Part shown: positions 1 to 64,000 of the stretch, one piece after another | How positions within the stretch are numbered: the stretch's first letter is position 1 | Layout: each line of letters begins with the position of its first letter | IMG/VR virus record: IMGVR_UViG_3300049215_000227 | Location: 103,998-167,997 of that record | Length of the DNA: 64,000 nucleotides | Origin: a virus | Lineage: Duplodnaviria > Heunggongvirae > Uroviricota > Caudoviricetes | Direction: 5' to 3' (one strand) | Translations under genes and position numbers: made by a program | The notes under the pieces: generated by a model | The model's database searches: none | Seen by the model: only the letters and a program-made list of their open reading frames with translations | Told to the model about the DNA's origin: nothing

Positions 1-50
1 CGAGAAGTGCATGGCGGAAGGCTTTCAGCCGCAGGTTGTGAGGGAGAAAA

Positions 51-599
51 ATGGCTAATCAAGTTCTGTACTATCATAAGTGTAACGATTGCCTAACTCC
101 GTTCTCAAGCACGGAGCCAAAGGTCGATCTCTGTGACTGCAACGGTGAAGTCACCTTCATGGGCATCGTTCAAGGCGACAAGTACGTCAAGACTGAGAAT
201 AGACCTGCGTGCGATGGTCGCTGCACCCACGCTCATGGTCCTGTCTGTGACTGCGCATGTCATGGAGCCAACCATGGAACTGGTCGCGTCGTCATGACTG
301 TCGTTAAGGAAGGAAAGGTTTGTGTCGTTGACCCTTCTGCTGACATTCATGATGACATGGTTCGAGGCTATAAGTTTCGCGAAGCGCGCGATTACGCTGA
401 GAAGATGTACGCTCAGATGTTCGCGTCCGAACTTCAGGACAAGAAGTTGGGTAACTTCGTGAGTCGCGATCGCTGGAACAGCATGACGCTCGTCCGCAAT
501 CGTCTCGACAAGATCCTCGCTCTTCGAGTGTACGAGCGCAGACAGAAGGAGTTGTTGGAGTTCATCGTGCAGAACAGCGCGGTGAAACGCAGCTCATGA
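51..599 (+). CDS. hypothetical Cys-rich protein (CxC/CxxC clusters)
   Basis: 182-aa ORF with an upstream GGAGAAAA ribosome-binding site (RBS) and several CxC/CxxC pairs suggesting metal binding. No enzyme motif recognised. Confidence 0.5.
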   Translation: MANQVLYYHKCNDCLTPFSSTEPKVDLCDCNGEVTFMGIVQGDKYVKTENRPACDGRCTHAHGPVCDCACHGANHGTGRVVMTVVKEGKVCVVDPSADIHDDMVRGYKFREARDYAEKMYAQMFASELQDKKLGNFVSRDRWNSMTLVRNRLDKILALRVYERRQKELLEFIVQNSAVKRSS

Positions 600-817
600 T
601 AACTTATCTGATTCGTCAAGACTCAGACTGGCAGTTTACTGTGTCCAAGTGGGACGGTGGGATCTTGCCGGTCGCGGTCTACCGAGTTGAGATCGTCGCG
701 AGCGGAAGGTCTAAGTGCAACTGCGCCTCTGGTTCTCACAGAGGATACTGCAAGCACACTGATCTTGTTAAGGACTGGCGCAAGCGAGGCATGCCGATGG
801 AGGAACTGATCGCTTGA
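596..817 (+). CDS. SWIM zinc-finger-like small protein
   Basis: 73 aa with CNCASGSHRGYCKH (a CxC...CxH SWIM-type motif). The start overlaps the upstream stop codon (ATGA). Confidence 0.4.
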   Translation: MITYLIRQDSDWQFTVSKWDGGILPVAVYRVEIVASGRSKCNCASGSHRGYCKHTDLVKDWRKRGMPMEELIA

Positions 818-972
818 TCTGGTTCGGCTTAGCTCTCGTTGTATTGCTGCTAATCTTCTCATAGTTGTCCTCCGATAGGCCATGGACGGCCGACCTCTCA
901 CGCGCCACGCTGACACTGCTACGCCAGCGCCACCTTTATCCCGATCCTAAATCTAACAATATCGGAGGAGCT

Positions 973-1158
973 ATGGCTATTCTATTGTATGGACTAGTCT
1001 TTTTGTTCTGTCTCAAGCAATGGATGCCTGAGTGTGAGGAGCGAGAAGACTATATCGTCGCCGTTATCGGTTCGCTTTTCTGGCCAATCTTGTGCGCCAT
1101 CTACGTGGCGCTTAACGAAGAGCAGATGGAAAAACTATCATCTTATCTGGGGGAATAA
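973..1158 (+). CDS. small membrane protein
   Basis: Internal ATG preceded by GGAGGAG. Two hydrophobic helices (ILLYGLVFLFCL, IGSLFWPILCAIYVAL). Confidence 0.35.
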   Translation: MAILLYGLVFLFCLKQWMPECEEREDYIVAVIGSLFWPILCAIYVALNEEQMEKLSSYLGE

Positions 1159-1159
1159 C

Positions 1160-1582
1160 ATGAGTCACGTTGTACCTGATACGCTGGTGAGGATGTTTGT
1201 TCGCGCTTGGAATCGCGATAATGACGGCTGGTGCAGAGTAAGTCGCGATCGCATCAACTTCGGTTGGTGCTATCAATTCGCCATTCTCCTCAAGAGGCTG
1301 CATGGTGATAAGGCGACAATTCTGAGTGATCAAGGTCATGTATGGGTGAGAATCGGCGATAAGCATTACGACACCGATCATCCTCGAGGCACGAAGAACA
1401 TCTTTGAGATGGTGACTGGACGTGGCGAGCCGAGAGAGATGACGGAGGAGGAGGTCGTCCACTTCTGGAAGCATGGAGGAAGTGGTGAGGTTCAAGACGA
1501 GCTCATCAGCAGCATTTTGAACGCCTATCTCAAGAACAATCGTCCGTCTGTGTGGGAACGATTGAAGAGGAAGATCGCTTGA
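1160..1582 (+). CDS. hypothetical protein
   Basis: ATG at 1160 follows the upstream stop directly. 140 aa, no recognised motif. Confidence 0.45.
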   Translation: MSHVVPDTLVRMFVRAWNRDNDGWCRVSRDRINFGWCYQFAILLKRLHGDKATILSDQGHVWVRIGDKHYDTDHPRGTKNIFEMVTGRGEPREMTEEEVVHFWKHGGSGEVQDELISSILNAYLKNNRPSVWERLKRKIA

Positions 1583-1950
1583 GCGTTGTGAACGAGTTTG
1601 AGGTAACTAAAGTTCTCTTATCCAACGAGCAGAAGAAGGTAATGATGTCGGACTCGAGAGGGTTTGGCATCAATACCTCTTTTGAGTTCGATTTCTTTTG
1701 CAAAGCTACTGGTATCGTCAACGCTTATTTCTTCTTCAATGCTAAGGTTAGCAAGTGTCTCGTGGTGATGAAGAGTCCAGATGCCGCTGGCTACTTCAGA
1801 TGCGTGCTTATGAAGTTTTGGGTGGAGAGTGAGATGCCTGTTCTATCCGCTCGCTGGTATTTAGAGCAAGATAAGGTTATCTCAGCGATTGCTAACGAGT
1901 TTAAAGAGAAGTACGCTTCCTATCTTCTTGATAACATTATCAATTCGTGA
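1552..1950 (+). CDS. hypothetical protein
   Basis: 132-aa ORF that overlaps its neighbours. Confidence 0.4.
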   Translation: MGTIEEEDRLSVVNEFEVTKVLLSNEQKKVMMSDSRGFGINTSFEFDFFCKATGIVNAYFFFNAKVSKCLVVMKSPDAAGYFRCVLMKFWVESEMPVLSARWYLEQDKVISAIANEFKEKYASYLLDNIINS

Positions 1951-2201
1951 TTGGTATAACAGACCTGATGAGCAAAAAGATCATAACGGGCAATAGTCGC
2001 CCGCACATCATACTCAACGGTCAAGCCATGAAGTGGTACATGATCGACGAGTTCGATGATAAGTGGTCTAACAAGTACGCGGTGCGCGCAGAGAGGTTGG
2101 CTTCTCGTTATAGGAGCGATGAGGTTCGCTCTGAAGTTATGTACAACCACATCTACAGACTTTGTGAGCTCTTATGGAAGCTGAAAGTCCTACACCTGTA
2201 G
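1947..2201 (+). CDS. hypothetical protein
   Basis: 84-aa ORF whose start overlaps the previous stop. Confidence 0.35.
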   Translation: MIGITDLMSKKIITGNSRPHIILNGQAMKWYMIDEFDDKWSNKYAVRAERLASRYRSDEVRSEVMYNHIYRLCELLWKLKVLHL

Positions 2202-2446
2202 CTAGACCTGATCGCCTACCAGATCACGTGACTCATTATGGCAGCGCGTTTTGGTGGAATGAGATGGTATACATGGGCGGCGATGGATCATTGGGATCGA
2301 TGAAGATCGATGAGGATACTGGTAAGCTCATGCTTCACTATAATGGTGGAAGAGTAAGAGAACTTAGTCCAGATGTAGTTCAGAAGCGCAATGAGTGGTG
2401 GTATCAAACGTTTGAGCGCCACGTGATCGGAGATGACAGTGACTGA
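2174..2446 (+). CDS. hypothetical protein
   Basis: 90-aa ORF. Confidence 0.35.
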   Translation: MEAESPTPVARPDRLPDHVTHYGSAFWWNEMVYMGGDGSLGSMKIDEDTGKLMLHYNGGRVRELSPDVVQKRNEWWYQTFERHVIGDDSD

Positions 2447-2771
2447 AGAAGAGTTTGCCAAGAAATCTCCAATGGAGAAGTGGGCTCACATCTCGTCAGT
2501 CATGGAGTATATCGTCAGCATGGATAGGTTTGTGGAGCTGCGCTCACGTTACAACACTAATCACCCTGAGGAGCAAAGACAAGAAGAGCGTCGCAATATG
2601 CGCATCGACCAGTATCAGCGATGGGCTCACATAAAGAATCTTTACGCTCAGCATCGCGATGAGCTAGCAAACACTTTTGAAGTTGCTAGATACGCTGAAT
2701 GTAAGTCAATACTTGAGCGCATATTCACTATGGAAGTGGACGATGCACTTAAGGACATCTTAGATCGGTAA
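2433..2771 (+). CDS. hypothetical protein
   Basis: 112-aa ORF. Confidence 0.4.
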   Translation: MTVTEEEFAKKSPMEKWAHISSVMEYIVSMDRFVELRSRYNTNHPEEQRQEERRNMRIDQYQRWAHIKNLYAQHRDELANTFEVARYAECKSILERIFTMEVDDALKDILDR

Positions 2772-2835
2772 TCCCGAGACTACGATTTGTTGTCAAAAAC
2801 CGTAACCCATGAACCCAATAGGAGGGATTTTTAGT

Positions 2836-3336
2836 ATGGGCGTACAATCACAGAAAGAGGCAGTTTTTTCTGCCGTCACGTCGGTCCTGAGCGAAGCTGG
2901 AGTGAACGTGAATGAAGGCGATAACTTCGCTGATCACCTGACTCGCGAGCATCGTGCTCAAGTCACCAACATCCTCGTTGAGGGTTTCAACAGCGGCGCT
3001 ATCGAGCTGTCGAAGTCCTTCTCGAGTGAGGCTGACCTTCGCACGTATTGCTCAGGACTCACGAGCAACTGGCTCCGCAAGGACACTCGCATGAATGGCG
3101 GCACGAAGTATGTCGCTAAGAATCCGGGTTCCCGCGTCGGTTCCTCTGATCCCCAGCTGAAGGCGATGCGAATGCTTCTCAGCACGAAGACTGATCCGGC
3201 TGAACGCGCTGAGATCCAGTCCTTCATCGACTCCCGCGTCTCGGAAGTGAAAGCTTCCAAGAAGCCTGCTAAGTCGATTGACTTCAGCGCGCTCCCTGCT
3301 GAGCTCGCCTCGAAGTACAGCTCGAGCAACAGCTAA
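2836..3336 (+). CDS. paralog-family A protein (C-terminal SIDFSALPAELASKY motif)
   Basis: ATG at 2836 after GGAGGGA. Clear paralog of 7102..7509 (shared LRTY(C/V)SGL(T/I)SNW(L/V)RKD..(M/L)NGG and DPQLKA(M/L)). The C-terminus carries the SALPxELxxKY motif also found at 5412..5603 and 35471..35776. Confidence 0.55.
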   Translation: MGVQSQKEAVFSAVTSVLSEAGVNVNEGDNFADHLTREHRAQVTNILVEGFNSGAIELSKSFSSEADLRTYCSGLTSNWLRKDTRMNGGTKYVAKNPGSRVGSSDPQLKAMRMLLSTKTDPAERAEIQSFIDSRVSEVKASKKPAKSIDFSALPAELASKYSSSNS

Positions 3337-3351
3337 GGCACAAGCAAAATA

Positions 3352-3390
3352 ACCCTCCTCATGCTTGACTGCGTGGGGAGGGTTTCTTTA
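3352..3390 (+). terminator. rho-independent terminator
   Basis: ACCCTCC...GGAGGGT hairpin followed by TTTCTTTAT, just downstream of the 3336 stop. Confidence 0.5.
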
Positions 3391-3528
3391 TGGATTTACT
3401 TCTAGCATACTTTATATACTGCGCGGTGATTGCTGTTTGCGGTGGCGAACTCGTAATACGATTCTGCTATCACAAGAGACATAATCCCGATTCTAAGATT
3501 TCTCAGGCAAGATGACCTAGGAGGAAAT

Positions 3529-4227
3529 ATGAAAAGATTTTATGTGTTGGCGATCATGTTGGCTTGTTTAAGTGGATGCGGCGGTTCGCCGTCGTCTGAG
3601 TCTCCCGTTCCCGCTCCACCGATTGACGTTCCTCAACCTGATAACTCAATAGTTCACGGACAAGCGTTCATCACGATCACCAACGATCAGATGTCTGCTA
3701 TGAATAAGTTGATGAACTGGTTCATGCCGAGAGCATACGCATCGACAGGTTCCACGTCAGTGACGTACGTCAACTCGCCAAACACTACGTTCACGATCGA
3801 CGTGAGCGGATTAGCTCCGACATTCACACCTACCTTCACAGGAAACACCTTGAACTTGGGACAAGTTGTTGTCTCGTCTCTCAAGGATAATAACCTGAAG
3901 GTGTGTAACCCGGGTGGAAATACTAAGTGTACTCAAGCGATTATTAGGGTGTACACTACAGGTACTATCAGTGGCTTTGTCAATACTGCAGACTCGTATG
4001 GTGCTCCTGTCTACACTGGGACTCTGAACCCGACGACCGCACTAGGATTGGGGTCAGCTAACTCAGTACAGACAGAGTTGTACACCATCTCCAGTTCTGT
4101 CCACAACATTCAGAGTGTGACTCAGGCATTTCCGAGTCACACGTACTCAGTGACATCTGACTTCTCAAACGCCGGCGCAGGTTCCTATAGCATGACATAT
4201 GTAGTGGAGTACGCTCTGGCTCCTTAA
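3529..4227 (+). CDS. lipoprotein (secreted/envelope)
   Basis: Signal peptide with lipobox (MKRFYVLAIMLACLSGCGG) and a Thr/Ser-rich mature part. RBS AGGAGGAAAT. Confidence 0.55.
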   Translation: MKRFYVLAIMLACLSGCGGSPSSESPVPAPPIDVPQPDNSIVHGQAFITITNDQMSAMNKLMNWFMPRAYASTGSTSVTYVNSPNTTFTIDVSGLAPTFTPTFTGNTLNLGQVVVSSLKDNNLKVCNPGGNTKCTQAIIRVYTTGTISGFVNTADSYGAPVYTGTLNPTTALGLGSANSVQTELYTISSSVHNIQSVTQAFPSHTYSVTSDFSNAGAGSYSMTYVVEYALAP

Positions 4228-4249
4228 TCAACAAGAAAGGAGGAGTGTT

Positions 4250-4711
4250 ATGAGAATGATCTTACTCGTACTCCTAGCACTCCTCTCTTCGTCTTGTGGT
4301 CCACCTCCCGATCCCTCCATCACTCAAGACCCAGAACTTATTCCATTCATTAAGACCTTTGAGAGCGAGATTGGCGTTGATGCGAGCCATGTATCCGCCA
4401 CATTCAGCAAGTTAACGTCACCAGACATCGGCATGTGCGACTCGTATGATGATGGTCGCAGAGACATCTACATAGATAGAGACGAGTGGAATCAGATGGA
4501 TTATGTGGGCAGAGAGCAACTCATGTATCACGAGTTAGGTCACTGCGCCATGAACCTTGAACATAACAATAATTACGTAACATTGCCAGGTGGAACTCAG
4601 GTCTACGGTAGCATCATGAATGAGTATTGGTTTGGTGACGCATGGTTCTACTCTCAGTATCGTCAGAACTACAAGACAGCTCTCCGCAACAATACGTTAA
4701 TGCAACCTTAA
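4250..4711 (+). CDS. lipoprotein zinc metallopeptidase (HExxH)
   Basis: Lipobox LLSSSCG, an HELGH zinc-binding motif, and a downstream NLEHN. RBS AGGAGGAG. Confidence 0.5.
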   Translation: MRMILLVLLALLSSSCGPPPDPSITQDPELIPFIKTFESEIGVDASHVSATFSKLTSPDIGMCDSYDDGRRDIYIDRDEWNQMDYVGREQLMYHELGHCAMNLEHNNNYVTLPGGTQVYGSIMNEYWFGDAWFYSQYRQNYKTALRNNTLMQP

Positions 4712-4843
4712 TGTGCCGTTAGCTCGCAAGGGCGATGAAGGCAACCGGTGGGTGGGTCGGCGCAGTCGCTGACCCGCTCACTGACACTGCTACGCCGGGC
4801 GCCCACTGTTGTTTCCGAACAGATGATAACGACGGAGGTTTCT

Positions 4844-5038
4844 ATGCACATTTACCAAGGCATCATAGTGAAGCAAGCCGATCAGAAATGTGTCGCTGCT
4901 ATCCTCAGACTTACTCCTTCCGAGCCCAATTGCGATACCGTGATGGAGCATGGACCTTGCGACGAGGAAGAAGCCACCATCTGGCTGGATGACGAGATGT
5001 CTCGCCTTACCGAAGGCAGAGGAGTTTGGGATGTTTGA
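4844..5038 (+). CDS. hypothetical small protein
   Basis: ATG after GGAGG. The stop overlaps the next ATG (ATGTTTGA), which suggests translational coupling. Confidence 0.4.
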   Translation: MHIYQGIIVKQADQKCVAAILRLTPSEPNCDTVMEHGPCDEEEATIWLDDEMSRLTEGRGVWDV

Positions 5039-5381
5039 GCTCTTATTAAAGAAGTTACCGTGGGTATCAGGTCGCCAAGGATCTGGCTATAACAAGATCT
5101 GTCTCTTTCAGTCTAAATGGCTGATGTGCGACATGTATCTTCTCTACTACCCGCAAGGCAGTCGCATTGCTGCTCACACAGATACGGTTGAATCCGGTCG
5201 TCACTACAGACTCAACATCATGCTTAAGAAAGCTAAGAAAGGTGGCGACTTCGTATGTAAGGACGCTACGTTTCGCTGGTGGCGCATCGCCTTGTTTCGC
5301 CCAGATATTCAGGAGCACATGGTTACCACGATTCAAGAGGGATACCGCGTAATGCTCTCGATTGGCTGGGTCAAACCTTAA
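5031..5381 (+). CDS. 2OG-Fe(II) oxygenase-like protein
   Basis: AAHTDT...GRHYRLN... resembles the HxD...H jelly-roll of prolyl hydroxylase / AlkB-type enzymes. RBS GAGGAG. Confidence 0.4.
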   Translation: MFELLLKKLPWVSGRQGSGYNKICLFQSKWLMCDMYLLYYPQGSRIAAHTDTVESGRHYRLNIMLKKAKKGGDFVCKDATFRWWRIALFRPDIQEHMVTTIQEGYRVMLSIGWVKP

Positions 5382-5411
5382 TCCTGATCCTAAATGATAG
5401 CAGGAGGAAAT

Positions 5412-5603
5412 ATGTACAAGAACATCACTAAGACAGAAACGGTTGCTGAGTTTATGGCTCGTGGCGGCGAGATCAAGAAGGTTGCTGCCAAAGGTCCCAA
5501 GAAGACCTATCGCAAGACGATGAAGGAAGCCGAATTCGTCGAGGAGATCGACATGTCGGCGCTTCCGACGGCTCTCAAGATCAAGTATGGCGTTAAGTCG
5601 TAA
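5412..5603 (+). CDS. paralog-family B small protein (KTETVAEFMARGG ... IDMSALPTALKIKY)
   Basis: RBS AGGAGGAAAT. Paralog of 35471..35776 (TETVAEF(M/L)ARGG N-terminus, SALPxxLxxKY C-terminus). Confidence 0.5.
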   Translation: MYKNITKTETVAEFMARGGEIKKVAAKGPKKTYRKTMKEAEFVEEIDMSALPTALKIKYGVKS

Positions 5604-5805
5604 TCCGTACCAAGCGGTCTTCGCTGTCTGCGGGATGCTTGAGCGGTTAGGTATTCATAGTGCAATCTATGTTCACCAAGATGAAGTTCATGACTACGTC
5701 GATCGTAGAGAGGAAAGCGCATGGCGACTAGCAAAAAATCTAGAGCAAAAGCTAAAAGCGGTCAACCTAACTTGTTTCTCACAATCTGCAAAGATTGTAA
5801 AATAA
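5587..5805 (+). CDS. hypothetical protein
   Basis: 72-aa ORF. Confidence 0.3.
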   Translation: MALSRNPYQAVFAVCGMLERLGIHSAIYVHQDEVHDYVDRREESAWRLAKNLEQKLKAVNLTCFSQSAKIVK

Positions 5806-5894
5806 GACTTGTGGTTCGTCCGGAAAACTCGAAGGCTTGCTACCTTTGCAAGTCGCCGAACATCTCCAAAGAGCCATGGAAGTGAGCATAACTC

Positions 5895-6167
5895 TTGGAT
5901 ACTATTAAGGAATTCCATCTTGTTCGAATCGAAGACGAAACAGGAATTAGCGGAACAGGTGTGGTCGCTCGTGGTGTGGTCCTTCCTTCTGGCGCTGTTG
6001 TTATGGAGTGGCAAACTTTTCACTCTTCCATCTGTGTTTATAAGAATATTGGAGACGTCGAAGCGATTCATGGGCACAACGGGAAAACCTTGGTAGTGAT
6101 GGGCGCGCCGAAACTTCCTAAGCAAAAGAAAAGTCGAAAAAAGAAAAATGCGGATTCTGAAGCCTAA
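5895..6167 (+). CDS. hypothetical protein (Lys-rich C-terminus)
   Basis: 90 aa with a KQKKSRKKK tail. Confidence 0.4.
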   Translation: MDTIKEFHLVRIEDETGISGTGVVARGVVLPSGAVVMEWQTFHSSICVYKNIGDVEAIHGHNGKTLVVMGAPKLPKQKKSRKKKNADSEA

Positions 6168-6591
6168 CTGGTACGGCCTTGATCACAGCAAGGTTTCCAG
6201 CACGTTTGAAGGCAATCCCACGTTTGTGAATGACTTCTGTGTTCGCGGAGAGTATCAACCTTCCGCCGTCTATTACTGTCCTAATCCCAACCGCAGAAAG
6301 AAGCATAGAAAGTTTGTGCTGTTGACCAGTTCTGGTGGTCAGATGTACATCAGAGGAATGAGTCCTCGCGAGATGAACAAGTTTCGCTACCAGGACGCAG
6401 TTCATTGTTTGAGTTGCGACGATGTCGTTTACAGTATCAATAGGCATGACTTCAGACATTGCTCCTGCGGAAACGTCTCCATTGATGGCGGCAAGGATTA
6501 CACTAAGATTAGTTTTAAGTCAAAAGCTAAGTATAAAATGGTTGTTCTTGACTTACTCACCGACCTCATTTCTGATCCTAAGAAGCGATAA
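6148..6591 (+). CDS. hypothetical Cys/His-rich protein
   Basis: 147 aa with CLSCDD...HDFRHCSCG. Confidence 0.4.
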   Translation: MRILKPNWYGLDHSKVSSTFEGNPTFVNDFCVRGEYQPSAVYYCPNPNRRKKHRKFVLLTSSGGQMYIRGMSPREMNKFRYQDAVHCLSCDDVVYSINRHDFRHCSCGNVSIDGGKDYTKISFKSKAKYKMVVLDLLTDLISDPKKR

Positions 6592-6596
6592 CAAAT

Positions 6597-6797
6597 ATGC
6601 GTCAAGACTGTGAACGCTGCGGCGAGTATGCAGAATGCAAAGACGGCATTTGCAACGATTGCCTATTAGAGGATAACGGAGATGAGACTACCGAAAAGAG
6701 AGAGGGAGAAGAGGAAGAGGCTGAAGAAGCCGAAACCTCGAGTTCCAGTCGCTCCTCCTGGAAAGCGACACAAATCAAAGCGGGATTACAAGCGTGA
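6597..6797 (+). CDS. small zinc-ribbon/acidic protein
   Basis: CERCGEYAECKDGICNDC followed by a poly-E tract. Confidence 0.4.
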   Translation: MRQDCERCGEYAECKDGICNDCLLEDNGDETTEKREGEEEEAEEAETSSSSRSSWKATQIKAGLQA

Positions 6798-7042
6798 CAA
6801 GCGCATCGACTACGACGATTGTCATTACGAGTAGCCATCAGTACGAATCGCTATGTCGTCTATTGGAGATGCTAGAAGCATTTAAGATAGAGGCTGCGCC
6901 TCGCAAGCTGTTCACGCTGATGGAAGAGGAAGGTCCTTACTGGACGATATGCGACGGCTGCGCAGAAACGACCGCAGATTGCACGTGTGTTGACAGTATG
7001 CGCTACTACGCCGAGTACGACGACGAAGCAAGCTACGATTAA
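6794..7042 (+). CDS. hypothetical protein
   Basis: 82 aa with a CDGCAETTADCTC motif. Confidence 0.4.
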   Translation: MTSASTTTIVITSSHQYESLCRLLEMLEAFKIEAAPRKLFTLMEEEGPYWTICDGCAETTADCTCVDSMRYYAEYDDEASYD

Positions 7043-7101
7043 ATTCAATTTGTATAATATCCTTGTGATTGCGTTTTTGTGCAATCTAAGGAGAGAGCAA
7101 C

Positions 7102-7509
7102 ATGACTCAAAAAGACGCGGTTTTCAGCGTGATTACGTCCGTTCTAGCTGATGCTGGTATCAGCTTCAACATGGGAAATACGGACGTAGGTGCAGTTCTA
7201 ACGAAGGAATTGCGAGCGAAAGTGAATGGCTCACTTTGTCAGATGATCTTGAATGGAGACGTAGAGTTCTCTAAGTATAGCGAGGGCAGCGTTTCGATGT
7301 CTGAGCTTCGTACTTACGTCAGCGGTCTCATCAGTAACTGGGTGCGCAAGGACCCAAGACTGAATGGTGGCGCAACTACGGCCAGCAGAACCTCTTTAGA
7401 TCCTCAACTCAAAGCCTTGAAGAAGCTGCAGTCTACTCAGACTGATCCTTCTCGTCGCCTTGAGATTCAAAACTTCATCGACAAACGGGTCGCTGAACTC
7501 TCTGTGTAA
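7102..7509 (+). CDS. paralog-family A protein (second copy)
   Basis: RBS AAGGAGAGAG. Paralog of 2836..3336. Confidence 0.55.
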   Translation: MTQKDAVFSVITSVLADAGISFNMGNTDVGAVLTKELRAKVNGSLCQMILNGDVEFSKYSEGSVSMSELRTYVSGLISNWVRKDPRLNGGATTASRTSLDPQLKALKKLQSTQTDPSRRLEIQNFIDKRVAELSV

Positions 7510-7523
7510 GGGGTTCAGCTTAA

Positions 7524-7537
7524 TTCTGAAACTATAG
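7524..7537 (+). promoter_or_regulatory. promoter-like motif B (TTCTGAAACTATA)
   Basis: One of four copies of TyCyGAAACTAT (7524, 35269, 36023, 37298), each 20-60 nt upstream of a gene start. Confidence 0.4.
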
Positions 7538-7554
7538 AACGCTACGGAGGTGTT

Positions 7555-7812
7555 ATGGGCATCAATCTGTATAAGGTTTCTAAAGTGAATTGGGCTGTTC
7601 AATCCGAGCACAACGAGGAACTGCAAAACTTTCCCAGCATTGAGAAGGCAGCAGAGTACCTTGAAACCCTCGGAGTGCCAAGTGACGAGATAGACTTCGC
7701 ACTCATCGATATGATGGGCAACGACAATACCAGGGCTCAATTTGGTGTTCTCGAAGGCCGATTCATATTCAGTGATAAGGCGAGACCCGATGAGCTCCTT
7801 GGCGTCGCATGA
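7555..7812 (+). CDS. hypothetical protein
   Basis: 85 aa. RBS ACGGAGG. Confidence 0.45.
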   Translation: MGINLYKVSKVNWAVQSEHNEELQNFPSIEKAAEYLETLGVPSDEIDFALIDMMGNDNTRAQFGVLEGRFIFSDKARPDELLGVA

Positions 7813-8311
7813 CGAGATCCCTCAGCAATATAGCATGAAAGTAATGTCTGAGCTCCTCACTCAAGCCCATGTGATTGGGATTGATATTGAGGAGCTCATT
7901 GCATTTTTCGCTACTCAGATTCAAGCAATGCTCTCTGCTCCTCCCAACTACAATATGTGGGGTCAAAAGGAGCGCGTGTGGATCATGCGAGGTTTCTATC
8001 CTGATACCTCGCTCTTCTTCAAGATAGTTTTGCTGCCCACGAATAGTGAGTCCAGACCGCCTTACTATGCAAAGGTATCTCCACTGCGAGTCACTGGAAG
8101 ACGTGGTGAGTCATTTACGACGTTTCGCAGTTCAGACTTAAACGAGAACATCACCAACAAGATGGAGAATACCTTCTTCAGCGCCAATCACGAGATCAAG
8201 CCGTTACTCAATAACAAGCTCAAGATGCCTCGCTGCATGTCTCCCAAAGGAGTGCATGTCTTCCGATACAAGAAACCCCGCAAGAGGAAGGGTCGTGAGA
8301 AAACTAATTAG
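7742..8311 (+). CDS. hypothetical protein (start uncertain)
   Basis: 189-aa ORF that overlaps 7555..7812. The true start may be an internal Met. Confidence 0.35.
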   Translation: MVFSKADSYSVIRRDPMSSLASHDEIPQQYSMKVMSELLTQAHVIGIDIEELIAFFATQIQAMLSAPPNYNMWGQKERVWIMRGFYPDTSLFFKIVLLPTNSESRPPYYAKVSPLRVTGRRGESFTTFRSSDLNENITNKMENTFFSANHEIKPLLNNKLKMPRCMSPKGVHVFRYKKPRKRKGREKTN

Positions 8312-8708
8312 CGTCATAGCACTATTGCTGCCTGTGCTAGCCAGCGCAGATCAGCTGGGACTCAACAACGTCCCACTGTTCTGGAACGTTCTGGGTGAGA
8401 ATCCCATGTACCACGACGCTGCATTCAAGGCGCAAGAGGCATTCCTAATTCAGACAGGTGTAACTCCTGCAGCTGATAAGCTGAGTGGTTATGTCACCAC
8501 TAAAGCGACAAATACAGTTACCACGTTCGTCGACAAGGATACTCCGCTTGATTCTAAGACCCTGTTCTTCCTTATCGGCGCGATGTATGCAGTTGGAGTG
8601 AAGAAGCATGTCCAGAGGTCTTTTAGAGACCCATTCTTGCCGTTCGTTCGACATACGGTGGACGTTAGTCCGGACACGCAATCAACGGGAATTAGTATAT
8701 CTTTCTGA
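8256..8708 (+). CDS. secreted protein (signal peptide)
   Basis: LISVIALLLPVLASADQ signal peptide. Possible GTG start at 8295 after AGGAAGGG. Confidence 0.45.
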   Translation: MSSDTRNPARGRVVRKLISVIALLLPVLASADQLGLNNVPLFWNVLGENPMYHDAAFKAQEAFLIQTGVTPAADKLSGYVTTKATNTVTTFVDKDTPLDSKTLFFLIGAMYAVGVKKHVQRSFRDPFLPFVRHTVDVSPDTQSTGISISF

Positions 8709-8714
8709 GGATTT

Positions 8715-9011
8715 ATGAAGCTTTACTATCTAAACGACGAGCGAAGAGAAATGACTGTGAGGATCTTGGATGCGCGCTATGACCCAACGACTGGCCAAGG
8801 TGATGTCTACGTTAAACTTGCTTCTTGCGAAGGGCGTCTTCTGGATGTTCAGATTCCGGCTGGACACGTTCCTTATGTGAAGAAGTGGCCGAACATGGTA
8901 ATGATTTCATATATCGATCCTGCTGTTCTAACTCAATCCGATGAACAGCCTCCACAAGCGGAAGACGCGCCAGAAGATTACGCTCTGCACATTTTTGATC
9001 GTAAGGAGTGA
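8715..9011 (+). CDS. hypothetical protein
   Basis: 98 aa. Confidence 0.45.
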   Translation: MKLYYLNDERREMTVRILDARYDPTTGQGDVYVKLASCEGRLLDVQIPAGHVPYVKKWPNMVMISYIDPAVLTQSDEQPPQAEDAPEDYALHIFDRKE

Positions 9012-9141
9012 GGTCATGTTTGAGTTCACAGTACCCGCAAATCGGGCACTTGCTCCACCAGAAGAACTCAGGATGGGGCTCCATGCGTGCTAAGTGGCAG
9101 AGAGTGCAAACCATCAACCCATTATCTCACGAGTTTGAGTC

Positions 9142-9528
9142 ATGACTTCAAAACAAAATGTCGGCAACCTAGTTCAAACCCTAATAGGATCCACTTGCAC
9201 CCACGTGGCTAGCGGTATTAGGAACCAGCACAACAGGTTCACGTACGTGCGAGCCATGGGTAGATGTCTTAACCTAGTTAAGGACTACGGTAATGACTTA
9301 GTTCGCGCGAAGAGAGAGCTGGAGAAGCTGCAGAGAACGCTCCCCAAAACTTTTATTAGACGCTTTGAGATACTGCGATCTACTAAAGGCTATTACATGA
9401 TGGGAGTGCATCACTCACTCGAAGCCGTCAACTCCATCCTGATCCGATTTGAGCAAGGATACTCGCATAATGACGAATTCTTTGTTCGCAATATACTGGA
9501 AGGCAAGGGTGAGAGGGATGAACGTTAA
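9142..9528 (+). CDS. hypothetical protein
   Basis: 128 aa. Confidence 0.4.
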   Translation: MTSKQNVGNLVQTLIGSTCTHVASGIRNQHNRFTYVRAMGRCLNLVKDYGNDLVRAKRELEKLQRTLPKTFIRRFEILRSTKGYYMMGVHHSLEAVNSILIRFEQGYSHNDEFFVRNILEGKGERDER

Positions 9529-9814
9529 GTACGCTCAGCTCAAGAAGGCTCTCGAGCAGATTGGATATAAGGGTGGATTAGGCGACAAGCCTAACACGGT
9601 GCTCGAGGTTATCTATAGGGAAGAGGACGTTGCGAAGGGCGTTCTTGGCGAGTGCCTAATCATCAAGTGCTCTACTACTAAAGGTCCAGATAAGTACGAT
9701 GACTGGAGAGAGCAGACGAGCGAGTGGACCGTAGAAGTCTACGCCGAGCACGAGAACAGAGAACCTCGCCTCATCCTCAATCAAACTACCACGTTAAATA
9801 CAACTACTAAATGA
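9518..9814 (+). CDS. hypothetical protein
   Basis: ATG at 9518 after GAGAGGG (MNVKYAQLKK...). Confidence 0.4.
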   Translation: MNVKYAQLKKALEQIGYKGGLGDKPNTVLEVIYREEDVAKGVLGECLIIKCSTTKGPDKYDDWREQTSEWTVEVYAEHENREPRLILNQTTTLNTTTK

Positions 9815-10136
9815 TCTTGCCAGGTGAAACTGTTTGACCAGCTTGAGTGGTCGGTCCACCGTTGGTGATAACCTGCTGACCTGGAACTACCTGAGCATTC
9901 TGCTGGATCTCATCCACAATATCCATGGCGATATCTGAGATGGCATCTGCTAGCTTAGCCCACATAGGATCTGCAATTGGTGGGTAGTTGGTGCCTTGAC
10001 CAACATCTGGCGAGAACACACGCGATAATCCTGCGTGGATACGACTTTGGAATTTTGCTTTCATTTCTGGTCCGACTAAAGGCATGCAGTGATTATACCT
10101 CTCAGTAGAATCTCCCATATGCCTTACATCAAACAA
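9807..10136 (-). CDS. hypothetical protein (minus strand)
   Basis: Only ORF filling the 9815-10088 gap. No motif. Confidence 0.25.
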   Translation of the reverse strand: MFDVRHMGDSTERYNHCMPLVGPEMKAKFQSRIHAGLSRVFSPDVGQGTNYPPIADPMWAKLADAISDIAMDIVDEIQQNAQVVPGQQVITNGGPTTQAGQTVSPGKII

Positions 10137-10376
10137 GAAGACAGAAACAGATTTAATGCCTTTACTAGGTCAATTGATGAGTTGGAGATTAAGTCGCCAG
10201 GCGAGTTGAACTACCTCATCACAGTGCTGACGCATCGTTACCTCAACATGAAGCCAGAGTCGTATCAGATGTACAACGATGCGATTGGTGCTCTCGAGGG
10301 TGCAAAGCTAGAACTCTATCGTAGGCACGTCGCTGCGTACGAGGATGAGAAGATTAGGGAGAACGGGGATGTTTAG
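10089..10376 (+). CDS. hypothetical protein
   Basis: 95 aa. Confidence 0.35.
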   Translation: MIIPLSRISHMPYIKQEDRNRFNAFTRSIDELEIKSPGELNYLITVLTHRYLNMKPESYQMYNDAIGALEGAKLELYRRHVAAYEDEKIRENGDV

Positions 10377-10701
10377 TAGCAGGATTATTGCCATTGGACT
10401 AGCAATCCTAGCTTCATATCTAATCGTCGATCATCTCAGCGTCAAGAAGCCCAAGTCGGGCGAATGCTACATGCAGTGGATTGATAAAGACTGGCCTGTA
10501 GAAATGATAGAGTATGACAAGGTTGTTTCGGTAGTCGGTGATGATGTTAAGTATGTCTACACCTTTCCCTTTTTAAAAGACGACGAGACGCCGTGGGTTG
10601 GTCATTGGTTCACTATGGCTAACGATAAGGATCTGAAGAACACGTCGGATAACTACCGCTACTTCATGAGACACCACAAATCAATTAAGTGTCCTTGGTG
10701 A
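10368..10701 (+). CDS. small membrane protein
   Basis: N-terminal transmembrane helix IIAIGLAILASYLIV. Confidence 0.4.
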
Positions 10702-10707
10702 GAAAGA

Positions 10708-11208
10708 ATGCTAATAGAGGTTTACAGTGACGGATCAGCAACAACAGCAGATCTCCCAGGCGGATGGGCATTTGTCGTCTGCGTACAAGGAGTTAAGGTC
10801 GCGGAGGGGTCGGGACACTTACCGAAAGCTACTAACAATATTGCAGAAATTACAGCTGCAATCAGCGGTCTCGAGTATGTTGCCACCCATGACATTCCAG
10901 GAGTATCTGGAGGAGATGAGGGACATCGTATTGTCCTCATTTCAGACTCCCAACTTACACTCCACTTCGCAGACGGATCATGGAATTGTAAGAAGCCACA
11001 TCTCCTACCTTACGTACTTAAACTCAGAAAGTACTACAGGCAACTCAACGCCGAAACAAGATGGGTGAGAGGTCATAACGGAGATGTCCAAAATGAAAGA
11101 TGCGATGAGCTCGCAAAGGCCGCACGAAACGGTTCCGTTCGAGAACCGAATAGCTATGATCAAAAGCCTGCGCTGGATGACGTCGGTCCTGGGAAGATTG
11201 GGACTTAG
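10708..11208 (+). CDS. rnhA: ribonuclease H
   Basis: RNase H1 fold motifs: EVYSDGS (Asp site), NNIAEITAAISGLEY, and HNGDVQNERCDELAK (His/Asp). Confidence 0.7.
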   Translation: MLIEVYSDGSATTADLPGGWAFVVCVQGVKVAEGSGHLPKATNNIAEITAAISGLEYVATHDIPGVSGGDEGHRIVLISDSQLTLHFADGSWNCKKPHLLPYVLKLRKYYRQLNAETRWVRGHNGDVQNERCDELAKAARNGSVREPNSYDQKPALDDVGPGKIGT

Positions 11209-11341
11209 CTCCTGCCGCTACGAGCACGATCCGTCCATCTATCTAAGACCATTCACTCTGGCGCAATTGAAGCAGAAAAAGACAACTCAGTACTCATACG
11301 GTTGGGGACTGAAGAAATCTAAAGATTTTGTTGAGCTTTAC

Positions 11342-11662
11342 TTAGACAGAAAAACTTGAACCGCAGCCGCAGCTCTTCTTGGCGTTTGGATTGGTGAAGG
11401 TGAAGCCTGTTCCGTTGAGTCCATCGCTATGATCAAGCAAAGTTCCAGCTAGGAATATGTTGCTTTTAGAGTCGATCACGACCTTGATATCACCGTCTAC
11501 TACAAACAGCTTATCCCTGTCTGTAACCGTAGCTGGATCTACCCATTCTAGCTTATAGCTAAGACCCGAGCATCCGCCTCCCATAACGGAGACGCGCAAG
11601 GCCTTATCGCCTTCTCTTAGCGATCTTAGTTTTTGCGCTGCCGCGACGGATACGGAGATCAT
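11342..11662 (-). CDS. Fe-S cluster A-type carrier (IscA/ErpA/HesB family)
   Basis: 106 aa with GGGCSG...CGCGSSF, the three conserved Cys of A-type carriers. Confidence 0.7.
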   Translation of the reverse strand: MISVSVAAAQKLRSLREGDKALRVSVMGGGCSGLSYKLEWVDPATVTDRDKLFVVDGDIKVVIDSKSNIFLAGTLLDHSDGLNGTGFTFTNPNAKKSCGCGSSFSV

Positions 11663-11671
11663 CTCTCTATT

Positions 11672-13498
11672 TTACAGCGAGCATATGCCAGAAGCACAAT
11701 CGTCTACCACTTCTAGATCGGTAGCGTGCTTCTCGGTGAAGCGTACCTTAGCCTCGTCGATGCTGATTGGGGTTAGAGGAGGTGGTTCTACCGTGCCGTC
11801 AGCTCTCACCATGCCTCTGGTGCCATCTCTATAGAAGGTAGTCCCCTTCAAATGTGGTAAGTATTCCAACCACAGCTTCTCGACTTCCTCTATAGGATAA
11901 TCGTGAGCGATGTTGATGGTTTTGGATACGGCATTATCTACGTGCTTCTGGACGATCTTTTGGACCTCCATGTGATCCCTAACAGATAGGTCGTGCGAGC
12001 CAATGAAGTGATCAACTGGGCGACCCTCTCTCATGAACTGCTCGAAGAGTGGGTGAAACACTAGCTCCATCTTGCGCTCTTCCTTATCCCAGTAGCGACG
12101 CTCATAAGCTGGAGCAAACATAGGTTCAATACCTGAGCTACAGTTGCCAGAAAGAATAGAGACAGTTCCAGTTGGTGCTTGAGTAAGGATGCAGCAGTTG
12201 CGAATGCCATGCTCAGCCACGAGGGAACGAATCTTGGCCGGCATGCGCTTCATGAAGCCAGACTCAATGTGCTTATCTGGTTGACAAAGAGGGAATGCAC
12301 CCTTCTCCACAGCCAGCATGATAGATGCTTCGTACGCAGCTTTAGAGATGAAGCGATACAGCTTATCAATGAATTTGTTGCCTTCCTCAGAGCCATAACG
12401 AAGTCCAAGAATAGCCAAAGTATCAGCTAGTGCAGTTGTTCCTAAGCCGATGCGGCGAAGAGCTTGGCTCTTGGCCTTCATCTCAGGTAGAGGATACGAG
12501 TTAACAGAGAGAACATTGTCGAGAAACCTAACAGCAGTACGAATAGTATTGCCAAGCAGAGCATAGTCAATACTGCCATTATTGATAAAACGAGTGAGAA
12601 CAAGATGTCCAAGGCAGCAACAATCGTACGCGCTGAGAGCGATCTCACCGCATGGGTTAGTCGTGACCAGAGGCTCGATGTACCAGATGTTTGATTCACT
12701 CTCTACGAGCTCCCAGTTAAGAAATCCAGGCTCGGCGCAGTTGTATGCGTTGTGAACGATGGTGTTCCATAGGTCACGAGCCTTCACTGTTCTCTTATAC
12801 TTACCCTTCCACACGAGTTCCCAGTCCCCATCGTTCTTGACTGCCTTAATGAACTCCTTAGTGTGCTTGGAGCGAACGGATACGTTGGCGTGGGTAAGCT
12901 CACCTTTATTTAACTTAGCGTTCAAGAACTCCTCAACGTCAGGATGGTCTAAGTCTAAGCTGAACATAAGTGCAACGCGACGTTGTCCACCGTTCCGAAC
13001 TGGGTCTGCGCAGTTGTCAATGAGACGCATGAGCTCGACCGCACCAGGCGCAACGCCTTTCTGACCGCGAATCTCGGCACCCTTAGGGCGAACGTCTGAG
13101 AAGTCGTCGCCGCATCCACCGCCAGTCATAGAAGTAACGATCATGTTGAACGCAGACTTACCCCATCCCTCTTTAGAATCCTTGGCAGGATCAAGGACGA
13201 AGCAGTTAAGCAGTTGAGGATTGGTGCGACCCGAGTTGTACCAGATGCGTCCGCCAGGAACAAACAGGTTTGCCGCTAGGATATTGTAGAACTTCTCTCT
13301 GTATTGCTGCTGCTTCTCCGGAAGTTCAGCAATAGACATCTGCTGAGCGACGCGAGCACAAGCTTCCTCCCACGTCTCAGTATCAGTAAATGCGTATCTG
13401 TCTTTGAATATGGTTAGAGAAAAGCCGGTCGGGGAGAAATTAGTTACCACTGATGCCGCTCCACTAGAATTTGTTGTCATGCGAAAGGTATAAATCAA
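11672..13498 (-). CDS. nrd: ribonucleotide reductase (probably class II, NrdJ-like, monomeric)
   Basis: 608 aa with the TNPCGEI active-site Cys motif and a C-terminal CxxC-type tail. No beta-subunit gene nearby, hence the class II guess. Confidence 0.7.
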   Translation of the reverse strand: MIYTFRMTTNSSGAASVVTNFSPTGFSLTIFKDRYAFTDTETWEEACARVAQQMSIAELPEKQQQYREKFYNILAANLFVPGGRIWYNSGRTNPQLLNCFVLDPAKDSKEGWGKSAFNMIVTSMTGGGCGDDFSDVRPKGAEIRGQKGVAPGAVELMRLIDNCADPVRNGGQRRVALMFSLDLDHPDVEEFLNAKLNKGELTHANVSVRSKHTKEFIKAVKNDGDWELVWKGKYKRTVKARDLWNTIVHNAYNCAEPGFLNWELVESESNIWYIEPLVTTNPCGEIALSAYDCCCLGHLVLTRFINNGSIDYALLGNTIRTAVRFLDNVLSVNSYPLPEMKAKSQALRRIGLGTTALADTLAILGLRYGSEEGNKFIDKLYRFISKAAYEASIMLAVEKGAFPLCQPDKHIESGFMKRMPAKIRSLVAEHGIRNCCILTQAPTGTVSILSGNCSSGIEPMFAPAYERRYWDKEERKMELVFHPLFEQFMREGRPVDHFIGSHDLSVRDHMEVQKIVQKHVDNAVSKTINIAHDYPIEEVEKLWLEYLPHLKGTTFYRDGTRGMVRADGTVEPPPLTPISIDEAKVRFTEKHATDLEVVDDCASGICSL

Positions 13499-13532
13499 TT
13501 CTACACGGCGATGACGTTAATGGAGAATAAAA

Positions 13533-14201
13533 ATGGAACAGAGTGTTAAGCTAGTTGCGATCACTGAAGGTGCGAATGAGCTCGTGGGAAAATCCGCGCA
13601 AGACATCATATCGTACGTCGCGCGAGTGTCCAATCCCAACAACCAGATGAGTTTTGAAACGGGAAGTAAGCTTATAAAGTATTGTATCACGCACGATCAT
13701 TGGAGCATCTTTGAGCACGCGTTCGTCACCATGGAAATTAAGACGTCGCGGGCGATCGCCGCTCAGATTCTTCGTCATCGCTCCTTTACGTTTCAAGAGT
13801 TTAGTCAGCGATACGCCGTTGCTCAAGACTTTGTAAAGTATGAGGCGCGGCGCCAAGATGCAAAGAATCGTCAGAACTCCATCAACGACATGTCAGATAT
13901 TGATAAGGCGTGGTTTGAGGTAGCTCAGGATAACGTTTGGAATAAGGCGAACGAGCTGTATCAAGAAGCGTTACAGCGAGGTGTTGCTAAGGAGCAGGCT
14001 AGGTTCCTGTTACCGCTGAATACGGCCACTACTATTTACATGACGGGGTCAGTGCGCTCGTGGATTCACTATATTCAACTTAGAAGCGGTAATGGAACTC
14101 AGAAAGAACATGCTGACATTGCAAACGGGTGCAAAAGTATAATCGCGGAAAGATTTCCGGACGTAGCGAAAGCTCTGGAATGGATTGAAGGGGAAAAATG
14201 A
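13533..14201 (+). CDS. thyX: FAD-dependent thymidylate synthase ThyX
   Basis: ThyX signature RHRSFTFQEFSQRY (RHRx7SxR), an HWSIFEH motif, and a length of 222 aa. Confidence 0.8.
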   Translation: MEQSVKLVAITEGANELVGKSAQDIISYVARVSNPNNQMSFETGSKLIKYCITHDHWSIFEHAFVTMEIKTSRAIAAQILRHRSFTFQEFSQRYAVAQDFVKYEARRQDAKNRQNSINDMSDIDKAWFEVAQDNVWNKANELYQEALQRGVAKEQARFLLPLNTATTIYMTGSVRSWIHYIQLRSGNGTQKEHADIANGCKSIIAERFPDVAKALEWIEGEK

Positions 14202-14437
14202 AACAGAATATTATCGTGGGCGCAGTTGCCCTGTTGTTGGGTTTGGTTATTGGCGGATCGCTTAGCGGCGGTTCTTATCAGAAGGGTAGATTGTCGGCTT
14301 GCAACGACATCACCGGTATGCTGAATCAGAGCATGCCTATGCAGCTTGAATGCGTTGCTGAGAAGGGTGACGTGTTTATCACCTCGCCGTTCTTCAACGG
14401 CAAGAAGGTCACGCTCGACGGCAAGCTTGCTAACTAA
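14198..14437 (+). CDS. small membrane protein
   Basis: Transmembrane segment IIVGAVALLLGLVIGG. Confidence 0.4.
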   Translation: MKQNIIVGAVALLLGLVIGGSLSGGSYQKGRLSACNDITGMLNQSMPMQLECVAEKGDVFITSPFFNGKKVTLDGKLAN

Positions 14438-15156
14438 TTAGAGAGAGTTCCGCGGCCAGGGGCTTTGTTCTCATCGAAGCCTTTGGCCTCGTTTCCCTGC
14501 TTTTCACCTTTGTGGACATCTTTGTCCTTGCCGTTGTAAGGTGCGCCTTTAACGTCTTCTTTCTTTGACTCCTTTTCTGGAGCCATTTCCATCACTTTAA
14601 ACTTGCCCTTGTTGTGGACTTCAGGGTCTTCATCCTTAACCATGTGGATCTTTCCACCAGGTCCAACATCTTTTGAGCGAAGCTTAGGATTTGCTTCCCT
14701 GTTAGTGCCGTCATCAAGTGCCCACTGACCGTTCTTATGAAGGGTGAGCTTCTCTTCTGTTGACTTCTTCCACTTGTCAGGCTCAACGCCAGCTGCCACG
14801 CAGACAGCGTGCGGATTTCTTACACCTGGACTTTTCTCTTTAACTTCTCTAGCGCAGCGATCGTGCTTAGTCTCTTCAGCCATCTGCATCGCATCCTGAG
14901 CTCCACCTGGAGAAGCGCTGATCATCTGCTTATTCATGCCTTCAGATCTGTACATGCCACCTTGTCCACCAGATGTTCCGGTGACAGCATTAGGGGCAGC
15001 AGAGTACGACATGTTGACGTTCTTCTTTAGGTCCTTCTTGCAGGGACAATCTTTAGGACAGAGCTTCGCATCCTTATGGGTGTGAGGGCAGATCGCCTTA
15101 TTCAGTTCTTCTTTGAATTCTTTGAACTTATCAATGAGCTGGTCGATCTTTGTCAT
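14434..15156 (-). CDS. Lys/Gly-rich low-complexity protein
   Basis: 240 aa, KDCPCKKD, many K/G/E residues. Confidence 0.4.
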   Translation of the reverse strand: MTKIDQLIDKFKEFKEELNKAICPHTHKDAKLCPKDCPCKKDLKKNVNMSYSAAPNAVTGTSGGQGGMYRSEGMNKQMISASPGGAQDAMQMAEETKHDRCAREVKEKSPGVRNPHAVCVAAGVEPDKWKKSTEEKLTLHKNGQWALDDGTNREANPKLRSKDVGPGGKIHMVKDEDPEVHNKGKFKVMEMAPEKESKKEDVKGAPYNGKDKDVHKGEKQGNEAKGFDENKAPGRGTLSN

Positions 15157-15213
15157 AACCTAATTTTACCAGAGTCTAGGGTTAGGGCCCAAACCGGGAA
15201 GTACAATGACTTC

Positions 15214-15906
15214 ATGGAGACAAAGCTAATGTCAAATGAGGATTTCGACCTGGATAAGTTGCTTAAGTTGCCTGGCCACAGTAGCTCAAACGAGATCGTG
15301 GTTAATGACTTCAACGAGAGCGCAGCCCAAGAGTTCAGAGATAAGCTTCTAGATGCTTCTAAAGGCGATCCGCAAAGACCCATCGTAGTCTACATTGACT
15401 CCTACGGCGGACAGGTAGATGCCCTAGCTAAGATGATCGAGACTATGGACGAGGTTCCTAATCCCATCATCACCGTAGCTATTGGTAAAGCCATGAGCTG
15501 TGGCGCTGTACTGCTGAGTCATGGTGACATTAGGTTCTGCGGTAAGCATGCCAGAGTGATGGTACACGAGGTTAGTGGTGGAGCTGGTGGAGACGTTCAC
15601 GACGTATACGGGGACGCCACAGAGATGAAGCGCCTTAACAAGTGGTTTATGGGATTGCTAGCCAAGAACTGCGGCATCAAGGGTGGATACGAAGCGTTGC
15701 GCAAGATGATAAAGAACGCCGACGGTCGCAATCACTACATGGATGCAGAATCAGCGGTAAAATTTGGCATTGCGGACTGCGTAGGAATGCCCAAGGTAAA
15801 CAGGCTAAAGCTCTATCAAGTAGAAGTTACTCCTGAAAAACCACGCATCACTAAGCCAAAACCAGAAAAGAAACAACGCGGTAAAAATCCCGAGACGAAG
15901 CGCTGA
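15214..15906 (+). CDS. ClpP/S14-S49-like serine protease
   Basis: IVVYIDSYGGQVDA...AIGKAMSCGAVLL...VMVHEV follows the ClpP Ser/His layout. Start chosen at an in-frame Met. A second copy lies at 33932..34762. Confidence 0.55.
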   Translation: METKLMSNEDFDLDKLLKLPGHSSSNEIVVNDFNESAAQEFRDKLLDASKGDPQRPIVVYIDSYGGQVDALAKMIETMDEVPNPIITVAIGKAMSCGAVLLSHGDIRFCGKHARVMVHEVSGGAGGDVHDVYGDATEMKRLNKWFMGLLAKNCGIKGGYEALRKMIKNADGRNHYMDAESAVKFGIADCVGMPKVNRLKLYQVEVTPEKPRITKPKPEKKQRGKNPETKR

Positions 15907-15926
15907 TACCGCGGAGGATTCACTAG

Positions 15927-16295
15927 ATGTCAAATAACGATGTTAAAGAGTCTGAAAACAACGCATTGCAGGAAGTATCGAGTAAGGTGGTTATTACCCC
16001 CGAAGACTGCTCTGGCGCTGCCGACTTCTGGACACACTTCGATGTCCCAATGCCCCAAGAGCTCAAAGACGCGTTTGCCGCGTTCGCGAAGAACCCTAGC
16101 TTTGAGAATCAAAATGCTGTCAAGCTGCAGCTTTGCAAGGCCATCGGTTACACCGAGCACGACGCCTTCAACGACGAGATGTTCAAGGAGATCACCGAGG
16201 AGTGCCGTAACGTAACGTACGACATGTCTTTCGATCGCTCCCTCGAGGACACTCTGGCGCCGGCTAGCACCTCAAAAGAGGGAGACAATAAGTAA
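15927..16295 (+). CDS. acidic hypothetical protein
   Basis: 122 aa. RBS GGAGGA. Confidence 0.45.
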   Translation: MSNNDVKESENNALQEVSSKVVITPEDCSGAADFWTHFDVPMPQELKDAFAAFAKNPSFENQNAVKLQLCKAIGYTEHDAFNDEMFKEITEECRNVTYDMSFDRSLEDTLAPASTSKEGDNK

Positions 16296-16344
16296 CTTAG
16301 GTTGTCACTTAAACGAGTGATACAATTAACCTAAGGGAGACTAA

Positions 16345-16647
16345 TTGTCTAAAAAATCCAAGCGCGGTAAACGCGCCAAGGAACCACTACATTACGACCC
16401 ACCATTCGAGCACGAGGAGGAAGAACTGCCTCCCAAGGAGTCAACTCCTAAGTATCGAGTGAAGATGGCTTATCTCTTGGATCAAGAGGAAGTCAACAGG
16501 TTGATTGAAGCTTCCTCTGCGCCTTTACCCGAAATAGCTCAGCCGGAACCTACCATCCACTTCAACTCGTACACGGAAGAGGAAGTTCAATCCCTTTTAG
16601 AGGGTGACTTTAAGCCTCGCAAGACCAAGAAAAAGAAGTCGTCCTGA
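16345..16647 (+). CDS. basic/acidic hypothetical protein (TTG start)
   Basis: TTG start after AAGGGAGA. Lys-rich ends. Confidence 0.4.
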   Translation: MSKKSKRGKRAKEPLHYDPPFEHEEEELPPKESTPKYRVKMAYLLDQEEVNRLIEASSAPLPEIAQPEPTIHFNSYTEEEVQSLLEGDFKPRKTKKKKSS

Positions 16648-16674
16648 TCTTATATCATGCTGGGAGAAATCCGC

Positions 16675-17706
16675 ATGAAAAAGATTATGTTCTTCTTAGT
16701 TGTGCTTCTTGTTGCTTGTCCTCGAGCCATGTCAGATTCGTCTAAGGAGTGGCCGTGCAACAGGTTCATCAAGAACTGGGGCATCTGCAACACTAACAGG
16801 GTGCAGAGTGACATCCACGCTGTAGAGTCGTGGAAGCTTACCCGTCCCAGCAAGAAGGTTGTTGTGGCTGTCATCGACACGGGCGTGTCTGAGGGTCATA
16901 GAGACCTCGCGAGTACCATCTGGATTGATCAGGATGAGCTTAAGCGGCATCGTACTGTGTATGGATGGAACTTCGTTACAGATCAACCTAACCCGTTAGA
17001 CGATCACGGACACGGCACCCACATTGCTGGCATCATCGCTGCTGACTATGACTCAAAGACTGGGGTCTCTGGTGTAGCGCCAGGTGTTCAGATCATGTCC
17101 GTCAAGTACTATTCAGACGCGAATCCTGGGTCTGTCAACCTGCGCAACACGATCAAAGCTATCAACTACGCCGTAGAGCACGGCGCGCAAATCATCAACT
17201 ATAGCGGAGGTGGACCTGAGTTCAACGAGGACGAGTATTTGGCCCTTAAAAAGGCAGAATCTAAGGGAATATTGGTTGTGGCTGCAGCTGGCAACGAGCA
17301 TCAGGATGTGGACTTAGTGGAAAACTACTACTACCCGTCTGCGTATCGTCTCTCTAACATCATCTCGGTCGCAGCAATCGACATCAATAACAACCTGTTG
17401 CCGTCGTCCAACTACGGAAAATCTAGGGTAGATATTGCTGCGCCCGGAGAAAACATCTACAGCACGCTGCCCGGTCAGAGGTTCGGATATATGAGTGGAA
17501 CTTCACAGGCAACAGCCTTTGTTACAGGTGTCGCTGCTCTACTTAAGTCTTGCAACTCGCGACTTAGTCCAACTCAAATTAAGTCGATCATCCTTGAGTC
17601 TGCATACAAGATTCCGCAGATGAGCGACAGAGTTGCCACTGGAGGAAGGGTTGACGCATATCGCGCGTTGAAGCTTGCTCACGATCGCCACATGTGCGTG
17701 AGGTAA
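16675..17706 (+). CDS. secreted subtilisin-like serine protease (S8)
   Basis: Signal peptide MKKIMFFLVVLLVA. Catalytic triad motifs VAVIDTGV (Asp), HGHGTHIAGIIAA (His), GTSQATAFVTG (Ser). Confidence 0.75.
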   Translation: MKKIMFFLVVLLVACPRAMSDSSKEWPCNRFIKNWGICNTNRVQSDIHAVESWKLTRPSKKVVVAVIDTGVSEGHRDLASTIWIDQDELKRHRTVYGWNFVTDQPNPLDDHGHGTHIAGIIAADYDSKTGVSGVAPGVQIMSVKYYSDANPGSVNLRNTIKAINYAVEHGAQIINYSGGGPEFNEDEYLALKKAESKGILVVAAAGNEHQDVDLVENYYYPSAYRLSNIISVAAIDINNNLLPSSNYGKSRVDIAAPGENIYSTLPGQRFGYMSGTSQATAFVTGVAALLKSCNSRLSPTQIKSIILESAYKIPQMSDRVATGGRVDAYRALKLAHDRHMCVR

Positions 17707-17752
17707 TCTCTGGTAAAATTAATCTCTAAGGGAAATCCCTACAGGAGATAGC

Positions 17753-18457
17753 ATGTTAATTGAAGCTGTGCGCAAGGTGTTTCGAGTTTTAACGTTACTC
17801 TCAACCTGCGTTTTCATGGTGGTGGGACTAGCGACTTGCGCGACGACTTTAATCCCTTACAAAGGGGTTTCCAGTATCCAGATCGAGCCAAATCTTCCTA
17901 AGCTGGAACTTGCTGACAAGATTGATCCAGTCGGAGCAACCGTCAGGCTGTATAAGAACGGTCAGTTCATATGCAGCGGCGTGGTCATCGGCAAAAACTA
18001 CCTCTTAACTGCTTCTCACTGCATGGTTGACGAAGATTTAGTGATGAAGAAGGATAAGTTTACTGTGAGCAACGCCTCCGGCGAGATAATTGCTTTAGGT
18101 AAGCCAGCAGGAGTAAACACCAGAATGGATTGGGGTTTGCTAGAAGGTAACTTCTCCGCGTTTCCTGCTGCGCCTCTCGTTACAACTAGAATCCCTCAAG
18201 GTGAGGTTGCTGCGTGCGGATACCCTCAGGGTTCTCACGACCTCATGTGCTCTCCATTAGTTACAGTCATCAACGACACGTTCTTCATCAAGTGCCAAGG
18301 AGTTATCTTTCCTGGCATGAGTGGTGGACCAGTGTTTGACGCTCAAGGAAACGTGGTTGGACTCAACGTTGCCGTCTACGGAATAGATGAGCACGGCGGA
18401 TCGCAGATCACCCCTACACTAGCGATCCTCGCCAACTTCGGCATTGGACCGAACTAA
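17753..18457 (+). CDS. trypsin-like (S1) serine protease, membrane-anchored
   Basis: N-terminal transmembrane helix, LTASHC (His), GMSGGPVFD (Ser). Confidence 0.65.
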   Translation: MLIEAVRKVFRVLTLLSTCVFMVVGLATCATTLIPYKGVSSIQIEPNLPKLELADKIDPVGATVRLYKNGQFICSGVVIGKNYLLTASHCMVDEDLVMKKDKFTVSNASGEIIALGKPAGVNTRMDWGLLEGNFSAFPAAPLVTTRIPQGEVAACGYPQGSHDLMCSPLVTVINDTFFIKCQGVIFPGMSGGPVFDAQGNVVGLNVAVYGIDEHGGSQITPTLAILANFGIGPN

Positions 18458-18458
18458 G

Positions 18459-18472
18459 ATCCTGATCGTATA
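18459..18472 (+). promoter_or_regulatory. promoter-like motif A (CCTGATCGTATAAT)
   Basis: yCTGATCGTATAAT, with a -10-like TATAAT, recurs at 18459, 30899, 52201, 59401 and as a variant at 52681, each just upstream of a gene or tRNA array. Confidence 0.45.
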
Positions 18473-18495
18473 ATCTTGCGGAGGAAATCCGCGAG

Positions 18496-19644
18496 ATGAA
18501 AACTCTACCGACGCTTTACAAGAAGACGTCAACCGGTGCTATCCAGATGTGGAGCATTGGAGTTGACAAGAACGTCATAGTGGTGGAACATGGCCAAAAA
18601 GACGGCAAGATCCAAAGGTCGGAAGAGACGATCAAAGAGGGTAAAAACCTCGGACGATCAAACGAAACAACTCCAAGCGAGCAGGCGCTCCTGGAGGCTA
18701 CGTCTAAGTGGGAAGGCAAGATTAAGAAGGGCTACGTCGAGGATTTGAGTCGCGCTGCTGCCGGCGAGAAGGACATTGACGGCGGCTATGACTGCATGCT
18801 CGCCCATAAGTTTGCTGATCACGGTCACAAGATTTCTTATCCTGCCTATATCCAACCAAAGCTAAACGGTCATCGCTGCCTTGCCATCGTTGATGACGGG
18901 GTTGCAACACTGTGGTCTCGCACTCGCAAGCCTATCACCAGCATGCCTCACATCATTAAGGAGTTGCAGGATGTCTATCCGAGCGGCTATCACGAACTTG
19001 ACGGTGAGTTGTACAATCATGCCCTTAAGGATAGCTTCGAGGATCTTGCTTCTCTTATTAGACAAACAGACCCAAAGCCAAACTGCACAGACGTCCATTA
19101 CTATCTCTACGACAAGAAGATGGATGGCGGATTCGCAGATAGAATTGAGCGACTCTACGGAGAGTTGCACGGATACGAGAAGTCAAAAGCAACCCTGAAG
19201 TATCTAGTCCTCACGGAGACCGTCCTGGTTAAAGACGAAGACGAGATGATGCAGACCTTTGAGGCTTATCTTGCCAAAGGGTATGAAGGCGCTATGGCGC
19301 GCAACGCTAAAGGCTCATACGTCGGTAAGCGCAGCTACGACCTCCAGAAGATCAAGGAGTTCCAGGATGATGACTATGAGATCACAGACCTCGAAGAGGG
19401 TCGCGGAACGTATGCTGGCTGCGGCATCTTTGTCTGCCGTATCCCAACAGCTAAGCATCCTCATCCTTGCACGTGCATTGAGTGTGCCTTTAGAGTTAAG
19501 ATGCGCGGTCCCAAGGAAGGTCTGAGAGAGTTTTGGACGAACTCGCACAAGTATGTGGGTAAAATTCTTGTGGTTAAGTATCAGTACATCTCCAAGTACG
19601 GCATCCCAATCTTTCCGGTTGGGGAAAGGTTCAGTGATAAATGA
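18496..19644 (+). CDS. ATP-dependent ligase-like nucleotidyltransferase (DNA/RNA ligase)
   Basis: KLNGHR (a motif I variant of KxDGxR), DGELY (motif III), EGAMAR (motif IV), DLQKIKEF (motif V). Confidence 0.55.
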   Translation: MKTLPTLYKKTSTGAIQMWSIGVDKNVIVVEHGQKDGKIQRSEETIKEGKNLGRSNETTPSEQALLEATSKWEGKIKKGYVEDLSRAAAGEKDIDGGYDCMLAHKFADHGHKISYPAYIQPKLNGHRCLAIVDDGVATLWSRTRKPITSMPHIIKELQDVYPSGYHELDGELYNHALKDSFEDLASLIRQTDPKPNCTDVHYYLYDKKMDGGFADRIERLYGELHGYEKSKATLKYLVLTETVLVKDEDEMMQTFEAYLAKGYEGAMARNAKGSYVGKRSYDLQKIKEFQDDDYEITDLEEGRGTYAGCGIFVCRIPTAKHPHPCTCIECAFRVKMRGPKEGLREFWTNSHKYVGKILVVKYQYISKYGIPIFPVGERFSDK

Positions 19645-20219
19645 GTGAAGCAGCTTTCTTAGCGTTTGACTGTGAGTCAGGCGGCATCGGTGATGAGGTC
19701 TCCCTTCTGTCCGTTTACTTTGCCGTGTGCGACAAGGACTGGAACGTCCTTGACGAGTTGGATCTCCTAATCAAGCCCAACGACAAGGATGAGACTGGTA
19801 GCACTTTATATAAGGTTACGGCCAGCGCGCTTGAGATCAACAAGATCGACTTGATCAAGCACGACGAGGTTGCTATCACCTACAGCGAGGCTGGTCAGCA
19901 AGTCCGCAACTTCCTATGGAAGTACAGCGAGAACGGCAAAATCAAGCTGGTTCCTATGGGTAAGAACATCAAGGGCGACGTCGACTGGATCAACGGCAGC
20001 ATCCTTGGAGCCAAAGCGTGGAATCAGTTCGTCTCTTACAGGCTGTACGACCTAACTGGTCTAATCATCTACTTGAAGCGCAAAGGTAAGCTTCCTGCTA
20101 ATGCTCCTGAGTCGCTGGAAGGATTCGCAACCAGCATCGGCATCTCGTTTCAAGCACACACAGCTAAGGGAGATACCTTGGCCGGCATCGACGTGGTGAA
20201 GTACCTAGAGAGCTTGTGA
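19641..20219 (+). CDS. DEDD 3'-5' exonuclease (DnaQ-like)
   Basis: Exo I FDCESGG and Exo III HTAKGDTLA (HxAxxD). Confidence 0.55.
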   Translation: MSEAAFLAFDCESGGIGDEVSLLSVYFAVCDKDWNVLDELDLLIKPNDKDETGSTLYKVTASALEINKIDLIKHDEVAITYSEAGQQVRNFLWKYSENGKIKLVPMGKNIKGDVDWINGSILGAKAWNQFVSYRLYDLTGLIIYLKRKGKLPANAPESLEGFATSIGISFQAHTAKGDTLAGIDVVKYLESL

Positions 20220-20416
20220 CATATTCGTTCAACTTTGTACTTAAACAAACCGGCACCGGAGAGTGGACTATCTTCTCTGAGAAGGGTCACGCTCTTCACG
20301 TGCTGTCTCGCGTTTCCGATCAGAGCGATGCTGAATCGAGGGCGAGAGCATGGGCTTCCTCCTGGAATTCCGTTAACATAAGGGTTGAGGATGGCAAGAA
20401 TAAGCAAGGAAATTGA
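20216..20416 (+). CDS. hypothetical protein
   Basis: 66 aa. Confidence 0.3.
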   Translation: MTYSFNFVLKQTGTGEWTIFSEKGHALHVLSRVSDQSDAESRARAWASSWNSVNIRVEDGKNKQGN

Positions 20417-20687
20417 GTGCATTGCAAGACTTGAGGAGCTGAGTGGCGGCTCGCAAGACATGATCCTGGAGTTTCTAACTCAGGAAAGTCTTGTGAGTAA
20501 GGAAGAGCGAAAAGCCATGCTGTCGTCCTCGGACGTCGCCAAGGCGCTGCATACACATCTCGGACGCTTGCAGCGAGACAACAAGCTTCAGCTACTGGAG
20601 TACGAGTGGATCATGCTCCCAGTTGAGCGCGTCAAGATCACCATCATCACGGATCGCAACAACAAAGAGTTCTCGTATAACTTTTGA
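20385..20687 (+). CDS. hypothetical protein
   Basis: 100 aa. Confidence 0.35.
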   Translation: MRMARISKEIECIARLEELSGGSQDMILEFLTQESLVSKEERKAMLSSSDVAKALHTHLGRLQRDNKLQLLEYEWIMLPVERVKITIITDRNNKEFSYNF

Positions 20688-20693
20688 GGTTTT

Positions 20694-21065
20694 ATGAAGG
20701 GCCAAAAAGAAGCCGTAATTGAAATTGTCAAGATCCTGCTGCCTACGTTCAGACCGTATAAGGACATAGCTCTGGTCATGCTTACCAAGCAGCAGCTGGA
20801 GGATCTCAAGCACCAGATCGGTCAAGGCATCTACCTTGGCCAGATCGAGTACAGTAAGGACGCCAGTAATGGCCCAGAAGTCTTCTCTTATGCTCGTTCT
20901 ATGGTGATGAACCATCTCAAGAAGGCTAGAGAACTGAACGGAAATCAGGTTTACGGGTCATCTGCGGCTGTGGTACAATCAGCTAAAGAAGAGAAGAAGA
21001 TGTCCGCTCTAAACGTAGACATCCTCTCCGATGACCTCAAGGCTTTCGTCAAGACGCTTGTATAA
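20694..21065 (+). CDS. hypothetical protein
   Basis: 123 aa. Confidence 0.4.
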   Translation: MKGQKEAVIEIVKILLPTFRPYKDIALVMLTKQQLEDLKHQIGQGIYLGQIEYSKDASNGPEVFSYARSMVMNHLKKARELNGNQVYGSSAAVVQSAKEEKKMSALNVDILSDDLKAFVKTLV

Positions 21066-21109
21066 CAAACGATGCGCGCATAGGGCGCTCGGCAATAGAG
21101 ACGAGGCTG

Positions 21110-21403
21110 TTGATGTCTAGACGTCAAACGTCCAGGGTTGTCCCTGGCGCTCCTACAATTTCACGACGCAGGGATCGAGCAACGGCGGCTCATCTGGCTC
21201 ATAACCAGAAAGGTGTACTAGATTCGACTTCTAGCCCTGCAACCATTCCACCAAAAGACGATATCACCATGGTATATGCCTTGAAACTGCTCAAGGTTTT
21301 ACTGTGGAAACTAGGCATTATCAAAGCTACCCCTGATGAGATGGAGTTCTTCCTTGCGCTGATAAGCGCTGACGAGATCTATTACGCTAGGAAGTTTACA
21401 TGA
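21110..21403 (+). CDS. hypothetical protein
   Basis: 97 aa. Confidence 0.3.
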   Translation: MMSRRQTSRVVPGAPTISRRRDRATAAHLAHNQKGVLDSTSSPATIPPKDDITMVYALKLLKVLLWKLGIIKATPDEMEFFLALISADEIYYARKFT

Positions 21404-21509
21404 GAGTGATAGAGAGGATCTACGCTCGACTGTTCAACGAGATGGACGAGTATCATCGCGACTCCCTACTTGAACTGCTGCGAAAACTAGAAGTGATAGA
21501 GGCATCAGA

Positions 21510-21800
21510 ATGAAACTCATCAGCACTCAAGATGGAGTTGAGGTTGACATAACTCACTGCGATGCTGGTTATCCCCCGGGTGCATGTGACGTCAGTCTGC
21601 TTCAAAACAAGATGGCTGTGTGGTTTAAACTTGAGCAACCAGATGCTAAGTGGGTGCGCAGCAAGTATCGCAGCGCTATAAGAACGGCACACGAGATCCG
21701 CCATCTTGACGCCAAGGATTTGCATACCCTCTCAGACCAAAATCCTGATCTTAATATAACGCATGAGCAAAAAGAATCCGGTCCAACGTCCACTGCGTGA
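21510..21800 (+). CDS. hypothetical protein
   Basis: 96 aa. Confidence 0.4.
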   Translation: MKLISTQDGVEVDITHCDAGYPPGACDVSLLQNKMAVWFKLEQPDAKWVRSKYRSAIRTAHEIRHLDAKDLHTLSDQNPDLNITHEQKESGPTSTA

Positions 21801-22122
21801 TCCAGATCACATTAGCAAGCGTGGAGTTCCCTATTGGTGGGCTCCAGAGTGGACTAGAGCTACGAACTCTACCGGCTCATCTTACGGCAAGATCAAGGCA
21901 ATCCGCGAGAAGGGTTGCAGCCACACCAACAAGAAGCTCTGCCATTGTGAAGACACTGTGAATCTTTACATGGTGTCTAAAGACGGCAATCTCACGTACA
22001 TTCAAGGTTCCATTCAGCAAGAGTTCAAGGACTGGCATGCCGACAGGCAGATCGACTACATTTTACTAGGCGAGACTCCTGAGAGTGCGTCTGACCTTAT
22101 CATCAACGAGACGGAGGAGTGA
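21763..22122 (+). CDS. hypothetical protein
   Basis: 119 aa. Confidence 0.4.
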   Translation: MSKKNPVQRPLRDPDHISKRGVPYWWAPEWTRATNSTGSSYGKIKAIREKGCSHTNKKLCHCEDTVNLYMVSKDGNLTYIQGSIQQEFKDWHADRQIDYILLGETPESASDLIINETEE

Positions 22123-22565
22123 TGAGTTTAGAGAGAAAGAAAGAGATTCAGAAGAGAATGGCAGAGCTTCAGCAGGAGTTCGCTACCCTCAACAACGAGA
22201 AGAAAACTATCGAGATTGAGGAGCAAGCGGTTGCAGCTCGCGCCAAGTATGCCGACTACAAGTTCAAGGTCGGTCTGTACGGCTACAAGCTGTACGAAGA
22301 GAGCGAGATCAAGGAAGTCTCGGACAGCGATCGTGAGGACGCTAAGATCGGCTCAAGCGGTCTTGCTTATTCCGGAGCGGATAGCAAGGACGGCTTCTGC
22401 TACATCCTTCTCAAGAACAGGGAAGACCACTCGCGCGTGAAGCGCGTGCTCGTTCTGCTCGAAGCAGCCCACCAGCTTGCTAACGAGAAGGAGCGAGACA
22501 AAGAGAAATACATCAAGATCCTTTTAGGAGAAACTAATGGCGAAGATCCGGTTCAAGGGAACTAA
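22119..22565 (+). CDS. coiled-coil protein
   Basis: 148 aa, with heptad-like sequence at the N-terminus. Confidence 0.45.
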   Translation: MMSLERKKEIQKRMAELQQEFATLNNEKKTIEIEEQAVAARAKYADYKFKVGLYGYKLYEESEIKEVSDSDREDAKIGSSGLAYSGADSKDGFCYILLKNREDHSRVKRVLVLLEAAHQLANEKERDKEKYIKILLGETNGEDPVQGN

Positions 22566-22755
22566 CGTTCACAGCTCGGTAAGTCACGTCACGTTCGTGG
22601 CGGACTACTGCCCCAACACGTTCGAGGTGAACGGGGTACAAGCTGAACATAGCGGTCATGAATTGCCTCCAACAGAAGTCTGGATGGAGAACGCTCTCAG
22701 TCACGCGCGTGACTTGATGAGGAGAAAAGTCGAATGCCAATCAAGGGAGTCTTAA
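22537..22755 (+). CDS. hypothetical protein
   Basis: 72 aa. Confidence 0.35.
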   Translation: MAKIRFKGTNVHSSVSHVTFVADYCPNTFEVNGVQAEHSGHELPPTEVWMENALSHARDLMRRKVECQSRES

Positions 22756-23939
22756 ACAAAGCCCGTGTACCAGTCAAGATCTGGTCTGACATTTCCACTG
22801 TGGAAAGCGCTGCGTTGGATCAGCTCACCAACACAGCAAACTTGCCATTCGTCTTTAAGCACGTTGCGGCCATGCCAGACGTGCATCTCGGCAAGGGAGC
22901 AACTGTTGGATCTGTTATTGCTACTAAAGGTGCTATCTGTCCGGCAGCCGTCGGAGTTGATATCGGCTGCGGGATGGCAGCAGTACGTACCGACTTGGAC
23001 CCAAACGTCGTCCGCGACAAGATCACAGCAATCCGACTCTCGATTGAAAGGTCAATACCAGTCGGTCACGAAGGCAATAATAAGCTTACAAAGTCCGTCG
23101 AGCAGTGGAAGCTCTGGCAAGACTGGCAAAACCTAACCGTTATTGGTCACAACTCTTCAGACACAGCCGACATGTACAAGCGCGCTCGATCGCAGCTTGG
23201 CTCGTTGGGTGGAGGCAATCACTTCATTGAGATCTGCCTTGATACTCAGGACAGAGTGTGGGTGATGCTGCATTCTGGCTCCCGCAACGTGGGTAAGGTT
23301 GTCGCTGAGCGCCACATCGATAAAGCTAAGGACCTCATGAAGACAATGTTCATCAGTCTTCCTGACCCTGACCTAGCGTACTTTGCTCAGGGAACCCAAG
23401 ACTTCCAGAACTATCTGGCTGATCTTGAGTGGTGCCAGGAGTATGCTGCTCAGAACCGCAGGGAGATGATGCAGCGCGTTCTTAAGGATCTCAGCTACGC
23501 CGTGTACGGCGAGGACGGTCAGATCAACACTGATGTCAAGGTTAACTGCCACCACAACTACGTATCGAGGGAAGCCCACTATGGAGAAAACGTCCTCGTC
23601 ACAAGAAAGGGTGCTGTCAGAGCAAGAGAAGGAGATCTTAGTATTATCCCTGGTTCCATGGGTACTCGCTCTTACATCGTACGGGGACTTGGCAACCAGG
23701 ATTCGTTTTGCTCGTGCAGTCACGGTGCCGGCCGCGCAATGTCTCGTGGCGAGGCTAAGCGTACTTTCACTCTCAAGGATCTCGAAGAGCAAACTCGAGG
23801 GGTCGAATGCAGAAAGGACGAGGGAGTGCTTGACGAGATACCAGGAGCTTACAAGCCGATTGATCAGGTTATGGCAAACCAGACGGACCTCGTTGAAGTC
23901 CTTCATGAGCTACGACAGATAATGTGTATCAAGGGATGA
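22734..23939 (+). CDS. rtcB: RtcB-family RNA ligase (3'-phosphate/2',3'-cyclic phosphate RNA ligase)
   Basis: 401 aa with GGGNHFIEIC, CHHNY, and metal-binding His residues in RtcB order. The length is typical. Confidence 0.8.
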   Translation: MPIKGVLNKARVPVKIWSDISTVESAALDQLTNTANLPFVFKHVAAMPDVHLGKGATVGSVIATKGAICPAAVGVDIGCGMAAVRTDLDPNVVRDKITAIRLSIERSIPVGHEGNNKLTKSVEQWKLWQDWQNLTVIGHNSSDTADMYKRARSQLGSLGGGNHFIEICLDTQDRVWVMLHSGSRNVGKVVAERHIDKAKDLMKTMFISLPDPDLAYFAQGTQDFQNYLADLEWCQEYAAQNRREMMQRVLKDLSYAVYGEDGQINTDVKVNCHHNYVSREAHYGENVLVTRKGAVRAREGDLSIIPGSMGTRSYIVRGLGNQDSFCSCSHGAGRAMSRGEAKRTFTLKDLEEQTRGVECRKDEGVLDEIPGAYKPIDQVMANQTDLVEVLHELRQIMCIKG

Positions 23940-24075
23940 TATGAGAGATTATCTTCGAGTGTTCCTAATTGGAGTTTTGATCGCCATGGTGCTTGGCTAC
24001 ACCTTGCTCATGGGTCTTGAGATCATGTCAAAGTTTCTGTCTGTAATCATAAGTTATCAAATGTAAGGAGAAAAT

Positions 24076-24288
24076 ATGAGAGCGATTCTTTTCGTAGTGG
24101 TCTTGTTGGGATTGGTCGGTTGTGCTAGCACTCAGGTTACTGAGTACAATCAAGGTTGCCGTGACGGCGTAGCTGATCGCGCCGGCCGCTCGTTCACCAG
24201 TGAAACTGAGTTGAACAACTACTGCGACTTGAAAGACGCGCAGCATCGCCGCAGCGAGCGTATGATCGAAGGACGCAGCCGAAACTAA
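24076..24288 (+). CDS. small lipoprotein
   Basis: MRAILFVVVLLGLVGCAST lipobox. Confidence 0.45.
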   Translation: MRAILFVVVLLGLVGCASTQVTEYNQGCRDGVADRAGRSFTSETELNNYCDLKDAQHRRSERMIEGRSRN

Positions 24289-24701
24289 TGTTTTGGAGAA
24301 AGCCCAAGGAAGTTCCAGTTGAAGTAGAAAAACTAGAACCTGAGCAGCATTTAGAATACGACGAGATGACGTTTGATGTGGGCGTCACCACGGTGCTAGT
24401 TATATTCGACGACAACAGAGAAGTCCATACTAAGATATACGGTGAAGTTGACCAATACGTTGACTATCCCAGTTATGGACGAAAAACTTACAGGGTTAAC
24501 ACTCCATCCATATGGACGTCCGAAGAAAAGTATCGGCATTGGTTGCAGCATACTAAGCCAGACGAGTTTGTTAAGGTTCTCGACGACCCCATGACGCCAG
24601 AGATAGCGTGGTGCGGTAGGATCATCCACCTGGAAAAGGTGGAGACTCAAAAGCATGAGATTAAATACCAAGTTGCTCGCATCGTAGAGGGTAGCAAATG
24701 A
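24288..24701 (+). CDS. hypothetical protein
   Basis: 137 aa. Confidence 0.45.
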   Translation: MFWRKPKEVPVEVEKLEPEQHLEYDEMTFDVGVTTVLVIFDDNREVHTKIYGEVDQYVDYPSYGRKTYRVNTPSIWTSEEKYRHWLQHTKPDEFVKVLDDPMTPEIAWCGRIIHLEKVETQKHEIKYQVARIVEGSK

Positions 24702-25141
24702 TCGTTTACAAACAGGGAGATCTGCTTGCCAATCTTGAAGAGAAGCGTATCGCTCATGGGTGCAACTGCTCAGGCGGATTCGGAAGTGGCTTTGCGAAAC
24801 AAGTGTCTGAGCTTTATCCGAGCGTCCGAGAAGCCTACTTGCATAGGTTTAATACTAGAGGGTGGAAGCTCGGAGAGGTACAGATTCTGGGCGTCGGTGA
24901 CGGTTCAGGAAGAGAGATTGCTAACTGTGCTACCCAGCAGCGCTACGGTAAGCCAGATGAAGGGCCTTACGTCTCTTATCCTGCTATTAGACAAGTTATC
25001 CGTGACCTCTCCAACTCCTGGCCGGGTGGTTTTGCCATTCCCAAGATTGGAGCAGGTCTCGCTGGAGGTAACTGGGAAATCATTGAGCGAATTATTCAAG
25101 AGGAGTCAGGATCAGTAGAAGTTAGAGTGTACATCCTATGA
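24698..25141 (+). CDS. macro-domain protein (OARD1/TARG1-like ADP-ribose hydrolase)
   Basis: IVYKQGDLLANLEEKRIAHGCNCSGGFGSGFAKQV matches the TARG1-type macro N-terminus (GDLF...HC.S.D...G.GIA). Confidence 0.55.
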   Translation: MIVYKQGDLLANLEEKRIAHGCNCSGGFGSGFAKQVSELYPSVREAYLHRFNTRGWKLGEVQILGVGDGSGREIANCATQQRYGKPDEGPYVSYPAIRQVIRDLSNSWPGGFAIPKIGAGLAGGNWEIIERIIQEESGSVEVRVYIL

Positions 25142-25270
25142 AACTCTGGATTCTGATCTTATCTGTTCTCGTCGCGGGATGCACAGTGGTTCGCATCAAC
25201 GTCATGACTTATTGTCACACGAAGGACGGCTATTACCTGATAGACGACCCTCACTGTCAGGAGAAGAAGG

Positions 25271-26101
25271 ATGATTAGAGTAGTAACTGATGACGGTTTG
25301 GCGTACAACATCGTCCCCACTATGTTTCCAGATGGCACATCTCAAGTCTGGAAGCTGCCAGAAGACCTTCTGAAGTCGCGCATCCTGGAAGTTACCTGGA
25401 ACTTTGAGAGTGAGCGCGAGATCATTGACCTACTCTCGCTTAGAAAGATTCAGCGCGGTCAATGGTATCTCCACATCCCTTTCCTCCCTTACGGACGCCA
25501 AGACAAAGAAGCGAGCAACACGTCGACGTTCAACCTCAGAGTATTTGCAGACTTAGTTAATCTGCTTGACTGCGCGGAGGTAACCTCAGTTGACTCCCAC
25601 AATCCAGAGGTTACTGGGCAGCTCATCAAGAACTTTACCAACGTCCCAGTGACCGCGCTGCACAAGTTGCTGGTCGATGAGACCCAGCCGGACTACCTCG
25701 TGTATCCTGACTTAGGCGCAAAGAACCGCTACTACACCTCTGACTTCTCCAGCATACCTCGCGTCATCTTCTACAAGGAGCGCGACCAGCTGACCGGTCA
25801 GATCACCGGACACACCCTATCGTACAGAGACGCTCAAGGCATCACCATCCAAGGCGCTGACATGGGCAAGATCGCTAGACCTGGACAGCGCTTCCTAATC
25901 GTTGATGACCTATGCGACGGTGGAGCTACATTCATCAGCATCGCGAGGAAGCTTCGCGAGCAGATTCCCGGCATCGAGATCGACCTGTTCGTGACTCATG
26001 GTGTCTTCAGTAAAGGTCGAGACATCCTTACAACTAACGGAATCAACAGAGTGTATACTACTAACAGCTTAACCAAAAACGGAGATGGATACAAAGTATG
26101 A
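25271..26101 (+). CDS. PRPP-synthetase-family pyrophosphokinase (candidate Adps of NARP1)
   Basis: 276 aa with the PRPP-binding loop FLIVDDLCDGGATF. Lies directly upstream of, and translationally coupled to, the NAMPT-like gene. Confidence 0.65.
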   Translation: MIRVVTDDGLAYNIVPTMFPDGTSQVWKLPEDLLKSRILEVTWNFESEREIIDLLSLRKIQRGQWYLHIPFLPYGRQDKEASNTSTFNLRVFADLVNLLDCAEVTSVDSHNPEVTGQLIKNFTNVPVTALHKLLVDETQPDYLVYPDLGAKNRYYTSDFSSIPRVIFYKERDQLTGQITGHTLSYRDAQGITIQGADMGKIARPGQRFLIVDDLCDGGATFISIARKLREQIPGIEIDLFVTHGVFSKGRDILTTNGINRVYTTNSLTKNGDGYKV

Positions 26102-27564
26102 AGATCAGACCTACGAACCTCAAAGACGGATATAAAACTGACCACCGCCGCCAGTACCCAGAGAACACCTCGCTGGTGTACTCAAACCTGACGGCACGCG
26201 CTTCGCGCGACCCTCGCTACACGCACGTGGTTCCGTTTGGGTTCCAAGCGTTCGTGCAGGAGCTGAAGGATAACTTCGACAAGGAGTTCTTTCAACTGCC
26301 GAAAAGCCAAGCGGTGTCAGCGTACAAGCGCCGTCTGGACACGTACCTAGGTCCTGGTGCAGTCCCTGTCGATCACATCGAAGCTCTCCATGACCTTGGC
26401 TACCTGCCGCTCCACATCAAGGCTCTTCCTGAGGGATCGCTCTGCCCGATCGGCGTTCCGATGTTCACCATCGTGAACACGAATAAGAACTTCTACTGGC
26501 TCACCAACGACCTCGAGACGCTCATCTCCACTGAGACCTGGAAGCCTATCACCAACGCGACGATCGCGTTTGAGTACCGCAAGGTCCTCCAAGGCGCGTG
26601 CATGCGCACCAACCCGGAGATGATCGAGTTCGTTCCTTGGCAAGGACACGACTTCTCCTTCCGCGGCATGGATGGCGTGAGCTCGGCAGCTCGCTCTGGT
26701 GCTGCTCACTTGCTGAGCTTCACCGGCACGGACACGATCCCAGCTATCGACTTCCTCGAGCAATACTACTGTGCGGACGCCGAGAAGGAGCTCATCGGAG
26801 GCTCTGTTCCTGCTACCGAGCACTCGGTCATGTGCATGGGCGGCCAGGAGACTGAGTTAGAGACGTTCAAGCGCCTCATCAACGATGTCTATCCTAGCGG
26901 CATCGTCTCCATCGTCTCCGACACGTGGGACTACTGGGACACGCTCACCAATAAAGCAGCTCTCCTCAAGAACGACATCATGGCCCGCAACGGTAAGGTC
27001 GTATTCCGCCCTGACTCCGGCGATCCCGTAAAGATCGTCTGCGGTGACCCTGATGCTCCCGTCGGTAGTCCGCAGCACAAAGGTTCGATCCAAGTGCTAT
27101 GGGACCTGTTCGGAGGTACGACAACCTCTACCGGTTATAAGCAGCTCGACTCGCATGTTGGCCTCATCTATGGTGACTCCATCACGCTGGAGCGCGCAGA
27201 AGCGATCGTTAACGGACTGGCGGCGAAAGGATTTGCTTCCACCAACGTGGTCTTCGGCATCGGGAGCTTCACCTATCAGTACAACACCCGCGACACGTTC
27301 GGCATGGCCATCAAGGCAACCTACGGTCGCATCGGCGATGCTCCAGTTGATCTCTTCAAGAACCCTAAGACGGACTCAGGAATGAAGAAGTCGGCTAAGG
27401 GATTGCTGCGAGTAAACGCTGACTTCTCGCTCAGTCAGCAGGTCACCCCGGAAGAGGAGAAGCAGGGCTTGTTGCAGACCATCTTCCTCGACGGCAACTT
27501 CGAGAACGTCCAGACGCTTGCTCAGATCAGGGCTCGTCTACTCAGCAACCTGAATGCTAAGTAA
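26098..27564 (+). CDS. nicotinamide phosphoribosyltransferase-family enzyme (NAMPT/NadV-like; candidate Namat)
   Basis: 488 aa, the NAMPT size. Fold-wide similarity (GTDT, SVPATEHS, GIGSFTYQ). The start overlaps the upstream stop (ATGA). Confidence 0.7.
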   Translation: MKIRPTNLKDGYKTDHRRQYPENTSLVYSNLTARASRDPRYTHVVPFGFQAFVQELKDNFDKEFFQLPKSQAVSAYKRRLDTYLGPGAVPVDHIEALHDLGYLPLHIKALPEGSLCPIGVPMFTIVNTNKNFYWLTNDLETLISTETWKPITNATIAFEYRKVLQGACMRTNPEMIEFVPWQGHDFSFRGMDGVSSAARSGAAHLLSFTGTDTIPAIDFLEQYYCADAEKELIGGSVPATEHSVMCMGGQETELETFKRLINDVYPSGIVSIVSDTWDYWDTLTNKAALLKNDIMARNGKVVFRPDSGDPVKIVCGDPDAPVGSPQHKGSIQVLWDLFGGTTTSTGYKQLDSHVGLIYGDSITLERAEAIVNGLAAKGFASTNVVFGIGSFTYQYNTRDTFGMAIKATYGRIGDAPVDLFKNPKTDSGMKKSAKGLLRVNADFSLSQQVTPEEEKQGLLQTIFLDGNFENVQTLAQIRARLLSNLNAK

Positions 27565-27672
27565 GATTCTCGGACTGTTCAAATCTAAGCCGACTGCGGT
27601 TGAATCGTTTGCGATGGATTTGTACGTTCGACTGGATCTGCTTAAGCTGTTGAGAAAGCTGGACATAGCAAA

Positions 27673-27882
27673 ATGTCGAAGACCGTAACAATCAAGATGT
27701 CACGTGAGGATGCTCTTAAGTTTGGGCTCCTCACGTGCGGCAACTGCTATTGGCCACCAAACAATCACTTTGATTTTGGTGATAGGACTTGCGCCCATGA
27801 TTCTGAATGTAAGGGCTACAAAGAGGTTGCTCGCGTTGGCAAGCTGGTAAAACAAAGACGTGGTAAAACCCGGAAGATATAG
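27673..27882 (+). CDS. small Cys-rich protein
   Basis: CGNC...CAHDSEC. Confidence 0.35.
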   Translation: MSKTVTIKMSREDALKFGLLTCGNCYWPPNNHFDFGDRTCAHDSECKGYKEVARVGKLVKQRRGKTRKI

Positions 27883-28093
27883 GCATTACAGAGGCGGCAT
27901 ATACGTGGTTCTATTTACCGCTCAAGACTCGGTAACTGGGGCTCCTGTCGTCGTCTACATGAATGAAACTCATGGAACCTTCTACACGAGGCCAGTGAAG
28001 GAGTTCACCGCTGACGTGATGGTTGATTCTGAAGATGGCGGCATGCCAAGGTTTAAGCTCATAGATGGACATGAGAAAAATTACCCTAGATAA
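27860..28093 (+). CDS. DUF1653-family protein
   Basis: YRHYRGGIYVV...ETHGTFYTRPVKEF matches the DUF1653 consensus. Confidence 0.45.
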   Translation: MVKPGRYRHYRGGIYVVLFTAQDSVTGAPVVVYMNETHGTFYTRPVKEFTADVMVDSEDGGMPRFKLIDGHEKNYPR

Positions 28094-28328
28094 CCATGAC
28101 GTCTTCAGAAAGAGGCATACGCAGACCAACGCGAATGTCTCTTACTGGCACGACGAGTGGAGCTGTGAGGCACAAGTTCATCACCTAGCTGACCTAGTTG
28201 AAGTTGTAGGCAGTAAGAAGTCTAAGGTTAGGAAAAAGAACTTTGGCATCTCTAAGAGGGAAGCCAAGGTATCCAATCGTGACTTAGTCGATATCTGTCG
28301 CGGCTCCATCAACGGAAACTCGCCATGA
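28065..28328 (+). CDS. hypothetical protein
   Basis: 87 aa. Confidence 0.3.
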   Translation: MDMRKITLDNHDVFRKRHTQTNANVSYWHDEWSCEAQVHHLADLVEVVGSKKSKVRKKNFGISKREAKVSNRDLVDICRGSINGNSP

Positions 28329-28609
28329 AGAAGCCCAGGAAGAGAAGGTACTGGGACGACTACATCACGAGCGATCCCGGTGATGGCCTTGAGATAAATC
28401 GCTCGAACGACGCGAGGATGGTATCCAAGCGAAGTACAAGATACTCCATATTCGACGCGGACAATATCGCGGTTGAGTTGGAAGTATCTAAAGGTCGTCG
28501 CTCCTTCAAGAAGGTAAGCGTTCTCGGAGAGGTGCGGAAGGTAAACGCCTCTAAGACCAAGAATTTAAACAAGTATAAAGATCGCATGAATAACAGGAGA
28601 GGATTCTGA
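28325..28609 (+). CDS. hypothetical basic protein
   Basis: 94 aa. Confidence 0.35.
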   Translation: MKKPRKRRYWDDYITSDPGDGLEINRSNDARMVSKRSTRYSIFDADNIAVELEVSKGRRSFKKVSVLGEVRKVNASKTKNLNKYKDRMNNRRGF

Positions 28610-29601
28610 TGGCTGAGAACACCGAAGGCAAGTTCAAGATCAAGAAGATTACCAAGTTCGAAGACCTCGTTGAAGGCCAAGTTCTCGAGCTTCCTGAGTC
28701 CGACCTCTGCTTCCAGAACGAGACCCAGATCGTTCAGATGAAGTACGAGCGCCCTGAGGAAGACAAGAAGTATGAGATCAAGCCTGGAGTCTACACGTTC
28801 GTAGAGACCTCCGCAGGTCTCATCACTCAGAAGGTTGAGATCAAGAAGCGGGTTCTCCTCGAGTCGATCGACAACACCAAGCAGATCCTCAACGAGGCTC
28901 GCACCTTCTTCAACAAGCTTCACGTTTACGAGAAGCTCGGTCGCCCTAAGAAGCGTGGCGTTCTTCTCTATTCCAGCCCTGGCATGGGTAAGACCTCTGC
29001 CATCGAGAAGTTCTGCGGCGATGCCATGGCTGAGGATGCTGGCACGGTCGTAGTTATCTGGCCGACCTCGGACATCGAGGCTGACTCCGTTTGCCGCTTC
29101 CTCACGACTCGCTCTGAGTACACGGCTGAGTGCACCCGCTTGGTCCTCATCATCGAAGACATTGGCGGTGGCGAGCGCGACGGTGACCACGGTCGCATGG
29201 CCGTTGACTCCGGCCTATTGAACCTCCTCGACGGCGTCGGCGTGGTCTTCAAGCTCCCAACCTTCATCGTGGCGACCACCAACCACCCTGAGAATCTGCT
29301 TCAGTCGCTCGCCGATCGTCCTGGTCGCTTTGACCTCATGATGCAGCTCAGTCCTCCCAACCATCAAGAGAAGATTGCTCTCCTCACCTTCATCAGCAAG
29401 CGCGAGCTCAACGATGAGGAGAAGGAAGCGATCGGCATGAAGGGAACTGAGGAGTTCTCCATTGCCCACCTCGAGGAAGTGGCGGTCCGCGCTGAGCTCC
29501 ACGACAAGACTTACCGTCAGGTAATCGAGGAGCTCGTGAACCACTCTAAGAAGTACAAGCGTAACTTCGAGGACAAGCGCAGCCTCGGCCTCGGAATGTA
29601 A
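28609..29601 (+). CDS. AAA+ ATPase
   Basis: Walker A SPGMGKTS and Walker B LVLIIEDIGG. Confidence 0.55.
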   Translation: MAENTEGKFKIKKITKFEDLVEGQVLELPESDLCFQNETQIVQMKYERPEEDKKYEIKPGVYTFVETSAGLITQKVEIKKRVLLESIDNTKQILNEARTFFNKLHVYEKLGRPKKRGVLLYSSPGMGKTSAIEKFCGDAMAEDAGTVVVIWPTSDIEADSVCRFLTTRSEYTAECTRLVLIIEDIGGGERDGDHGRMAVDSGLLNLLDGVGVVFKLPTFIVATTNHPENLLQSLADRPGRFDLMMQLSPPNHQEKIALLTFISKRELNDEEKEAIGMKGTEEFSIAHLEEVAVRAELHDKTYRQVIEELVNHSKKYKRNFEDKRSLGLGM

Positions 29602-29789
29602 TGTGGGACGACTACGAAGGTTGGATTTACCACAATAAAGACGAAGAGCACTGGGAGCGATTTCGAGACAGCAAGATATACATAGTTCATAACTTATTAG
29701 ATTTCTTATTTAAACTAAGAATTATGAAGGATGTAGAAACGCATTACGACGCTGCGGGCTTCGTAGATAGGCACTGGAAACATGAATGA
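29601..29789 (+). CDS. hypothetical protein
   Basis: 62 aa. Confidence 0.3.
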   Translation: MWDDYEGWIYHNKDEEHWERFRDSKIYIVHNLLDFLFKLRIMKDVETHYDAAGFVDRHWKHE

Positions 29790-30237
29790 GCGCAGAAAGA
29801 TTTTCTTCTGGAACGAGCGTGATAAGTACGGCGCCTTCTCCAATTTTCATGAGGGTCCGTATGACATCGACGGCAAGTCGTGGCCGACTACGGAGCATTA
29901 TTTTGCAGCTCAAAAGACCATGGACGAGTCTGAGAGGGAAGCTATTCGGAAGGCGGCAACTCCGCTAGACGCTAAGAGGATGGGCAGAGTCGTTAAGCTT
30001 CGTCCTGACTGGGATAAGGTGAAGTACGACGTCATGCTAACAGCTCTTAGAGCTAAGTTTGGCAGCTCTCAAGAGCTCAAGAAGTTGCTCCTATCTACCG
30101 AAGATGCCCTGGTTTACGAGGACTCACCTTACGACAAGGTGTGGGGAACTGGAGTTCGCGGTGGCGTTGGCTCGGGTCAAAACCTACTAGGTAAAGCTCT
30201 CATGCAGGTGAGAGAGGAGTTGAGGAATCAATGCTGA
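29782..30237 (+). CDS. NADAR-domain protein (YbiA-like)
   Basis: FFWNERDKYGAFSNFHEGPYDIDGKSWPTTEHYFAAQK is the NADAR signature (FSNF...W.T.EHYFQA.K). Confidence 0.6.
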   Translation: MNERRKIFFWNERDKYGAFSNFHEGPYDIDGKSWPTTEHYFAAQKTMDESEREAIRKAATPLDAKRMGRVVKLRPDWDKVKYDVMLTALRAKFGSSQELKKLLLSTEDALVYEDSPYDKVWGTGVRGGVGSGQNLLGKALMQVREELRNQC

Positions 30238-30389
30238 ATCTCGTGCTATCTATCCTTGATATTCTTGGCGCCATCGTGTGCGGCTACTGCGCCTACAAAG
30301 CTTACAAAGACCCTAACACGTACCCTACGTGGTACATGTTTATGGCCGGTTTCTTTTGCTTGTTCAACATCTTTGCAGCCATGTTATAA
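30231..30389 (+). CDS. small membrane protein (52 aa)
   Basis: ATG overlaps the NADAR stop (ATGCTGA). Two hydrophobic helices. Not in the ORF track because it is under 60 aa. Confidence 0.3.
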   Translation: MLNLVLSILDILGAIVCGYCAYKAYKDPNTYPTWYMFMAGFFCLFNIFAAML

Positions 30390-30406
30390 TGAGCTTGGAC
30401 CTGTCC

Positions 30407-30496
30407 GTCGGTTACGGGGCAGAGCCTTATAAGCTCTTTAAGCACTAGATTAGTGTTGCACGAGGGTTCGACTCCCTACAGGTCTACCAACTTTAT
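30407..30496 (+). tRNA. class II tRNA (90 nt, long variable arm), anticodon loop CUUAUAA (UAU)
   Basis: Acceptor GGACCTG/CAGGTCT, A73 with CCA encoded. Anticodon stem AGAGC/GCTCT. Variable-arm hairpin CACTA/TAGTG. T-arm GAGGG-TTCGACT-CCCTA. Isolated from the main array. Confidence 0.4.
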
Positions 30497-30504
30497 GTCC
30501 CAAG

Positions 30505-30728
30505 AACTTTGGCAAACCCTCTTCGAGATCAAGCAGAAAGAAGAGCGCGTTGAGGATGGAGACTTGGGTTCCTACTACAACATCACATATGACTTAGTGA
30601 ACGTTCACAACGATCAGGTTGTTGCGAACTACAGAGACTACGGATACGCGAGGAAACAAGCTAGACGTAGATATAAGAAGCTCGTTCGTCTCATGGAAAA
30701 AACTTTCATGGACGTGGCGGGATGCTGA
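30505..30728 (+). CDS. hypothetical protein
   Basis: ATG at 30505, immediately after the tRNA (MSQELWQTLF...). Confidence 0.35.
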
Positions 30729-30898
30729 CAGCTAGAGGACCGCCCCGCTTGCGGCTCCGTCTGCCAGCATAAAGAGGCGGTAATAGCCTGGGAAAGCCGT
30801 CTTGATGACCAGGTTGTTAGATGTATTGGGTTAGATGGGGGTTGGCGGGGAAACCTCAACAATGAGACTGCTCGCCAACCTATTCCAACCCCTAAAAT

Positions 30899-30912
30899 TC
30901 TGATCGTATAAT
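30899..30912 (+). promoter_or_regulatory. promoter-like motif A (TCTGATCGTATAAT)
   Basis: Copy of motif A, 40 nt upstream of ORF 30954. Confidence 0.45.
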
Positions 30913-30953
30913 CGCGTTGTTCTTCTGCGTCAAAATTTTTAAAGGAGATTTCA

Positions 30954-31301
30954 ATGGCTCATAAAGGTTACACGGTTCCCTACTTCATCAACTTCTTCGA
31001 GAGTATTCCTGACCATCGCTGGACTGAAGGCGAACTTCAGCGTAGCGGCACGGTTCAGAAGTGCGCTCTCGGTCACGCTGCCAGCGACAGTCGTGCGCCT
31101 GCAAACTCGTTTGTTACCAACAACGATGTGAGCAGCTCTCAGCGTGCTCAAGCCCTCATCGAGGTTCTCGGCGGTGATGTTGCTGCCATCAACGACGCTG
31201 ACGGTTCTTACGCTGATCTTGGTCGCACGCCTCGCGGCCGCATTCTCCGCGCTCTCCGCAACGTGAAGCGCACCGGAAACGTTTTCGGAAACCGTGAATA
31301 A
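30954..31301 (+). CDS. hypothetical protein
   Basis: 115 aa. RBS AAGGAGA. Confidence 0.4.
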   Translation: MAHKGYTVPYFINFFESIPDHRWTEGELQRSGTVQKCALGHAASDSRAPANSFVTNNDVSSSQRAQALIEVLGGDVAAINDADGSYADLGRTPRGRILRALRNVKRTGNVFGNRE

Positions 31302-31324
31302 AACTCGAATCTGAAACAATAATT

Positions 31325-31368
31325 GGCCCGCTACAGGAGTTTTCTTGTGGCGGGCTTTCATTTTTGGA
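31325..31368 (+). terminator. rho-independent terminator
   Basis: GCCCGC...GCGGGC hairpin followed by TTTCATTTTT. Confidence 0.5.
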
Positions 31369-31441
31369 GGCGAGAAATGCCGTCAATTAGTGTCAATCCG
31401 CAGCGATATAGTAGTCCCCCTAACCCTCAGAAAGGAAACAG

Positions 31442-32681
31442 TATGGATTTTCGTAAAGTGAAACTCATCTCCCTGCTCATCGCAGGCACGGTGGGCTTGT
31501 TCTTGCTCGTAAGCGTCGGGCGAGGACTTGTTGGAACCAACAACGCAGGTTTTTATCAGATCAAGCAGGCGGCAGTGACCGGAACGATGACCGTCATCGA
31601 CCAACCCGGCTCCTACGCTCGCTTGTTCGCAGACATCCACACGTACCAAATCTCCGACATGCACTACTTCTCCAAGAGCAACTTGGACGGTGGTGGCGGA
31701 GATGAGTCAAGTCCTATCCACGTTCGATTCAACGATGGTGGTACCGCAGACATCAGCGGCGCTATCAAGTATCGCTTGCCAGCAGACGACGCGAAGCGAC
31801 TCAAGATTCATCAAGACTTCAAGTCCTACGAAGCGCTCAAGCACGACTTGATTCGTCAGACCGTATCAGAAGCTATGATGCAGACTGCGACTCTCATGAA
31901 GGCAGAGGAATCGTATTCCACTCGCCGCTCTGAGTTCACGTCGCTCGTGGAAGACCAGATCAAGAACGGCATCTACGATGTTACCGCTCGAGAAGTCAAA
32001 ACCAAGGACGCAGATGGAAATGAGCTCGTGGACCATGAAGTCTTCGTTAAGCGAGACGAGAAGGGTAATCCCGTCATCCGCAAGCCTTCTCCCCTGAATA
32101 CCTACGGCATTGAAGTCGTATCCTTCACCATTAAGGAGCTTGACTTCGATCAGACCATCGAAGCTCTGATCCAGAAGAAGAAGGAAGCTGAGCAGCAGAA
32201 GGTTGTGGCTCGCGCTAACGCTGAGAAAGCTAAGCAAGACGCTATCACCGCTCGCGAGCAAGGTAACGCCAAGATCGCGACTGAGAAAGCTGAGCAAGAT
32301 GTCCAGAAGATCAAGGAAGTTACGATCGCCGAGAAGCAGTTCGAGGTTGCCCAGCTCAAGCGCAAGCAAGCTGAGCAGGATGCCCAAGCTGCCATCACCA
32401 ATGGTAAAGCTGAAGCTGAAGTTAACCGCTTGAAGGTTCAAGCTGGCTTGACTCCGCTCGAGCGCGCTACCATCGAGAAGGAAACTGCCATCGGCGTTGC
32501 TGCAGAGCTCGCTAAGGTGCAGTTCCCAGGCATGATGGTGCTGGGTGGAAGTGGCGGCAGCGCCATGAATCCCTTCGACGCTGTAGGTCTCGAGAGCTTC
32601 ATGCGCATCAGCAGCAAGCTGAGCAAGCAGCACGTCGGTCAGACCGGTAAGAACTCTGGTTCTGCCAACGACGGTGAGTAA
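31442..32681 (+). CDS. SPFH/band-7 (stomatin/HflK-like) membrane protein
   Basis: N-terminal transmembrane helix, an SPFH-like core, and a long Ala/Lys/Glu/Gln coiled coil (QKKKEAEQQKVVARANAEKAKQD...). RBS AAAGGAAAC. Confidence 0.6.
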
Positions 32682-32909
32682 GTTCCACAGCGACGATCGG
32701 GGATAGCGTTTAGCCTAGGTTAATCCTCTAGTCGACTGGAAGTCTGTGGGCCTCGCGGACAGAGGGGTGAAAGTCCCCAGGGGCACACTTTATAAGGAGA
32801 ATTCAAATGCCTGCATTACTCGATATGGCTCTCGCAATCTTGGTCCTTACCGGGGCCTTCTTCATGGGATCAGCAGCGTACGCGCTGGTTAAAGAGTTGA
32901 GGAAAGAAA

Positions 32910-33359
32910 ATGACAACGATAAGACGCCGCCTGCTGGTAAGTAGCGCAATATTGGTCTTGATCCTAGCGTTCGCAGCGTCCTGCACGGACAGCGAGCAGC
33001 AAGCCCAGATCGAAAGGCAGAAGCGAATTGAGCAGCAAGAAAAAGACGACGCAGCTAGAGCTAGTGAAGCGGCCAAGAATGCTCAGTCGCAGGGAGGAGC
33101 AGGATCGAGCGATACCAGTCAAGTCGAGCCAGAAGCTTCGCCGACTCCCGATGCTACGCAAGAGCCGGATAAGACGACAAATTACATCTACTTCAATGGG
33201 AACTCTAAAGTTGTCTGCATCTGCAGAAAGAGCTCTGAGTGCGGAATGACCTTCTGGGGTTGCGATGACGGCAAGGTATACGGATGCATGCACAACGCCG
33301 TATATCAGCCGGTCGAAGTGGAAGCAACGAACGACAACACGTCCAACTGCGAGGAATAG
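32910..33359 (+). CDS. lipoprotein
   Basis: LVLILAFAASCTDS lipobox with an acidic/Gln-rich linker. Confidence 0.45.
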   Translation: MTTIRRRLLVSSAILVLILAFAASCTDSEQQAQIERQKRIEQQEKDDAARASEAAKNAQSQGGAGSSDTSQVEPEASPTPDATQEPDKTTNYIYFNGNSKVVCICRKSSECGMTFWGCDDGKVYGCMHNAVYQPVEVEATNDNTSNCEE

Positions 33360-33935
33360 ATGGAAGAGCCGGTACTGGTATTTGACGACGTTCTTAATCA
33401 AGGTCAGCATAAGTTGATCCTTGACGAGTTGCAGAGACGCGACGCGTTCATGCCAGCCGGCTCTCAGTGGACTAGCAAGAGCTACTGGCATCCCCATGAC
33501 GGCAACGTTCTCAAGACTCCTTACACAGTGATGCCGTGCCTGCCAGGAAGCTACTTCATCCGCTACAACGAGCTGCTGCACACCGTGATGAATGACCCGC
33601 GATTCGCTGAAGTTCAGAAACTGTTGAAGGATCTAGAAGTCGACAGAATTGGCGTCTCTGGCTTCGCGTACCCTTCCAACTCCGGATTTGACTGGCATCA
33701 CGATGGAGAAAATTCTCAGCTGGCGCTGGTTTACTACGCCGTTGAGCGCTGGGAACCTTCGTGGGGTGGTGAGCTTCTAGTTGACGGAGGCGACGGCAAG
33801 GGAACATTCGTAGCTGTGCGACCAAATAGATTGGTAATCATCAAGCGCGGAGTCAATCACAAGGTTGCACCGATAAGTTTCAGGGCTGGCGATCAGATGC
33901 GTTGGAGCGTCGCAGGATTCTTCGAGTCCAATTAA
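33360..33935 (+). CDS. 2OG-Fe(II) oxygenase-like protein
   Basis: WHHDGEN (HxD) ... GGELLV ... NHKV (distal His). Confidence 0.45.
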   Translation: MEEPVLVFDDVLNQGQHKLILDELQRRDAFMPAGSQWTSKSYWHPHDGNVLKTPYTVMPCLPGSYFIRYNELLHTVMNDPRFAEVQKLLKDLEVDRIGVSGFAYPSNSGFDWHHDGENSQLALVYYAVERWEPSWGGELLVDGGDGKGTFVAVRPNRLVIIKRGVNHKVAPISFRAGDQMRWSVAGFFESN

Positions 33936-34762
33936 GTAGAAGCTGGATCCTTAGGTTGAGAAGCCTCAGCATTAACTTGCTGGGGCTTTTCTGTTTCTGC
34001 GGGCTTGTCGTCAACGACAACATGCGGATCAGAAGGTTCCTTCACCACGGGATTAAGCTCTAGCTTGGGTACCTTGACCTTGTTGATACGAGCATAAATA
34101 TCAGCGAGTAACTTCTTCATCTCTCCTGCTTCGGGAGCCTTCTTCATGGCCGCTTGACGCATCTTTCTGAGGTTGCCGCGCTTCTTAGGCTCGATGATCT
34201 TGTCAGCCAGCCCTAATGACACTGCTTCACTCGCAGACAGAAACAGGTCTCTCTGCAGCACGTCTACCCAGAAATCTCTCGGCATGCGACTGTTCTTTTC
34301 GTAGATGTCGTAGGCAATAGCCATGAGTCGCTGATTCTCAACTGCGCCGATCTGTATGTCGGTGTGCTTACCTTCATACCAGGAAGATAGTTCGTGGACC
34401 ATCACGGAGGCGTGAGGATATAGGTAGCGCTCGTCGCAAACTGCCATGATCCAGGTGGCTGCCGACATGATGGCTCCACCTCCATAGAACTTAACTTGAC
34501 ATGGGCAACTTAGGATCTCATCGTGGAGTCGAAGCATGGCGTACATGTCACCGCCATAGCTGTTCATATGTATCTCTATGGGTTTTCCAGGCGCATCCAG
34601 AGCCATTCTATGCATGGAACGGATGGCTAGCTCTACCGATGCCTGAGTGAAGTCTCCCTGGTCATCCTGGGACCAATCGATTGGTACCCCGAAGTAGATG
34701 CGTCTGTTTTTTAAGTCGATTCCGTAGATAAGGCTGTCTGTGAGTTCGGATTGGGCCGCCAT
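33932..34762 (-). CDS. ClpP/S49-like serine protease (second copy)
   Basis: IEIHMNSYGGDMYA...GAIMSAATWIM...VMVHEL. Paralogous to 15214..15906. Confidence 0.55.
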   Translation of the reverse strand: MAAQSELTDSLIYGIDLKNRRIYFGVPIDWSQDDQGDFTQASVELAIRSMHRMALDAPGKPIEIHMNSYGGDMYAMLRLHDEILSCPCQVKFYGGGAIMSAATWIMAVCDERYLYPHASVMVHELSSWYEGKHTDIQIGAVENQRLMAIAYDIYEKNSRMPRDFWVDVLQRDLFLSASEAVSLGLADKIIEPKKRGNLRKMRQAAMKKAPEAGEMKKLLADIYARINKVKVPKLELNPVVKEPSDPHVVVDDKPAETEKPQQVNAEASQPKDPAST

Positions 34763-34794
34763 TTTACTATTATACTATAGGGTAAAATACTTAG

Positions 34795-35265
34795 ATGGAT
34801 AAGCATGAATTGGTCGGCATGACCATTCAAAAACTCATCGAGCACTTCAAGATGTCTCCTGAGTCGTTCGAGTACTACGACAGCGAGCGAAGGCCAAATC
34901 AGGCGGTTCAGCCTACGATTACGTGGCAACCTAAAATTCAACTTAATGATCACTCGTCCACAGTAGTAAACGATCCAAACAACGTCCACGCCGTCATAGT
35001 GATGTTTAACCCCATGATAAACGAGTTGTCGTGCTACTTATTCTTAAAGGCTCCACCTAACCTCATAACCAACCATGGAACTACTGCTGACTGCGTTATA
35101 ACCTCCAAGCGAGCGTTCGAGAAGTGGCGCGGTAACTACAGGAAGTTCAAGAAGTTGAGAGACCTCATCATAGCTAGAGATAAGCGAAGAGAGAATATGG
35201 ATTACCTTCGTAAACTCTCATCCGTCTTTCCTGACGCTATGGATGGACATTGGATCGACCGCTAA
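34795..35265 (+). CDS. hypothetical protein
   Basis: 156 aa. Confidence 0.4.
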   Translation: MDKHELVGMTIQKLIEHFKMSPESFEYYDSERRPNQAVQPTITWQPKIQLNDHSSTVVNDPNNVHAVIVMFNPMINELSCYLFLKAPPNLITNHGTTADCVITSKRAFEKWRGNYRKFKKLRDLIIARDKRRENMDYLRKLSSVFPDAMDGHWIDR

Positions 35266-35268
35266 AAT

Positions 35269-35282
35269 TTTCCGAAACTATC
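35269..35282 (+). promoter_or_regulatory. promoter-like motif B (TTTCCGAAACTATC)
   Basis: Copy of motif B upstream of 35290. Confidence 0.35.
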
Positions 35283-35289
35283 AACGGGT

Positions 35290-35484
35290 GTGTCCAAATA
35301 TCTGTTGATAGGATTCTTGTTCTACGTCGTCGTCGCGTTCTGCAGACGTCACACGTTCAAGCACGCATCCTTCGCATCAGTAATTAGAGGCTTGCTAATC
35401 GGCATATTCTTATGGCCGCTAGCAGTCCTGCTTGTTGCCTACGCTATTTATTCCGATTCGAGAAAACCACATGAAGAAGACTGA
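35290..35484 (+). CDS. small membrane protein
   Basis: Two transmembrane helices. Confidence 0.35.
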   Translation: MSKYLLIGFLFYVVVAFCRRHTFKHASFASVIRGLLIGIFLWPLAVLLVAYAIYSDSRKPHEED

Positions 35485-35776
35485 AACTGTTGCAGAGTTT
35501 CTAGCCCGCGGTGGAATGATCACGAGGGTTCCCGCTCAGCAACCTATCGTTAAGACAGACAGTATAAAACCCACCTCAGTCGGAGGACCTGTAACCATCA
35601 TCACGATGGATCAGGCAGACCTCTACTACGGGGAAGCAAAAGCAAAGAAAGCAAAGAAGAAGAGCTCGAGCACGATCGATCTGTCTGCTTTGCCTCCGGA
35701 GCTGCGCAAGAAGTATGTTGACGAGGTGATTAGTGGCAACAGCGAAGAAGAAGACGACTTCGAAGAAGAAGATTGA
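35471..35776 (+). CDS. paralog-family B protein (second copy; C-terminal IDLSALPPELRKKY)
   Basis: Paralog of 5412..5603, with an added Lys-rich linker and an acidic tail. Confidence 0.5.
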   Translation: MKKTETVAEFLARGGMITRVPAQQPIVKTDSIKPTSVGGPVTIITMDQADLYYGEAKAKKAKKKSSSTIDLSALPPELRKKYVDEVISGNSEEEDDFEEED

Positions 35777-36032
35777 GAAGAAGGTTAAGCCTAAGCTCAT
35801 CCCAGAAGGAAGTTATTCCTTGGTGATGTCAGCTGAGGAGATGCTCTCCATGATTCAGATACTCTCCTTTTCGAGGGAAGTGTTTGAGCAGATGGCCGTG
35901 AACTGCCATCGCGAGGGAGACGAGAAGGGCATGCAGGTTTATGGAGCTCGCTCTAAGTTGAGTTGGATGCTCTACGAGAAGTTTAGAGATGTTGCAGGCA
36001 TTGGTGAACCGTCATCAGACCAAGTTCATTAA
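35733..36032 (+). CDS. hypothetical protein (start uncertain)
   Basis: 99-aa ORF that overlaps the previous gene. Confidence 0.3.
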   Translation: MATAKKKTTSKKKIEKKVKPKLIPEGSYSLVMSAEEMLSMIQILSFSREVFEQMAVNCHREGDEKGMQVYGARSKLSWMLYEKFRDVAGIGEPSSDQVH

Positions 36033-36035
36033 TCC
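36023..36035 (+). promoter_or_regulatory. promoter-like motif B (TCCTGAAACTATG)
   Basis: Copy of motif B, 50 nt upstream of the MoxR gene. Confidence 0.4.
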
Positions 36036-36087
36036 TGAAACTATGGTGTGAACAAACGAACTACTGTAAGTAGGAGGAAAGTAGTAG

Positions 36088-37242
36088 ATGAAACCGACAC
36101 ATATTATGACGATCATGGACCTCGCGTACGAGGCACGTAAGGCGGGAGAAACCATGAACCCGTTGTTTACGGGTGAAGCTGGTCTGGGCAAGTCTCAGAT
36201 CGTGCAGCAATGGGTGAAGAAGCAGCGCGAGCGCAATCCGAACTTCGGGTTCATCGACCTCCGCATCGCTTACATGGAAGCACCTGACATGATTGGTCTT
36301 CCTGAGAACGAGCTGGTGAAGGAGCGCGGTCAGGAGTACAAGATCACGTCGCACTTCGTGCCAGACTTCTGGCCTCGCGACCCGGACTCCGAAGGTCTGA
36401 TCCTGTTCGAAGAGCCGAACCGCGGCAACACCGGCATCATGAACTGCCTCATGCAGATCCTCACCGACCGCAAGGTCCACAAGATGGAGCTGCCGAAGGG
36501 TTGGATCATCGCGGGTTGCATCAACCCCGACTCGTCCGAGTACGACGTCAACACGATGGATACCGCTCTCAAAGACCGCTTTGAGGAGTATGAAGTCGAG
36601 TATGACCACATGGCGTTCATCGACTACATGGACACTCAGAACTGGAGCGAGTCCATCCAGCGCTTCGTCGGCGATGCAATCTGGGTCTACAAGACCTCGA
36701 AGGAACTCGGTCAGAACGGCAAGTACATCTCGCCTCGTACCTGGTCGAAGGTCCAAGCTGCTGAAAAAGCAGGCGCTCGCAAGAACCGAATTCTCCACCG
36801 CATCGTGGTCGGCTCGATTCTCGGCAAGGACATCGGCAACGAGTACCACAAGTACTGCTATGACCAAGCTCCGGTGACGGCTTCTGACCTCATCAAGGAC
36901 AAGAAGGCTGCTATCGCTAAGCTCACCGAGCAGTCCAATCCTGAGTCGTACAAAGGCGACATGCTCGCTGCCACGGTGGAATCCATCACCAAGGCGTACG
37001 GCGGAGCGAAGAAGGACTGCAAGGCTGACCAGATCGACGAGGACACGATGGCAGAAGTTGCCAAGACGATCCCTGCCGACTACGCGGTCAACCTCATCAA
37101 GCAGTGCGGATTCAAGCAGACGAAAGGTCGCATGAGCGACTTCTTCCAAGACTTCTGCAAGCGCCATCCTGAGCTCATCGACGTGCTCAAGGCGAACTTG
37201 AAGCTGTCTCGGGCCACTGGAGTAGATAAAGAGAAGAAATAA
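36088..37242 (+). CDS. MoxR/CbbQ-family AAA+ ATPase (CobS-like)
   Basis: Walker A GEAGLGKS, Walker B LILFEEPNRG. RBS AGGAGGAAAG. Paired with the downstream VWA gene. Confidence 0.7.
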   Translation: MKPTHIMTIMDLAYEARKAGETMNPLFTGEAGLGKSQIVQQWVKKQRERNPNFGFIDLRIAYMEAPDMIGLPENELVKERGQEYKITSHFVPDFWPRDPDSEGLILFEEPNRGNTGIMNCLMQILTDRKVHKMELPKGWIIAGCINPDSSEYDVNTMDTALKDRFEEYEVEYDHMAFIDYMDTQNWSESIQRFVGDAIWVYKTSKELGQNGKYISPRTWSKVQAAEKAGARKNRILHRIVVGSILGKDIGNEYHKYCYDQAPVTASDLIKDKKAAIAKLTEQSNPESYKGDMLAATVESITKAYGGAKKDCKADQIDEDTMAEVAKTIPADYAVNLIKQCGFKQTKGRMSDFFQDFCKRHPELIDVLKANLKLSRATGVDKEKK

Positions 37243-37297
37243 GGGCCCAAGGTCGACCGGGAGTGGGTGTTCCTCCACCGCTCCCGGTCTAACCTTT

Positions 37298-37310
37298 TTC
37301 TGAAACTATT
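37298..37310 (+). promoter_or_regulatory. promoter-like motif B (TTCTGAAACTATT)
   Basis: Copy of motif B upstream of the VWA gene. Confidence 0.4.
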
Positions 37311-37335
37311 ACGGGTCAACGGAGGCCCAATACAG

Positions 37336-38733
37336 ATGTCATCACGCGTTAGACCAAAGTTGTCGAAAGAGTTACTTGACCACGAGTTCGTTCCAGTCGA
37401 GCTCAAGAAACGCTCGCTGGCGTCTGCCATCTACGAGTGCACGAAGACTCACCCCTTTCTGGGCTCAGTCCTTCAGTGCCTGACGATTCAGTACGGCCAC
37501 AGCATTCCTACGGCTGGCATCATGTTCAACACGGACGCGAAGCGCTGGGACATGATCATCAACCCGTACTTCTTCTGCAAGAAGTTGAACCTGCTCCAGC
37601 AGAAGGCCATCCTTCTTCACGAGCTGAGTCACATCACTCACAAGCACCCGCTTCGCGTGCCGTTCCTTAAGATTTCTGCTCGCAAGCGCATGCTCATGAA
37701 CATCGCGGCCGACATGGCGATCAACCAGTTCATCAAGAACTTGCCGCAGGGTTGCCCTCAGTGTCCTCCGCCTGACGCTCAGAAGCCGTGCGAGAACGAT
37801 CTCTGTCCGGGCAAGGGCATCTTCGTCGAGGACTTCCACGACATCGATCCTAAGACCCAGAAGCAGATCCCGTGGGAGAAGAATCGCACGATGGAGTACT
37901 ACTACGAGAAGCTCCTCCAGCGCTTCGACGACCCAGATAAGAACGAAGACCAGGGCGACGGAGATGGAAATGCGGGCGGTGGAGCCGATACCGGCGATCT
38001 TCCTAGCACCATCGACGAGCACATGTGGGACGGTGCCGCTGAGGAAGGCGACATGCTCGAGGCTACTGAGGAGCTTGTTAAGCGCGCCATGGTTAAGGCT
38101 AGGTTGGATTACTCCAGTCTGCCTGACTCGGTGAAGGAGCTTCTTGAGGACATCAAGGCTCGTCGCGCTGAGCTCAACTACAAGGCTCTCATCATGCTGG
38201 CGCTGAAGCGTCACGCTGCGGGTCACGACCGCAAGAACACTTGGACGCGCAAGTCCAAGCGCTTCGGCAATAAGGCTCCGGGCACCAAGGTCGGCGATCT
38301 GCCTAAGCTGCAGAACTTCATCGACACCTCAGGGTCCATCTCGATCGAGGAAGCTAACGAGTTCCTCGAGATCGTGGATCAGTTCTTGAGGGTTGGCGCT
38401 CGCAAGTGCAAGCTTGGCTTCTTCCACACGGCTCTATACAAGAACGAGGACTACAAGCTCGGTCAGAGAGTGAAGCGCGAGGACATTCAGTCTGGCGGCA
38501 CGGACTTGACTCCTGTCATGCAGGAGATCTTGAAGCGTAAGCCTGACCTCTCGGTCGTCGTGACCGACGGCTGTTACGGCGATGTTCCGGTTGAGTCTTG
38601 GATGAAGCCAGGTGAGAAGTGGCCAACCACGCTCTTCATCATCTCGAAGGGTGGAACTAAGGAGCATCCGCTGAAGCGTCTGGGCGAAACCGTTCAGATC
38701 CCTGACTCAGCGACGGCTAAAGGCAAGCGATGA
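37336..38733 (+). CDS. VWA-domain protein with N-terminal HExxH metallopeptidase-like domain (CobT/DUF2201-like MoxR partner)
   Basis: HELSHITHKH motif plus a C-terminal MIDAS motif DTSGSIS. RBS ACGGAGG. Confidence 0.6.
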   Translation: MSSRVRPKLSKELLDHEFVPVELKKRSLASAIYECTKTHPFLGSVLQCLTIQYGHSIPTAGIMFNTDAKRWDMIINPYFFCKKLNLLQQKAILLHELSHITHKHPLRVPFLKISARKRMLMNIAADMAINQFIKNLPQGCPQCPPPDAQKPCENDLCPGKGIFVEDFHDIDPKTQKQIPWEKNRTMEYYYEKLLQRFDDPDKNEDQGDGDGNAGGGADTGDLPSTIDEHMWDGAAEEGDMLEATEELVKRAMVKARLDYSSLPDSVKELLEDIKARRAELNYKALIMLALKRHAAGHDRKNTWTRKSKRFGNKAPGTKVGDLPKLQNFIDTSGSISIEEANEFLEIVDQFLRVGARKCKLGFFHTALYKNEDYKLGQRVKREDIQSGGTDLTPVMQEILKRKPDLSVVVTDGCYGDVPVESWMKPGEKWPTTLFIISKGGTKEHPLKRLGETVQIPDSATAKGKR

Positions 38734-39824
38734 TCCTACTAACTATGCTCATCATTCCGATCCTCGTCTCGCTAGGCTTCCTAGTGTTCGGGGGTCGGAA
38801 GTTTACCCTGAAGAAGTTTGCTCTGGACGTAGCTGTCCAAGCGCTGCTGATGTGTTGCGTGGCTTACGGAGTGAGCTGCCAGAACACGGCGGACACGGAG
38901 ATCTTGAACGGTCGCGTGACGAGCAAAACCAGAGATGAGGTCTCGTGCGAGCACAGTTACCAGTGCAACTGCTACCAGAGCTGCACGTCGGACGGTAAGG
39001 GCGGCGAGAGCTGCACCACCATCTGCCAGACCTGCTATGAGCATAGCTACGACGTCGATTGGGACGTTCACACCTCCATCGGTCGCACCATCGAGATCGA
39101 CCGAGTCGATCGTCAGGGCTTAGATGAGCCGCCTCGCTGGAGGTCTGTCAAGGTTGGAGAACCAATCTCCGTCTCTCACGGCTTCACCAACTACGTGAAG
39201 GGTTCGCCGGACACCCTCTTTCGCCACCAAGGGTTGGCCGAGAAGTTCAAGGACAAGATTCCTGGGTATCCTGGCAACATCTACGACTACTACAGGTTGA
39301 ACCGACTAGTCTCCGTAGGATTATCAGTAGGTGACGCTCAGCAGTGGAACCAGGACCTAATGGAGATGAACGCCGACCTAGGCGCCGCTAAGCAGGTGAA
39401 CGCAGTGGTCGTCGTCACCAAGAACCAGCCAGAGGACTACTTCTACGCGCTTGAGCAAGAATGGATCGGCGGTAAGAAGAACGACGTGGTGCTCGTGATA
39501 GATGTCGACGACGCCGGCAAGATCGACTGGACCAACGTCATGGCTTGGACCGACAACAAGATCTTCCAGGTTGCGCTCAACGACAGCGTTCGCCAGGTTG
39601 GGTCCCTGAACCGAGAGGCTATCATGGCAACGCTCAGAGAGAATATCTCTAAGAACTTCATCCGCAAGCCGATGAAGGACTTTGAGTATTTGAGTGGACT
39701 CATCAAGCCGACCACTGGCCAGTGGATCTTTGCGATGGTGTTTGGGTTAGCTTTGAGTTTGGGACTAGGTTTCTATCTTGAGAACAACGACATCTTTAAC
39801 GAAGAATATGGGAGGAGATGGTGA
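38730..39824 (+). CDS. Cys-rich two-pass membrane protein
   Basis: N- and C-terminal transmembrane helices. [35 protein letters not shown] cluster. Confidence 0.5.
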
Positions 39825-40396
39825 TGGGTACTGGAACTAAGATTGCTTTGGGTTTACTATTGGTGGCTGGGCTGTTTGGAGTTGTTGGCGTAAGCTCGCT
39901 GATCGGCTTCAACAACGAGTGCGTTCAGCAGGAAGCTGGGTTGGTTGCCCAGTACAAGCAGAACCAGAACAACTACGACAACTACATCAAGAAGCTGCAG
40001 GAAGTCGCTCAGGTTCCCTCGATGTATACCGAGGACCTCAAGAAGGTTTATCAGGCAGCGATCACTGGTCGCTACGGAGCGAACGGCTCCAAGGCCGTCT
40101 TCCAGTTCTTGAAGGAGCAGAATCCTCAGCTGGACGTCAGCGTCTACACCAAGATTCAGCAGATCATCGAGGCTGGTCGCAACTCGTTCGAGGCTGACCA
40201 GAAGACGCTCCTCGACAAGAAGCGAGTCTATCAGATCGAGCTTCAGCAGTTCCCGGGCAGCATCGTTGCCCGTGTCCTTGGGTTTCCCAAGCTTAACCTC
40301 GCGGAGTATGACATCGTGACCTCGCAAGAGACCGACGATGCCTTCCGCACCAAGAAGGCAGCTCCGATTCAGCTGAGACATAATGAAGGTAACTGA
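39818..40396 (+). CDS. LemA-family protein
   Basis: N-terminal transmembrane helix then a LemA-like helical domain ([18 protein letters not shown]...). Confidence 0.45.
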
Positions 40397-40805
40397 AAAC
40401 GATAACATAGTAACGTTCGACGTGGATGACACTCTGGTGATGTGGGACATAATCCCAGAGCTCATGCACAAGGCGATCAAGTTCAACAACTTCGGCTACG
40501 AGACGATGCTCATCCCGCATGAGCCGCACATCAAGCTTCTCAAGCAGTTCAAGGCGAGAGGTCAGTACGTGATCGTGTGGTCTCAAGGCGGATACCAGTG
40601 GGCTAGAGAAGTTGTCAAGACCCTCGGACTTGAAGACTGGGTGGACGAGGTCAAGACGAAGCCTAAGTGGATCGTCGATGACCTTCCAGCGGCAGCTTGG
40701 ACTAAGCGATCCTACCTAGATGCGGTGACCGGTAAGCGAGTGAAGTGTAACGACGTCGTTGAGGTTGACTTCAACGATAATGACGATAGACCAGAGGAAT
40801 ACTAA
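40383..40805 (+). CDS. HAD-superfamily phosphatase-like protein
   Basis: HAD motif I FDVDDTL. Confidence 0.45.
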
Positions 40806-41050
40806 TGTCGATCAAGAAGGCGCAGAACATCGTTAATCAGGTTCAAGATCGTTTGGGCATCTCGATGGTGTCCTACCAAAACAACGAGCTTGAGTGGCTT
40901 AAGGATCAGCTCGAGACGTTCCTTGACCTCGAGGTTGAGACCGAAGAGCTCAGCGATCCGGACGACCTCTATGACGACGACATCGGCGACGATGACGATG
41001 AAGATCGCCTCTCCCACGACTCTGACGACGGGTACGACCGCGAGGACTAA
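40805..41050 (+). CDS. acidic hypothetical protein
   Basis: 81 aa with D/E-rich tracts. Confidence 0.4.
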   Translation: MSIKKAQNIVNQVQDRLGISMVSYQNNELEWLKDQLETFLDLEVETEELSDPDDLYDDDIGDDDDEDRLSHDSDDGYDRED

Positions 41051-41053
41051 GAG

Positions 41054-41605
41054 ATGAGTGAGCCTAGGGAACAACTGCCAATTAAACTTAGGTATCACCT
41101 CGATCAGTTCTTGATGTATCTCATTCAAGACGTGACCAAGCGCCCCTCGATCGAGATCATCAACTTCTTCCACGAGCTGGCAACGCAGGTCGCTGAGATT
41201 GGGCAGCAGAAGAAGACGGGCGAAGGCATCCACAAGAAGATCGACGACTACTTTCCTGGCACGTCTATCCCGTTTCACATGGAACTTGAAGGTCGTCCAA
41301 CTCGCGAGTACGACTACAAGACGAGAACTTACAAGGAAGCTGAGACATTCTCGTGCAGCGTCAACGTTGGCTTTCCTAATCGCTCAACCTACATCGACGA
41401 TAAGGTCTTTGAGGAGATCGGTGATTTCTTGATGGAGAAGGCTCTGCTCGGAGTTGATGTGCCCGCTGACTCCCCAGCTAACCAACCGTTCGTGCGCCCA
41501 GAAGTGAGAAGCCCTAAAATGTACAAGGCGCTAATGGACGCGTTTGCTGGGCGACCTGCTCCTGAATCTAAAAAGCGGAAGAAAAAGAGGGATAATGATG
41601 AGTGA
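41054..41605 (+). CDS. hypothetical protein
   Basis: 183 aa. Confidence 0.4.
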   Translation: MSEPREQLPIKLRYHLDQFLMYLIQDVTKRPSIEIINFFHELATQVAEIGQQKKTGEGIHKKIDDYFPGTSIPFHMELEGRPTREYDYKTRTYKEAETFSCSVNVGFPNRSTYIDDKVFEEIGDFLMEKALLGVDVPADSPANQPFVRPEVRSPKMYKALMDAFAGRPAPESKKRKKKRDNDE

Positions 41606-41879
41606 CGATCAAGTTCTCCGTCAGCCGCGAACCTTTTGGCAATGGCTGACTAACCAACCAGGTTCTATCTACACTAAGCCGACCATTACGGTAGCTTCAC
41701 CAAGAACCGCTTTGGACGTCATTGACGACGAACTTCAGAGACTACACGAAGAGATCGACGACTACAAGGACCAGATGGAATATCAGGGTGACGATGACAA
41801 AGGTTATCTCCGTCTCCTTGATTCCTTAGATAAGCTCAACGGCGAGCTCATCCGTCGCTCGCAGCAGGAGTCTAAATGA
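41595..41879 (+). CDS. hypothetical protein
   Basis: In-frame ATG (MSDDQVL...). Confidence 0.35.
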   Translation: MMSDDQVLRQPRTFWQWLTNQPGSIYTKPTITVASPRTALDVIDDELQRLHEEIDDYKDQMEYQGDDDKGYLRLLDSLDKLNGELIRRSQQESK

Positions 41880-42223
41880 AGCCAATTCTTCACGGTAAGG
41901 TTAGCGTCAAGAAGTGGGGCGGCAAGGAAGAGGACTATCAGAAGATCCACGACTGGCTGGATCAGACTAAGGCTCACTTCCCAGACATGCGCCATCGCGC
42001 CATCTTGCACAGCAGCTTCGGTATCTTTCTCTGCGAGCAAGTCTTCGGCGAGGGCATCACCAACTCTGATGGTCGCCACGTCTCAGTGAGAGACATTGCC
42101 GAGCAGCACGTCATCGACGACATGGGACGTATTCCTACTGTGCAGGACTATCTGCAAGAAATGCCTTTCTATAACTGGTTGGGAGGACCTAAGCGTGTCA
42201 AGAACAAAATCGACTTCGACTGA
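41876..42223 (+). CDS. hypothetical protein
   Basis: 115 aa. Confidence 0.4.
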   Translation: MKPILHGKVSVKKWGGKEEDYQKIHDWLDQTKAHFPDMRHRAILHSSFGIFLCEQVFGEGITNSDGRHVSVRDIAEQHVIDDMGRIPTVQDYLQEMPFYNWLGGPKRVKNKIDFD

Positions 42224-42752
42224 AATCAAGAAGCAACTTGAAGGAATCTCTGGTGAGCTTGATAGCCTTAACAAGGCTAAGAAAGAGCTTGGAGACAAGA
42301 CCCTTCGCATCCTTAAGGAGCTCATCAATAAGTCCGACTTGATTGATGCTGTTCGCTGGACTCAGTATACGCCGTACTTCAACGATGGCGACACGTGCGA
42401 GTTTGGCGTTAACGACATCGAGTTCAGGTTCAACGAGGAGATTCACAACCCGTCGGACAAGCTAAACAAGTCCTCAAAGGGCAAGAAAGACGATGACGAT
42501 GAGGATGAGGATGACTATGGTGATGATGAAAACTTCGTTGGCACCTACAGTCTCGACTCCTTTTTGGACGAGCGTAAGGATGTTCTTAACTTCAAGGACA
42601 TCGATCAGGCCCGCAAGCTCTGCGCGGACATCGAGTATGTCCACTCCACTCTCACTCAGATGGGTGATGCCCTCAAGGACATGTTTGGCGACCACGTGCA
42701 GATCACCGTGACCCGTAAAGGCGTTGAGACTGAGGAGTACGAGCACGAGTAA
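42195..42752 (+). CDS. acidic hypothetical protein (GTG start)
   Basis: GTG after GGAGGA. Poly-D/E tract. Confidence 0.4.
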   Translation: MSRTKSTSTEIKKQLEGISGELDSLNKAKKELGDKTLRILKELINKSDLIDAVRWTQYTPYFNDGDTCEFGVNDIEFRFNEEIHNPSDKLNKSSKGKKDDDDEDEDDYGDDENFVGTYSLDSFLDERKDVLNFKDIDQARKLCADIEYVHSTLTQMGDALKDMFGDHVQITVTRKGVETEEYEHE

Positions 42753-43021
42753 TGTCTCGTCTCACCAAGGATAGTCAACGCTTAGTAGATTCCGTGAGCT
42801 CAGCCTTGGAGGAGCTCGAGGATACCAACCTACGTCTTGATAACCACATAACGACCTTGGAGAACAAGCTGGAAGAGGCGGAGATCAACGCTGACAAGCT
42901 GATGAGCGATATCGCTGAACTTAACGAATATATTCAAGAGCTTGAAACCGCTTTAGCAGAAGCATATCTCACAAGCTCTGACGATGCCCCAGAGGAAGAT
43001 AAAGCTGACCCCGTGGTATAA
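42752..43021 (+). CDS. coiled-coil protein
   Basis: 89 aa. Confidence 0.4.
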   Translation: MSRLTKDSQRLVDSVSSALEELEDTNLRLDNHITTLENKLEEAEINADKLMSDIAELNEYIQELETALAEAYLTSSDDAPEEDKADPVV

Positions 43022-43029
43022 TCTAAGCC

Positions 43030-43644
43030 ATGGAAGAGATTGAGAATAAGCACGCCGGATCATCCTTTGAAGACTTCCTGAGGGAAGAGGGCATCGAGCC
43101 TCTCGAGAAGAAGTGCCCACGCTGCGGCGGAAAGTCCGCCAATCCCAGCAACCCATCGGGTCGCTGCCGCCATCACCTAGACAAGCTAGCTCACGACAAG
43201 AAAACCCCTGGACACTGGCAAAGAGCCCAAACTAAGGCTGACGACGCGCTTCGTCGCCAGAAGGGGAAGAATGGAACCGCTCACAAAAAGACCAAAGGCC
43301 TCGGAACTAGGTCATCAATCGTTTCACAGACTAAACGAGCTGAGAGAGCTACTGGACAAAAGTTGTCGCCTGACCGCAAGAACAACGGCAAAGGTTACGC
43401 TGCCTCCAACACTCGTATGGTTCCTGAGAAGCTCAACCGTGGACGTCACCACGTCGACGGGAAGAAGCTAAGAGCTTGGCAGAAGCGTCTTAAGAAGACT
43501 GATACCGACTACGAAGAGTTCTACACCTATCTCCTAGCAAAGGCCCACGAGACAGCTGACACCGCTTTGCTTTCCCTCCTCGAGGACATGCATCCGAACG
43601 ACGTGGCTCGCTTCATAGAGAACGAAGACAGTGAACAATCATAA
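43030..43644 (+). CDS. basic zinc-ribbon protein
   Basis: CPRCGG...CRHH with an Arg/Lys-rich centre. Confidence 0.4.
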   Translation: MEEIENKHAGSSFEDFLREEGIEPLEKKCPRCGGKSANPSNPSGRCRHHLDKLAHDKKTPGHWQRAQTKADDALRRQKGKNGTAHKKTKGLGTRSSIVSQTKRAERATGQKLSPDRKNNGKGYAASNTRMVPEKLNRGRHHVDGKKLRAWQKRLKKTDTDYEEFYTYLLAKAHETADTALLSLLEDMHPNDVARFIENEDSEQS

Positions 43645-43793
43645 GCAGGCCTTGAAAGATAAGCTCGCCATGATGGAGATGTATCTCGCTCTAAAGACTA
43701 GGGAGCGCGACTGGCACGGCGTTGCAGACGCTGCCATGGACATCCGCGAGATTGAGGCTCAACTTAAGATGATCGCAATCCTGGAGGCAGAAG

Positions 43794-44225
43794 ATGTCGC
43801 TAAAGATTGATAAGGCAAAAGAAGAGCTTAAGGAAAAATCTTACCTAGAGATCCAGAAGCAGACCGCTTGGACCTGGGCTTCTAGAGCTGCCGCTAGCTA
43901 TGAGCTGGCTATGGAAGAGAAAGATTTACGTCGCAAGGTTGCCGTATTTCAAGTCGCTGAAGAGTATCATCACGAGGCTATCGAGCATGCCGCTCTCTAC
44001 GAGGATCGCGGCGACCTTCTAAAAGAAGTCGAAAAAGAGCTCGACAAGTACCGCGACAAAGCCTCCGACGATCTCCAAGACTCCCTTAAAAAAATAATTC
44101 GTATAATCCCTCCTGTGGAAGCGTGTGCATTCACGCCTGACAGATACCAAGGCTCGGAACGTCGCGAATCCGGATTAGCAGACGTGGATCTGAAGAATAG
44201 GCTGGACCAACGTGAGAACCGATAG
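43794..44225 (+). CDS. hypothetical protein
   Basis: 143 aa. Confidence 0.4.
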   Translation: MSLKIDKAKEELKEKSYLEIQKQTAWTWASRAAASYELAMEEKDLRRKVAVFQVAEEYHHEAIEHAALYEDRGDLLKEVEKELDKYRDKASDDLQDSLKKIIRIIPPVEACAFTPDRYQGSERRESGLADVDLKNRLDQRENR

Positions 44226-44281
44226 TACAGGGGAAGCGCCAGCAAAGCCGAGAGCTCTGCAGAGCCCACAACAGGATCGAT

Positions 44282-44674
44282 ATGAGCGTAAAGCAAGTCA
44301 TAGTCTTACGTAAGGATCTCAACATGCGCAAGGGCAAGATGGTTGCTCAAGGTGCGCATGCCTCTATGAAGGTCTTCTTCGATCGAATGGCGGCTCATGA
44401 CGACGGTTCCTACGTCATAGACGAAGACAGCGTCACCGACGAGATGAGGGAGTGGATAGATGGCACCTTCACCAAAGTATGTGTGGGAGTTTCCTCAGAA
44501 CAGGAGCTGTGCGATATCTACCAGCGAGCGCGAGATGCTGGATTACCTTGCTCGATTATCACCGACGCCGGCAAGACGGAATTCGGCGGTATACCTACTA
44601 AGACTGCTGTTGCTATTGGGCCTGATCGATCGGACAAAATTGACCCCATAACTGGCGAGCTTCCTCTCCTATGA
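44282..44674 (+). CDS. pth2: peptidyl-tRNA hydrolase, PTH2 family
   Basis: KMVAQGAHAS...TKVCVGVSSEQEL...AIGP matches Pth2. Confidence 0.65.
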   Translation: MSVKQVIVLRKDLNMRKGKMVAQGAHASMKVFFDRMAAHDDGSYVIDEDSVTDEMREWIDGTFTKVCVGVSSEQELCDIYQRARDAGLPCSIITDAGKTEFGGIPTKTAVAIGPDRSDKIDPITGELPLL

Positions 44675-45114
44675 TTGGGGAGTTCTATCTAGCTAATCAG
44701 TTGGTCTTGCTAGGCTTCTTCGTGTACGCCTTCTTCAAGGAGGAGTTTGAGCTCACCAAGGATAATCTTGGAGTTGCAGCTGCTCTAATCGCGGGTGGAC
44801 CGCTAGGTTCCTTCGCAATATTCTGCGTCGTCATGCATCAGCACGTCAGCGACCGCGTGCGAAAGAAGTGCGGCGACGCGGTTCATAGGTGGGAAGTAGC
44901 AGCCAGAGCTGACTCCATGAGAAGTCGATGGGACTGGTACAAGAACATGGAGGCTCAAGAGGAGAGGTACAACCTGCTCCGAGAGCACATCAGCATCTTA
45001 ACGGACGCTGAGCTCGAGATGCTCTCCAAGGTTAGCAAGTCGACGTTTGAGATAGAGAAGCCTGTAAGGGACGCCATCTTTGACGAGATACTTCATAGGA
45101 ACATAATGAGATGA
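44671..45114 (+). CDS. membrane protein
   Basis: Two transmembrane helices at the N-terminus. Confidence 0.4.
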   Translation: MIGEFYLANQLVLLGFFVYAFFKEEFELTKDNLGVAAALIAGGPLGSFAIFCVVMHQHVSDRVRKKCGDAVHRWEVAARADSMRSRWDWYKNMEAQEERYNLLREHISILTDAELEMLSKVSKSTFEIEKPVRDAIFDEILHRNIMR

Positions 45115-45893
45115 GTAACATTCAGTACGGCGAGAGGACGATGCACTGTCCTACCGGCAAAGTTTACCTGTTCGGCGACGTCCACAACGAGGCTGACAAG
45201 CTGATGGACGTTCTCGACCAGATCGAGCCTCTGCTAACTCCAGAGGACCACATCGTCTTTTGCGGTGACTTAGTTGACCGCGGCACTCAAGCAGCTCTTA
45301 CCGTCGAGGTGCTCGTCGACCTTGCTCGCAAGTATCCAGACCAAGTCTTCTTCGTGAGGGGCAACCACGACTGGATGCTCCAGAACTACCTAATGACTGG
45401 CTCCACCGGGTGGATGTCCTACCTACAGATCACTTTAGAAAACTTCAAGGAACATTGGGGACTCAATGACTATTTACCCGCCACGATCACGCAAGAGCTT
45501 GTCAAGCGAGGTTTTAAGGAGATTACGTCCCGCATGGTTCCATACTACGAGACGCCTGAGCTCATTGCTACGCACGCTCCGCTAGACCGCACGACGTGTC
45601 TTATGAACGGCATCGACTACTACGAGGAGCAGTACAACGACCGCATCAACAACCCTGGCTTCCACTTCTTCTTGGAGAAGATAGAGCACGAGCTCCTGTG
45701 GCAGTTCACGGACGAGAATCTGGACATCCCTTGGATCGACAAGATGCGCGTCTGCGGGCATCAACCGGGCAGAGGCAAGCATCCTCGCATATTCAAGAAT
45801 TACGCCTTCATCGATTCTGGCTGCGGCAAGGGCGATCGTCCGCTAACGTGCATGGTGTATCCAGGCAAGAAGTACTTTCAGAGTCGCGTATGA
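45111..45893 (+). CDS. PPP-family Ser/Thr protein phosphatase (calcineurin-like metallophosphoesterase)
   Basis: GDVHNE, GDLVDRG and GNHD motifs in order. Confidence 0.65.
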   Translation: MSNIQYGERTMHCPTGKVYLFGDVHNEADKLMDVLDQIEPLLTPEDHIVFCGDLVDRGTQAALTVEVLVDLARKYPDQVFFVRGNHDWMLQNYLMTGSTGWMSYLQITLENFKEHWGLNDYLPATITQELVKRGFKEITSRMVPYYETPELIATHAPLDRTTCLMNGIDYYEEQYNDRINNPGFHFFLEKIEHELLWQFTDENLDIPWIDKMRVCGHQPGRGKHPRIFKNYAFIDSGCGKGDRPLTCMVYPGKKYFQSRV

Positions 45894-46063
45894 GGTGGAT
45901 ACTCCTAGCATTAGTGTTGACTGGCTGCGCATCTGCTCCCAAGCAGATATTGGAGAGGTGCATCAAGCCTAGCTACGACATCAACGCTCAGGAATGCAAC
46001 TCGCCTTACGACGGCTGCGATCCCACCGACATGGTTGCTGCTTGTCAAGTGTTGAAGTTCTAA
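45890..46063 (+). CDS. small lipoprotein
   Basis: ATG overlaps the previous stop (ATGA). MRWILLALVLTGCAS lipobox. Confidence 0.45.
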   Translation: MRWILLALVLTGCASAPKQILERCIKPSYDINAQECNSPYDGCDPTDMVAACQVLKF

Positions 46064-46073
46064 GGGGAACCTC

Positions 46074-46496
46074 ATGAAAGAGAAGAACGTGAAGCGCAAG
46101 CAGGCGATGAAGAAGCGTCGCGAGAAGATCCTTCTCAAGAAGGCTCTGCGTCACGACATCAGCATCTTCATGGTTAAGATCATGTGCCGCATGTCCATGG
46201 AGCCGCTCCACGACTACAGTCGCATCCTGAGCGAGGGCTTCCAAGGCTTCGACCACATGCGCGGCAGCAAGCTGGTGAAACACTTTGAAGAGGTTTACGC
46301 CAAGCTGCATGACGAGGAAGGTTTGCAAAGCGTGGAGAGCTACTTCGCCAACAGTCACGGACAGAGGACGCGCGCTTCGTGGGAGCTGTTCAAGGAGCGA
46401 GACGCCAAGAAGGCTGTCCAAGAGTACATCTTGGAGTCTGACGCCCTGATGAACCGCCTGATGGAGCTCACCTTTGACCTGGACGTTCACGAGTGA
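46074..46496 (+). CDS. hypothetical protein
   Basis: 140 aa. Confidence 0.4.
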   Translation: MKEKNVKRKQAMKKRREKILLKKALRHDISIFMVKIMCRMSMEPLHDYSRILSEGFQGFDHMRGSKLVKHFEEVYAKLHDEEGLQSVESYFANSHGQRTRASWELFKERDAKKAVQEYILESDALMNRLMELTFDLDVHE

Positions 46497-46508
46497 TATA
46501 ATAAAGGG

Positions 46509-47420
46509 ATGCCGACACTAAAGAACGGGCAATGGGTAACGCCCGAACCAGTTACCACCGAGACCTTTGCTAAGTCGTACGCCGAGAAGTACATCGTCGA
46601 GGGGCTCATGAAGTCCTCCGATACAGCTCTATTTAGGCGCTTTGAGGATAAGTACATAATCCCAAAAAGTCTTAGAAAAGAACTAGTTAAGACGCTCGAG
46701 GAGAACCTAAAGGTTGACTATCCCGATAAGAATACTAAGTTCAACCTCATGAAGTCTATGTACTTCGACTCGTCTAACTTAGACATGGTTCAGCATCACC
46801 TTTCCAAGGCTACGGACCGCTTCAAGCTCAGGACCCGTGAATACGCTCCTAACGGCAAGCTCCACAAGACCGACTTCACGTTCTTGGAGATCAAGGCTAA
46901 GCACGACAACATCACCGACAAGTTCCGCATCAAGGTTCCCAAGGACGTCATGGAGTCCTTCACTAAGGGAGCTCCACTCACTGCTGACGCTAAGCTTGTC
47001 AAGATGAACCCAAACATCGGCGTCGCCGACCTAGTTAAGAGAGTTGCAGACATCAATCAAGCTCTCGAGCTGTTTCACCTTCGCCCATCCTGCGAGACGC
47101 AGTACGTTCGCCACGCTTATACCGATGGTACGGCCAACGACGCTGGGCTTCGCGTTACGTTCGACGAGGGAGTTCAGTACAAGGTTCTCGACGTTATCCC
47201 AACTGGCATCAGCAACGAGCTCAGCAAGGGGAACGAGGAGAACTGCCACCTTAGAGGGATGGTCGAGAGGTACTCGCCTAACGACAACATCATCGTCGAG
47301 GTGAAGCACCACGGCACGATACCCGACTGGCTCACCAAGTTCATCAACGATCACAAGCTTGAGAAGACCAACTTCTCTAAGTACTGCTACTCGATCGCGA
47401 AGCATGCTACAGGCAAATAA
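46509..47420 (+). CDS. VTC/CYTH-like (triphosphate tunnel) domain protein
   Basis: FEDKYII, MYFDSSNLD, LRTREY, FLEIKAK resemble VTC polyphosphate-polymerase-domain motifs. Confidence 0.35.
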   Translation: MPTLKNGQWVTPEPVTTETFAKSYAEKYIVEGLMKSSDTALFRRFEDKYIIPKSLRKELVKTLEENLKVDYPDKNTKFNLMKSMYFDSSNLDMVQHHLSKATDRFKLRTREYAPNGKLHKTDFTFLEIKAKHDNITDKFRIKVPKDVMESFTKGAPLTADAKLVKMNPNIGVADLVKRVADINQALELFHLRPSCETQYVRHAYTDGTANDAGLRVTFDEGVQYKVLDVIPTGISNELSKGNEENCHLRGMVERYSPNDNIIVEVKHHGTIPDWLTKFINDHKLEKTNFSKYCYSIAKHATGK

Positions 47421-47475
47421 GCGACGCAAGAAGCGCTACAAGCTGAAGTCAAGAAGTAACGAGGGCTGCAACGAC

Positions 47476-47697
47476 ATGAAGCCCATCGTTAACAAGATCA
47501 ACGCTTACGCTAACGGCGGCAACGGCTACCTAAACGCTAAGGGTCACAAAACCGGCGAAGGCATGACTATATACAACCTTGTATGGGATGGCGAAAAGTA
47601 CATCGAAACCAATATGCTCACCTCAGAGAACTCAATCGACCCAACGTCAGCTGCGTTCTCCAAGAAGATGAGCAAAGAACAGAGGTACAGACGATGA
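47476..47697 (+). CDS. hypothetical small protein
   Basis: In-frame ATG (MKPIVNKI...). Confidence 0.3.
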   Translation: MKPIVNKINAYANGGNGYLNAKGHKTGEGMTIYNLVWDGEKYIETNMLTSENSIDPTSAAFSKKMSKEQRYRR

Positions 47698-47837
47698 AAG
47701 CATTCTGCGAGATGTGCAACATCCACATTAAAGCCATCCTTAAAAACTTGAGAAATCTCAAATCAAACACCTCGTACGCGTAAAAATATTCTGTCAGTAG
47801 AATACCCTTACTACTAATCTCTTGAAAGGGGATTCAC

Positions 47838-48128
47838 ATGACAGAAGAGTTGATAGCAAAAGCCGCCGACATTTACGTTAAAAATATACGTGAGCATGGC
47901 GGAGAATCTAATATGGGACCGACTGGCCTTGGGAACTGGTTAGGTGTTTCACCTGAAGAAGCCAGAGAGATCAGAAAGGTCTTGTTAAAACGCAAGATTA
48001 TCAAGTACATCGGTCACAAAGCAAACCACTATGAGGAAGACGAAATTTCCTTAGGTTATGATGGTAAGAGAAAAAGCGCTAGAGTAACTCCTTACTGGGG
48101 AGTCGGCGAGAACGCTCTCTCAGAGTAA
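47838..48128 (+). CDS. hypothetical protein
   Basis: 96 aa. RBS AAAGGGGA. Confidence 0.4.
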   Translation: MTEELIAKAADIYVKNIREHGGESNMGPTGLGNWLGVSPEEAREIRKVLLKRKIIKYIGHKANHYEEDEISLGYDGKRKSARVTPYWGVGENALSE

Positions 48129-48256
48129 ACATGGATAACAGGCAGGCCAAGCTTACTAGCGTTGACTACTTACTAGTTATCCTGACTAGGCTTGGCCTCT
48201 GTCCTGAATCTAATGCCCTTAAAATCTATAATTTTTATAGACATCGTATTTTTTAC

Positions 48257-48273
48257 AAAACACGTGGTATAAT
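48257..48273 (+). promoter_or_regulatory. promoter-like motif C (AAAACACGTGGTATAAT) upstream of tRNA array A
   Basis: T-rich tract then CACGTGGTATAAT. Near-identical copy at 55604 ahead of tRNA array E. Confidence 0.45.
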
Positions 48274-48467
48274 CGAATCATGAACACGCAACTGTTGACA
48301 AACAGAAATTCCTTAAGAGCTTTCTCAAGCTCTAATGCGTCGTTCTATAGTCTCTTTAATTGAGACTATATACAGGCCATCCCGTCCGTTCACACGGGTA
48401 AAATCACAATACAAGTTTTAATGAGGGGCGTCTGCCGTAAAAAGCACCGCCCCACCAATTTATACGT

Positions 48468-48540
48468 TGGGGAGTAGGCAAGCTGGTAATCCGCTCGGCT
48501 GTTAACCGAGACACCGCAGGTTCGAATCCTGCCTCCCCAG
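48468..48540 (+). tRNA. tRNA-Asn(GTT)-like (weak D-stem)
   Basis: Acceptor TGGGGAG/CTCCCCA, G73 + CCA. Anticodon stem CTCGG/CCGAG, loop CTGTTAA. T-arm GCAGG-TTCGAAT-CCTGC. Confidence 0.4.
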
Positions 48541-48563
48541 CCAAAAAGAAAGGAAATAAGTTT

Positions 48564-48636
48564 GCCGTGATGGCGTAGAGGGTCTGCGCGCTCGCCTGAA
48601 GAGCAAGAGGTCTCGGTTCGATCCCGAGTCACGGCA
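48564..48636 (+). tRNA. tRNA-Phe(GAA)
   Basis: Acceptor GCCGTGA/TCACGGC, A73 + CCA. D-stem GCGT/GCGC. Anticodon loop CTGAAGA. T-arm CTCGG-TTCGATC-CCGAG. Confidence 0.5.
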
Positions 48637-48644
48637 CCATGACA

Positions 48645-48719
48645 TGCATCTCAGTTCTACCGGGTGGAGAAGCTGGTCTGTTAAACCAGTAGCGGTGGGT
48701 TCGAGTCCCACGGGATGCG
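48645..48719 (+). tRNA. tRNA-Asn(GTT)
   Basis: Acceptor GCATCTC/GGGATGC, G73 + CCA. D-stem TTCT/AGAA. Anticodon stem CTGGT/ACCAG, loop CTGTTAA. T-arm GTGGG-TTCGAGT-CCCAC. Confidence 0.55.
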
Positions 48720-48726
48720 CCAGATT

Positions 48727-49023
48727 GAGACGAGCGAGGATATCGCGAGCCTTCCCAGGTTCGAGGAACTTCGCGGCTGCAAGAGCGACGTAGTGGATAA
48801 CGACCACCCACCGTGAGGTGAGCGACGGCTACAGAGACGAGTCGGCGAAAGCCGGGTGAAACGAGCGACAGCGTACGCGCAGCAACTGGAAATAGGTAAG
48901 CAGTGCTCCTGCTCGGAGGGCTTACGGGTACCAGGCTTGAGGCCAGAAGTAATTCTGGTCCTAGAGGGATGATGTCCTCCGCCGCACACACGGCGAAGAC
49001 AGAACCGCGGGTATTGCTCGTCT
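48727..49023 (+). ncRNA. rnpB-like: candidate RNase P RNA-like ribozyme (reduced type-A-like, about 297 nt)
   Basis: Terminal helix GAGACGAGC / GCUCGUCUC. GAGGAUAUCGCGAGCC resembles CR-I (GAGGAAAGUCCGGGCUCC), with compensating changes in an ACAGAACCGCGGGUAUU element resembling CR-V (ACAGAACCCGGCUUA). The 3' third runs parallel to E. coli M1 P15-P18: AAAUAGG...GCUUGAG-CCAG...CUGG-CCUAGA-UGAUG..UCC...ACAGAACC. The P3 and S-domain regions appear shortened. Confidence 0.4.
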
Positions 49024-49035
49024 CAAACAAATTTT

Positions 49036-49120
49036 GGAGAGTGAACTGATACGGGTTATCAGAGCCGCCTTGAAAGCGGATGGCTCCGCAAGGAGTAGGG
49101 TTCGAGTCCTTCGCTCTCCG
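49036..49120 (+). tRNA. tRNA-Ser(TGA), class II
   Basis: Acceptor GGAGAGT/GCTCTCC, G73 + CCA. Anticodon loop CTTGAAA. Long variable arm. T-loop TTCGAGT. Confidence 0.55.
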
Positions 49121-49225
49121 CCAAGTTGGGAGAAAGTTCCGGTTCGACTCCGGAGATAAGCCCACCGCCAGGTAACGCTGTTGGGTGGCCTAGTGTAACG
49201 GTTGCACGTCTCCCGTGCATTTTAT

Positions 49226-49313
49226 GGAAGGTTAACCGATACGGGTTATCGGCACTGCCTCGAAAGCAGATGGCTCCTGAATAGGGAGTGGGATTCGAGT
49301 TCTCAGCCTTCCG
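49226..49313 (+). tRNA. tRNA-Ser(CGA), class II
   Basis: Acceptor GGAAGGT/GCCTTCC, G73 + CCA. Anticodon loop CTCGAAA. Long variable arm. T-arm TGGGA-TTCGAGT-TCTCA. Homologous to 49036..49120. Confidence 0.55.
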
Positions 49314-49442
49314 CCAGGATTTATATGAGTGGCAATCAGTACAATAGTTTGCATGATCTTTTAAGTATGTTAGTAGCGTTGAATATCGTTGATAGGCAAG
49401 ACTTTGAATTAATGATAGACAAAGCTTATGATCAAGTTAAAT

Positions 49443-49530
49443 AGAGAGTGAACAGGTGAGGTCACCTGGCATGCCTGGAAAGCATTGCGCTCCTCGAAAG
49501 GGGAGTTCGTTTCGAGTACGACGCTCTCTG
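49443..49530 (+). tRNA. tRNA-Ser(GGA), class II
   Basis: Acceptor AGAGAGT/GCTCTCT, G73 + CCA. D-stem CAGG/CCTG. Anticodon loop CTGGAAA. Variable-arm hairpin CTCC..GGAG. Confidence 0.55.
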
Positions 49531-49538
49531 CCAGGTTT

Positions 49539-49745
49539 ATGAGTATGAATGAGTTGCTAGAAAAATACAAGTGCATGAACGAAGCATGCAAGGTAGAGTG
49601 GAGTGGAACTGTGGGTCCACCAAACTTCTGTCCTAAGTGCAAAGGCATGTACTGCGAGTGGCTGACGTTCAAGGACTGGGATTTTGACGGTGAAAGCTGG
49701 GTGAAGCGTGGAACATCATTGGTACCCGTGGCAGGTGATAACTGA
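49539..49745 (+). CDS. small zinc-ribbon protein
   Basis: ATG just past the tRNA. CMNEAC...CPKCKGMYC. Confidence 0.35.
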   Translation: MSMNELLEKYKCMNEACKVEWSGTVGPPNFCPKCKGMYCEWLTFKDWDFDGESWVKRGTSLVPVAGDN

Positions 49746-49810
49746 CCAAACCTGCTCGCGATGTGGAGCTAAGAGGTTCGGTAAGTATCCAGAAGAATGC
49801 AGTGGGATTT

Positions 49811-50140
49811 ATGAAGAAGAAAACAAAGATGTTCAGCGTGACCGCAGCGGATTGCCGCTGGGACGTCTTCCGCGGAAGCGGAGACGGAGGTCAGAAAAAG
49901 CAAAAGACGTCAAGCGGTGTCAGGTGCGTCCACGAGCCAAGCGGAGCCGAGGGAAAAGCAACCGACAGCAGAGAGCAAAGTAAGAACCGCAGGACAGCTT
50001 TCGAGAGGATGGTTAAGACACCAGAATTTCAGAGCTGGTTGAAGTTAAAGATTGAAGCTGGTCTTGGCAACGTAGAGATTGAAGAGACCACAGACAAAGG
50101 AAATAAGATTACCCGCAAGCTGGGTATGGAAGAAGTTTAA
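49811..50140 (+). CDS. ArfB-like peptidyl-tRNA hydrolase (class I release-factor GGQ domain)
   Basis: RGSGDGGQKKQKTSSGVRCVH matches GSGPGGQxVNKxSSAVRL of ArfB/RF, followed by a basic C-terminal tail as in ArfB. Confidence 0.5.
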   Translation: MKKKTKMFSVTAADCRWDVFRGSGDGGQKKQKTSSGVRCVHEPSGAEGKATDSREQSKNRRTAFERMVKTPEFQSWLKLKIEAGLGNVEIEETTDKGNKITRKLGMEEV

Positions 50141-50158
50141 AAAGTTTGGAGTGTGTTC

Positions 50159-50245
50159 CCTACGGCCGGCTGTAACCCGGTTGTCTCTAAATCGTAGGGT
50201 GGTAAGACGAATGGTTCGATTCCTTCACCCTCCACCAAATTTGCT
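50159..50245 (+). tRNA. tRNA-Tyr(GTA), class II
   Basis: Acceptor GGAGTGT/ACCCTCC (one mismatch), A73 + CCA. Anticodon stem GCCGG/CCGGT, loop CTGTAAC. Long variable arm. T-stem with a bulged T. Confidence 0.45.
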
Positions 50246-50253
50246 AGCTTAGA

Positions 50254-50327
50254 CCAATTGGCAGAGTCACTTCACTTAAAACGAAGTCAGTAAGGGTTCG
50301 ACTCCCTTAGCTAGCACCAAGCCCCAG
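50254..50327 (+). tRNA. tRNA with anticodon TAA (Leu-type) in a short-variable-arm (type I) scaffold
   Basis: Acceptor GCTAGCT/AGCTAGC, A73 + CCA. Anticodon loop CTTAAAA. 4-5 nt variable region. T-arm AAGGG-TTCGACT-CCCTT. Confidence 0.45.
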
Positions 50328-50331
50328 TAGA

Positions 50332-50405
50332 CCAACTGGAAGAGTCGTCTCTCTCAAAAAGAGAAGGTTGTGAGTTCGAATCTCACTTGGGGCACCAGAT
50401 TTAAG
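50332..50405 (+). tRNA. tRNA with anticodon CAA (Leu-type), type I scaffold
   Basis: Acceptor GCCCCAG/TTGGGGC, A73 + CCA. Anticodon stem TCTCT/AGAGA, loop CTCAAAA. T-arm GTGAG-TTCGAAT-CTCAC. Confidence 0.5.
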
Positions 50406-50428
50406 CCCTACTATGATACAGTTTAAGT

Positions 50429-50860
50429 ATGAAAAATTGTAGTAGATGTGAGCAAGATAAAGAAGAAAAGGACTTTAACAGGAGAGGAAAGAAGTTTTCG
50501 GTTTGGTGTAGAACTTGTTGTTCAGAGTACAACCGCGAGCGCTATAAAAATAGCAACGGAAAAGTACGCAAAAAATTAAAGCAGCAAGAAGCAGCACGCA
50601 AGCTTGAAATAGAAAAGAAAATAGTCGACCATCTCAAAAACAATCCGTGTGTAAAATGCCAAGAATCAAACATTTTAGTTTTGGACTTTGATCATATTCG
50701 TGGCGAGAAAGAGTTTAACATAGCTAAAGCAATATGGGATGTTTACTCTTGGGAAAGAATTGAAAAAGAGATTGCAAAATGTCAAGTGTTGTGTGCTAAC
50801 TGTCATAGAATAAAAACAGCTAAACAACTAAACACTTGGAAATTAAAGTATATCCCATAA
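50429..50860 (+). CDS. HNH homing endonuclease
   Basis: CVKCQESNILVLDFDHIRGEK...CANCH HNH motif. Sits between tRNA arrays. Confidence 0.6.
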   Translation: MKNCSRCEQDKEEKDFNRRGKKFSVWCRTCCSEYNRERYKNSNGKVRKKLKQQEAARKLEIEKKIVDHLKNNPCVKCQESNILVLDFDHIRGEKEFNIAKAIWDVYSWERIEKEIAKCQVLCANCHRIKTAKQLNTWKLKYIP

Positions 50861-50870
50861 AGGAGATTTT

Positions 50871-51224
50871 ATGGGAGTAACTACACGTGAAGCAGATGAA
50901 TGGGCAAGTGGCTGCAGCAAAAGTTCAAGGAGAAATTACGTAAACAATTTTAATCGTAATCAGCCAGCGCATGAGAGAGCAATTTGGGGCCCAATGTCCC
51001 ACGGCAATTCTAGTTCTAAACCCTCTCAAGTCGAAGTAGCGCAGCGCTTGCGTGAACGATTATGTAGATATAAAGGTGTTTACGAAATAGTCATAGAAAC
51101 ACAAGTATGGGGTTTAGAATATCAAATTTTTGAAAAGGAAACTAACAAGTTCATAGGCGGTTATCCCACCCAGGAGATAGCGATGAAAATAGCCAATGAA
51201 CGATTTGACAAAAGAAAAATTTAA
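50871..51224 (+). CDS. hypothetical protein
   Basis: 117 aa. RBS AAGGAGA. Confidence 0.4.
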   Translation: MGVTTREADEWASGCSKSSRRNYVNNFNRNQPAHERAIWGPMSHGNSSSKPSQVEVAQRLRERLCRYKGVYEIVIETQVWGLEYQIFEKETNKFIGGYPTQEIAMKIANERFDKRKI

Positions 51225-51227
51225 CGT

Positions 51228-51295
51228 GGTCCCACCTGTGGATAGGTACTTAGCCTTCTAAGCTGAGGAAGTAGGTTCGACTCCTACTGGGACTA
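51228..51295 (+). tRNA. tRNA-Arg(TCT), compact 68-nt form
   Basis: Acceptor GGTCCCA/TGGGACT, A73 + CCA. Reduced D-arm. Anticodon stem TTAGC/GCTGA, loop CTTCTAA. T-arm GTAGG-TTCGACT-CCTAC. Confidence 0.45.
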
Positions 51296-51299
51296 CCAT

Positions 51300-51373
51300 G
51301 CTCAAGTAACCCAACTGGAAGAGGTACTAGGTCGAGAGCCTAGGTGTTGTGGGTTCGACTCCCACCTTGAGCA
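51300..51373 (+). tRNA. tRNA with anticodon GAG (Leu-type), type I scaffold
   Basis: Acceptor GCTCAAG/CTTGAGC, A73 + CCA. Anticodon stem CTAGG/CCTAG, loop TCGAGAG. T-arm GTGGG-TTCGACT-CCCAC. Confidence 0.45.
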
Positions 51374-51381
51374 CCAAGTTT

Positions 51382-51449
51382 GTCCCCGCCCGAGGATGGG
51401 TCGTTGGTTTCCTAAACCGACAAAGCCGGTTCGACTCCGACCGGGGATA
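51382..51449 (+). tRNA. tRNA-Arg(CCT), compact 68-nt form
   Basis: Aligns position-by-position with 51228..51295. Acceptor GTCCCCG/CGGGGAT, A73 + CCA. Anticodon stem TTGGT/ACCGA, loop TTCCTAA. Confidence 0.45.
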
Positions 51450-51457
51450 CCAGATTT

Positions 51458-51543
51458 GGAGAGTGAACTAGGGAGGTCCCTGGTCTTGTTTGCTAAACAA
51501 TGAGCTCCCGCAAGGGAGTGCGTTTCGAGTACGCCGCTCTCCG
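51458..51543 (+). tRNA. tRNA-Ser(GCT), class II
   Basis: Acceptor GGAGAGT/GCTCTCC, G73 + CCA. D-stem CTAG/CTGG. Anticodon loop TTGCTAA. Long variable arm. Confidence 0.55.
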
Positions 51544-51620
51544 CCATAATTCAACTCACAAGTCGTAAAAATACAGGATCCCTGGAGAGATTTGATTTAC
51601 TCAACTGGTAAAATGTAGCG

Positions 51621-51833
51621 ATGCGCACGTATGACCGCCAGAGCAGCAGAAATCAGTCTAGGATTGATTGGGAAGACGAGCAGGATAGCTTGTACTGGTG
51701 CGACTACTTCATCAGGGACGACATGTGGGAAGGTCCCTCGATGGAGGATGTCATGCTTGGTCGCCTGTTCACGATGTTGACTAAGTTACAAATTAGGTCT
51801 GCTAAGGTTCAATTAGAGTACTTGTATTGGTGA
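51621..51833 (+). CDS. hypothetical protein
   Basis: 70 aa. Confidence 0.3.
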   Translation: MRTYDRQSSRNQSRIDWEDEQDSLYWCDYFIRDDMWEGPSMEDVMLGRLFTMLTKLQIRSAKVQLEYLYW

Positions 51834-51846
51834 TATAATAAGCTGT

Positions 51847-52206
51847 ATGAAGCAGCTTATTAAGCACATCAAAGATAGAGTAGTCGGCAAGGTTCCAGCT
51901 GGGTCAAAGCGCTCAGGTCACTGGCCTAAGGTTAGAGCTGATCACTTAGTTGCCAACCCCAAGTGCGCCGTGTGCGGCGGGGACAAGAACCTAGAAGTTC
52001 ACCACATCAAGCCCTTCCATCTTCACCCCGATCTGGAATTGAATCCGGATAATCTCATCACCCTCTGCGAGAGCAAGCTCAACGGCGTCAACTGCCACCT
52101 TCTCTTCGGTCACCTAGGATCCTTTAAGTCATTCAACGTAGACGTCAAGAAAGACTCGACGGATTGGATCGACAAGATCAAGAACCGCCCAACGCACGAA
52201 TCCTGA
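51847..52206 (+). CDS. HNH endonuclease
   Basis: CAVCGGDKNLEVHHIKPF...NLITLCESKLNGVNCH. Confidence 0.55.
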   Translation: MKQLIKHIKDRVVGKVPAGSKRSGHWPKVRADHLVANPKCAVCGGDKNLEVHHIKPFHLHPDLELNPDNLITLCESKLNGVNCHLLFGHLGSFKSFNVDVKKDSTDWIDKIKNRPTHES

Positions 52207-52216
52207 TCGTATAAAG
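52201..52216 (+). promoter_or_regulatory. promoter-like motif A (TCCTGATCGTATAAAG)
   Basis: Copy of motif A directly upstream of ORF 52222. Confidence 0.4.
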
Positions 52217-52221
52217 ATGTC

Positions 52222-52680
52222 GTGAACATCTTTGTTACAGATGAGGATCCACGTGTATCTGCGCAAGCTCTCGACGACAAGCGCGTAATCAAGATGATTC
52301 TTGAGTCAGCTCAGATGCTGTCAACTGCCATGAACGTCCGCGGTGGCAAGGGTCCATACAAGACAACACATGTCAACCATCCATGTTCCGTATGGGCTAG
52401 GACAAGCAGGGATAATTACGTGTGGCTGCTGATGCACTTCTCGGCGCTATGCGACGAGTACTCGCTTCGCTACGGGAAGCTACACAAGTGCGGCAGCTAT
52501 TTTCCGGAGTTCACTCTTGGCGCGATGCTCATTCCAGCTGGACCGCTTACGCCATTTGCCAACTGCACTCCGCACAAGAATCTTGAAACGATCACTGCGT
52601 ATCGCCTCACCATGAAGGAAAAGTGGGCAGCCGACAAGCGCAAGCCCACCTGGAAAAATAATTTTGCATTTAGCTGGTAG
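52222..52680 (+). CDS. possible pyrimidine-dimer DNA glycosylase (DenV/endonuclease V-like)
   Basis: NHPCSVWARTSRDNYVWLLMHFSALCDEY and a C-terminal KPTWKN resemble the GHP..fW / L..rH...EM..RGY / RPTWYK motifs of the T4 DenV family. Tentative. Confidence 0.3.
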   Translation: MNIFVTDEDPRVSAQALDDKRVIKMILESAQMLSTAMNVRGGKGPYKTTHVNHPCSVWARTSRDNYVWLLMHFSALCDEYSLRYGKLHKCGSYFPEFTLGAMLIPAGPLTPFANCTPHKNLETITAYRLTMKEKWAADKRKPTWKNNFAFSW

Positions 52681-52695
52681 TCCTGGTATACTAAT
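52681..52695 (+). promoter_or_regulatory. promoter-like motif A variant (TCCTGGTATACTAAT) upstream of tRNA array D
   Basis: Variant of motif A, followed by a GGTGTGCGTTGG...CCAACCACACC hairpin leader. Confidence 0.35.
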
Positions 52696-52813
52696 CTTAT
52701 GAACAACGCAATCTACACAATCCAGTTCATGGAAGCCGAGCAAGAACGTTCGGTGTGCGTTGGTCTATTCGCTTAATCCCAACCACACCTAAATTCTCCT
52801 CTTAAGCAACCGT

Positions 52814-52888
52814 GGCGCGTTCGTCTACGCTTGGCTAGGATACTTGGCTTTCAACCAGGAGAACCGGGATCGACACCCGGCCGCGCTT
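52814..52888 (+). tRNA. tRNA-Glu(TTC) with non-canonical T-loop AUCGACA
   Basis: Acceptor GGCGCGT/CCGCGCT (6/7 paired) + T + CCA. Anticodon stem CTTGG/CCAGG, loop CTTTCAA. T-arm CCGGG-ATCGACA-CCCGG. Confidence 0.45.
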
Positions 52889-52896
52889 CCATACAT

Positions 52897-52970
52897 GTCC
52901 GCATCGTCTACGCTGGCTAGGACCTCCGATTCTCAGTCGGAAAAACTCGGATCGACACCGAGTGCGGATA
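52897..52970 (+). tRNA. tRNA-Glu(CTC) with non-canonical T-loop AUCGACA
   Basis: Acceptor GTCCGCA/TGCGGAT, A73 + CCA. D-stem GTCT/GGAC. Anticodon stem TCCGA/TCGGA, loop TTCTCAG. T-arm CTCGG-ATCGACA-CCGAG. Confidence 0.5.
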
Positions 52971-52997
52971 CCAAATTTTCTGATTCTAAAATCTCCC

Positions 52998-53594
52998 ATG
53001 GAAAGACGCTTTGTCAAGTTGGGAGATAAGTACTACATGGTTGAAGTCAACGAAAAAGGACTTCAACTCGTTCCTGCCACCCAAGAAAATATCGTTGACG
53101 AAACTCTCGAGCACGCTATCGTTGGAGATGACGTCGAGTTGGGCGGCAACTTCCTACAAAAAATCGTCGATGACGCCAAGAACGAACTCGTCGAGCATCT
53201 CAAGTATGGTCTCAAAGAGACTGTGCTAGCTTGCCTCGGTTTTGAAAAGAACACGTGGGGCAACCAAAAAGGTTTTAAAGTTGACCACTGCAACGGTCGA
53301 ATGAGTGAAGTAACTAATCACATCAAGGTTACTCTTCAGCAAATCCTCAAGGATACTAAAGTAGAAGACCTTGGCATCACTGACAAAGAGAAGTCATACT
53401 TGTGCCAAGCGTACAGAAAAGACCTGCTTGAGCATTACCAGCGCGAGCTTCGCGGTCGCATGTGGCGCGAAGTTGAGCACATGGCTCACGAAGACGCTAA
53501 GAAGATTGCAGACGGCTTGATCAAGGAGCGCACGGAAACGGTCGGCAAGATCGTCCTCGACAAGCTCTTCGCTTCTGTCCCTAAGAAGGTGTAA
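52998..53594 (+). CDS. hypothetical protein
   Basis: In-frame ATG after the tRNA (MERRFVKLGDKYY...). Confidence 0.4.
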   Translation: MERRFVKLGDKYYMVEVNEKGLQLVPATQENIVDETLEHAIVGDDVELGGNFLQKIVDDAKNELVEHLKYGLKETVLACLGFEKNTWGNQKGFKVDHCNGRMSEVTNHIKVTLQQILKDTKVEDLGITDKEKSYLCQAYRKDLLEHYQRELRGRMWREVEHMAHEDAKKIADGLIKERTETVGKIVLDKLFASVPKKV

Positions 53595-53596
53595 CG

Positions 53597-54193
53597 ATGG
53601 GTTGCGATATCCACATGTTCCTGGAGTACCGCTGCGGTAACGGCATGCCTTGGCAAGCCGACGACCACCACGTTCCTACGTGGGAGAGTCGCTGCAAGGA
53701 CGACGAGCCGGACAACAAGGAAAAGTGGTGCGACCATTGTCTTAACGACGGTGACCAGCAAATCTACTGCGACAGCGGTTATCTAGACTTCCGCCAGATC
53801 GATGCAACGACTCGAGACTATGGTCTCTTTGGCTTACTTGCCAACGTAAGATCTAGCGGACCGCGCGACCCGCGAGGTCTCCCAGAAGACGTAAGCGACA
53901 TGATCAAGGCGGCTGCAGACAAGTGGGACTCTGACGGCCACTCTCACTCCTTCATGACTCTTGAGGAGTTTAAGAATGTCCTCCTCGAAGAGGCAAAGTA
54001 TCCTGTCTCAACTAGCGACGTTGCCTTCTATGAGTGGGAAGACTTTGAGCGCGGCAAGTATCCGCCATCCTTCACTTCAATCATTAACTACGCAGAAAAA
54101 CTGAAACAAGAGAAGAGCATCGATAAACATCTCCTTGGAGAAGGCACGACGTCTGAAGTCCAAGTAAGAGTTGTATTTTGGTTTGATAACTGA
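53597..54193 (+). CDS. hypothetical protein (Cys/His-rich N-terminus)
   Basis: 198 aa with CDIHMF...CKDDEPDNKEKWCDHC. Confidence 0.4.
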   Translation: MGCDIHMFLEYRCGNGMPWQADDHHVPTWESRCKDDEPDNKEKWCDHCLNDGDQQIYCDSGYLDFRQIDATTRDYGLFGLLANVRSSGPRDPRGLPEDVSDMIKAAADKWDSDGHSHSFMTLEEFKNVLLEEAKYPVSTSDVAFYEWEDFERGKYPPSFTSIINYAEKLKQEKSIDKHLLGEGTTSEVQVRVVFWFDN

Positions 54194-54199
54194 GGTTTT

Positions 54200-54637
54200 A
54201 TGAGTTGGTTCACGGTATATCTAGTCACTTGTTTAGTCATTCCAACTATATATGGGATGGCTTCAATCGAGGAGCACGACAAGGATACGCACGTCACGAT
54301 CAAGCACCCCGTTGAGTCTATAGCTGTGGGTCTCTTCGCGTTGCTCTGGCCTATCGCCATCCCGCTCGACATCGTGAGCAGGATCAAAGAAAACTTCAAG
54401 AAGAACACGACCAGTCGGGCTAAGGATATTTTAGGTGAATACGGCTTCTCAGATCGAGGCGAAAGAAGTAGGAATCGCGACGGCGACTTGTCGTTCTTGG
54501 TCAACATGTCCGAGTCTGATCTCAAGACAGTTATGTTGGCTTATCGACGCAAGTGGATTAGCCTCAGTTCCCAAAACTTCGAGATGATCCGGAATGAGCT
54601 CATGAACCGCAACGCGGAGAGGGACCTGCTCAAATGA
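54200..54637 (+). CDS. membrane protein
   Basis: Two transmembrane helices at the N-terminus. Confidence 0.4.
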   Translation: MSWFTVYLVTCLVIPTIYGMASIEEHDKDTHVTIKHPVESIAVGLFALLWPIAIPLDIVSRIKENFKKNTTSRAKDILGEYGFSDRGERSRNRDGDLSFLVNMSESDLKTVMLAYRRKWISLSSQNFEMIRNELMNRNAERDLLK

Positions 54638-54960
54638 GTGACCTAGCGCATCAATTCCACGTACTCCTGAAACAATTGAGAGCAGACGGGAACGACGTGC
54701 GCATCGTGTATGACGTCCCCAAAGGAACGCTAACCTTTCAAGGTTGCATCAAGTTTGAAGGAGATCGCAATGGGCGAAGTTATTCAGCTGCACAAGCATC
54801 GGGAGAGCAAGGAACTGACGGAGTACAAGTCGATGCTGCTCCAGATGGACAAGCTCGAGCTGATGGAGGAGATGGTTCGCTTTCAAGAGTGGAGAGCTCG
54901 GGAAGGCAGGCTGACGATGGAGATGATGCAGCGAGGAATTCCGCTGTTCCAAGCGCTTGA
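54634..54960 (+). CDS. hypothetical protein (3' half probably off-frame read-through)
   Basis: Begins plausibly, then turns Gly/Asp/Ala-rich where it overlaps 54770..55057. Confidence 0.25.
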   Translation: MSDLAHQFHVLLKQLRADGNDVRIVYDVPKGTLTFQGCIKFEGDRNGRSYSAAQASGEQGTDGVQVDAAPDGQARADGGDGSLSRVESSGRQADDGDDAARNSAVPSA

Positions 54961-55057
54961 GAACGCCGCTGAAACTATTGAGCTGCGGACCTTGACGCGC
55001 TCGTATCGTCGTCATCTGGAGTTTGAGCTTGCCGCAAAAACCGATCCTCAAGCTTAG
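54770..55057 (+). CDS. hypothetical helical protein
   Basis: ATG after a strong AAGGAG RBS (MGEVIQLHKH...). Confidence 0.45.
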   Translation: MGEVIQLHKHRESKELTEYKSMLLQMDKLELMEEMVRFQEWRAREGRLTMEMMQRGIPLFQALENAAETIELRTLTRSYRRHLEFELAAKTDPQA

Positions 55058-55589
55058 ACCATCGCAGCTAGTGCTCGGCATGATTGAGGTCGACGCCAAG
55101 ATCAAGAAGATCAGGCGCATGACGCTCAAGCAGAAGCGCAAGTACGTCAGCGACAAGAAGATTCCAGTCGTCAAGTACTACGAAGAGTTCTACATCATCG
55201 ACCATCACCACTTCGTGCGAGCGTGCTGGGAAACTGGCATCAAGAAGGTTCAAGTAAAAGTAATCGCAGACTTCACTGGCATGAGCGAGCACAGTCTCAT
55301 GCACGAGATGAAGGACAGAGGTTGGATTTACAACAGAAGTTTGACCGGCGGAAAATGCGACAGCATGGCTTGGTTTCCAGCTGACATCCGTTGCATGGCC
55401 GACGATCCATACAGAAGCCTATCCTGGGCAGTCAGGGAAGCTGGCGGGTATCCAAAGACTGGCAAACCGTTTGAAGAGTTTGAGTGGGCAGACAAGCTTC
55501 GACAAGTCATTAAGATTGAGGACTTACGTTCCAACTTTAACAAGGCCGTAAAGATGGCCCTTAGGCACGTAAAGAAGAGCAAAAAATAA
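55023..55589 (+). CDS. ParB/Srx-like nuclease-domain protein
   Basis: IPVVKYYEEFYIIDHHHFVRAC matches the ParB-like nuclease domain (GHHRxxA box). Confidence 0.4.
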   Translation: MSLPQKPILKLRPSQLVLGMIEVDAKIKKIRRMTLKQKRKYVSDKKIPVVKYYEEFYIIDHHHFVRACWETGIKKVQVKVIADFTGMSEHSLMHEMKDRGWIYNRSLTGGKCDSMAWFPADIRCMADDPYRSLSWAVREAGGYPKTGKPFEEFEWADKLRQVIKIEDLRSNFNKAVKMALRHVKKSKK

Positions 55590-55603
55590 TTTTTTAAATT
55601 AGC

Positions 55604-55624
55604 AAAAACACGTGGTAGAATAAT
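55604..55624 (+). promoter_or_regulatory. promoter-like motif C (AAAAACACGTGGTAGAATAAT) upstream of tRNA array E
   Basis: Second copy of motif C, preceded by TTTTTTAAATT. Confidence 0.45.
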
Positions 55625-55805
55625 CTCATGTTTACGACATTCGACACAAATTCAGTTCTGAAAGGGATGCAGCGCGATCTACGCGCTATCGCACCCCCAT
55701 GTGTCGCAGGTAGCATTGACGGCCATAAGCCTCAAACTACCAAACGCCTCCCGCTTTGGGCGTAATAATAAATACGATAGCGGAACTCAACTAAAAATTT
55801 AATAC

Positions 55806-55877
55806 GGGCCGTCATGTACCAAGGTGGCGAACTGCACTTGCACTGCGGTTGGGTCGATTCGATTTCGACACGGTCCA
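55806..55877 (+). tRNA. tRNA-Ala(TGC)
   Basis: Acceptor GGGCCGT/ACGGTCC, A73 + CCA. Anticodon stem CTGCA/TGCGG, loop CTTGCAC. T-arm GTCGA-TTCGATT-TCGAC. Confidence 0.4.
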
Positions 55878-55916
55878 CCAACTTTAACGCGCTATTTAGC
55901 GCATGTTTTTAAAAAC

Positions 55917-55987
55917 GGGGTTATAGCTCAGTGGTAGAGCTACCGGCTCTTAACCGGAAGACCAGTGTTCGATTCACTGTAGCCCCA
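55917..55987 (+). tRNA. tRNA-Lys(CTT)
   Basis: Canonical fold. Acceptor GGGGTTA/TAGCCCC, A73 + CCA. D-arm GCTC-AGTGGTA-GAGC. Anticodon loop CTCTTAA. T-arm CAGTG-TTCGATT-CACTG. Confidence 0.6.
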
Positions 55988-56000
55988 CCAAAGTTTATGT

Positions 56001-64000: not shown

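Follow-up and report, generated by a model that had tools for sequence, protein, structure and literature searches.

The window analysed here is a 64-kb stretch of DNA that represents about one third of the 176.5-kb contig of an uncultivated phage. It carries a co-oriented gene array (Table 1) in which all gene junctions from RtcB to Namat are overlaps or gaps of ≤9 nt. The four ORFs singled out by the initial annotation, coding for the macro-domain, Adps, Namat and NADAR proteins, were confirmed at their exact coordinates, and profile matches bore out the four domain families to which they had been attributed. The proposed translational coupling of the Adps and Namat genes agrees with their 4-bp overlap (ATGA). 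The macro gene lies 130 nt from Adps, just upstream of the pair as had been described; this distance is spanned by the ORF of a 46-aa predicted lipoprotein that overlaps its two neighbours by 4 and 8 nt, so that every junction is an overlap. Lipoprotein homologues with a conserved lipobox occupy the same position in the syntenic relatives L004, L006 and L007 (E 1e-21 to 2e-25). The 137-aa ORF preceding the macro gene gave no match in Pfam, PHROG, NCBIfam or PADLOC.

Table 1. Features of the NARP1 locus and its surroundings (positions in the window)
Feature	Position	Strand	Remarks
RtcB RNA ligase	22734..23939	+	Pfam RtcB 7.3e-132; first gene of the gap-free chain
137-aa ORF	24288..24701	+	shares 4 bp with the start of the macro gene
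Macro-domain protein, 147 aa, Adpp-like	24698..25141	+	predicted ADPR-1''-phosphate phosphatase
Predicted lipoprotein, 46 aa	25138..25278	+	lipobox LVAGC and two more Cys
Adps (ADP-ribose pyrophosphokinase), 276 aa	25271..26101	+	predicted ADPR + ATP -> ADPR-PP
Namat (nicotinamide ADP-ribose transferase), 488 aa	26098..27564	+	predicted ADPR-PP + nicotinamide -> NAD+
Intergenic spacer, 108 nt	27565..27672	+	separates the NARP1 chain from the next gene chain
DUF1653 protein	27860..28093	+	Pfam DUF1653 1.2e-14
Classical AAA ATPase	28609..29601	+	Pfam AAA 3.6e-08; just 5' of the NADAR position
NADAR hydrolase, YbiA subfamily (Glu type), 151 aa	29782..30237	+	predicted N-glycosidic ADP-ribose hydrolase
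Terminator-like hairpin	31325..31366	+	14-bp stem, 8 G-C pairs, T-rich tail

On the + strand the interval 22000-31500 yielded no promoter-like site, and the terminator-like hairpin is the first convincing stop signal of that strand 3' of the gene array, whose genes may be co-transcribed. The spacer downstream of Namat can form a long imperfect hairpin (MFE -38.2 kcal/mol, z -2.49, with 4 of 200 shuffles as good) that is devoid of a U-tract; the corresponding spacer is much shorter in L004 and L006, at 10-19 nt. The DUF1653 gene is found 3' of Namat in every syntenic relative (69-74% identity in L004, L006 and L007). L004/L005 and L007 have it directly next to Namat, and a 69-aa ORF intervenes in L006 and in the window itself. 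No DUF1653 gene was found near NARP1 among 80 IMG/VR loci. The AAA ATPase, 79-84% identical in L004, L006 and L007, gave only weak matches, to FtsH, PAN, CDC48 and IetA. Adjacency alone says little because the genes are packed so tightly from 22.7 to 30.4 kb. The macro, Adps and Namat genes are linked in all three lineages of syntenic relatives (four loci).

NARP1 (NAD+ reconstitution pathway 1) is known from Bacillus phages SPbetaL1 and FADO and from coliphage Bas63 (Osterman et al. 2024, bioRxiv 10.1101/2024.02.11.579819), with which the window shares the two-gene operon where Adps lies directly 5' of Namat and overlaps it. An Adps homologue adjoins Namat in 77 of 80 IMG/VR loci. The product of the upstream gene, which contains FLIVDDLCDGGATF, matches phrog_619 (2.6e-53), the PHROG of the validated Adps of Vibrio phage Gary. 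Its scores with the Pfam Prs families are of ~20 bits, under the cut-off, as is typical for validated Adps. The TIGR01251 model (cut-off 113) gives it 59.8 bits compared to 422.7 for E. coli Prs; the validated Adps of SPbetaL1, FADO and Gary are likewise sub-threshold (106, 96.5 and 99.9 bits, respectively). Residues K169 and R171 correspond to SPbetaL1 K162 and R164, the catalytic lysine being equivalent to Gary K192, and the ribose-5-phosphate loop is conserved. The protein has the deletions relative to Prs that characterize Adps and is devoid of the amino- and carboxyl-terminal segments of E. coli Prs. A neighbor-joining tree places it within the Namat-linked clade with the three validated Adps, not with canonical Prs, the grouping that the initial annotation had raised as the contrary case. 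The Prs-like protein is, as judged from these features, an Adps. Its identity to the SPbetaL1 protein is only 31%, against 54% for Namat, and a 13-aa insertion in its flexible-loop region is common to the window and L004 but not to L007.

The NAMPT-like protein is recognized by Pfam NAPRTase (1.3e-36) and NAMPT_N and by phrog_448 (3e-189). Its best PDB matches are the structures 9w5x/9w5w of SPbetaL1 Namat (Lan et al. 2026, PMC12774641), with 544 bits, while human and bacterial Nampt structures give ~200 bits. The published Namat signature GSX-phi-X-phi-X-phi-TRD and the clamp-loop arginine (PMC12774641) are both present in the window protein: the SCH motif GSFTYQYNTRD (residues 389-399) is identical to that of SPbetaL1 and the SCL (clamp-loop) Arg37 is conserved, as are the catalytic H242 and R304 (R306 equivalent). 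Among the NAD+-contacting residues 21 of 22 are identical, the exception being A362, replaced by Ser as in FADO and Gary. Nampt-type phage proteins align with GMGGGLLQ..RD at the clamp motif and have a shorter loop. The NAMPT-like protein is thus identified, from its best matches and its residues, as Namat.

Both proteins are publicly annotated as ribose-phosphate pyrophosphokinase and nicotinamide phosphoribosyltransferase, which would fit an ordinary salvage route resembling NARP2: a divergent Prs would make PRPP, a NadV-type Nampt would convert it to NMN, and a host or phage NMNAT would finish the synthesis. The NCBIfam model PRK09198 scores the NAMPT-like protein above cut-off and Namat is able to produce NMN from PRPP in vitro, according to the literature. 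However, the PRK09198 match does not discriminate because crystallised SPbetaL1 Namat passes the same model, and the window protein is of Namat type in its clamp motif and loop, precisely where Nampt-type phage proteins depart from it. The low TIGR01251 score of the Prs-like protein and its missing terminal segments also speak against PRPP synthesis. The initial annotation's observation that no NMNAT is present holds for the window, as profile searches of its called ORFs, covering about one third of the genome, retrieved no NMNAT (CTP_transf_like), Nudix or PnuC protein at E≤1e-3. Osterman et al. found no phage with both NARP1 and NARP2. Ordinary salvage is extremely improbable; the proposal that the pair is NARP1 is upheld, as both proteins show all the sequence features by which Adps and Namat are told apart from housekeeping homologues.

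The macro-domain protein scores 21.3 bits with Pfam, just below the cut-off of 22, and matches phrog_335 (2e-34), a family that includes Gary Adpp (1.3e-49). The two proteins, of 147 and 158 aa, align end to end with 28% identity (E 5e-12). Two NARP1-associated macros listed by Osterman et al. (2026, bioRxiv 10.64898/2026.01.28.702374, Table S1), from Pseudomonas phage PaP1 and Acinetobacter phage phiAbaA1, are 38-40% identical to that of the window. At the site where the Vibrio and Pseudomonas macros read HQxNCFxxMGxG, the window macro features HGCNCSGGFGSG. Its AlphaFold (AF2) model (pLDDT 92) matches macro-domain structures in Foldseek with TM 0.8-0.88 and E 4e-12, among them BT1257, DarG, Poa1p and TARG1. 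By sequence and fold it belongs to the TARG1(OARD1)/DarG/Poa1p clade, as the initial annotation had it, while the removal of ADP-ribose from modified substrates that was deduced from this placement is unsupported by the residues Q80, A122 and the H20/N23 pair shared with Adpp. H20 and N23 correspond to H24 and N27 of Gary Adpp, whose mutation abolished anti-aRES activity (Osterman et al. 2026, Table S4). Q80 replaces the catalytic lysine (TARG1 K84, DarG K80, PhiKZ AdfM K78) and A122 lies at the position of TARG1 D125. The resulting pattern H/N/Q/A is that of Adpp; TARG1 has H/S/K/D and AdfM I/N/K.

NARP1-associated macros, defined as encoded within two genes of NARP1, as the window macro is, occur in 15% of NARP1 phages (Osterman et al. 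2026), and a macro gene lies at that distance in 16-19 of the 80 IMG/VR loci. The order in the window is macro, lipoprotein, Adps and Namat, compared to Adps, Adpp and Namat in Gary. The macro gene is kept immediately 5' of Adps in L004, L006 and L007, with 77-80% identity of its product, which is more conserved than Adps. Because the TARG1/DarG lysine and the TARG1 aspartate are lost, the Gary His and Asn are kept and NARP1 is close, the protein is most likely the ADPR-1''-phosphate phosphatase of NARP1-AP (NARP1 with an associated phosphatase), the pathway of Vibrio phage Gary, and would free ADPR for NARP1. As identity is low and the fold search does not separate BT1257, DarG, Poa1p and TARG1-type macros, this Adpp call is confined to four residues and context; by raw score the protein is nearer to BT1257 (64 bits), with DarG, Poa1p and SCO6735 about equidistant.

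The window macro shares its clade with TARG1, DarG2 and AdfM (TM 0.78-0.83) and has the conserved asparagine of DarG (N22) and AdfM (N23). A rival reading is an orphan AdfM/DarG2- or TARG1-like enzyme that would remove ADP-ribose from phage DNA or proteins and be a simple neighbour of NARP1. SCO6735, a protein de-ADP-ribosylase, matches the window macro at 4e-11. Matches to DarG models are weak but real (NCBIfam 1.5e-9, PADLOC DarG 6e-14), the Taq DarG macrodomain ranks third in Foldseek, and phage macro antitoxins are known, such as AdfM of PhiKZ (PMC13309987). The DarG and TARG1 matches do not discriminate, however, because the validated phosphatase Gary Adpp gives them too: it matches DarG just as weakly (34.9 bits) and its best PDB sequence match is TARG1. 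The window macro has no DarT-binding carboxyl-terminal domain. The substitutions at positions 80 and 122, the presence of His20, required in Gary Adpp and replaced by Ile in AdfM, and the invariable position next to Adps make an orphan de-ADP-ribosylase unlikely.

RtcB heads the gap-free chain, and the macro phosphatase could alternatively serve RNA repair with this ligase, much as yeast Poa1p disposes of the by-product left by tRNA 2'-phosphate removal, rather than act against aRES. Poa1p is reported as the closest homologue of known function of the Adpp family and matches the window macro at 1.9e-9; RtcB lies ≤2 kb from NARP1 in loci L061 and L090, and Iyer et al. 2022 described an association of NAD/ADPr genes with RNA repair. 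RtcB is found in L004/L005, whereas in L006 and L007 the macro-Adps-Namat set persists in its absence; the macro gene follows NARP1 and not RtcB. KptA/Tpt1 and 2H phosphoesterase were not found within the 64-kb window, and RtcB ligation is not known to leave a 2'-phosphate. A role in RNA repair is thus highly unlikely, and RtcB is best taken as genomic context.

The NADAR protein is matched by Pfam NADAR (6.9e-41) and TIGR02464 (143.5 bits, cut-off 73.7), and its structure matches are E. coli YbiA (2b3w, 2.2e-36) and PnNADAR (8bau, 1.3e-18). Its active site is intact: E38 and K45 correspond to T4 AdfN E36 and K43, and E112, D117 and W120 to PnNADAR E125, D130 and W133. Like AdfN it is a small stand-alone phage protein, but belongs to the YbiA (Glu) type, while T4-like AdfN are of the His type and those of Bas32 and Bas60 lie on other branches. 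ADP-ribose removal, as initially annotated, is plausible; the position "just downstream" is a loose description, as the gene starts 2.2 kb and seven ORFs 3' of Namat, separated from it by DUF1653, the AAA ATPase and small ORFs. NADAR is present in L004/L005 and L007 and absent from the syntenic L006. The view of the four genes as one module is supported in part: macro, Adps and Namat are linked in all relatives, and NADAR lies apart from Namat and is missing in L006. Of 80 unrelated phage contigs, 5 have a NADAR gene inside a NARP1 operon or abutting it.

Cihlova et al. assayed four NADAR types, all of which hydrolyse guanosine-ADPr in vitro, and each of three phage AdfN proteins studied by Johannesman et al. 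(2025, PMC11825919) counters DarTG1. The window NADAR is a separable accessory and plausibly an AdfN-like anti-DarT1 candidate. Among characterised NADARs the nearest to it is E. coli YbiA, which gave no protection from DarT1 in vivo (Cihlova et al.). This failure, the strength of the YbiA match and the passing of TIGR02464, named "riboflavin biosynthesis intermediates N-glycosidase", are compatible with a YbiA-like N-glycosidase of small molecules (riboflavin intermediates), or with a unit formed with the AAA ATPase, instead of an enzyme acting against DNA ADP-ribosylation. The order AAA-orf62-NADAR is shared by the window and L004/L005, the AAA gene of L007 abuts NADAR directly without an orf62 homologue, and there is a weak match to the candidate defence family PDC-M42C. 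Such roles are less likely: guanosine-ADPr hydrolysis is common to four NADAR types, the divergent NADARs of Bas32 and Bas60 counter DarTG1, and the recurrence of NADAR inside other NARP1 operons points to an ADPR-related role. We also know of no obvious need of a phage for riboflavin-intermediate clean-up.

The segment 24698-27564 is probably a NARP1-AP operon, with NADAR as a separate accessory. During infection, SIR2, TIR or SEFIR effectors would cleave NAD+ to ADPR and nicotinamide; Adps would pyrophosphorylate ADPR with ATP to ADPR-PP, which Namat would join to nicotinamide, regenerating NAD+. When aRES/RES effectors phosphorolyse NAD+ to ADPR-1''-phosphate, the macro protein would strip the phosphate and supply ADPR to NARP1. 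NADAR, from the same co-oriented array, would most likely hydrolyse N-glycosidic ADP-ribose adducts such as the guanine-ADPr left by DarT1-type toxins. NARP1 and NARP1-AP are already known systems, the latter published as countering aRES (Osterman et al. 2026, bioRxiv 10.64898/2026.01.28.702374), and the window would provide a further instance in an uncultivated phage of ~176 kb.

All four open reading frames singled out in the initial annotation, coding a macro-domain protein, a Prs-like protein, a NAMPT-like protein and a NADAR protein, are present with exactly the limits proposed there. From the rtcB gene to the NAMPT-like gene, all neighbours overlap or are at most 9 nt apart, and a second gap-free chain carrying the DUF1653, AAA ATPase and NADAR genes follows after a 108-nt spacer. 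The macro gene had been placed correctly just upstream of the Prs-like gene (130 nt, with a 46-aa ORF in between), while the NADAR gene, described as lying just downstream, is 2.2 kb and seven ORFs past the NAMPT-like gene.

Coordinates of the features discussed, in the window or, for the last five rows, in other IMG/VR loci with a NARP1 operon
Feature	Position	Strand	Remark
Ribonucleotide reductase large subunit	11672-13498	-	
ThyX	13533-14201	+	
Protease	15076-15906		
Protease	16657-17706		
Protease	17753-18457		
RtcB	22734-23939		
Small lipoprotein-like ORF	24076-24288		
Macro-domain protein (Adpp-like, predicted)	24698-25141		
46-aa predicted lipoprotein	25138-25278		Overlaps macro and Adps genes
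Adps (predicted)	25271-26101		
Namat (predicted)	26098-27564		
Spacer after Namat	27565-27672		108 nt
Second gap-free chain	27673-30389		
AAA ATPase, 62-aa ORF and NADAR	28609-30237		
NADAR	29782-30237		
SPFH/Band7 protein	31323-32681		Mechanically called TTG start
Terminator-like hairpin	31325-31366		
Small lipoprotein-like ORF	32910-33359		
Protease	33932-34762	-	
Stretch with translation-rescue type genes	39818-63649		
Calcineurin-like phosphoesterase	45111-45893		
VTC-domain protein	46509-47420		
NADAR	L026:10739-11239	Same as operon	Between Adps and Namat
NADAR	L058:11915-12426	Same as operon	Between Adps and Namat; split into two ORFs
NADAR	L045:12687-13235	Same as operon	Abuts Namat
NADAR	L067:12148-12693	Same as operon	Abuts Namat
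NADAR	L089:7467-7949	Same as operon	Abuts Namat

The Prs-like ORF contains FLIVDDLCDGGATF and its stop codon overlaps the ATG of the NAMPT-like gene by 4 bp. Its product matches phrog_619 (2.6e-53) and scores just ~20 bits with the Pfam Prs and PRT families. Against TIGR01251, the NCBI Prs model whose cut-off is 113, it reaches 59.8 bits; the Adps of SPbetaL1, FADO and Gary, which are biochemically or genetically validated comparators, reach 106, 96.5 and 99.9 bits, respectively, and E. coli Prs 422.7 bits. The window protein and the validated Adps lack the same three segments of E. coli Prs, namely ~20 residues at the amino terminus, ~30-40 at the carboxyl terminus and 6-7 residues after the His of HxxQIQGFF. 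The two Sorek-lab papers each mutated a lysine (K162A in SPbetaL1, K192A in Gary); both lysines share one alignment column with window K169, and R171 is also present; K169 is a sign of competence, not of specificity, because this column is also kept in Prs. In a neighbour-joining tree of 90 sequences, with E. coli Prs as single outgroup and without bootstrap, the window protein nests in the Namat-linked clade with all three validated Adps, and E. coli Prs is long-branched. A Namat homologue was described in the immediate vicinity in 97% of the Adps clade. Among the 80 IMG/VR loci retrieved with an Adps profile, Namat adjoins Adps in 77, the remaining three being cut by contig ends. On these features the Prs-like protein is assigned to Adps.

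The NAMPT-like protein matches NAPRTase (1.3e-36) and NAMPT_N in Pfam as well as phrog_448 (3e-189). Its closest solved structures are 9w5x/9w5w (544 bits), whose sequence is that of the SPbetaL1 protein (100% identity), and human and bacterial Nampt score ~200 bits. Namat is defined by a selectivity clamp composed of a helix motif and a loop (Lan et al., PMC12774641). The helix motif (SCH), GS-X-phi1-X-phi2-X-phi3-TRD with X aromatic at positions 3, 5 and 7, stacks its aromatic residues on adenine, and the loop (SCL), which joins beta1 to beta2, is longer than in Nampt and provides a stacking Arg, Lys or Tyr, Arg40 in SPbetaL1 (PMC12774641). Window residues 389-399 read GSFTYQYNTRD, the same as in SPbetaL1, and Arg37 aligns with R40 of the SPbetaL1 clamp loop. 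The motif is replaced by G(G/S)G(L/V)..RD, e.g. GGGLLQMVNRD, in three Nampt-type phage proteins; the window loop has three residues more than those of the Nampt-type comparators L011 and L012, and one more than that of L013. NAD+-contacting residues are identical to those of SPbetaL1 at 21 of 22 positions, the exception, A362S, being common to FADO and Gary Namat. The catalytic core residues F186, D212, H242 and R304 correspond to SPbetaL1 F189, D215, H245 and R306, and H242 also matches the catalytic His H243 of Gary. Clamp motif, Arg37, core residues and structure scores all agree with the initial assignment of this protein, a predicted Namat. Taken with the Prs-model scores, the Adps clade and the 4-bp overlap, the clamp bears out as correct the core reading of the locus, a NARP1 pair in which Adps would make ADPR-PP from ADPR and Namat would combine it with nicotinamide to yield NAD+.

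Other NAD+ pathways were sought in a Pfam scan (E<=1e-3) of every called window ORF of at least roughly 60 aa and a few smaller ones. It gave no match to nucleotidyltransferase (CTP_transf_like), Nudix, NadR or PnuC in the 64-kb window, within which the reported lack of an NMNAT holds. NARP2, the combination of Nampt and Nmnat, was rejected, there being no Nmnat in the window and the enzyme belonging to the Namat clade; NARP3 was rejected with no PnuC or NadR match in the same 64 kb. The RyR-domain glycosidase of RyDEP, sought in the small ORFs by NARP1, had no Pfam match, and a KptA/Tpt1 was likewise not found in the window. A PADLOC scan returned generic DarG-macro, IetA-AAA and PDC-M42C matches only; a phage-borne defence system was rejected since the partner domains are lacking.

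The RES-domain defence aRES yields ADPR-1''-P, which the macro-domain phosphatase Adpp of Vibrio phage Gary (KNV71_gp137) converts to ADPR; the anti-aRES activity of Adpp is abolished by H24A or N27A (Osterman et al. 2026). A macro-domain gene is found within two genes in 15% of NARP1 operons, a distance that serves as operational definition of a NARP1-associated macro (Osterman et al. 2026). The window macro gene, two genes upstream of Adps, lies within this distance. Its product scores 21.3 bits in Pfam, against a cut-off of 22, and matches phrog_335 (2e-34). The AlphaFold2 model, built with 36 homologues, has a mean pLDDT of 92 and resembles macro-domain crystal structures with TM 0.8-0.88 and E down to 4e-12. 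The nearest proteins by sequence and fold are BT1257, SCO6735, DarG, Poa1p and TARG1; pairwise scores are similar for BT1257, SCO6735, DarG, Poa1p and Gary Adpp, and the fold search did not separate Poa1p, DarG, TARG1 and BT1257. Best-hit logic was rejected as a guide to the function of this protein because the validated Gary Adpp itself has TARG1 as best PDB match and DarG as NCBIfam match.

Window macro and Gary Adpp share PHROG 335 and align end to end (28% identity, E 5e-12). Residues H20 and N23, invariant in the 36 homologues, are the counterparts of Gary H24 and N27. The diagnostic alignment comprised the window macro, TARG1 (sequence verified against PDB 2lgr/4j5q), PhiKZ AdfM and the NARP1-associated macros from Table S1 of Osterman et al. 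2026. PhiKZ AdfM is a phage DarG2-like DNA de-ADP-ribosylase with N23 and K78 in its active site, and DarG K80 is equivalent to TARG1 K84 (PMC13309987). At the diagnostic His/Asn/Lys/Asp columns the window protein has H, N, Q and A, as have Gary Adpp, PaP1, phiAbaA1 and BT1257; TARG1 has H, S, K and D, and AdfM I, N, K and a gap. The catalytic Lys column, shared by TARG1 K84, AdfM K78 and presumably DarG K80, is Q80 in the window protein, and that of TARG1 Asp125 is A122. The OARD1/TARG1 type proposed for this protein therefore stands at the clade level, by sequence and fold, but probably not for function, given Q80, A122 and the Adpp-pattern residues. The shared PHROG, H20/N23 and the H/N/Q/A pattern set against TARG1 and AdfM give moderate confidence that the macro gene codes an Adpp-like protein, with the predicted activity of the NARP1-AP phosphatase rather than of a TARG1-type de-ADP-ribosylase. 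These four residues offer a rule to tell Adpp-like (H/N/Q/A) from TARG1-like (H/S/K/D) and AdfM-like (I/N/K) phage macrodomains. All four proteins have identical counterparts on a single public contig of 176,504 bp, where those of macro, Adps and Namat carry the names O-acetyl-ADP-ribose deacetylase, ribose-phosphate pyrophosphokinase and nicotinamide phosphoribosyltransferase, generic labels that are misleading.

Three lineages of syntenic relatives were found (L004/L005, L006 and L007, the last from a 176.8-kb contig), whose Adps are 52-66% identical to the window protein. The macro protein, 77-80% identical across them, is more conserved than Adps. In all relatives the macro gene is followed by those of the small lipoprotein, Adps, Namat, DUF1653, two small ORFs, the AAA ATPase, SPFH and ClpP, in this order. 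NADAR occurs in L004/L005 and L007 and is missing from L006, and RtcB is found among the relatives in L004/L005 only. From this pattern of gene presence, macro and NARP1 form a stable unit, and NADAR and RtcB are separable accessories of the array. The single module first proposed is accordingly retained for macro, Adps and Namat, kept in all relatives, but not for NADAR, absent from L006.

The 46-aa predicted lipoprotein has the lipobox LVAGC and two further conserved Cys, and has a counterpart at the same place in L004, L006 and L007; two other small lipoprotein-like ORFs are found in the window. The order AAA ATPase, 62-aa ORF, NADAR is common to the window and L004/L005. The ATPase directly abuts NADAR in L007, where the homologue of the 62-aa ORF was not found, and in L006 the ATPase and the small ORF are both retained without NADAR. 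The ATPase has generic AAA matches only and none for its amino-terminal ~100 aa. RtcB heads the gap-free chain with the NARP1-AP genes, and also lies at most 2 kb from NARP1 in two IMG/VR loci, L061 and L090.

The NADAR assignment proved sound, with a Pfam match of 6.9e-41 and intact active-site residues. The window protein is most similar to E. coli YbiA (2b3w, 2.2e-36), with Phytophthora NADAR (8bau) in second place. It has E38 and K45 at the positions of the Glu/Lys pair E36 and K43 mutated in T4 AdfN, and E112, D117 and W120 at those of PnNADAR E125, D130 and W133. At the E125 position, Glu is characteristic of the YbiA subfamily and His of T4-like phage NADARs. All four NADAR types assayed hydrolysed guanosine-ADPr in vitro (Cihlova et al.). 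In cells, DarT1 was neutralised by the AdfN of Bas32 and Bas60 but not by YbiA or T4 gp30.3. An AdfN-like anti-DarT1 role is plausible for the window NADAR, which would be a neighbouring, separable anti-ADP-ribosylation candidate.

NADAR genes are also found within 10 kb in 6 of 80 diverse IMG/VR NARP1 loci, and in five of the six the gene is co-oriented with the operon and less than 250 nt away from it (see table). Such proximity has p ~1e-4 in a rough binomial that ignores relatedness between loci and takes as null a uniform placement in a 20-kb locus, with ~12% chance of falling within 1 kb. The NADARs at NARP1 operons are of the Glu type, in a subgroup that differs from that of the window NADAR, located 2.2 kb downstream in its own lineage. 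NADAR was previously noted near phage NAD+ salvage genes and N-glycosidic substrates were speculated (Iyer et al. 2022); no test of a NADAR-NARP1 link was found in a literature search. Two ADPR feeders of NARP1 are already known, Adpp (a phosphatase) and RyDEP (a glycosidase), which makes it reasonable, albeit unlikely to prove right, that NADAR would be a third one, releasing from N-glycosidic ADP-ribose adducts free ADPR that Adps and Namat would turn into NAD+. Its substrates may include guanine-ADPr on nucleic acids, His-ADPR or N1- or N7-linked cyclic ADPR signals. The association of NADAR with NARP1 is a testable extension of the feeder-enzyme idea and the only aspect that could merit further study.

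In a scan of 22.0-31.5 kb, promoter-like sites were rarer than in shuffles and absent from the + strand, by a sigma-70 model that may not apply, and there was a single convincing terminator, at 31325. With no promoter-like site on the + strand and one terminator only, the scan did not define operon boundaries. The terminator-like hairpin is strong, with a 14-bp stem, 8 G-C pairs and a T-rich tail, and overlaps the called start of the SPFH gene, whose true start is probably the downstream ATG. The spacer after Namat, the sole sizeable intergenic gap in the array, folds into a hairpin that is long but imperfect (z -2.5) and lacks a U-tract. Two independent transcription blocks split at this gap were dropped as a strong argument because the spacer is just 10-19 nt in L004 and L006; it is ~109 nt in L007.

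The window is densely packed, with nearly all genes on the + strand. Its content and layout fit the non-structural arm of a large lytic phage, with RtcB and SPFH proteins, an ATP-dependent DNA ligase, ThyX and, next to it on the opposite strand, the ribonucleotide reductase large subunit. The proteases, two ClpP-like, a subtilase and a trypsin-like one, are unusually many for a phage arm and all syntenic in the relatives; one ClpP-like protein has a weak NfeD-like match and lies near the SPFH gene. Genes of translation-rescue type (peptide deformylase, PTH2 peptidyl-tRNA hydrolase, RF-1-domain protein) share the distal part with a ParB-like nuclease, a DenV-like glycosylase, two HNH endonucleases, a calcineurin-like phosphoesterase and a VTC-domain protein. 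Megablast found no DNA near-identical to the 7-kb region among 50,697 INPHARED phage records, which implies that no cultured close relative exists. A macro homologue (P0124), 82% identical, is carried by a 211-kb NCBI contig labelled Sphagnum balticum, probably a phage contig within the moss assembly and a hint that the lineage may live in peat or fresh water.

The outcome for this window is mainly a corrected annotation and not new biology; the systems are known ones in an uncultivated phage lineage. Validated so far in Vibrio phage Gary only, NARP1-AP would extend, judging from these genes, to environmental phages of ~176 kb that form a large uncultivated lineage.

Follow-up and report, generated by a model that had tools for sequence, protein, structure and literature searches.

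Introduction

Among the sense codons, AUA alone is read in almost all bacteria only after a dedicated enzyme, TilS, has rewritten the CAU anticodon of the decoding tRNA, and an ordinary IleRS rejects the anticodon UAU. In E. coli, t6A37 is a strong determinant for recognition by IleRS. The long variable arms of the class II tRNAs (Leu, Ser and Tyr) are variable in sequence, and they close onto the T stem with 1–3 nt on the 3′ side. Mimics of anticodon arms also occur in mRNA; the one in the E. coli thrS operator is bound by ThrRS. Operators of the thrS type resemble the arrangement that we propose below, in that a hairpin copying the cognate anticodon loop is recognised by a synthetase outside the anticodon position of a tRNA. 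They differ in that these mimics are located in mRNA leaders, where they regulate translation, and are not part of a tRNA.

The charging of a tRNA-Ile having the UAU anticodon by E. coli IleRS is 360-fold less efficient than that of the lysidine form, those IleRS enzymes able to accept U34 have special substitutions, and a UAU tRNA misreads AUG on E. coli ribosomes (PMC3575796). The bacterial tRNA-Ile(UAU) decodes AUA without lysidine or TilS, and has UAU, U33, A37 and A73 in common with the phage tRNA described here. It is, on the other hand, an ordinary class I tRNA, and the IleRS of its hosts has co-evolved to accept U34 (Arg865 in M. mobile). Compared to it, the phage family has a whole extra GAU arm added and its D arm is often reduced.

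A second group of comparable RNAs is formed by the allo-tRNAs. Among the allo-tRNAs of soil and sediment metagenomes, UAU is the anticodon found most often, and 'five-stem-junction' structures have been described as well (PMC5389517). The phage tRNA and the allo-tRNA(UAU) have in common a tRNA-Sec-like false-positive match and the UAU anticodon, and in both a long extra arm is combined with a D stem capped by a tetraloop. In addition, the copy studied here can fold with an 8-bp acceptor stem and a 4-bp T stem (8/4), and members of its family are located on Acidobacteriota and Elusimicrobia MAG contigs. Compared by description, the consensus of the phage family is 7/5 and not the 8/4 or 9/3 division of a 12-bp acceptor branch, and its discriminator is A73 (63/64) as against the G73 or U73 that gives allo-tRNAs their Ser identity. 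Mukai et al. judged most allo-tRNA(UAU) to be probably non-translational, and no GAU loop is described in the parts of that paper considered here (PMC5389517). Likened by description, the phage family may overlap with these allo-tRNA(UAU).

Two further systems are relevant. In an engineered one, the variable arm of an allo-tRNA was made to mimic an anticodon arm, so that the anticodon-binding domain of a synthetase can be recruited independently of the decoding anticodon, and a pseudo-anticodon built into the variable arm in this manner can enhance charging (Mukai 2020, PMC7590224). That system is synthetic and consists of a GUG pseudo-anticodon and a HisRS fused to an extra binding domain, with a modest effect; the phage tRNA would be a natural version of it that uses the unmodified host enzyme. 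The nematode nev-tRNA-Ile(UAU) is likewise of class II length and has UAU for a rare codon (Hamashima et al. 2012, PMC3333845). Unlike the phage family, which has no Leu features and is found where AUA behaves as an Ile codon, it is eukaryotic, derived from tRNA-Leu and charged with Leu only. A non-exhaustive search of the literature returned neither a natural pseudo-anticodon arm in tRNA-Ile nor the hairpin sequence reported here.

Here, we describe a phage tRNA(UAU) gene and its relatives. The family is a widespread and essentially undescribed variant of AUA-decoding tRNA.

Results and discussion

A tRNA(UAU) gene located away from the main tRNA array

The window, i.e. the whole stretch of 64,000 nucleotides that was analysed, contains 31 tRNA genes according to ARAGORN. 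The one with the anticodon TAT was called as tRNA-Ile(tat) at 30397–30489 on the + strand (93 nt; Table 1). The initial annotation had assigned a tRNA of 90 nt to 30407–30496; a tRNA is indeed present, but its start had been misplaced by 10 nt and its end by 7 nt. The parts that had been recognised from the letters, namely the CUUAUAA anticodon loop with UAU, a hairpinned long extra arm, A73 and an encoded CCA, were all recovered within the new boundaries. A covariance model built from the relatives (R1) scored this gene at 81.3 bits (E ~1e-18), and this was the sole such match in the window. The best Rfam family for the same interval was tRNA-Sec (RF01852), which scored 29.5 bits and thus fell short of its gathering score (47); the score from the general tRNA model was lower than that of tRNA-Sec. 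An assignment to tRNA-Sec was rejected on account of this score, of the anticodon (UAU, not UCA) and of the D stem (4 bp, as against 6 bp in tRNA-Sec, which is arranged as 8/5). We have hardly any doubt that the gene encodes a genuine tRNA.

The gene exactly occupies the gap between the stop codon of a 52-codon ORF (30231–30389) and an ATG at 30495. A NADAR gene (29782–30237; Pfam E = 6.9e-41) is located just upstream, and the main tRNA array starts at 48468, ~18 kb away; both neighbourhoods had been correctly described before. No promoter- or terminator-like site of its own was found flanking the tRNA gene. Therefore, the tRNA is probably excised from an operon transcript: the gene would be transcribed within the surrounding operon and the tRNA then cut out by the tRNA processing enzymes. 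The lone position is a trait of this phage lineage, and most carriers have the gene within tRNA arrays. The window also encodes RtcB and NAD-salvage genes.

Table 1. Parts of the tRNA(UAU) gene in the window
Feature	Position	Strand	Basis or remark
Whole tRNA(UAU) gene, CCA encoded	30397..30489	+	ARAGORN; covariance model R1, 81.3 bits
Acceptor stem, 5′ strand GGACCUG	30397..30403	+	Pairs with 30479-30485 (CAGGUCU); G1.U72, C4-G69
Reduced D arm, stem CCGU/ACGG, loop CGGUU	30405..30417	+	MFE fold; U30404 alone between acceptor and D stems
Anticodon arm, stem AGAGC/GCUCU, loop CUUAUAA (30426-30432)	30421..30437	+	UAU 30428-30430, U33, A37
Extra arm, putative pseudo-anticodon arm, stem AGCAC/GUGUU, loop UAGAUUA (30446-30452)	30441..30457	+	GAU 30448-30450
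Linker GCAC, equivalent of a short variable loop	30458..30461	+	5 nt (GCACG) under the 8/4 fold
T arm GAGGG / UUCGACU / CCCUA	30462..30478	+	G49.A65 mismatch; alternative: 4-bp T stem, U8-A65 giving 8-bp acceptor
Discriminator A73 (30486) and encoded CCA (30487-30489)	30486..30489	+	Sequence

The window copy has a T loop (UUCGACU), an anticodon loop and an ACCA end of the kind expected from a cloverleaf, together with a G49.A65 mismatch that is private to this copy. Its D arm departs from the standard one. A standard D arm has a linker of U8 and N9, a stem of 3–4 bp and a loop of 7–11 nt with G18 and G19, whereas here the linker is reduced to 1 nt and a 4-bp stem closes a 5-nt loop that retains GG. 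Apart from the UAU arm, we found nowhere in the window copy a 5-bp stem closing a 7-nt loop with both U33 and R37.

The MFE structure of the window copy is the 8/4 fold (8-bp acceptor and 4-bp T stem; -31 kcal/mol, z = -2.0). In the family, however, the T stem has 5 bp (99.7% paired) and the acceptor stem 7 bp, as seen in an alignment of relatives (A4; see below). The sole unpaired 49:65 cell in A4 matches the G49.A65 of the window, and the closest relatives (L123 and L139) have U49-A65. It appears that a private change of U49 to G leaves U8 free to pair with A65, which produces the 8/4 fold of this copy. As the family is 7/5 and the 8/4 fold looks like a private by-product, the latter is no evidence for membership of the allo-tRNA class. 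As a trait of the family, membership of the allo-tRNA or tRNA-Sec classes through the 8/4 fold was discarded, given the 5-bp T stem of the relatives, the private mismatch and the sub-threshold Rfam score.

The UAU anticodon is invariant among the relatives

A related phage contig (L001), whose AAA ATPase shows 85% protein identity, carries a syntenic copy of the tRNA directly after its NADAR gene. This copy, which was missed by ARAGORN, is a plain 7/5 tRNA with a completely different acceptor stem. Its anticodon stem (AGAAG/CUUCU vs AGAGC/GCUCU in the window) shows two compensatory changes with UAU kept, and its extra arm is nearly identical to that of the window.

Public collections were scanned using the sequence of the extra arm only, the anticodon being outside the pattern. 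With the arm sequence, ~20 tRNA-like loci were recovered from viral contigs. Species-representative genomes gave three loci, each of them on a MAG contig made up essentially of a giant tRNA array (Elusimicrobia, Acidobacteriota and Blastocatellia), and metagenomes gave 79, 77 of which were a tRNA or part of one. Every full-length tRNA-like match of these scans had the UAU anticodon. Of the three collection scans, two used the hairpin sequence as their anchor, and the unbiased one was anchored on one T-loop sequence. Taken together, the tRNA(UAU) family has more than 130 distinct members.

The covariance model was built from 14 sequences, and the alignment A4 comprises 64 distinct members. In A4, 95.3% of the cells were paired vs 64.4% in shuffled alignments, and the covariation score was 0.743 vs 0.171 upon shuffling, a value reached by 0 of 500 shuffles. 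When the partner was slid by 1–3 columns, ~40% of the cells were paired. Changes on both sides were observed at all the pairs of the acceptor, D, anticodon and T stems, and a sample of 82 distinct sequences among the matches listed (A5) gave the same picture of pairing and covariation. All seven pairs of the acceptor stem covary, with 99.7–99.8% of the cells paired in A4 and A5. The commonest 1:72 pair in the family is G.U and the commonest 4:69 pair is C-G; C4-G69 is present in the window copy and in 52 of the 64 relatives. The reduced D arm recurs in many relatives and covaries, and other members have a canonical, Ile-like D arm. A73 is found in 63 of the 64 distinct members and an encoded CCA in 47.

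All five pairs of the anticodon stem covary in the family, and the loop reads NUUAU(A/G)N in 64/64 distinct members, UAU being invariant. Judged from these alignments, the anticodon is UAU. The initial annotation had allowed for a different fold that would put a Leu or Tyr anticodon at positions 34–36. As the UAU stem-loop covaries, both in the 64 and (among the matches listed) in the 82 distinct relatives, and as UAU never varies, such a fold is refuted. The earlier expectation that this anticodon should read AUA is supported by these results.

The extra arm presents a conserved GAU loop

The early scans were anchored on the arm sequence, and hence the apparent invariance of the arm was circular. 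The suggestion that an invariant 17-nt arm is a specific protein site, derived from the AGCACTAGATTRGTGT-anchored scans, was given up, since the invariance was an artefact of the search pattern and only the loop is conserved. In a hairpin-independent scan of viral contigs we used the pattern CTTATA, then 26–40 nt, then GGTTCGAATCC. This gave at least 119 matches, of which 96 were tRNA-like and represented 79 distinct sequences.

GAU was central in a 7-nt loop in 70 of these 79 distinct class II-length tRNA(UAU) genes (hairpin-independent, among the matches listed), and a few of the remaining nine among the matches listed look mis-registered by the simple hairpin finder. The consensus of the loop in this sample of the matches listed is CAGAUUA, with YAGAUUA as the conserved form. 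The counts out of 79 (among the matches listed) were 60 for C32, 69 for A33, 71 for G34, 72 for A35, 71 for U36, 54 for U37 and 62 for A38. The stems that carry this loop are diverse: 33 different stems of 4–5 bp were seen among the matches listed, for example UCUC/GAGA, CCGC/GCGG, GCUC/GAGC and GCAC/GUGC. The linker from the arm to the T stem was of ordinary variable-loop length (5 nt in 51/79 and 6 nt in 19/79, among the matches listed). In 82 distinct rows among the matches listed, the four core pairs of the arm covary. The pair 73:95, for instance, was GC in 24, CG in 18, UA in 16 and GU in 15 of these 82 rows, and positions 32 and 38 were unpaired in 63 of the 82 (both among the matches listed), as expected of a loop. 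The window arm fits the family pattern in its stem as well as in its loop.

The extra-arm loop agrees with the CUGAUAA loop of tRNA-Ile(GAU) at five of seven positions (32, 34, 35, 36 and 38). At the other two positions it has A33 and U37, whereas decoding requires U33 and A37.

As a specificity control, ARAGORN was run over 3.5 Mb of fetched loci. AGAU was present in the extra arm of 127 of the 132 distinct long tRNA(UAU) genes. A GAU-centred 7-nt loop was found in one of 117 Leu, none of 128 Ser and none of 66 Tyr tRNAs of the same contigs (1/311 in total). Other over-long phage tRNAs (Asn, Met, Lys, Gly, Thr and others) have short hairpins with GNRA-type tetraloop caps. The GAU loop is thus conserved on covarying stems and specific to the UAU tRNAs. 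By its sequence and predicted pairing, the extra arm is an anticodon-arm look-alike, unlike the variable arm of the Leu, Ser and Tyr tRNAs.

These data do not support the earlier proposal of a Leu/Tyr class II scaffold re-purposed by anticodon mutation. The conserved YAGAUUA loop, the linker of 5–6 nt and the near absence of such loops from Leu, Ser and Tyr tRNAs all argue against it. So does the D arm, which has either a 4-bp stem with a loop of 4–5 nt or the canonical Ile-like form, and in both cases is unlike that of tRNA-Leu, tRNA-Ser and tRNA-Tyr. The Leu tRNAs of the window have no long arm at all.

Some other explanations of the arm were considered and rejected. Its stem could have been copied from the anticodon stem of a co-resident tRNA(CAU) or tRNA(GAU); the AGCACU/GGUGCU stem of the window tRNA-Met is alike, but this was not so in other carriers. 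No complementarity that would allow kissing of the UAU and GAU loops was visible by inspection. AGAUU presumably fits the RNase E site motif, but an RNase E-type site was given low weight, as position 37 varies and as, to our knowledge, the Lactobacillus hosts have no RNase E.

Viral contigs also contain armless tRNA(UAU) genes of class I length (at least 92 tRNA-like among at least 120 matches listed), which have a frequent G1.U72 and A73 in common with the armed family. Since these genes are common, the extra arm is not obligatory.

AUA behaves as an isoleucine codon in the carriers

The window has a GC content of 50%, and 108 of its 803 Ile-box codons (13%) are AUA. ORFs of carrier and non-carrier loci were clustered and each cluster was aligned, the ORF calls being crude. 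At the 233 AUA codons of the carriers, the homologue columns contained I at 0.28–0.30, V at 0.17–0.20 and L at 0.11–0.16. This profile is that of AUU/AUC, and differs clearly from those of the codons for Leu (L 0.43–0.52), Ser and Tyr and from that of AUG. The signal from these columns is clear and indicates that AUA still stands for isoleucine in the carriers. The alternative of a suppressor-like tRNA, which had also been raised at first, is at variance with AUA codons that behave as Ile codons. A tRNA inserting Leu, Ser or Tyr would damage about one in eight of the Ile positions in the proteins of the phage itself.

The window has a tRNA-Ile(GAU) and no tRNA-Ile2(CAU). Its CAU tRNAs are two in number, one with a C1xA72 mismatch and the other with the acceptor sequence CGCUACG, to which the GGCUACG of E. 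coli is close. By these features they look like one initiator and one elongator tRNA-Met, and hence the UAU tRNA is the only AUA decoder seen in the window. In the T4-like carriers, the array order is Arg(UCU), Leu(UAA), CAU and UAU, which is a classic set for rare codons. The window copy has the features of a lysidine-independent AUA decoder, namely the UAU anticodon, A37, A38 and A73.

A possible role of the extra arm in recognition by IleRS

The window tRNA most probably works like the bacterial tRNA-Ile(UAU). We consider it very likely that the tRNA delivers isoleucine to AUA, which presupposes that it is charged with Ile. Whether a fuller proposal holds, namely that the tRNA decodes AUA as Ile without lysidine and that the GAU arm, as a pseudo-anticodon, helps IleRS to accept U34, appears to us evenly balanced on the comparative data. 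The UAU anticodon would not be modifiable by TilS, and its decoding of AUA would be independent of lysidine formation. The GAU arm, in turn, would provide the host IleRS with the G34-A35-U36 signal that is missing from an anticodon with U34. It could do so as an auxiliary contact, or by exchanging places with the true anticodon arm at a shared hinge. The two arms are of the same size, leave from the same hinge, and the second is followed by a normal variable loop; therefore, either of them could be the one stacked beneath the D stem, namely the GAU arm during charging and the UAU arm during decoding. Because of the A33 and U37 in the GAU loop, the ribosome should not decode with the GAU arm. 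A two-armed tRNA of this kind, with one arm for the host IleRS and the other for the ribosome, might decode AUA in any host without TilS or an adapted IleRS; we put this forward tentatively. We are similarly hesitant about the underlying step, that the extra arm works through IleRS, which we regard as quite possible but somewhat short of probable.

Several points count against a role in IleRS recognition. The GAU loop has U37 and not A37, and armless phage tRNA(UAU) genes exist. A further point is the geometry by which the one anticodon-binding site of IleRS would use an arm in the variable region. Lactobacillus phages have the arm though, judging from the titles of cited work, lactic acid bacteria own a tRNA-Ile(UAU) and an IleRS recognising it. 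Finally, six CUA-converted allo-tRNA(UAU) were inactive in E. coli (Mukai et al.). The same assay, however, would also fail for a tRNA with an anticodon-dependent Ile identity.

The same task of delivering Ile to AUA could be fulfilled with IleRS charging the tRNA through its real anticodon loop (A35, U36, t6A37, A38 and A73), in which case the GAU hairpin would have a different role. We hold this to be unlikely, though it deserves serious consideration. The hairpin might curb the misreading of AUG by an anticodon with U34 on ordinary ribosomes, where the problem of fidelity is real: on E. coli ribosomes, the M. mobile tRNA-Ile(UAU) fails to discriminate between AUA and AUG (PMC3575796). It might also recruit or block a modification enzyme. 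Another possibility is that it might confer resistance to a host nuclease recognising tRNA-Ile, or act as a decoy for it, and the RtcB and NAD-salvage genes of the window offer an anti-defence context for this; we know of no tRNA-Ile-specific anticodon nuclease, which speaks against it. The occurrence of armless tRNA(UAU) genes in many phages and the U37 of the pseudo-loop are consistent with a role other than charging. However, none of these roles predicts the exact cognate Ile triplet with C32 and A38 matching as well, and no protein is conserved beside the gene across the lineages.

It is improbable, in our opinion, that the gene encodes a non-translational tRNA-like RNA, i.e. a regulator, a decoy or an RNA linked to mobile elements, as proposed by Mukai et al. 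for most allo-tRNA(UAU). The six CUA-converted allo-tRNA(UAU) failed to suppress amber codons in E. coli, and two of them were toxic (PMC5389517), but that conversion would destroy an anticodon-dependent Ile identity. The best Rfam match being a sub-threshold tRNA-Sec, the reduced D arm, the HNH endonuclease genes beside some copies, and the 3′ halves in L138 and L177, which suggest recombination, all fit such an RNA. Against this stand the conservation of the 7-bp acceptor stem, the 5-bp T stem, the UUCGA-type T loop, U33, A37, A73 and CCA, and the invariance of the anticodon. The location of the gene within tRNA arrays beside other rare-codon tRNAs and the use of AUA at 13% of the Ile codons are also more in line with a function in translation.

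A recoding tRNA is very improbable; it would have a class II body, be charged by LeuRS, SerRS or TyrRS, and insert a residue other than Ile at AUA. The extra arm and A73 are reminiscent of tRNA-Leu and tRNA-Tyr, and there are precedents: the nematode nev-tRNA(UAU) is charged with Leu only (PMC3333845), and in E. coli allo-tRNAs place Ser at codons for Leu (PMC5389517). However, the AUA columns have the profile of Ile and not of Leu, Ser or Tyr, and about one Ile codon in eight would be mistranslated in the carriers themselves. The geometry of the arm and its GAU loop are unlike the variable arms of Leu, Ser and Tyr tRNAs, the D-arm features of those tRNAs are absent, and the Leu tRNAs of the phage itself are without any long arm.

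Returning to a GAU arm that assists IleRS, a family that offers UAU to the ribosome while a spare arm bears a copy of the GAU loop points to a simple natural way of decoding AUA. If IleRS reads the spare arm, this would represent a new principle of tRNA identity, in which an identity element has been transferred to an auxiliary arm. Moreover, it would be a general and portable way to free the anticodon from anticodon-dependent aminoacylation, and would offer a ready design for sense-codon reassignment with anticodon-dependent synthetases, which has so far been engineered only, with a modest effect. The family may also correspond to the RNAs that were earlier set aside as non-translational 'allo-tRNA(UAU)'.

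Occurrence in cultured phages and neighbouring genes

BLAST of the window-clade hairpin against cultured phages gave no match. The resulting view that cultured phages have no homologue was overturned by BLAST queries from other clades. A tRNA of this family is present, but unannotated, in the Synechococcus phages S-SRM01 and S-SKS1 and in the Lactobacillus phages LpeD and Lpa804, and it is annotated as tRNA-Ile in the Levilactobacillus phage ENFP1 and the Lactobacillus phage 3-521. Lpa804 and 3-521 were found through partial BLAST matches alone, covering 62% and 45% of the query, respectively. All four copies from cultured phages that were read have UAU together with an arm loop of CAGAUUA, CCGAUUA or CAGAUGG. 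Such genes have thus been missed or left unannotated in the genomes of cultured cyanophages and Lactobacillus phages.

No neighbouring protein common to the window lineage and the T4-like carriers was found. A dedicated partner enzyme encoded by a conserved neighbour was considered, the candidate being an HExxH protein of the T4-like contigs, and was rejected because the tRNA is present at only five of the 80 loci of this protein. HNH endonuclease genes adjoin some copies of the tRNA gene.

Arginine and isoleucine decoders with a common body

A covariance model built from relatives of the UAU tRNA matched two further tRNA genes of the window, reading AGA and AGG (see the table), neither of which was called by ARAGORN in the window. 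Both have A73, and their D arm is reduced in the same way as that of the window UAU tRNA (4-bp stem, 5-nt loop, and a 1-nt linker after the acceptor stem). Therefore, an unusual tRNA body is common to the AGA, AGG and AUA decoders of this phage. The UCU tRNA also opens with G1.U72. This was the commonest first pair among two-armed tRNA(UAU) genes, which have an extra arm with GAU in its 7-nt loop besides the UAU anticodon arm (34/64), and again in a second sample of them (58/79 among the matches listed). The armless genes, of class I length, likewise most often started with this pair (36 of the 78 among the matches listed). Such a start is unusual for tRNA-Ile.

Locations of the tRNA genes and neighboring protein genes
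Feature	Location	Remarks
tRNA, anticodon loop CUUCUAA (UCU, Arg AGA)	window 51228-51298	71 nt; covariance model match
tRNA, anticodon loop UUCCUAA (CCU, Arg AGG)	window 51382-51452	71 nt; covariance model match
tRNA-Leu genes (UAA, CAA, GAG, UAG)	window 50243-50319, 50321-50397, 51300-51376, 57372-57448	77 nt
tRNA(CAU)	window 21167-21245	second isolated tRNA of the window
RtcB RNA ligase	window 22734-23936	
PRPP-synthetase-like protein	window 25271-26098	
Nicotinamide phosphoribosyltransferase	window 26098-27561	
NADAR protein	window 29782-30234	
HNH endonuclease	L001:7834-8162	directly downstream of two-armed tRNA(UAU)
HNH endonuclease	L436 (Lactobacillus phage LpeD) 1751-2371	directly downstream of two-armed tRNA(UAU)

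Variable regions of other phage tRNAs

All four tRNA-Leu genes of the window are class I in shape: their variable loop is 5 nt long, they have A73, and the long arm by which tRNA-Leu is normally defined is absent. About half of the Leu tRNAs called by ARAGORN across all the fetched phage loci are shorter than 82 nt. In phage tRNAs of 82-92 nt from various loci (Asn, Met, Lys, Gly, Thr, Gln and Trp isotypes), the variable region holds an additional short hairpin, typically capped by a GNRA-type tetraloop (e.g. GUAA, GAAA, GCAA).

tRNA(CAU) genes

Positions 1 and 72 of the isolated tRNA(CAU) of the window are mismatched (C1xA72), as is characteristic of bacterial initiator tRNA, but its anticodon stem is devoid of the three G-C pairs usual in initiators. 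A tRNA(CAU) adjoins the UAU tRNA in four T4-like viral contigs (L032, L033, L036 and L037), where it lies just 5' in the arrays, and in S-SKS1 (L435), where it lies just 3'. Its anticodon arm in the T4-like arrays is GACGG-CUCAUAA-CCGUC or a near variant (GGCAG-UUCAUAC-CUGCC in L033), which resembles that of tRNA-Ile2. Lysidine-dependent and lysidine-independent AUA decoders may therefore coexist in these T4-like carriers and S-SKS1.

Gene neighborhood and partial copies

The RtcB, PRPP-synthetase-like, nicotinamide phosphoribosyltransferase and NADAR genes are all located <8 kb upstream of the window UAU tRNA, and this region looks like a neighborhood of tRNA repair and NAD salvage (counter-defence). 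On the 3' side of the two-armed tRNA(UAU), an HNH gene is present in two phages unrelated to each other, LpeD and L001 (a viral contig related to the window phage, with a syntenic UAU copy); relative to the window, the HNH gene is an insertion in L001.

In two metagenome contigs, L138 and L177, a two-armed tRNA(UAU) is represented by its 3' part alone, beginning with the anticodon stem's 3' strand; these parts are either left over from recombination or belong to a split gene. The junction lies a few bases past the CCA end of another tRNA.

Follow-up and report, generated by a model that had tools for sequence, protein, structure and literature searches.

A large lytic phage appears to encode, within its own tRNA array, an intact type A RNase P RNA that lacks P13/P14 and is maintained by selection, a reading to which we assign a probability of about 0.8. 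The gene lies in a 64-kb stretch of DNA, the whole of which was analysed and is referred to here as the window. RNase P RNA counts as a housekeeping ribozyme of cells and organelles; if the broadest form of the proposal (set out below, and held more tentatively) is true, no virus was previously known to encode an RNase P, and dozens of huge-phage genomes carry one.

Identification of a type A RNase P RNA

An earlier note on this DNA had claimed an RNase P RNA-like element here, and its family call was right. In an Rfam scan of the whole window, positions 48726-49029 (+ strand) matched RF00010 (RNaseP_bact_a) with 153.2 bits (E = 2e-47; gathering threshold, 100 bits), in a full-length alignment that covers model positions 1-367 of 367 and gives an element of 304 nt as aligned. 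A structured, non-tRNA RNA of ~300 nt between tRNA-Asn (which ends at 48719) and tRNA-Ser (which starts at 49036) was thereby confirmed. Bacterial RNase P (RF00010) is the best-fitting model; a permissive Rfam scan of 48600-49150, in which lower-scoring matches of same-clan families were suppressed, returned RNase P and tRNAs alone, and no match to a group I intron, an intron-containing tRNA, a tmRNA or any other Rfam family. The minimum-free-energy (MFE) fold of 48726-49029 has a z-score of -3.2 relative to dinucleotide shuffles and yields P1, P2, P3, P9, P12 and P15-P18 on its own. Given the RF00010 score and the shuffle-tested fold, the RNA observation is real and far beyond chance, and on sequence and covariance-model grounds the element is a bacterial type A, rnpB-like RNase P RNA.

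Two other readings of the interval were rejected. An intron-containing tRNA is incompatible with the flanking tRNAs, both of which are complete and carry their own CCA. A protein-coding candidate, an antisense open reading frame at 48629-49165 (178 aa), spans several tRNA genes in addition to the RNA and has no Pfam match.

Architecture and integrity of the core

The window RNA keeps P1-P12 and P15-P18 together with both pseudoknots, P4 and P6 (Table 1); P5, P7 and P10/P11 are likewise found in the model alignment. The P15-L15-P16-P17 module with its GGU, and the P6 pseudoknot, are type A features, unlike type B and type M RNAs. Between the 3' strands of P2 and P4 lies an extra hairpin, and similar ones occur in four viral homologs (loci L010, L006, L031 and L049).

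Table 1. Features of the RNase P RNA and of the surrounding tRNA array (window coordinates)
Feature	Position	Strand	Basis or remark
RNase P RNA gene, type A	48726..49029	+	RF00010; P1 closes at 49025
P1	48726-48736 / 49014-49025	+	covariance-model pair list; MFE fold
P2 (5' strand GGAUAUC)	48738-48744 / 48971-48977	+	covariance-model pair list
P3, short hairpin, 7 bp	48746-48763	+	model alignment
CR-I, GAGGAACUUCGCGG	48763-48776	+	model alignment
P4	48768-48770 and 48772-48776 / 49005-49012	+	U48771 bulged; 8/8 paired
P6, GAGC in J5/7 with GCUC in L17	48783-48786 / 48911-48914	+	4-bp Watson-Crick
Specificity domain, P7-P12 and junctions	48789-48878	+	model alignment
P8	48793-48807	+	
P9, GUGA loop	48808-48822	+	
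J11/12, ACAGAGACGAG	48831-48841	+	model alignment
P12, short, 5 bp, GAAA loop	48842-48855	+	
J12/13, GGGUGAAA	48854-48861	+	
P13/P14, absent	~48861-48864	+	43 model positions replaced by 2 nt
J5/15, GCAA	48882-48885	+	counterparts of E. coli A248/A249
P15-L15-P16-P17 module	48886-48934	+	model alignment
L15, AAAUAGGU	48890-48897	+	GGU at 48895-48897
P18, 8 bp, GUAA tetraloop	48941-48960	+	
Extra P19-like hairpin, CGCCG-CACACA-CGGCG	48980-48995	+	MFE fold; model insertion region
CR-V, ACAGAACCGCGGGUA	48999-49013	+	P4 3' strand at 49005-49012
tRNA-Asn(GUU)	48646-48719, encoded CCA to 48722	+	3 nt before RNase P RNA
Spacer, 10 nt, AACAAAUUUU	49026-49035	+	RNase P RNA 3' trailer and tRNA-Ser 5' leader; ends in U(-1)
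tRNA-Ser(UGA), encoded CCA	49036-49123	+	downstream neighbour
tRNA array	48468..59194	+	29 ARAGORN tRNA genes plus Rfam-only calls, all on + strand

The anatomy proposed in the earlier note needs partial revision. The pairing termini that it described are P1, as seen in both the covariance-model pairs and the MFE fold; its CR-V, ACAGAACCGCGGGUAU at 48999-49014, is indeed CR-V; and the 3' third, which it had likened to P15-P18, aligns with these helices of type A RNAs. The segment taken for CR-I, GAGGAUAUCGCGAGCC at 48737-48752, is made up of the P2 and P3 5' strands instead, and the true CR-I lies further downstream (Table 1). Owing to this misplacement, the P4-like pairing of AUAUCGCG with CGCGgGUAU was also wrong, and the real P4 is formed by other strands. 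P3 is short, as had been said; the specificity domain, supposedly mostly lost, still has P7-P12, J11/12 and J12/13, such that the label of a catalytic-domain-dominated RNA does not apply and P13/P14 alone are missing.

Conservation was gauged against an alignment of 62 cellular RNase P RNAs. Of its 84 columns with a conservation of 95% or more, the window RNA matches 68, and the 16 that differ are mostly paired and altered on both sides, as in P4 (45/285, 48/283 and 49/282), P15 (164/206) and P10/P11. The counterpart of E. coli A333 in J18/2, read by eye from the model alignment, is a G. The bulged U of P4, the L15 GGU, the J5/15 adenosines and P9-P11 are all present. In characterized enzymes, the bulged U binds catalytic metal ions, the L15 GGU pairs with the tRNA 3'-RCC, the J5/15 adenosine (E. 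coli A248/A249) contacts substrate N(-1), U(-1), and P9-P11 contact the tRNA T-loop (PMC10731613). The GCAA of J5/15 is invariant in the viral RNA alignment and near-invariant in cellular RNAs.

The tRNA array

All 31 tabulated tRNA genes of the window encode their CCA, and 25 of the 31 have U at position -1, compared with 23% T across the window; an encoded 3'-CCA and U(-1) are documented RNase P substrate determinants (PMC10731613). The 31 array tRNAs are the presumed substrates of the RNase P RNA. Small open reading frames in the array encode an ArfB-like RF-1 domain protein, HNH endonucleases, a DenV-like glycosylase and a ParB-like nuclease; the array region also encodes Pth2 and peptide deformylase, and RtcB is encoded in the window as well.

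The arrangement recurs across the viral loci described below. In 22/22 loci with tRNAs found, the RNA and all the tRNAs share one strand, and a flanking tRNA is often 1-10 nt away; measured from the model ends, the distances to the two flanking tRNAs are 3 and 6 nt in the window, 6 and 8 nt in two other loci (L006 and L138), and 19 and 1 nt in another (L222). Because consensus matches to promoter-like and terminator-like sites around the RNA were not significantly above shuffles, it is spacing alone that suggests co-transcription with the tRNAs.

A gene for the protein subunit, RnpA, was sought in the same DNA. None of the 26 open reading frames in and around the array had a Ribonuclease_P Pfam match, and phmmer searches of all 422 six-frame open reading frames of the 64-kb window, with E. 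coli and B. subtilis RnpA queries, gave a best E-value of 0.024. A small open reading frame (44282-44674) that relatives also keep near the RNA was considered as RnpA and rejected, being the peptidyl-tRNA hydrolase Pth2.

Viral relatives and covariation

IMG/VR was scanned for the motif series AAATAGG...GCTTGAG...CCTAGA, yielding 51 loci, and a second scan that used the P13/P14-less spacing as signature gained further loci; homologs were confirmed with Rfam and nhmmer. About 24 viral IMG/VR contigs carry the RNase P RNA inside a tRNA array, and the sizes of homolog-bearing contigs include 463, 456, 360, 332, 265, 177, 169 and 168 kb. One homolog (L034) is split by an ORF-containing insertion of ~340 nt.

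For the covariation test, 11 viral array RNAs were aligned with MAFFT and scored against the window structure, including P4 and P6. Standard pairs fill 84% of cells in these 11 RNAs, compared with 63% in shuffles and 34-42% with slid partners, and two-sided changes occur in 62/85 pairs, a count reached by 0/500 shuffles. P2 is 97% paired with 7/7 pairs covarying, and P18 is 99% paired with 7/8 covarying. The two checks on which the earlier note had staked its reading, a covariance-model search and a conserved P4, both favour RNase P: P4 is paired at 8/8 positions in the window and in 10/10 viral homologs (11/11 viral RNAs in all), and 6/8 of its pairs covary. Low values for P1, P6 and P17 in this count are due to alignment register; when checked directly, P6 is a 4-bp Watson-Crick helix in 11/11 viral RNAs, with five sequence variants (GAGC/GCUC, AAGC/GCUU, GAAC/GUUC, GAGU/ACUC and GGAU/AUCC).

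The closest relative (L010, on a 177-kb contig) has an RNA 73% identical to that of the window and collinear flanking proteins that are 70-76% identical. Between the two RNAs, 18 pairs have changed on both sides, 4 have changed on one side yet remain paired, and 3 are broken. Such an excess of compensatory over broken pairs is the mark of purifying selection acting on the fold in this phage lineage; as judged from these substitution patterns, the structure of the phage RNA is under selection.

Loss of P13/P14 and origin of the viral RNAs

Within IMG/VR, GUGAAA lies 33-34 nt upstream of L15 in all array copies and 77 nt upstream in non-array copies, which are probably host flanks. We considered the loss of P13/P14 as a viral hallmark and rejected it, as a genome scan found cellular rnpB genes of the same form in Burkholderiales, Nitrosomonadales, Bdellovibrionota and other groups; the carriers include Cupriavidus, Bordetella, Hydrogenophaga, Nitrosomonas, Methylotenera and some Chloroflexota. 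The idea in the earlier note that a reduced architecture sets this RNA apart needs qualifying, given that ordinary Betaproteobacteria also lack P13/P14. Since cellular RNAs without P13/P14 pass RF00010, their absence does not bar type A membership. Viral Rfam scores (103-209 bits) are below those of the cellular forms (215-249 bits).

Among the cellular RNAs sampled, none exceeds ~70% identity to that of the window, and the cellular rnpB genes found had 0-2 tRNAs within the stretch covered, none of them in an array. In a neighbour-joining tree (280 columns, no bootstrap, long branches), the viral copies fall into about three groups and cluster with each other; one group (L006, L015, L028 and others) adjoins Burkholderiales, and the window lies in a separate long-branch group with L010, L166, L222, L024 and L058. 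As far as identity and tree placement can tell, the viral RNA is not a recent pick-up, and one capture or several are both possible.

Alternative explanations

The evidence bears on whether the replicon is viral at all and, if so, whether the RNA is functional. Terminase, portal and major capsid genes were not found within the 64-kb window, and the case for a virus is therefore built on gene content and on the IMG/VR classification of relatives as viral. Large plasmids with suites of translation genes are known (PMC7162821), and bacteria too have tRNA arrays (PMC6582537); the window might accordingly be imagined as part of a cellular chromosome, megaplasmid or tRNA island, with the RNA as the rnpB of that replicon. 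We regard this as highly improbable, because gene content and order match those of large myoviruses. Nearly all coding in the window is on one strand, and ORFans abound; the encoded proteins include ribonucleotide reductase, thymidylate synthase, RNase H, ATP-dependent DNA ligase, RtcB, PRPP synthetase, NAMPT and two prohead-protease-like proteins; and an adjacent gene pair at 38730-40396 is found in 435-506 large-myovirus records, one member being annotated as a virion structural protein (435 large-phage records). Ribosomal and other core housekeeping genes were not seen in the window, its host-like genes are only of kinds commonly carried by large phages, and none of the cellular rnpB genes sampled lies in an array. 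The window thus looks like part of a large lytic phage, judging by its genes. Decay of a host rnpB copy, captured along with tRNA genes and carried as a non-functional passenger, would fit the frequent acquisition of host genes by phages, the scores below those of cellular homologs and the interrupted L034 homolog, yet it too is very unlikely: no sampled cellular RNA exceeds ~70% identity to that of the window, the viral copies cluster with each other, compensatory double changes outnumber broken pairs 18 to 3 in the comparison with L010, P4 and P6 are intact in all viral copies checked, and phages that have drifted apart to 40-76% protein identity still carry the RNA at this locus.

An unlikely, although less remote, explanation is that of a functional structured RNA with a main role other than bulk pre-tRNA processing, which might sequester or redirect host RnpA, or might act on specialised phage substrates (tmRNA-like elements, tRNA-like elements or mRNAs to be processed). 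The retention of the catalytic core and of the substrate-reading elements (bulged U, L15 GGU, J5/15 adenosines and P9-P11) argues against the former, as these would be needless in a protein sponge, and tRNAs are the likely substrates, given the constant siting of the RNA among them. Such a role would nevertheless be in keeping with the lack of rnpA in the window, which means that the host protein must be shared, with the divergence and lower Rfam scores of the viral RNAs, and with the fact that host RNase P is normally enough for tRNAs with an optimal CCA and U(-1). We favour an intact phage RNase P RNA gene that would serve tRNA processing.

Proposed role in tRNA maturation

The phage RNA would be co-transcribed with the tRNAs in a polycistronic precursor. 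Its 5' end would be set by 3' maturation of tRNA-Asn, and its 3' end by RNase P cleavage at 49035/49036 (+1 of tRNA-Ser), just after the preferred U(-1) that closes the spacer, followed by trimming; from the latter it would follow that RNase P activity frees its own RNA. The RNA folds into the canonical type A core, as covariation shows, and would assemble with host RnpA, the likely partner given that no rnpA was found in the window and that bacterial RnpA proteins are interchangeable between species (PMC4919922). The resulting enzyme would cleave the 5' leaders off ~30 phage pre-tRNAs, with the retained L15 GGU and J5/15 adenosines reading the encoded 3'-CCA and U(-1).

The benefit to the phage may lie, speculatively, in added or host-independent tRNA 5'-processing during infection. 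Possible advantages, equally speculative, are extra processing capacity when tRNA transcripts are made in a burst, freedom from host rnpB once it is shut off, and evasion of defence. Host RNase P RNA is stable, an observation that speaks against a need for an extra phage copy. In its broadest form, the proposal is that large phages keep their own long-evolving lineages of RNase P ribozyme, array-transcribed and self-released, such that tRNA maturation is freed from host rnpB expression; we offer this tentatively and rate it at somewhat short of even odds. If true, such independence would be useful after host DNA degradation, after transcription shut-off, or against a defence that limits tRNA processing. 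The questions raised include the use of host RnpA, activity of the RNA alone, self-release from the array, and protection against host shut-off or defence.

Relation to known systems

The molecule itself is a member of a known family; what would be new is a virus-borne ribozyme amid its own substrate array, with divergent lineages of its own. With the type A RNAs of E. coli (M1) and Thermotoga maritima it shares P1-P12, P15-P18, the P4 and P6 pseudoknots and the bulged U, as well as CR-I to CR-V, the L15 GGU and GNRA loops on P9, P12 and P18. It differs from them in being virus-encoded and placed in a tRNA array with no evident promoter of its own, in lacking P13/P14, in its short P3 and P12 and extra P2-P4 hairpin, and in having no rnpA found nearby. 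The P13/P14-less RNAs of Betaproteobacteria, Bdellovibrionota and some other phyla have the reduced S-domain too, with GUGAAA 33-34 nt upstream of L15 and similar lengths of 300-340 nt, but they are single housekeeping genes without a tRNA array nearby, and are at most ~70% identical to the window RNA. Plastid and cyanelle rnpB genes offer a parallel in that a small, dependent genome encodes the RNA subunit while the protein partner is encoded elsewhere; these, however, belong to organelles, are vertically inherited and do not lie within a tRNA array. Archaeal type A RNase P RNA also lacks P13/P14 (PMC4919922), but differs in lacking P18, which the window RNA keeps, and in needing several proteins. 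GOLLD is a large structured RNA in mobile tRNA clusters of phages and mycobacteria (PMC6582537); it has no known biochemical function, whereas the phage RNA belongs to a ribozyme family whose substrates come from neighbouring genes.

Full-text literature searches turned up no description of an RNase P RNA encoded by a phage or other virus; subscription-only papers lay outside these searches, and a prior mention is possible. A 2016 review of RNase P diversity gives no viral example (PMC4919922), and the phage functions named in a survey of huge phages include tmRNA, release factors and ribosomal proteins but not RNase P RNA (PMC7162821). Blastn searches of INPHARED phages (August 2025) with the window RNA, three other viral subtypes and the Rfam consensus returned no phage homolog, only bacterial-looking records. 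One match, 'Microcystis phage MaAM05', was considered as a phage copy and rejected, its neighbours being fabI, engB, mtgA and glyS. If the broad proposal above holds, viral copies would have escaped notice because software that finds tRNAs and tmRNAs does not search for RNase P RNA. For large phages, annotation needs Rfam-wide scans that go beyond these tools.

A virus-borne RNase P RNA under selection would extend the phage translation toolkit upstream, to tRNA maturation, and structure-function work would gain a set of type A ribozymes that have diverged strongly and been minimised by nature. The translation genes of huge phages (tRNA arrays, tmRNA, release factors and deformylase) share the same neighbourhood and logic, although the phage RNase P RNA is a predicted ribozyme acting on the phage's own tRNA transcripts rather than a ribosome-associated factor. 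In five of the viral loci (L012, L014, L042, L046 and L049), tmRNA genes sit no more than a few kb from the RNase P RNA.

Genes around and within the tRNA array

The tRNA array is surrounded by a set of tRNA and translation-rescue genes encoding Pth2, an ArfB-like protein, peptide deformylase and RtcB, of which the Pth2 gene is also kept in three other loci with RNase P RNA relatives (L024, L058 and L115), where it precedes the RNase P RNA by 1–4 kb. Five loci from one viral group (L012, L014, L042, L046 and L049) have a tmRNA gene only a few kb from the RNase P RNA, both being part of one tRNA array, and the array of a further locus, L099, contains a gene for a CCA-adding enzyme. Within the window array, blocks of tRNA genes are separated by genes for nucleases (two HNH endonucleases and one ParB-like) and for a DenV-like glycosylase; these genes may represent mobile-element traffic that shuffles the array.

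Features in and around the tRNA array and elsewhere in the window
Feature	Window position	Detail
tRNA-Met(CAU)	21167-21245	ARAGORN; isolated, far from array
RtcB RNA ligase	22734-23939	
PRPP synthetase and nicotinamide phosphoribosyltransferase	25271-27564	adjoining, 4-nt overlap
tRNA-Ile(UAU)	30397-30489	ARAGORN; 93 nt; isolated, far from array
ATPase (phrog_1297), then DUF2201 protein	36088-38733	
Pth2 peptidyl-tRNA hydrolase	44282-44674	110 bits
VTC-domain protein (polyphosphate-related)	46509-47420	directly upstream of array
tRNA-Ser spacer	49124-49225	102 nt
Anticodon-arm-like hairpin	49203-49219	in tRNA-Ser spacer
ArfB-like RF-1 domain protein	49763-50140	
HNH endonuclease	51847-52206	
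DenV-like pyrimidine-dimer glycosylase	52222-52680	
ParB-like nuclease	55023-55589	
HNH endonuclease	56093-56635	
Peptide deformylase	60199-60702	

An interrupted homolog and two source records

The RNase P RNA homolog of a 360-kb contig (L034; IMGVR_UViG_3300024331_000007, 11470-12119, minus strand) is 650 nt long and carries an insertion of ~340 nt at exactly the P13/P14 position. The insertion contains a 130-aa ORF with an HNH-like CxxC...HH...CxxCH motif, for which Pfam gave no match. Either a homing-endonuclease or intron-like element may have inserted into a ribozyme gene here, or the copy may be a disrupted one.

The sole match assigned to an isolated phage, Microcystis phage MaAM05 (L053; MW495066.1, 109323-121411), has fliM, fabI, engB, mtgA and glyS as neighbours of the RNase P RNA, and this region of the 274-kb record resembles bacterial chromosome rather than phage. 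A 6.8-kb contig labelled 'Elusimicrobia MAG' (L222; JAKFYJ010000091.1) is probably a phage fragment binned with a bacterial genome: it holds 27 tRNAs, an HNH gene, an RtcB 52% identical to that of the window, and an RNase P RNA (103 bits) 1 nt away from the next tRNA.

A candidate tRNA remnant, isolated tRNA calls and other window genes

The spacer separating the two tRNA-Ser genes has a T-arm-like motif, CCGGTTCGACTCCGG, and a ...CCACCGCCA end. It also includes the tabulated hairpin, which was scored as terminator-like as well. ARAGORN and a permissive Rfam scan both made no call in the spacer, which may be what is left of a tRNA gene or a tRNA in rearranged form. The two isolated tRNA calls were unreported by Rfam at the gathering threshold, and the long one, tRNA-Ile(UAU), may contain an insertion or may be a spurious prediction.

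Elsewhere, the PRPP synthetase and nicotinamide phosphoribosyltransferase form a pair for NAD+ salvage of the kind carried by other large phages. The DUF2201 protein combines putative metallopeptidase and VWA-like domains, and the VTC-domain protein is 76% identical to its counterpart in the closest relative, L010.

What the first reader, a model, noticed from the sequence alone, without database searches (positions are those of the whole stretch)
49125..49225. Split or permuted tRNA-like element: a 3' half (T-arm plus GCCCACC-G-CCA) lies upstream of a 5'-half-like acceptor/D-arm segment
Between two intact Ser tRNAs there is a T-arm hairpin (TCCGG-TTCGACT-CCGGA) followed by GATAAGCCCACCGCCA, which reads as a 3' acceptor strand with discriminator and CCA but has no tRNA body upstream. 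Immediately downstream, GGTGGCC-TA-GTGT-AACGGTT-GCAC looks like a 5' acceptor strand plus D-arm, and GGTGGCC pairs 6 of 7 with GCCCACC. This could be a circularly permuted or split tRNA, or a decayed pseudogene. A second T-arm-first arrangement at 57722-57852 makes a recurring architecture more plausible.
Basis: inference. Interest (0 to 1): 0.55.

Follow-up and report, generated by a model that had tools for sequence, protein, structure and literature searches.

The report
Y-RNA-like tRNA mimic in phage tRNA array
The odd "back-to-front tRNA" is a conserved small RNA that folds like a tRNA with its acceptor end sealed and no anticodon, the same design as the tRNA-like part of bacterial Y RNAs (YrlA), here sitting without its usual Ro60 partner gene inside the tRNA gene cluster of a large uncultured phage.

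Summary
At 49128-49214 a T arm precedes a D arm, and the two "acceptor" strands pair.

It is not a split or permuted tRNA gene, and it is not a decayed pseudogene. It belongs to a conserved family of circularly permuted tRNA-like RNAs with this layout: closing stem, 4-nt variable region, T arm, capped acceptor-like hairpin, UA, D arm, closing stem.

I found 14 members. They include the second window site (57751-57835) and an ortholog of this element between the same two Ser tRNAs in a related contig.

- **Covariation:** 97% of cells are paired against 69% in shuffles, and 15 of 19 pairs show double changes. The tertiary 15-48 pair switches G-C/A-U without exception.
- **The "CCA":** it lies inside the capped hairpin, aligns with GCAG of a distal hairpin in relatives, and is absent from the ortholog.
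- **Link to YrlA:** a covariance model built only from tRNA-array members finds genuine YrlA Y RNAs beside Ro60 genes. One family member passes Rfam's YrlA threshold. This element does not, has no room for a Ro60-binding stem, and has no Ro60 gene nearby.

Most likely it is a non-decoding tRNA mimic that acts as a protein-binding scaffold or decoy. I rate it a new variant of a known kind, of moderate interest.

The parts
49124..49127 (+). 5' spacer AGUU, directly after the CCA of tRNA-Ser(UGA). It is the start of the generic CCA-AAGUU spacer used throughout the array.
49128..49133 (+). Closing stem, 5' strand GGGAGA (the anticodon-stem analogue). It pairs with 49209-49214.
   Evidence: MFE fold; covariation of helix 1, with all 7 pairs showing double changes
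49134..49137 (+). Variable-region analogue AAGU. U49137 corresponds to tRNA position 48 and partners A49198 (position 15).
   Evidence: The 15-48 pair is CG in 7 members and UA in 7, with no exception
49138..49154 (+). T arm: UCCGG-UUCGACU-CCGGA.
49155..49190 (+). Acceptor-like capped hairpin.
- Outer pair G49155-C49190.
- AUAA bulge at 49156-49159.
- GCC/GGC and ACC/GGU stems.
- Distal hairpin CAG-GUAACG-CUG.
- It contains the fortuitous GCCA at 49167-49170.
   Evidence: Fold of this stretch alone, -12.2 kcal/mol; alignment with the hairpins of E2, L161b, L162 and L091; the AUAA bulge is shared with ortholog L161 5727-5822
49191..49192 (+). UA, the analogue of tRNA positions 8-9.
   Evidence: U8 is invariant in all 14 members
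49193..49207 (+). D arm: GUGU-AACGGUU-GCAC, with the GG of the D loop.
   Evidence: the same stem occurs in ortholog L161
49208..49214 (+). G (position-26 analogue) followed by the closing stem 3' strand UCUCCC.
49215..49225 (+). Trailer GUGCAUUUUAU, which is the 5' leader of tRNA-Ser(CGA). It is homologous to the trailers of the other members (GUGUUUUUAAUGU and similar).
57722..57852 (+). Second member (E2), between tRNA-Pro and tRNA-Ile.
- Leader with hairpin, 57722-57748.
- Core 57749-57837: closing stem AGCUGAG/CUCGGCU, AGAC, T arm, 36-nt hairpin capped by GAAA, UC, D arm.
- Trailer follows the core.
   Evidence: 66.6 bits; positional homologues in L015, L017, L020, L023, L159, L161 and L164
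49036..49123 (+). Flanking tRNA-Ser(UGA). Its 3' processing would define the 5' end of the element.
49226..49316 (+). Flanking tRNA-Ser(CGA). RNase P cleavage at its 5' end would define the 3' end of the element.

Best explanation
Window 49128-49214 encodes a small structured RNA. It is a circularly permuted tRNA mimic of the same design as the tRNA-like module of bacterial and phage YrlA Y RNAs.

**How it most likely works.**
- It is transcribed with the phage tRNA array.
- It is released by the enzymes that mature its neighbours. 3'-end processing of tRNA-Ser(UGA) sets its 5' end. RNase P cleavage at the 5' end of tRNA-Ser(CGA) sets its 3' end.
- It folds into a tRNA-like L shape. The T loop and D loop form the elbow, and a 15-48 Levitt pair locks the core.
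- The acceptor arm is a closed hairpin. The 'anticodon stem' is just the paired 5' and 3' ends.
- It therefore cannot be aminoacylated or decode.

It most likely acts by occupying or recruiting a protein that recognises tRNA shape, as YrlA is thought to do. The most plausible setting is RNA repair or RNA quality control, since the phage carries RtcB, a Band-7 protein and its own RNase P RNA. A decoy role against a host factor is the alternative setting.

**Shown here (computationally):** the anatomy, conservation, covariation, similarity to YrlA, and genomic context.

**Inferred:** co-transcription, the processing steps, the three-dimensional fold, and the partner and role.
For: **Fold.** The four-way junction is recovered by the unconstrained fold.

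**Family.** There are 14 members in large-phage contigs related through a VTC protein of 57-82% identity, and in more distant loci.
- L161 5727-5822 is an ortholog of this element between the same Ser(tga) and Ser(cga) tRNAs.
- L162 5018-5102 lies after RNase P RNA and a Ser tRNA.

**Covariation.**
- 97.2% of cells are paired against 69.4% in shuffles.
- 15 of 19 pairs show changes on both sides.
- The covariation score is 0.768 against 0.248 in shuffles (0 of 500 reach it). Slid partners score 0.10-0.20.
- The tertiary 15-48 pair is CG in 7 members and UA in 7.
- Acceptor-like hairpins are capped by GAAA, GCAA or UUCG tetraloops.

**Model R1**, built from six Pro-Ile-position elements only:
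- finds this element full length at 38.9 bits, E 1.6e-9;
- finds the known YrlA locus upstream of Bxz1 Ro-like gp220 at 34.7 bits, where Rfam YrlA also hits;
- gives 74 hits at 26-51 bits in 58 viral Ro60 loci, most of them 0.2-1 kb upstream of the Ro60 gene on its strand.

**Rfam link.** Member L027 4608-4733 passes Rfam YrlA at 76.4 bits against a gathering score of 69. It sits beside a TROVE/vWA Ro60 gene, RtcB, RtcA and Band-7.

**Literature.**
- YrlA has the order T, acceptor-like hairpin, D, and a covarying Levitt pair (PMC4201824).

**Window context.** RtcB at 22734-23939 and Band-7 at 31323-32681. RNase P RNA at 48726-49029.
Against: - Rfam YrlA gives no hit to this element or to E2 at E<=10, nor to the L161 and L162 orthologs at E<=5.
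- There is no room for a Ro60-binding stem, and no GNCGAAN0-1G motif.
- No TROVE protein was found among the 19 window ORFs of 250 aa or more, nor in the precomputed Pfam lists for the loci of up to +/-10 kb fetched from the relatives.
- R1 also scores ordinary tRNA-dimer junctions up to 38.2 bits. The model score alone therefore does not separate this element from dimers. The closing stem, the continuous hairpin and the absence of flanking tRNA bodies do.
- This copy has a weak acceptor-like arm, with 1 bp before a 4-nt bulge.
- The Ser-Ser position is occupied in only 3 of about 8 related genomes, so it is dispensable.
- The pair counts were made on an alignment I fitted by hand to the structure.
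- No expression data exist.
Confidence: 0.72

Rival explanations
1. It is a genuine permuted or split tRNA gene. The transcript would be circularised or trans-joined, perhaps by the phage RtcB. RNase P and a 3' nuclease would then open it at the acceptor to give a working tRNA ending in the encoded CCA.
For: - The 3'-half-before-5'-half order is real.
- GCCCACC-G-CCA faces GGUGGCC.
- RtcB is encoded in the window.
- M. smegmatis YrlA is cut by RNase P and receives CCA (PMC4201824).
Against: - There is no anticodon loop. Joining the ends leaves a 15-nt junction without U33, and ARAGORN finds no tRNA even with introns allowed.
- The CCA is not conserved in the L161 ortholog or in any other member, and it aligns with a hairpin stem.
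- Five unpaired bases separate the T stem from that 'acceptor'.
- RNase P products (5'-P, 3'-OH) are not RtcB substrates (established enzymology).
- The 4-nt leader AGUU and the 11-nt trailer leave nothing that could form a BHB motif.
Confidence: 0.03
2. It is a non-functional relic. Two neighbouring tRNA genes lost their outer halves, leaving the T arm of one and the D arm of the next. This particular copy may be decaying.
For: - Ordinary tRNA dimers give similar model scores.
- The D arm resembles that of tRNA-His, and the E2 closing stem resembles the tRNA-Asn anticodon stem.
- The Ser-Ser copy is absent from several relatives.
- Its acceptor-like arm is irregular.
Against: - Compensatory changes between this copy and its L161 ortholog occur in the closing stem and the T stem.
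- There is family-wide covariation, including the tertiary pair.
- The linker is a continuous hairpin, capped by a tetraloop in most relatives.
- A relic origin (the dimeric-tRNA model of Sim and Wolin, cited in 10.1101/312249) does not exclude present function.
Confidence: 0.12
3. It is a processing or punctuation element. A tRNA-shaped signal would recruit RNase P, possibly the phage's own RNase P RNA encoded about 100 nt upstream, or RNase Z. This would organise cleavage of the polycistronic tRNA precursor, or titrate the enzyme, without a role for the released RNA.
For: - The order RNase P RNA, tRNA-Ser, element, next tRNA is conserved in the window, L161 and L162.
- Several members have an exact 7-bp acceptor-like stem (L015, L027b, L159). 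That is the feature that made M. smegmatis YrlA an RNase P substrate (PMC4201824).
Against: - The flanking tRNAs already carry their own RNase P and 3'-end signals.
- This copy and many others have bulged or long acceptor-like arms, which are poor RNase P substrates.
- The Pro-Ile copies lie far from the RNase P RNA gene.
Confidence: 0.12
4. It is an intrinsic terminator or attenuator. The hairpin UGCACG-UCUCC-CGUGCA (49204-49220) followed by UUUUAU would stop or modulate transcription inside the array.
For: A perfect 6-bp palindrome is followed by a U run.
Against: - The hairpin competes with the D arm and the closing stem, and the MFE fold does not use it.
- It is absent from the L161 and L162 orthologs.
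- U-rich trailers are the generic spacer of this array.
Confidence: 0.02

Closest known systems
YrlA (Y RNA-like A; Rfam RF02553), tRNA-like module
   Same: - The same permuted cloverleaf: end-to-end helix, variable region, T arm, closed acceptor-like hairpin of variable length, D arm.
- The same conserved tertiary nucleotides: U8, A14, G18-G19 and the T loop.
- The same G15-C48 / A15-U48 switch.
- My model of the array elements finds bona fide YrlAs beside Ro60 genes.
- One family member passes the Rfam threshold.
- YrlA is also linked to RtcB and Band-7 loci.
   Different: - No Ro60-binding stem or GNCGAAN0-1G motif.
- No Ro60 gene nearby.
- Embedded as a unit in a tRNA array, with two paralogous positions.
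- The T and D stems vary (UCCGG/CCGGA and GUGU/GCAC here), where YrlA has nearly invariant GCGGG/CCCGC and GCUC/GAGC.
- No Rfam hit for this copy.
Mycobacterium smegmatis YrlA (cut by RNase P, CCA added)
   Same: An acceptor-like hairpin that can be read as a 7-bp acceptor stem. In this copy an encoded G-CCA follows the 3' strand.
   Different: - The CCA here is not conserved.
- The stem is separated from the T stem by a bulge.
- No evidence of cleavage.
Circularly permuted tRNA genes of Cyanidioschyzon merolae and some archaea
   Same: The 3' half lies upstream of the 5' half. [quoted passage not shown]
   Different: - Those genes regenerate a full tRNA with an anticodon loop, through BHB cleavage and ligation.
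- Here there is no anticodon loop, no BHB motif and no splicing endonuclease context.
- This is a bacterial virus.
[quoted passage not shown]
   Same: A tRNA-shaped non-coding RNA proposed to work with RtcB and Band-7. The window carries RtcB, Band-7 and an odd 93-nt tRNA-like gene next to Band-7.
   Different: The b7a-tRNA has the normal tRNA order with an anticodon arm. The present element is permuted and lies 17 kb away from the Band-7 gene.
Two-piece (permuted) tmRNA genes
   Same: A T arm plus 3' acceptor strand lies upstream of a 5' acceptor strand.
   Different: - No tag reading frame and no pseudoknots.
- No room for a coding piece.
- ARAGORN finds no tmRNA.

Membership tests
YrlA / bacterial Y RNA (RF02553) | Permuted cloverleaf: T stem-loop, then closed acceptor-like stem-loop, then D stem-loop, enclosed by a helix formed from the flanking strands. 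| tested here: met
   Sequence and fold; full-length alignment to model R1; pair counts.
YrlA / bacterial Y RNA (RF02553) | tRNA tertiary-interaction nucleotides, with a Levitt 15-48 pair that switches between G-C and A-U. | tested here: met
   - The 15-48 pair is CG in 7 members and UA in 7, with 0 unpaired. This element has A49198-U49137.
- U8, A14, the D-loop GG and positions 54-56 (UUC) and A58 of the T loop are invariant in all 14 members; loop position 57 is G in 11 and A in 3.
YrlA / bacterial Y RNA (RF02553) | Reaches the Rfam gathering score (69 bits). | tested here: not met
   - No YrlA hit at E<=10 on 49120-49230 or 57715-57856.
- Positive controls work: L027 scores 76.4 bits and Bxz1 scores 32.5 bits.
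YrlA / bacterial Y RNA (RF02553) | Ro60-binding module: a 5'/3' stem carrying GNCGAAN0-1G. | tested here: not met
   - Only AGUU (4 nt) and GUGCAUUUUAU (11 nt) separate the core from the flanking tRNAs.
- There is no CGAA.
- The E2 leader has UGCGAAAG, which matches 5 of the 6 specified bases. That is inconclusive.
YrlA / bacterial Y RNA (RF02553) | Encoded within about 4 kb of a Ro60 (TROVE) gene, on the same strand. | tested here: not met
   - No TROVE among the 19 window ORFs of 250 aa or more, nor in the precomputed Pfam lists for the loci of up to +/-10 kb from the relatives.
- A related 176.8-kb viral contig is not among the 58 viral Ro60 loci found. That search has limited sensitivity.
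- The remaining 112 kb of the source contig could not be read.
YrlA / bacterial Y RNA (RF02553) | Nearly invariant T-stem and D-stem sequences (GCGGG/CCCGC and GCUC/GAGC). | tested here: not met
   - The consensus is shown.
- This element has UCCGG/CCGGA and GUGU/GCAC.
- Both stems covary across the family.
YrlA / bacterial Y RNA (RF02553) | Binds Ro60, and is modified by TruB and DusA. | not testable with these tools
   This needs biochemistry.
Circularly permuted tRNA gene | The 3' half lies upstream of the 5' half, with complementary acceptor strands. | tested here: met
Circularly permuted tRNA gene | Joining the transcript ends restores a 7-nt anticodon loop with U33 and an anticodon. | tested here: not met
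   - The junction would be 15 nt without U33.
- ARAGORN finds no tRNA in the un-permuted sequence, even with introns allowed.
Circularly permuted tRNA gene | A conserved processing site at the acceptor (a free 3' end, with CCA encoded or added). | tested here: not met
   - The GCCA is present only in this copy.
- It aligns with a hairpin stem in the relatives.
- The acceptor-like arm is a continuous hairpin in all members.
Canonical tRNA | Detected by ARAGORN or the Rfam tRNA model. | tested here: not met
Two-piece tmRNA | An acceptor piece plus a coding piece with a tag reading frame. | tested here: not met
   ARAGORN's tmRNA search is negative. tRNA-Ser(CGA) starts 35 nt after the 5' acceptor-like strand.

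The most novel reading that the evidence does not exclude
Minimal, Ro60-independent Y-RNA-like tRNA mimics may be a regular component of the tRNA arrays of large phages.

- They would be living intermediates of the proposed birth of Y RNAs from dimeric tRNA transcripts.
- They would work with the phage's own RNase P RNA and its RtcB/Band-7 repair genes. Possible roles are a cofactor or decoy that protects the phage tRNA pool from host tRNA-targeting defences, or one that captures a host tRNA-binding enzyme.
Probability: 0.2. Interest if true: 0.75.

Novelty: new variant of a known kind. Interest (0 to 1): 0.55.

Why it matters
**For annotation.** tRNA finders skip these elements, and a naive reader takes them for broken or split tRNAs. 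They are neither.

**For Y RNA biology.**
- A version stripped of the Ro60-binding module, in genomes where no Ro60 gene was found near it, would show that the tRNA-like module can have a Ro60-independent job.
- It also offers a simple bait for finding what binds it.

**For evolution.** Its place as a 'slot' in a tRNA array, with tRNA-type spacers on both sides, fits the published idea that Y RNAs arose from dimeric tRNA transcripts.

**For phage biology.** It adds to a set of translation and RNA-repair functions carried by this phage group: about 38 tRNAs, an RNase P RNA, RtcB, Band-7, an ArfB-like factor and peptide deformylase.

Tried and rejected
**Searches for direct homologues that found nothing useful.**
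- Megablast and blastn of the region and of each element against 50,697 phage records gave nothing beyond T-arm matches to tRNAs.
- An exact-pattern scan of viral contigs for the T arm plus bulge gave no match.
- Relatives sought through ORF 53597-54193 and the RF-1 protein were only distant loci without tRNA arrays.
- The ParB-like protein had no relative above 53% identity.
- The VTC protein finally gave syntenic relatives.

**Methods that failed or needed repair.**
- Rfam on the two elements alone returned only noise.
- My first descriptor scan lost true members, because of a greedy regular expression and too strict a hairpin rule. It was corrected.
- The MAFFT alignment of full elements misplaced the closing stems (A2).
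- An N-padded alignment (A3) was unsuitable for model building, so the model was built from six real sequences (A4).
- The padded alignment A5 was used only for counting pairs.

**Readings considered and rejected.**
- Permuted tmRNA.
- A phage attP-type tRNA fragment.
- A tRNA split by an inserted tRNA, for which no complementary 5' strand exists upstream.
- A His anticodon GUG in the trailer. Position 33 is not U, and the trailer is homologous to the generic spacer.
- A terminator.

**Papers.** The two Sim and Wolin reviews (PMC10870794, PMC6047535) are not held.

Full report
**1. The observation.**

- A perfect T arm UCCGG-UUCGACU-CCGGA lies at 49138-49154.
- It is followed by GAUAAGCCCACCGCCA.
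- After a 13-nt linker comes GGUGGCC-UA-GUGU-AACGGUU-GCAC.

ARAGORN places tRNA-Ser(tga) at 49036-49123 and tRNA-Ser(cga) at 49226-49316, and calls nothing in between. Rfam's tRNA model gives no hit there, even in a 111-nt scan at E<=10.

With that helix the stretch is a closed four-way junction: closing stem, T arm, a long hairpin made of the two 'acceptor' strands and their linker, and the D arm. The unconstrained minimum-free-energy fold gives this junction, although its energy is not unusual (z = -1.27).

Its hairpin is capped by a GAAA tetraloop.

**2. What the window is.**

The window is part of a 176.5-kb metagenomic contig. It has the gene content of a large phage:
- ribonucleotide reductase, ThyX, two ClpP-like proteins, NAMPT and an ATP-dependent DNA ligase;
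- RtcB, a Band-7 protein, peptide deformylase and an ArfB-like RF-1-domain protein;
- a tRNA array between 48.4 and 59.4 kb, and two isolated tRNA-like genes upstream. ARAGORN tRNA genes in the window, and several more were found by Rfam or by eye;
- a full-length bacterial class A RNase P RNA at 48726-49029 inside the array (153 bits).

It has no near relative among deposited phages.

**3. Homologues.**

The VTC-domain protein just upstream of the array has relatives of 57-82% identity on long contigs. I fetched twelve of them. The HNH protein inside the array gave further loci.

*The Pro-Ile position (E2).* In these syntenic arrays the slot between tRNA-Pro and tRNA-Ile holds an element of the same plan in L015, L017, L020, L023, L159 and L161. 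L164 carries one between tRNA-Leu and tRNA-Thr.

*The Ser-Ser position (this element).*
- It is occupied in L161 (5727-5822, between Ser(tga) and Ser(cga)).
- It is occupied in L162 (5018-5102, after RNase P RNA and a Ser tRNA).
- The L161 copy shares this element's D arm, its AUAA bulge and its trailer, but has different and still complementary closing and T stems.
- Other relatives lack an element at this position.

*More distant members.*
- One lies in a separate 184-kb viral contig (L091).
- Two lie in L027.

**4. Structure support.**

I aligned the 14 members by hand, using N as padding so that MAFFT returned the intended columns. I then counted pairs.
- 97.2% of cells form standard pairs, against 69.4% after shuffling.
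- 15 of 19 pairs have changes on both sides.
- The covariation score is 0.768 against 0.248 (0 of 500 shuffles reach it).
- Sliding the partners by 1-3 columns drops pairing to 42-51% and the score to 0.10-0.20.
- All seven closing-stem pairs, three T-stem pairs and two D-stem pairs show double changes.
- The single tertiary pair I wrote in, tRNA positions 15 and 48, is G-C in seven members and A-U in seven, with no exception.

U8, A14, the GG of the D loop and the UUC and A58 of the T loop are invariant; loop position 57 is G or A.

The acceptor-like hairpin varies from 18 to 83 nt. It is often exactly 7 bp, and it is capped by GCAA, UUCG or GAAA in most members.

Caveat: the alignment was fitted to the structure, and the sequences are related to one another. 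The slide control and the tertiary pair argue that the signal is real.

**5. The 'CCA'.**

The GCCA of this element (49167-49170) lies inside the continuous hairpin. Aligned with the hairpins of relatives, CCGCCAGGUAACGC corresponds to:
- GCUGCAGCGGAAACG in E2;
- ACCGCAGCGAAAGCU in L161b;
- GCAGCAGCGAAAGCU in L162.

It is therefore one strand of a distal hairpin, which is GNRA-capped in those relatives. Neither the L161 ortholog nor any other member has a CCA there.

Joining the two 'halves' in silico yields no ARAGORN tRNA, with or without introns. The junction would be a 15-nt loop without U33. The GUG in the trailer belongs to a stretch homologous to the generic CCA-AAGUUU spacer of the array.

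**6. Comparison with YrlA.**

The literature describes this plan exactly.
- YrlA Y RNAs have a T stem-loop, an acceptor-like stem-loop of variable length and a D stem-loop.
- They conserve tRNA tertiary contacts and have a covarying Levitt pair (PMC4201824).
[quoted passage not shown] It also relays a model in which they arose from dimeric tRNA transcripts (bioRxiv 10.1101/312249).

I tested the link in both directions.

*From my model to known YrlAs.* A covariance model built only from six Pro-Ile-type elements (R1) gave these results.
- This element scores 38.9 bits over the full length of the model.
- The Ser-position orthologs score 58 and 41 bits.
- R1 hits the spot upstream of the Ro-like gp220 of mycobacteriophage Bxz1, where Rfam's YrlA model also hits (34.7 and 32.5 bits).
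- R1 hits 74 places at 26-51 bits in 58 viral contigs that carry Ro60. Most lie just upstream of the Ro60 gene on its strand, often in tandem.

*From Rfam to my family.*
- Rfam YrlA passes its own threshold on member L027 4608-4733 (76.4 bits against 69).
- That member sits in a textbook locus: RtcB, RtcA, YrlA, Ro60 (TROVE plus vWA_Ro60), a second YrlA-like RNA, and Band-7.
- Rfam YrlA gives weak full-length hits to L164 and L091 (26.9 and 23.9 bits).
- It gives nothing for this element, for E2, or for the L161 and L162 copies.

R1 also scores ordinary tRNA-dimer junctions up to 38.2 bits. Chen et al. raised the same caveat. Identification therefore rests on the closing stem, the continuous hairpin and the absence of tRNA bodies, not on the score.

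**7. How it differs from YrlA.**
- The core is flanked by only 4 and 11 nt, so a Ro60-binding stem with GNCGAAN0-1G cannot exist.
- No TROVE protein appears among the 19 window ORFs of 250 aa or more, nor in the precomputed Pfam lists for the fetched loci of relatives (up to +/-10 kb).
- A related 176.8-kb viral contig is not among the 58 viral Ro60 loci. This is weak evidence.
- The T and D stems vary, whereas in YrlA they are nearly invariant.
- The elements are units of a tRNA array, with tRNA-type spacers on both sides.
- The L091 member also has no Ro60 neighbour.

**8. Mechanism.**

*Shown:* the anatomy, conservation, covariation, similarity to YrlA and context.

*Inferred:*
- The RNA is made as part of the polycistronic tRNA precursor.
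- It is freed by maturation of its neighbours.
- It folds into a tRNA-like L with a sealed acceptor end and no anticodon.
- It acts through a protein that reads tRNA shape.

By analogy with YrlA, and given RtcB, Band-7 and a tRNA-like gene next to Band-7 in the same genome, a role in RNA repair or quality control is the best guess. A decoy role is the alternative.

Rivals, each rated low:
- a true permuted tRNA;
- an inert relic;
- an RNase P-directed processing signal;
- a terminator.

**9. Verdict.**

The element is a new variant of a known kind: a YrlA-type tRNA mimic without the Ro60 module, in a phage tRNA array. Interest is moderate (0.55).

The most novel reading not excluded is that these are Ro60-independent tRNA mimics typical of large-phage tRNA arrays, and living intermediates of Y RNA origin.

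Noticed in passing
window 48726-49029 (+): A full-length bacterial class A RNase P RNA (153 bits against a gathering score of 100) is encoded inside the phage tRNA array, one tRNA upstream of the element.
- It is conserved in relatives: L161 5328-5627 scores 146 bits and L162 4581-4893 scores 149 bits.
- A 2021 review of jumbo phage genomics does not mention RNase P at all (PMC7824862).
- This may be the more unusual feature of the locus.
   Followed up: partly
window 22734-23939, 29782-30237, 30397-30489, 31323-32681: The window carries RtcB, a NADAR protein, a 93-nt type-II tRNA-like gene and a Band-7/SPFH protein.
- ARAGORN calls the tRNA-like gene tRNA-Ile(tat) with an encoded CCA, but Rfam's tRNA model does not call it.
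- It lies 830 nt upstream of the Band-7 gene.
- This looks like the RtcB / Band-7 / 'b7a-tRNA' repair module predicted by Burroughs and Aravind.
   Followed up: partly
window 57539-57642 (+): The 104-nt spacer between the two tRNA-Pro genes folds into a cloverleaf-like structure of its own.
- The fold is -38.8 kcal/mol with z = -3.13, and 1 of 200 shuffles does as well.
- It has a 7-nt loop CUCACAA but no T loop.
- L161 has a long structured spacer at the same place (11560-11715).
- It may be another non-coding RNA.
   Followed up: partly
window 49447-49535, 51380-51455, 51457-51545, 58014-58092, 59320-59395; also 51228-51295 and 52814-52888: Several tRNA genes are missed by ARAGORN.
- Seen by eye or by T-arm scan: a Ser(GGA)-like type-II tRNA, a Trp(CCA)-like tRNA and others.
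- Two are found only by Rfam.
- The tRNA at 58014-58092 has no encoded CCA and an unusual anticodon loop.
   Followed up: partly
window 21167-21245 (+): ARAGORN calls tRNA-Met(cat) 1.5 kb upstream of RtcB. It is isolated from the array and is not detected by Rfam's tRNA model at the gathering score.
   Followed up: no
window 48.4-59.4 kb, e.g. 57446-57460, 57926-57934, 58006-58013, 58253-58262: Most tRNAs in the array are followed by the same spacer, CCA-AAGUU(U). The elements use the same spacer on both sides, as if they occupied a tRNA slot. It may be a processing-site motif.
   Followed up: no
window 49763-50140 (+), 60199-60702 (+); L016 11322-11705, L159 8363-8740: Translation-rescue and maturation genes lie in or beside the array.
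- An ArfB-like RF-1-domain protein.
- Peptide deformylase.
- PTH2-type peptidyl-tRNA hydrolase, in the relatives.
   Followed up: no
L027 669-8161: This is a compact canonical RNA-repair locus on a 24-kb metagenomic contig. In order it carries RtcB, RtcA, three tRNAs, HNH, tRNA-Asp, YrlA (76.4 bits), Ro60, tRNA-His, a second YrlA-like RNA, and Band-7. Y RNAs interleaved with tRNA genes fit the dimeric-tRNA origin model.
   Followed up: partly
L208-L219, about 2160-2724 (Ro60 gene starts at 3001): Up to four tandem model hits at 30-46 bits lie upstream of Ro60 genes in a group of viral contigs. This suggests arrays of Y-RNA-like tRNA mimics. They were not checked against tRNA dimers.
   Followed up: no
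L159 17155-17288: This member of the family carries an insertion of about 70 nt in the loop of an exact 7-bp acceptor-like stem. It is followed by a tRNA-like gene that ARAGORN does not call (T arm at 17347).
   Followed up: no
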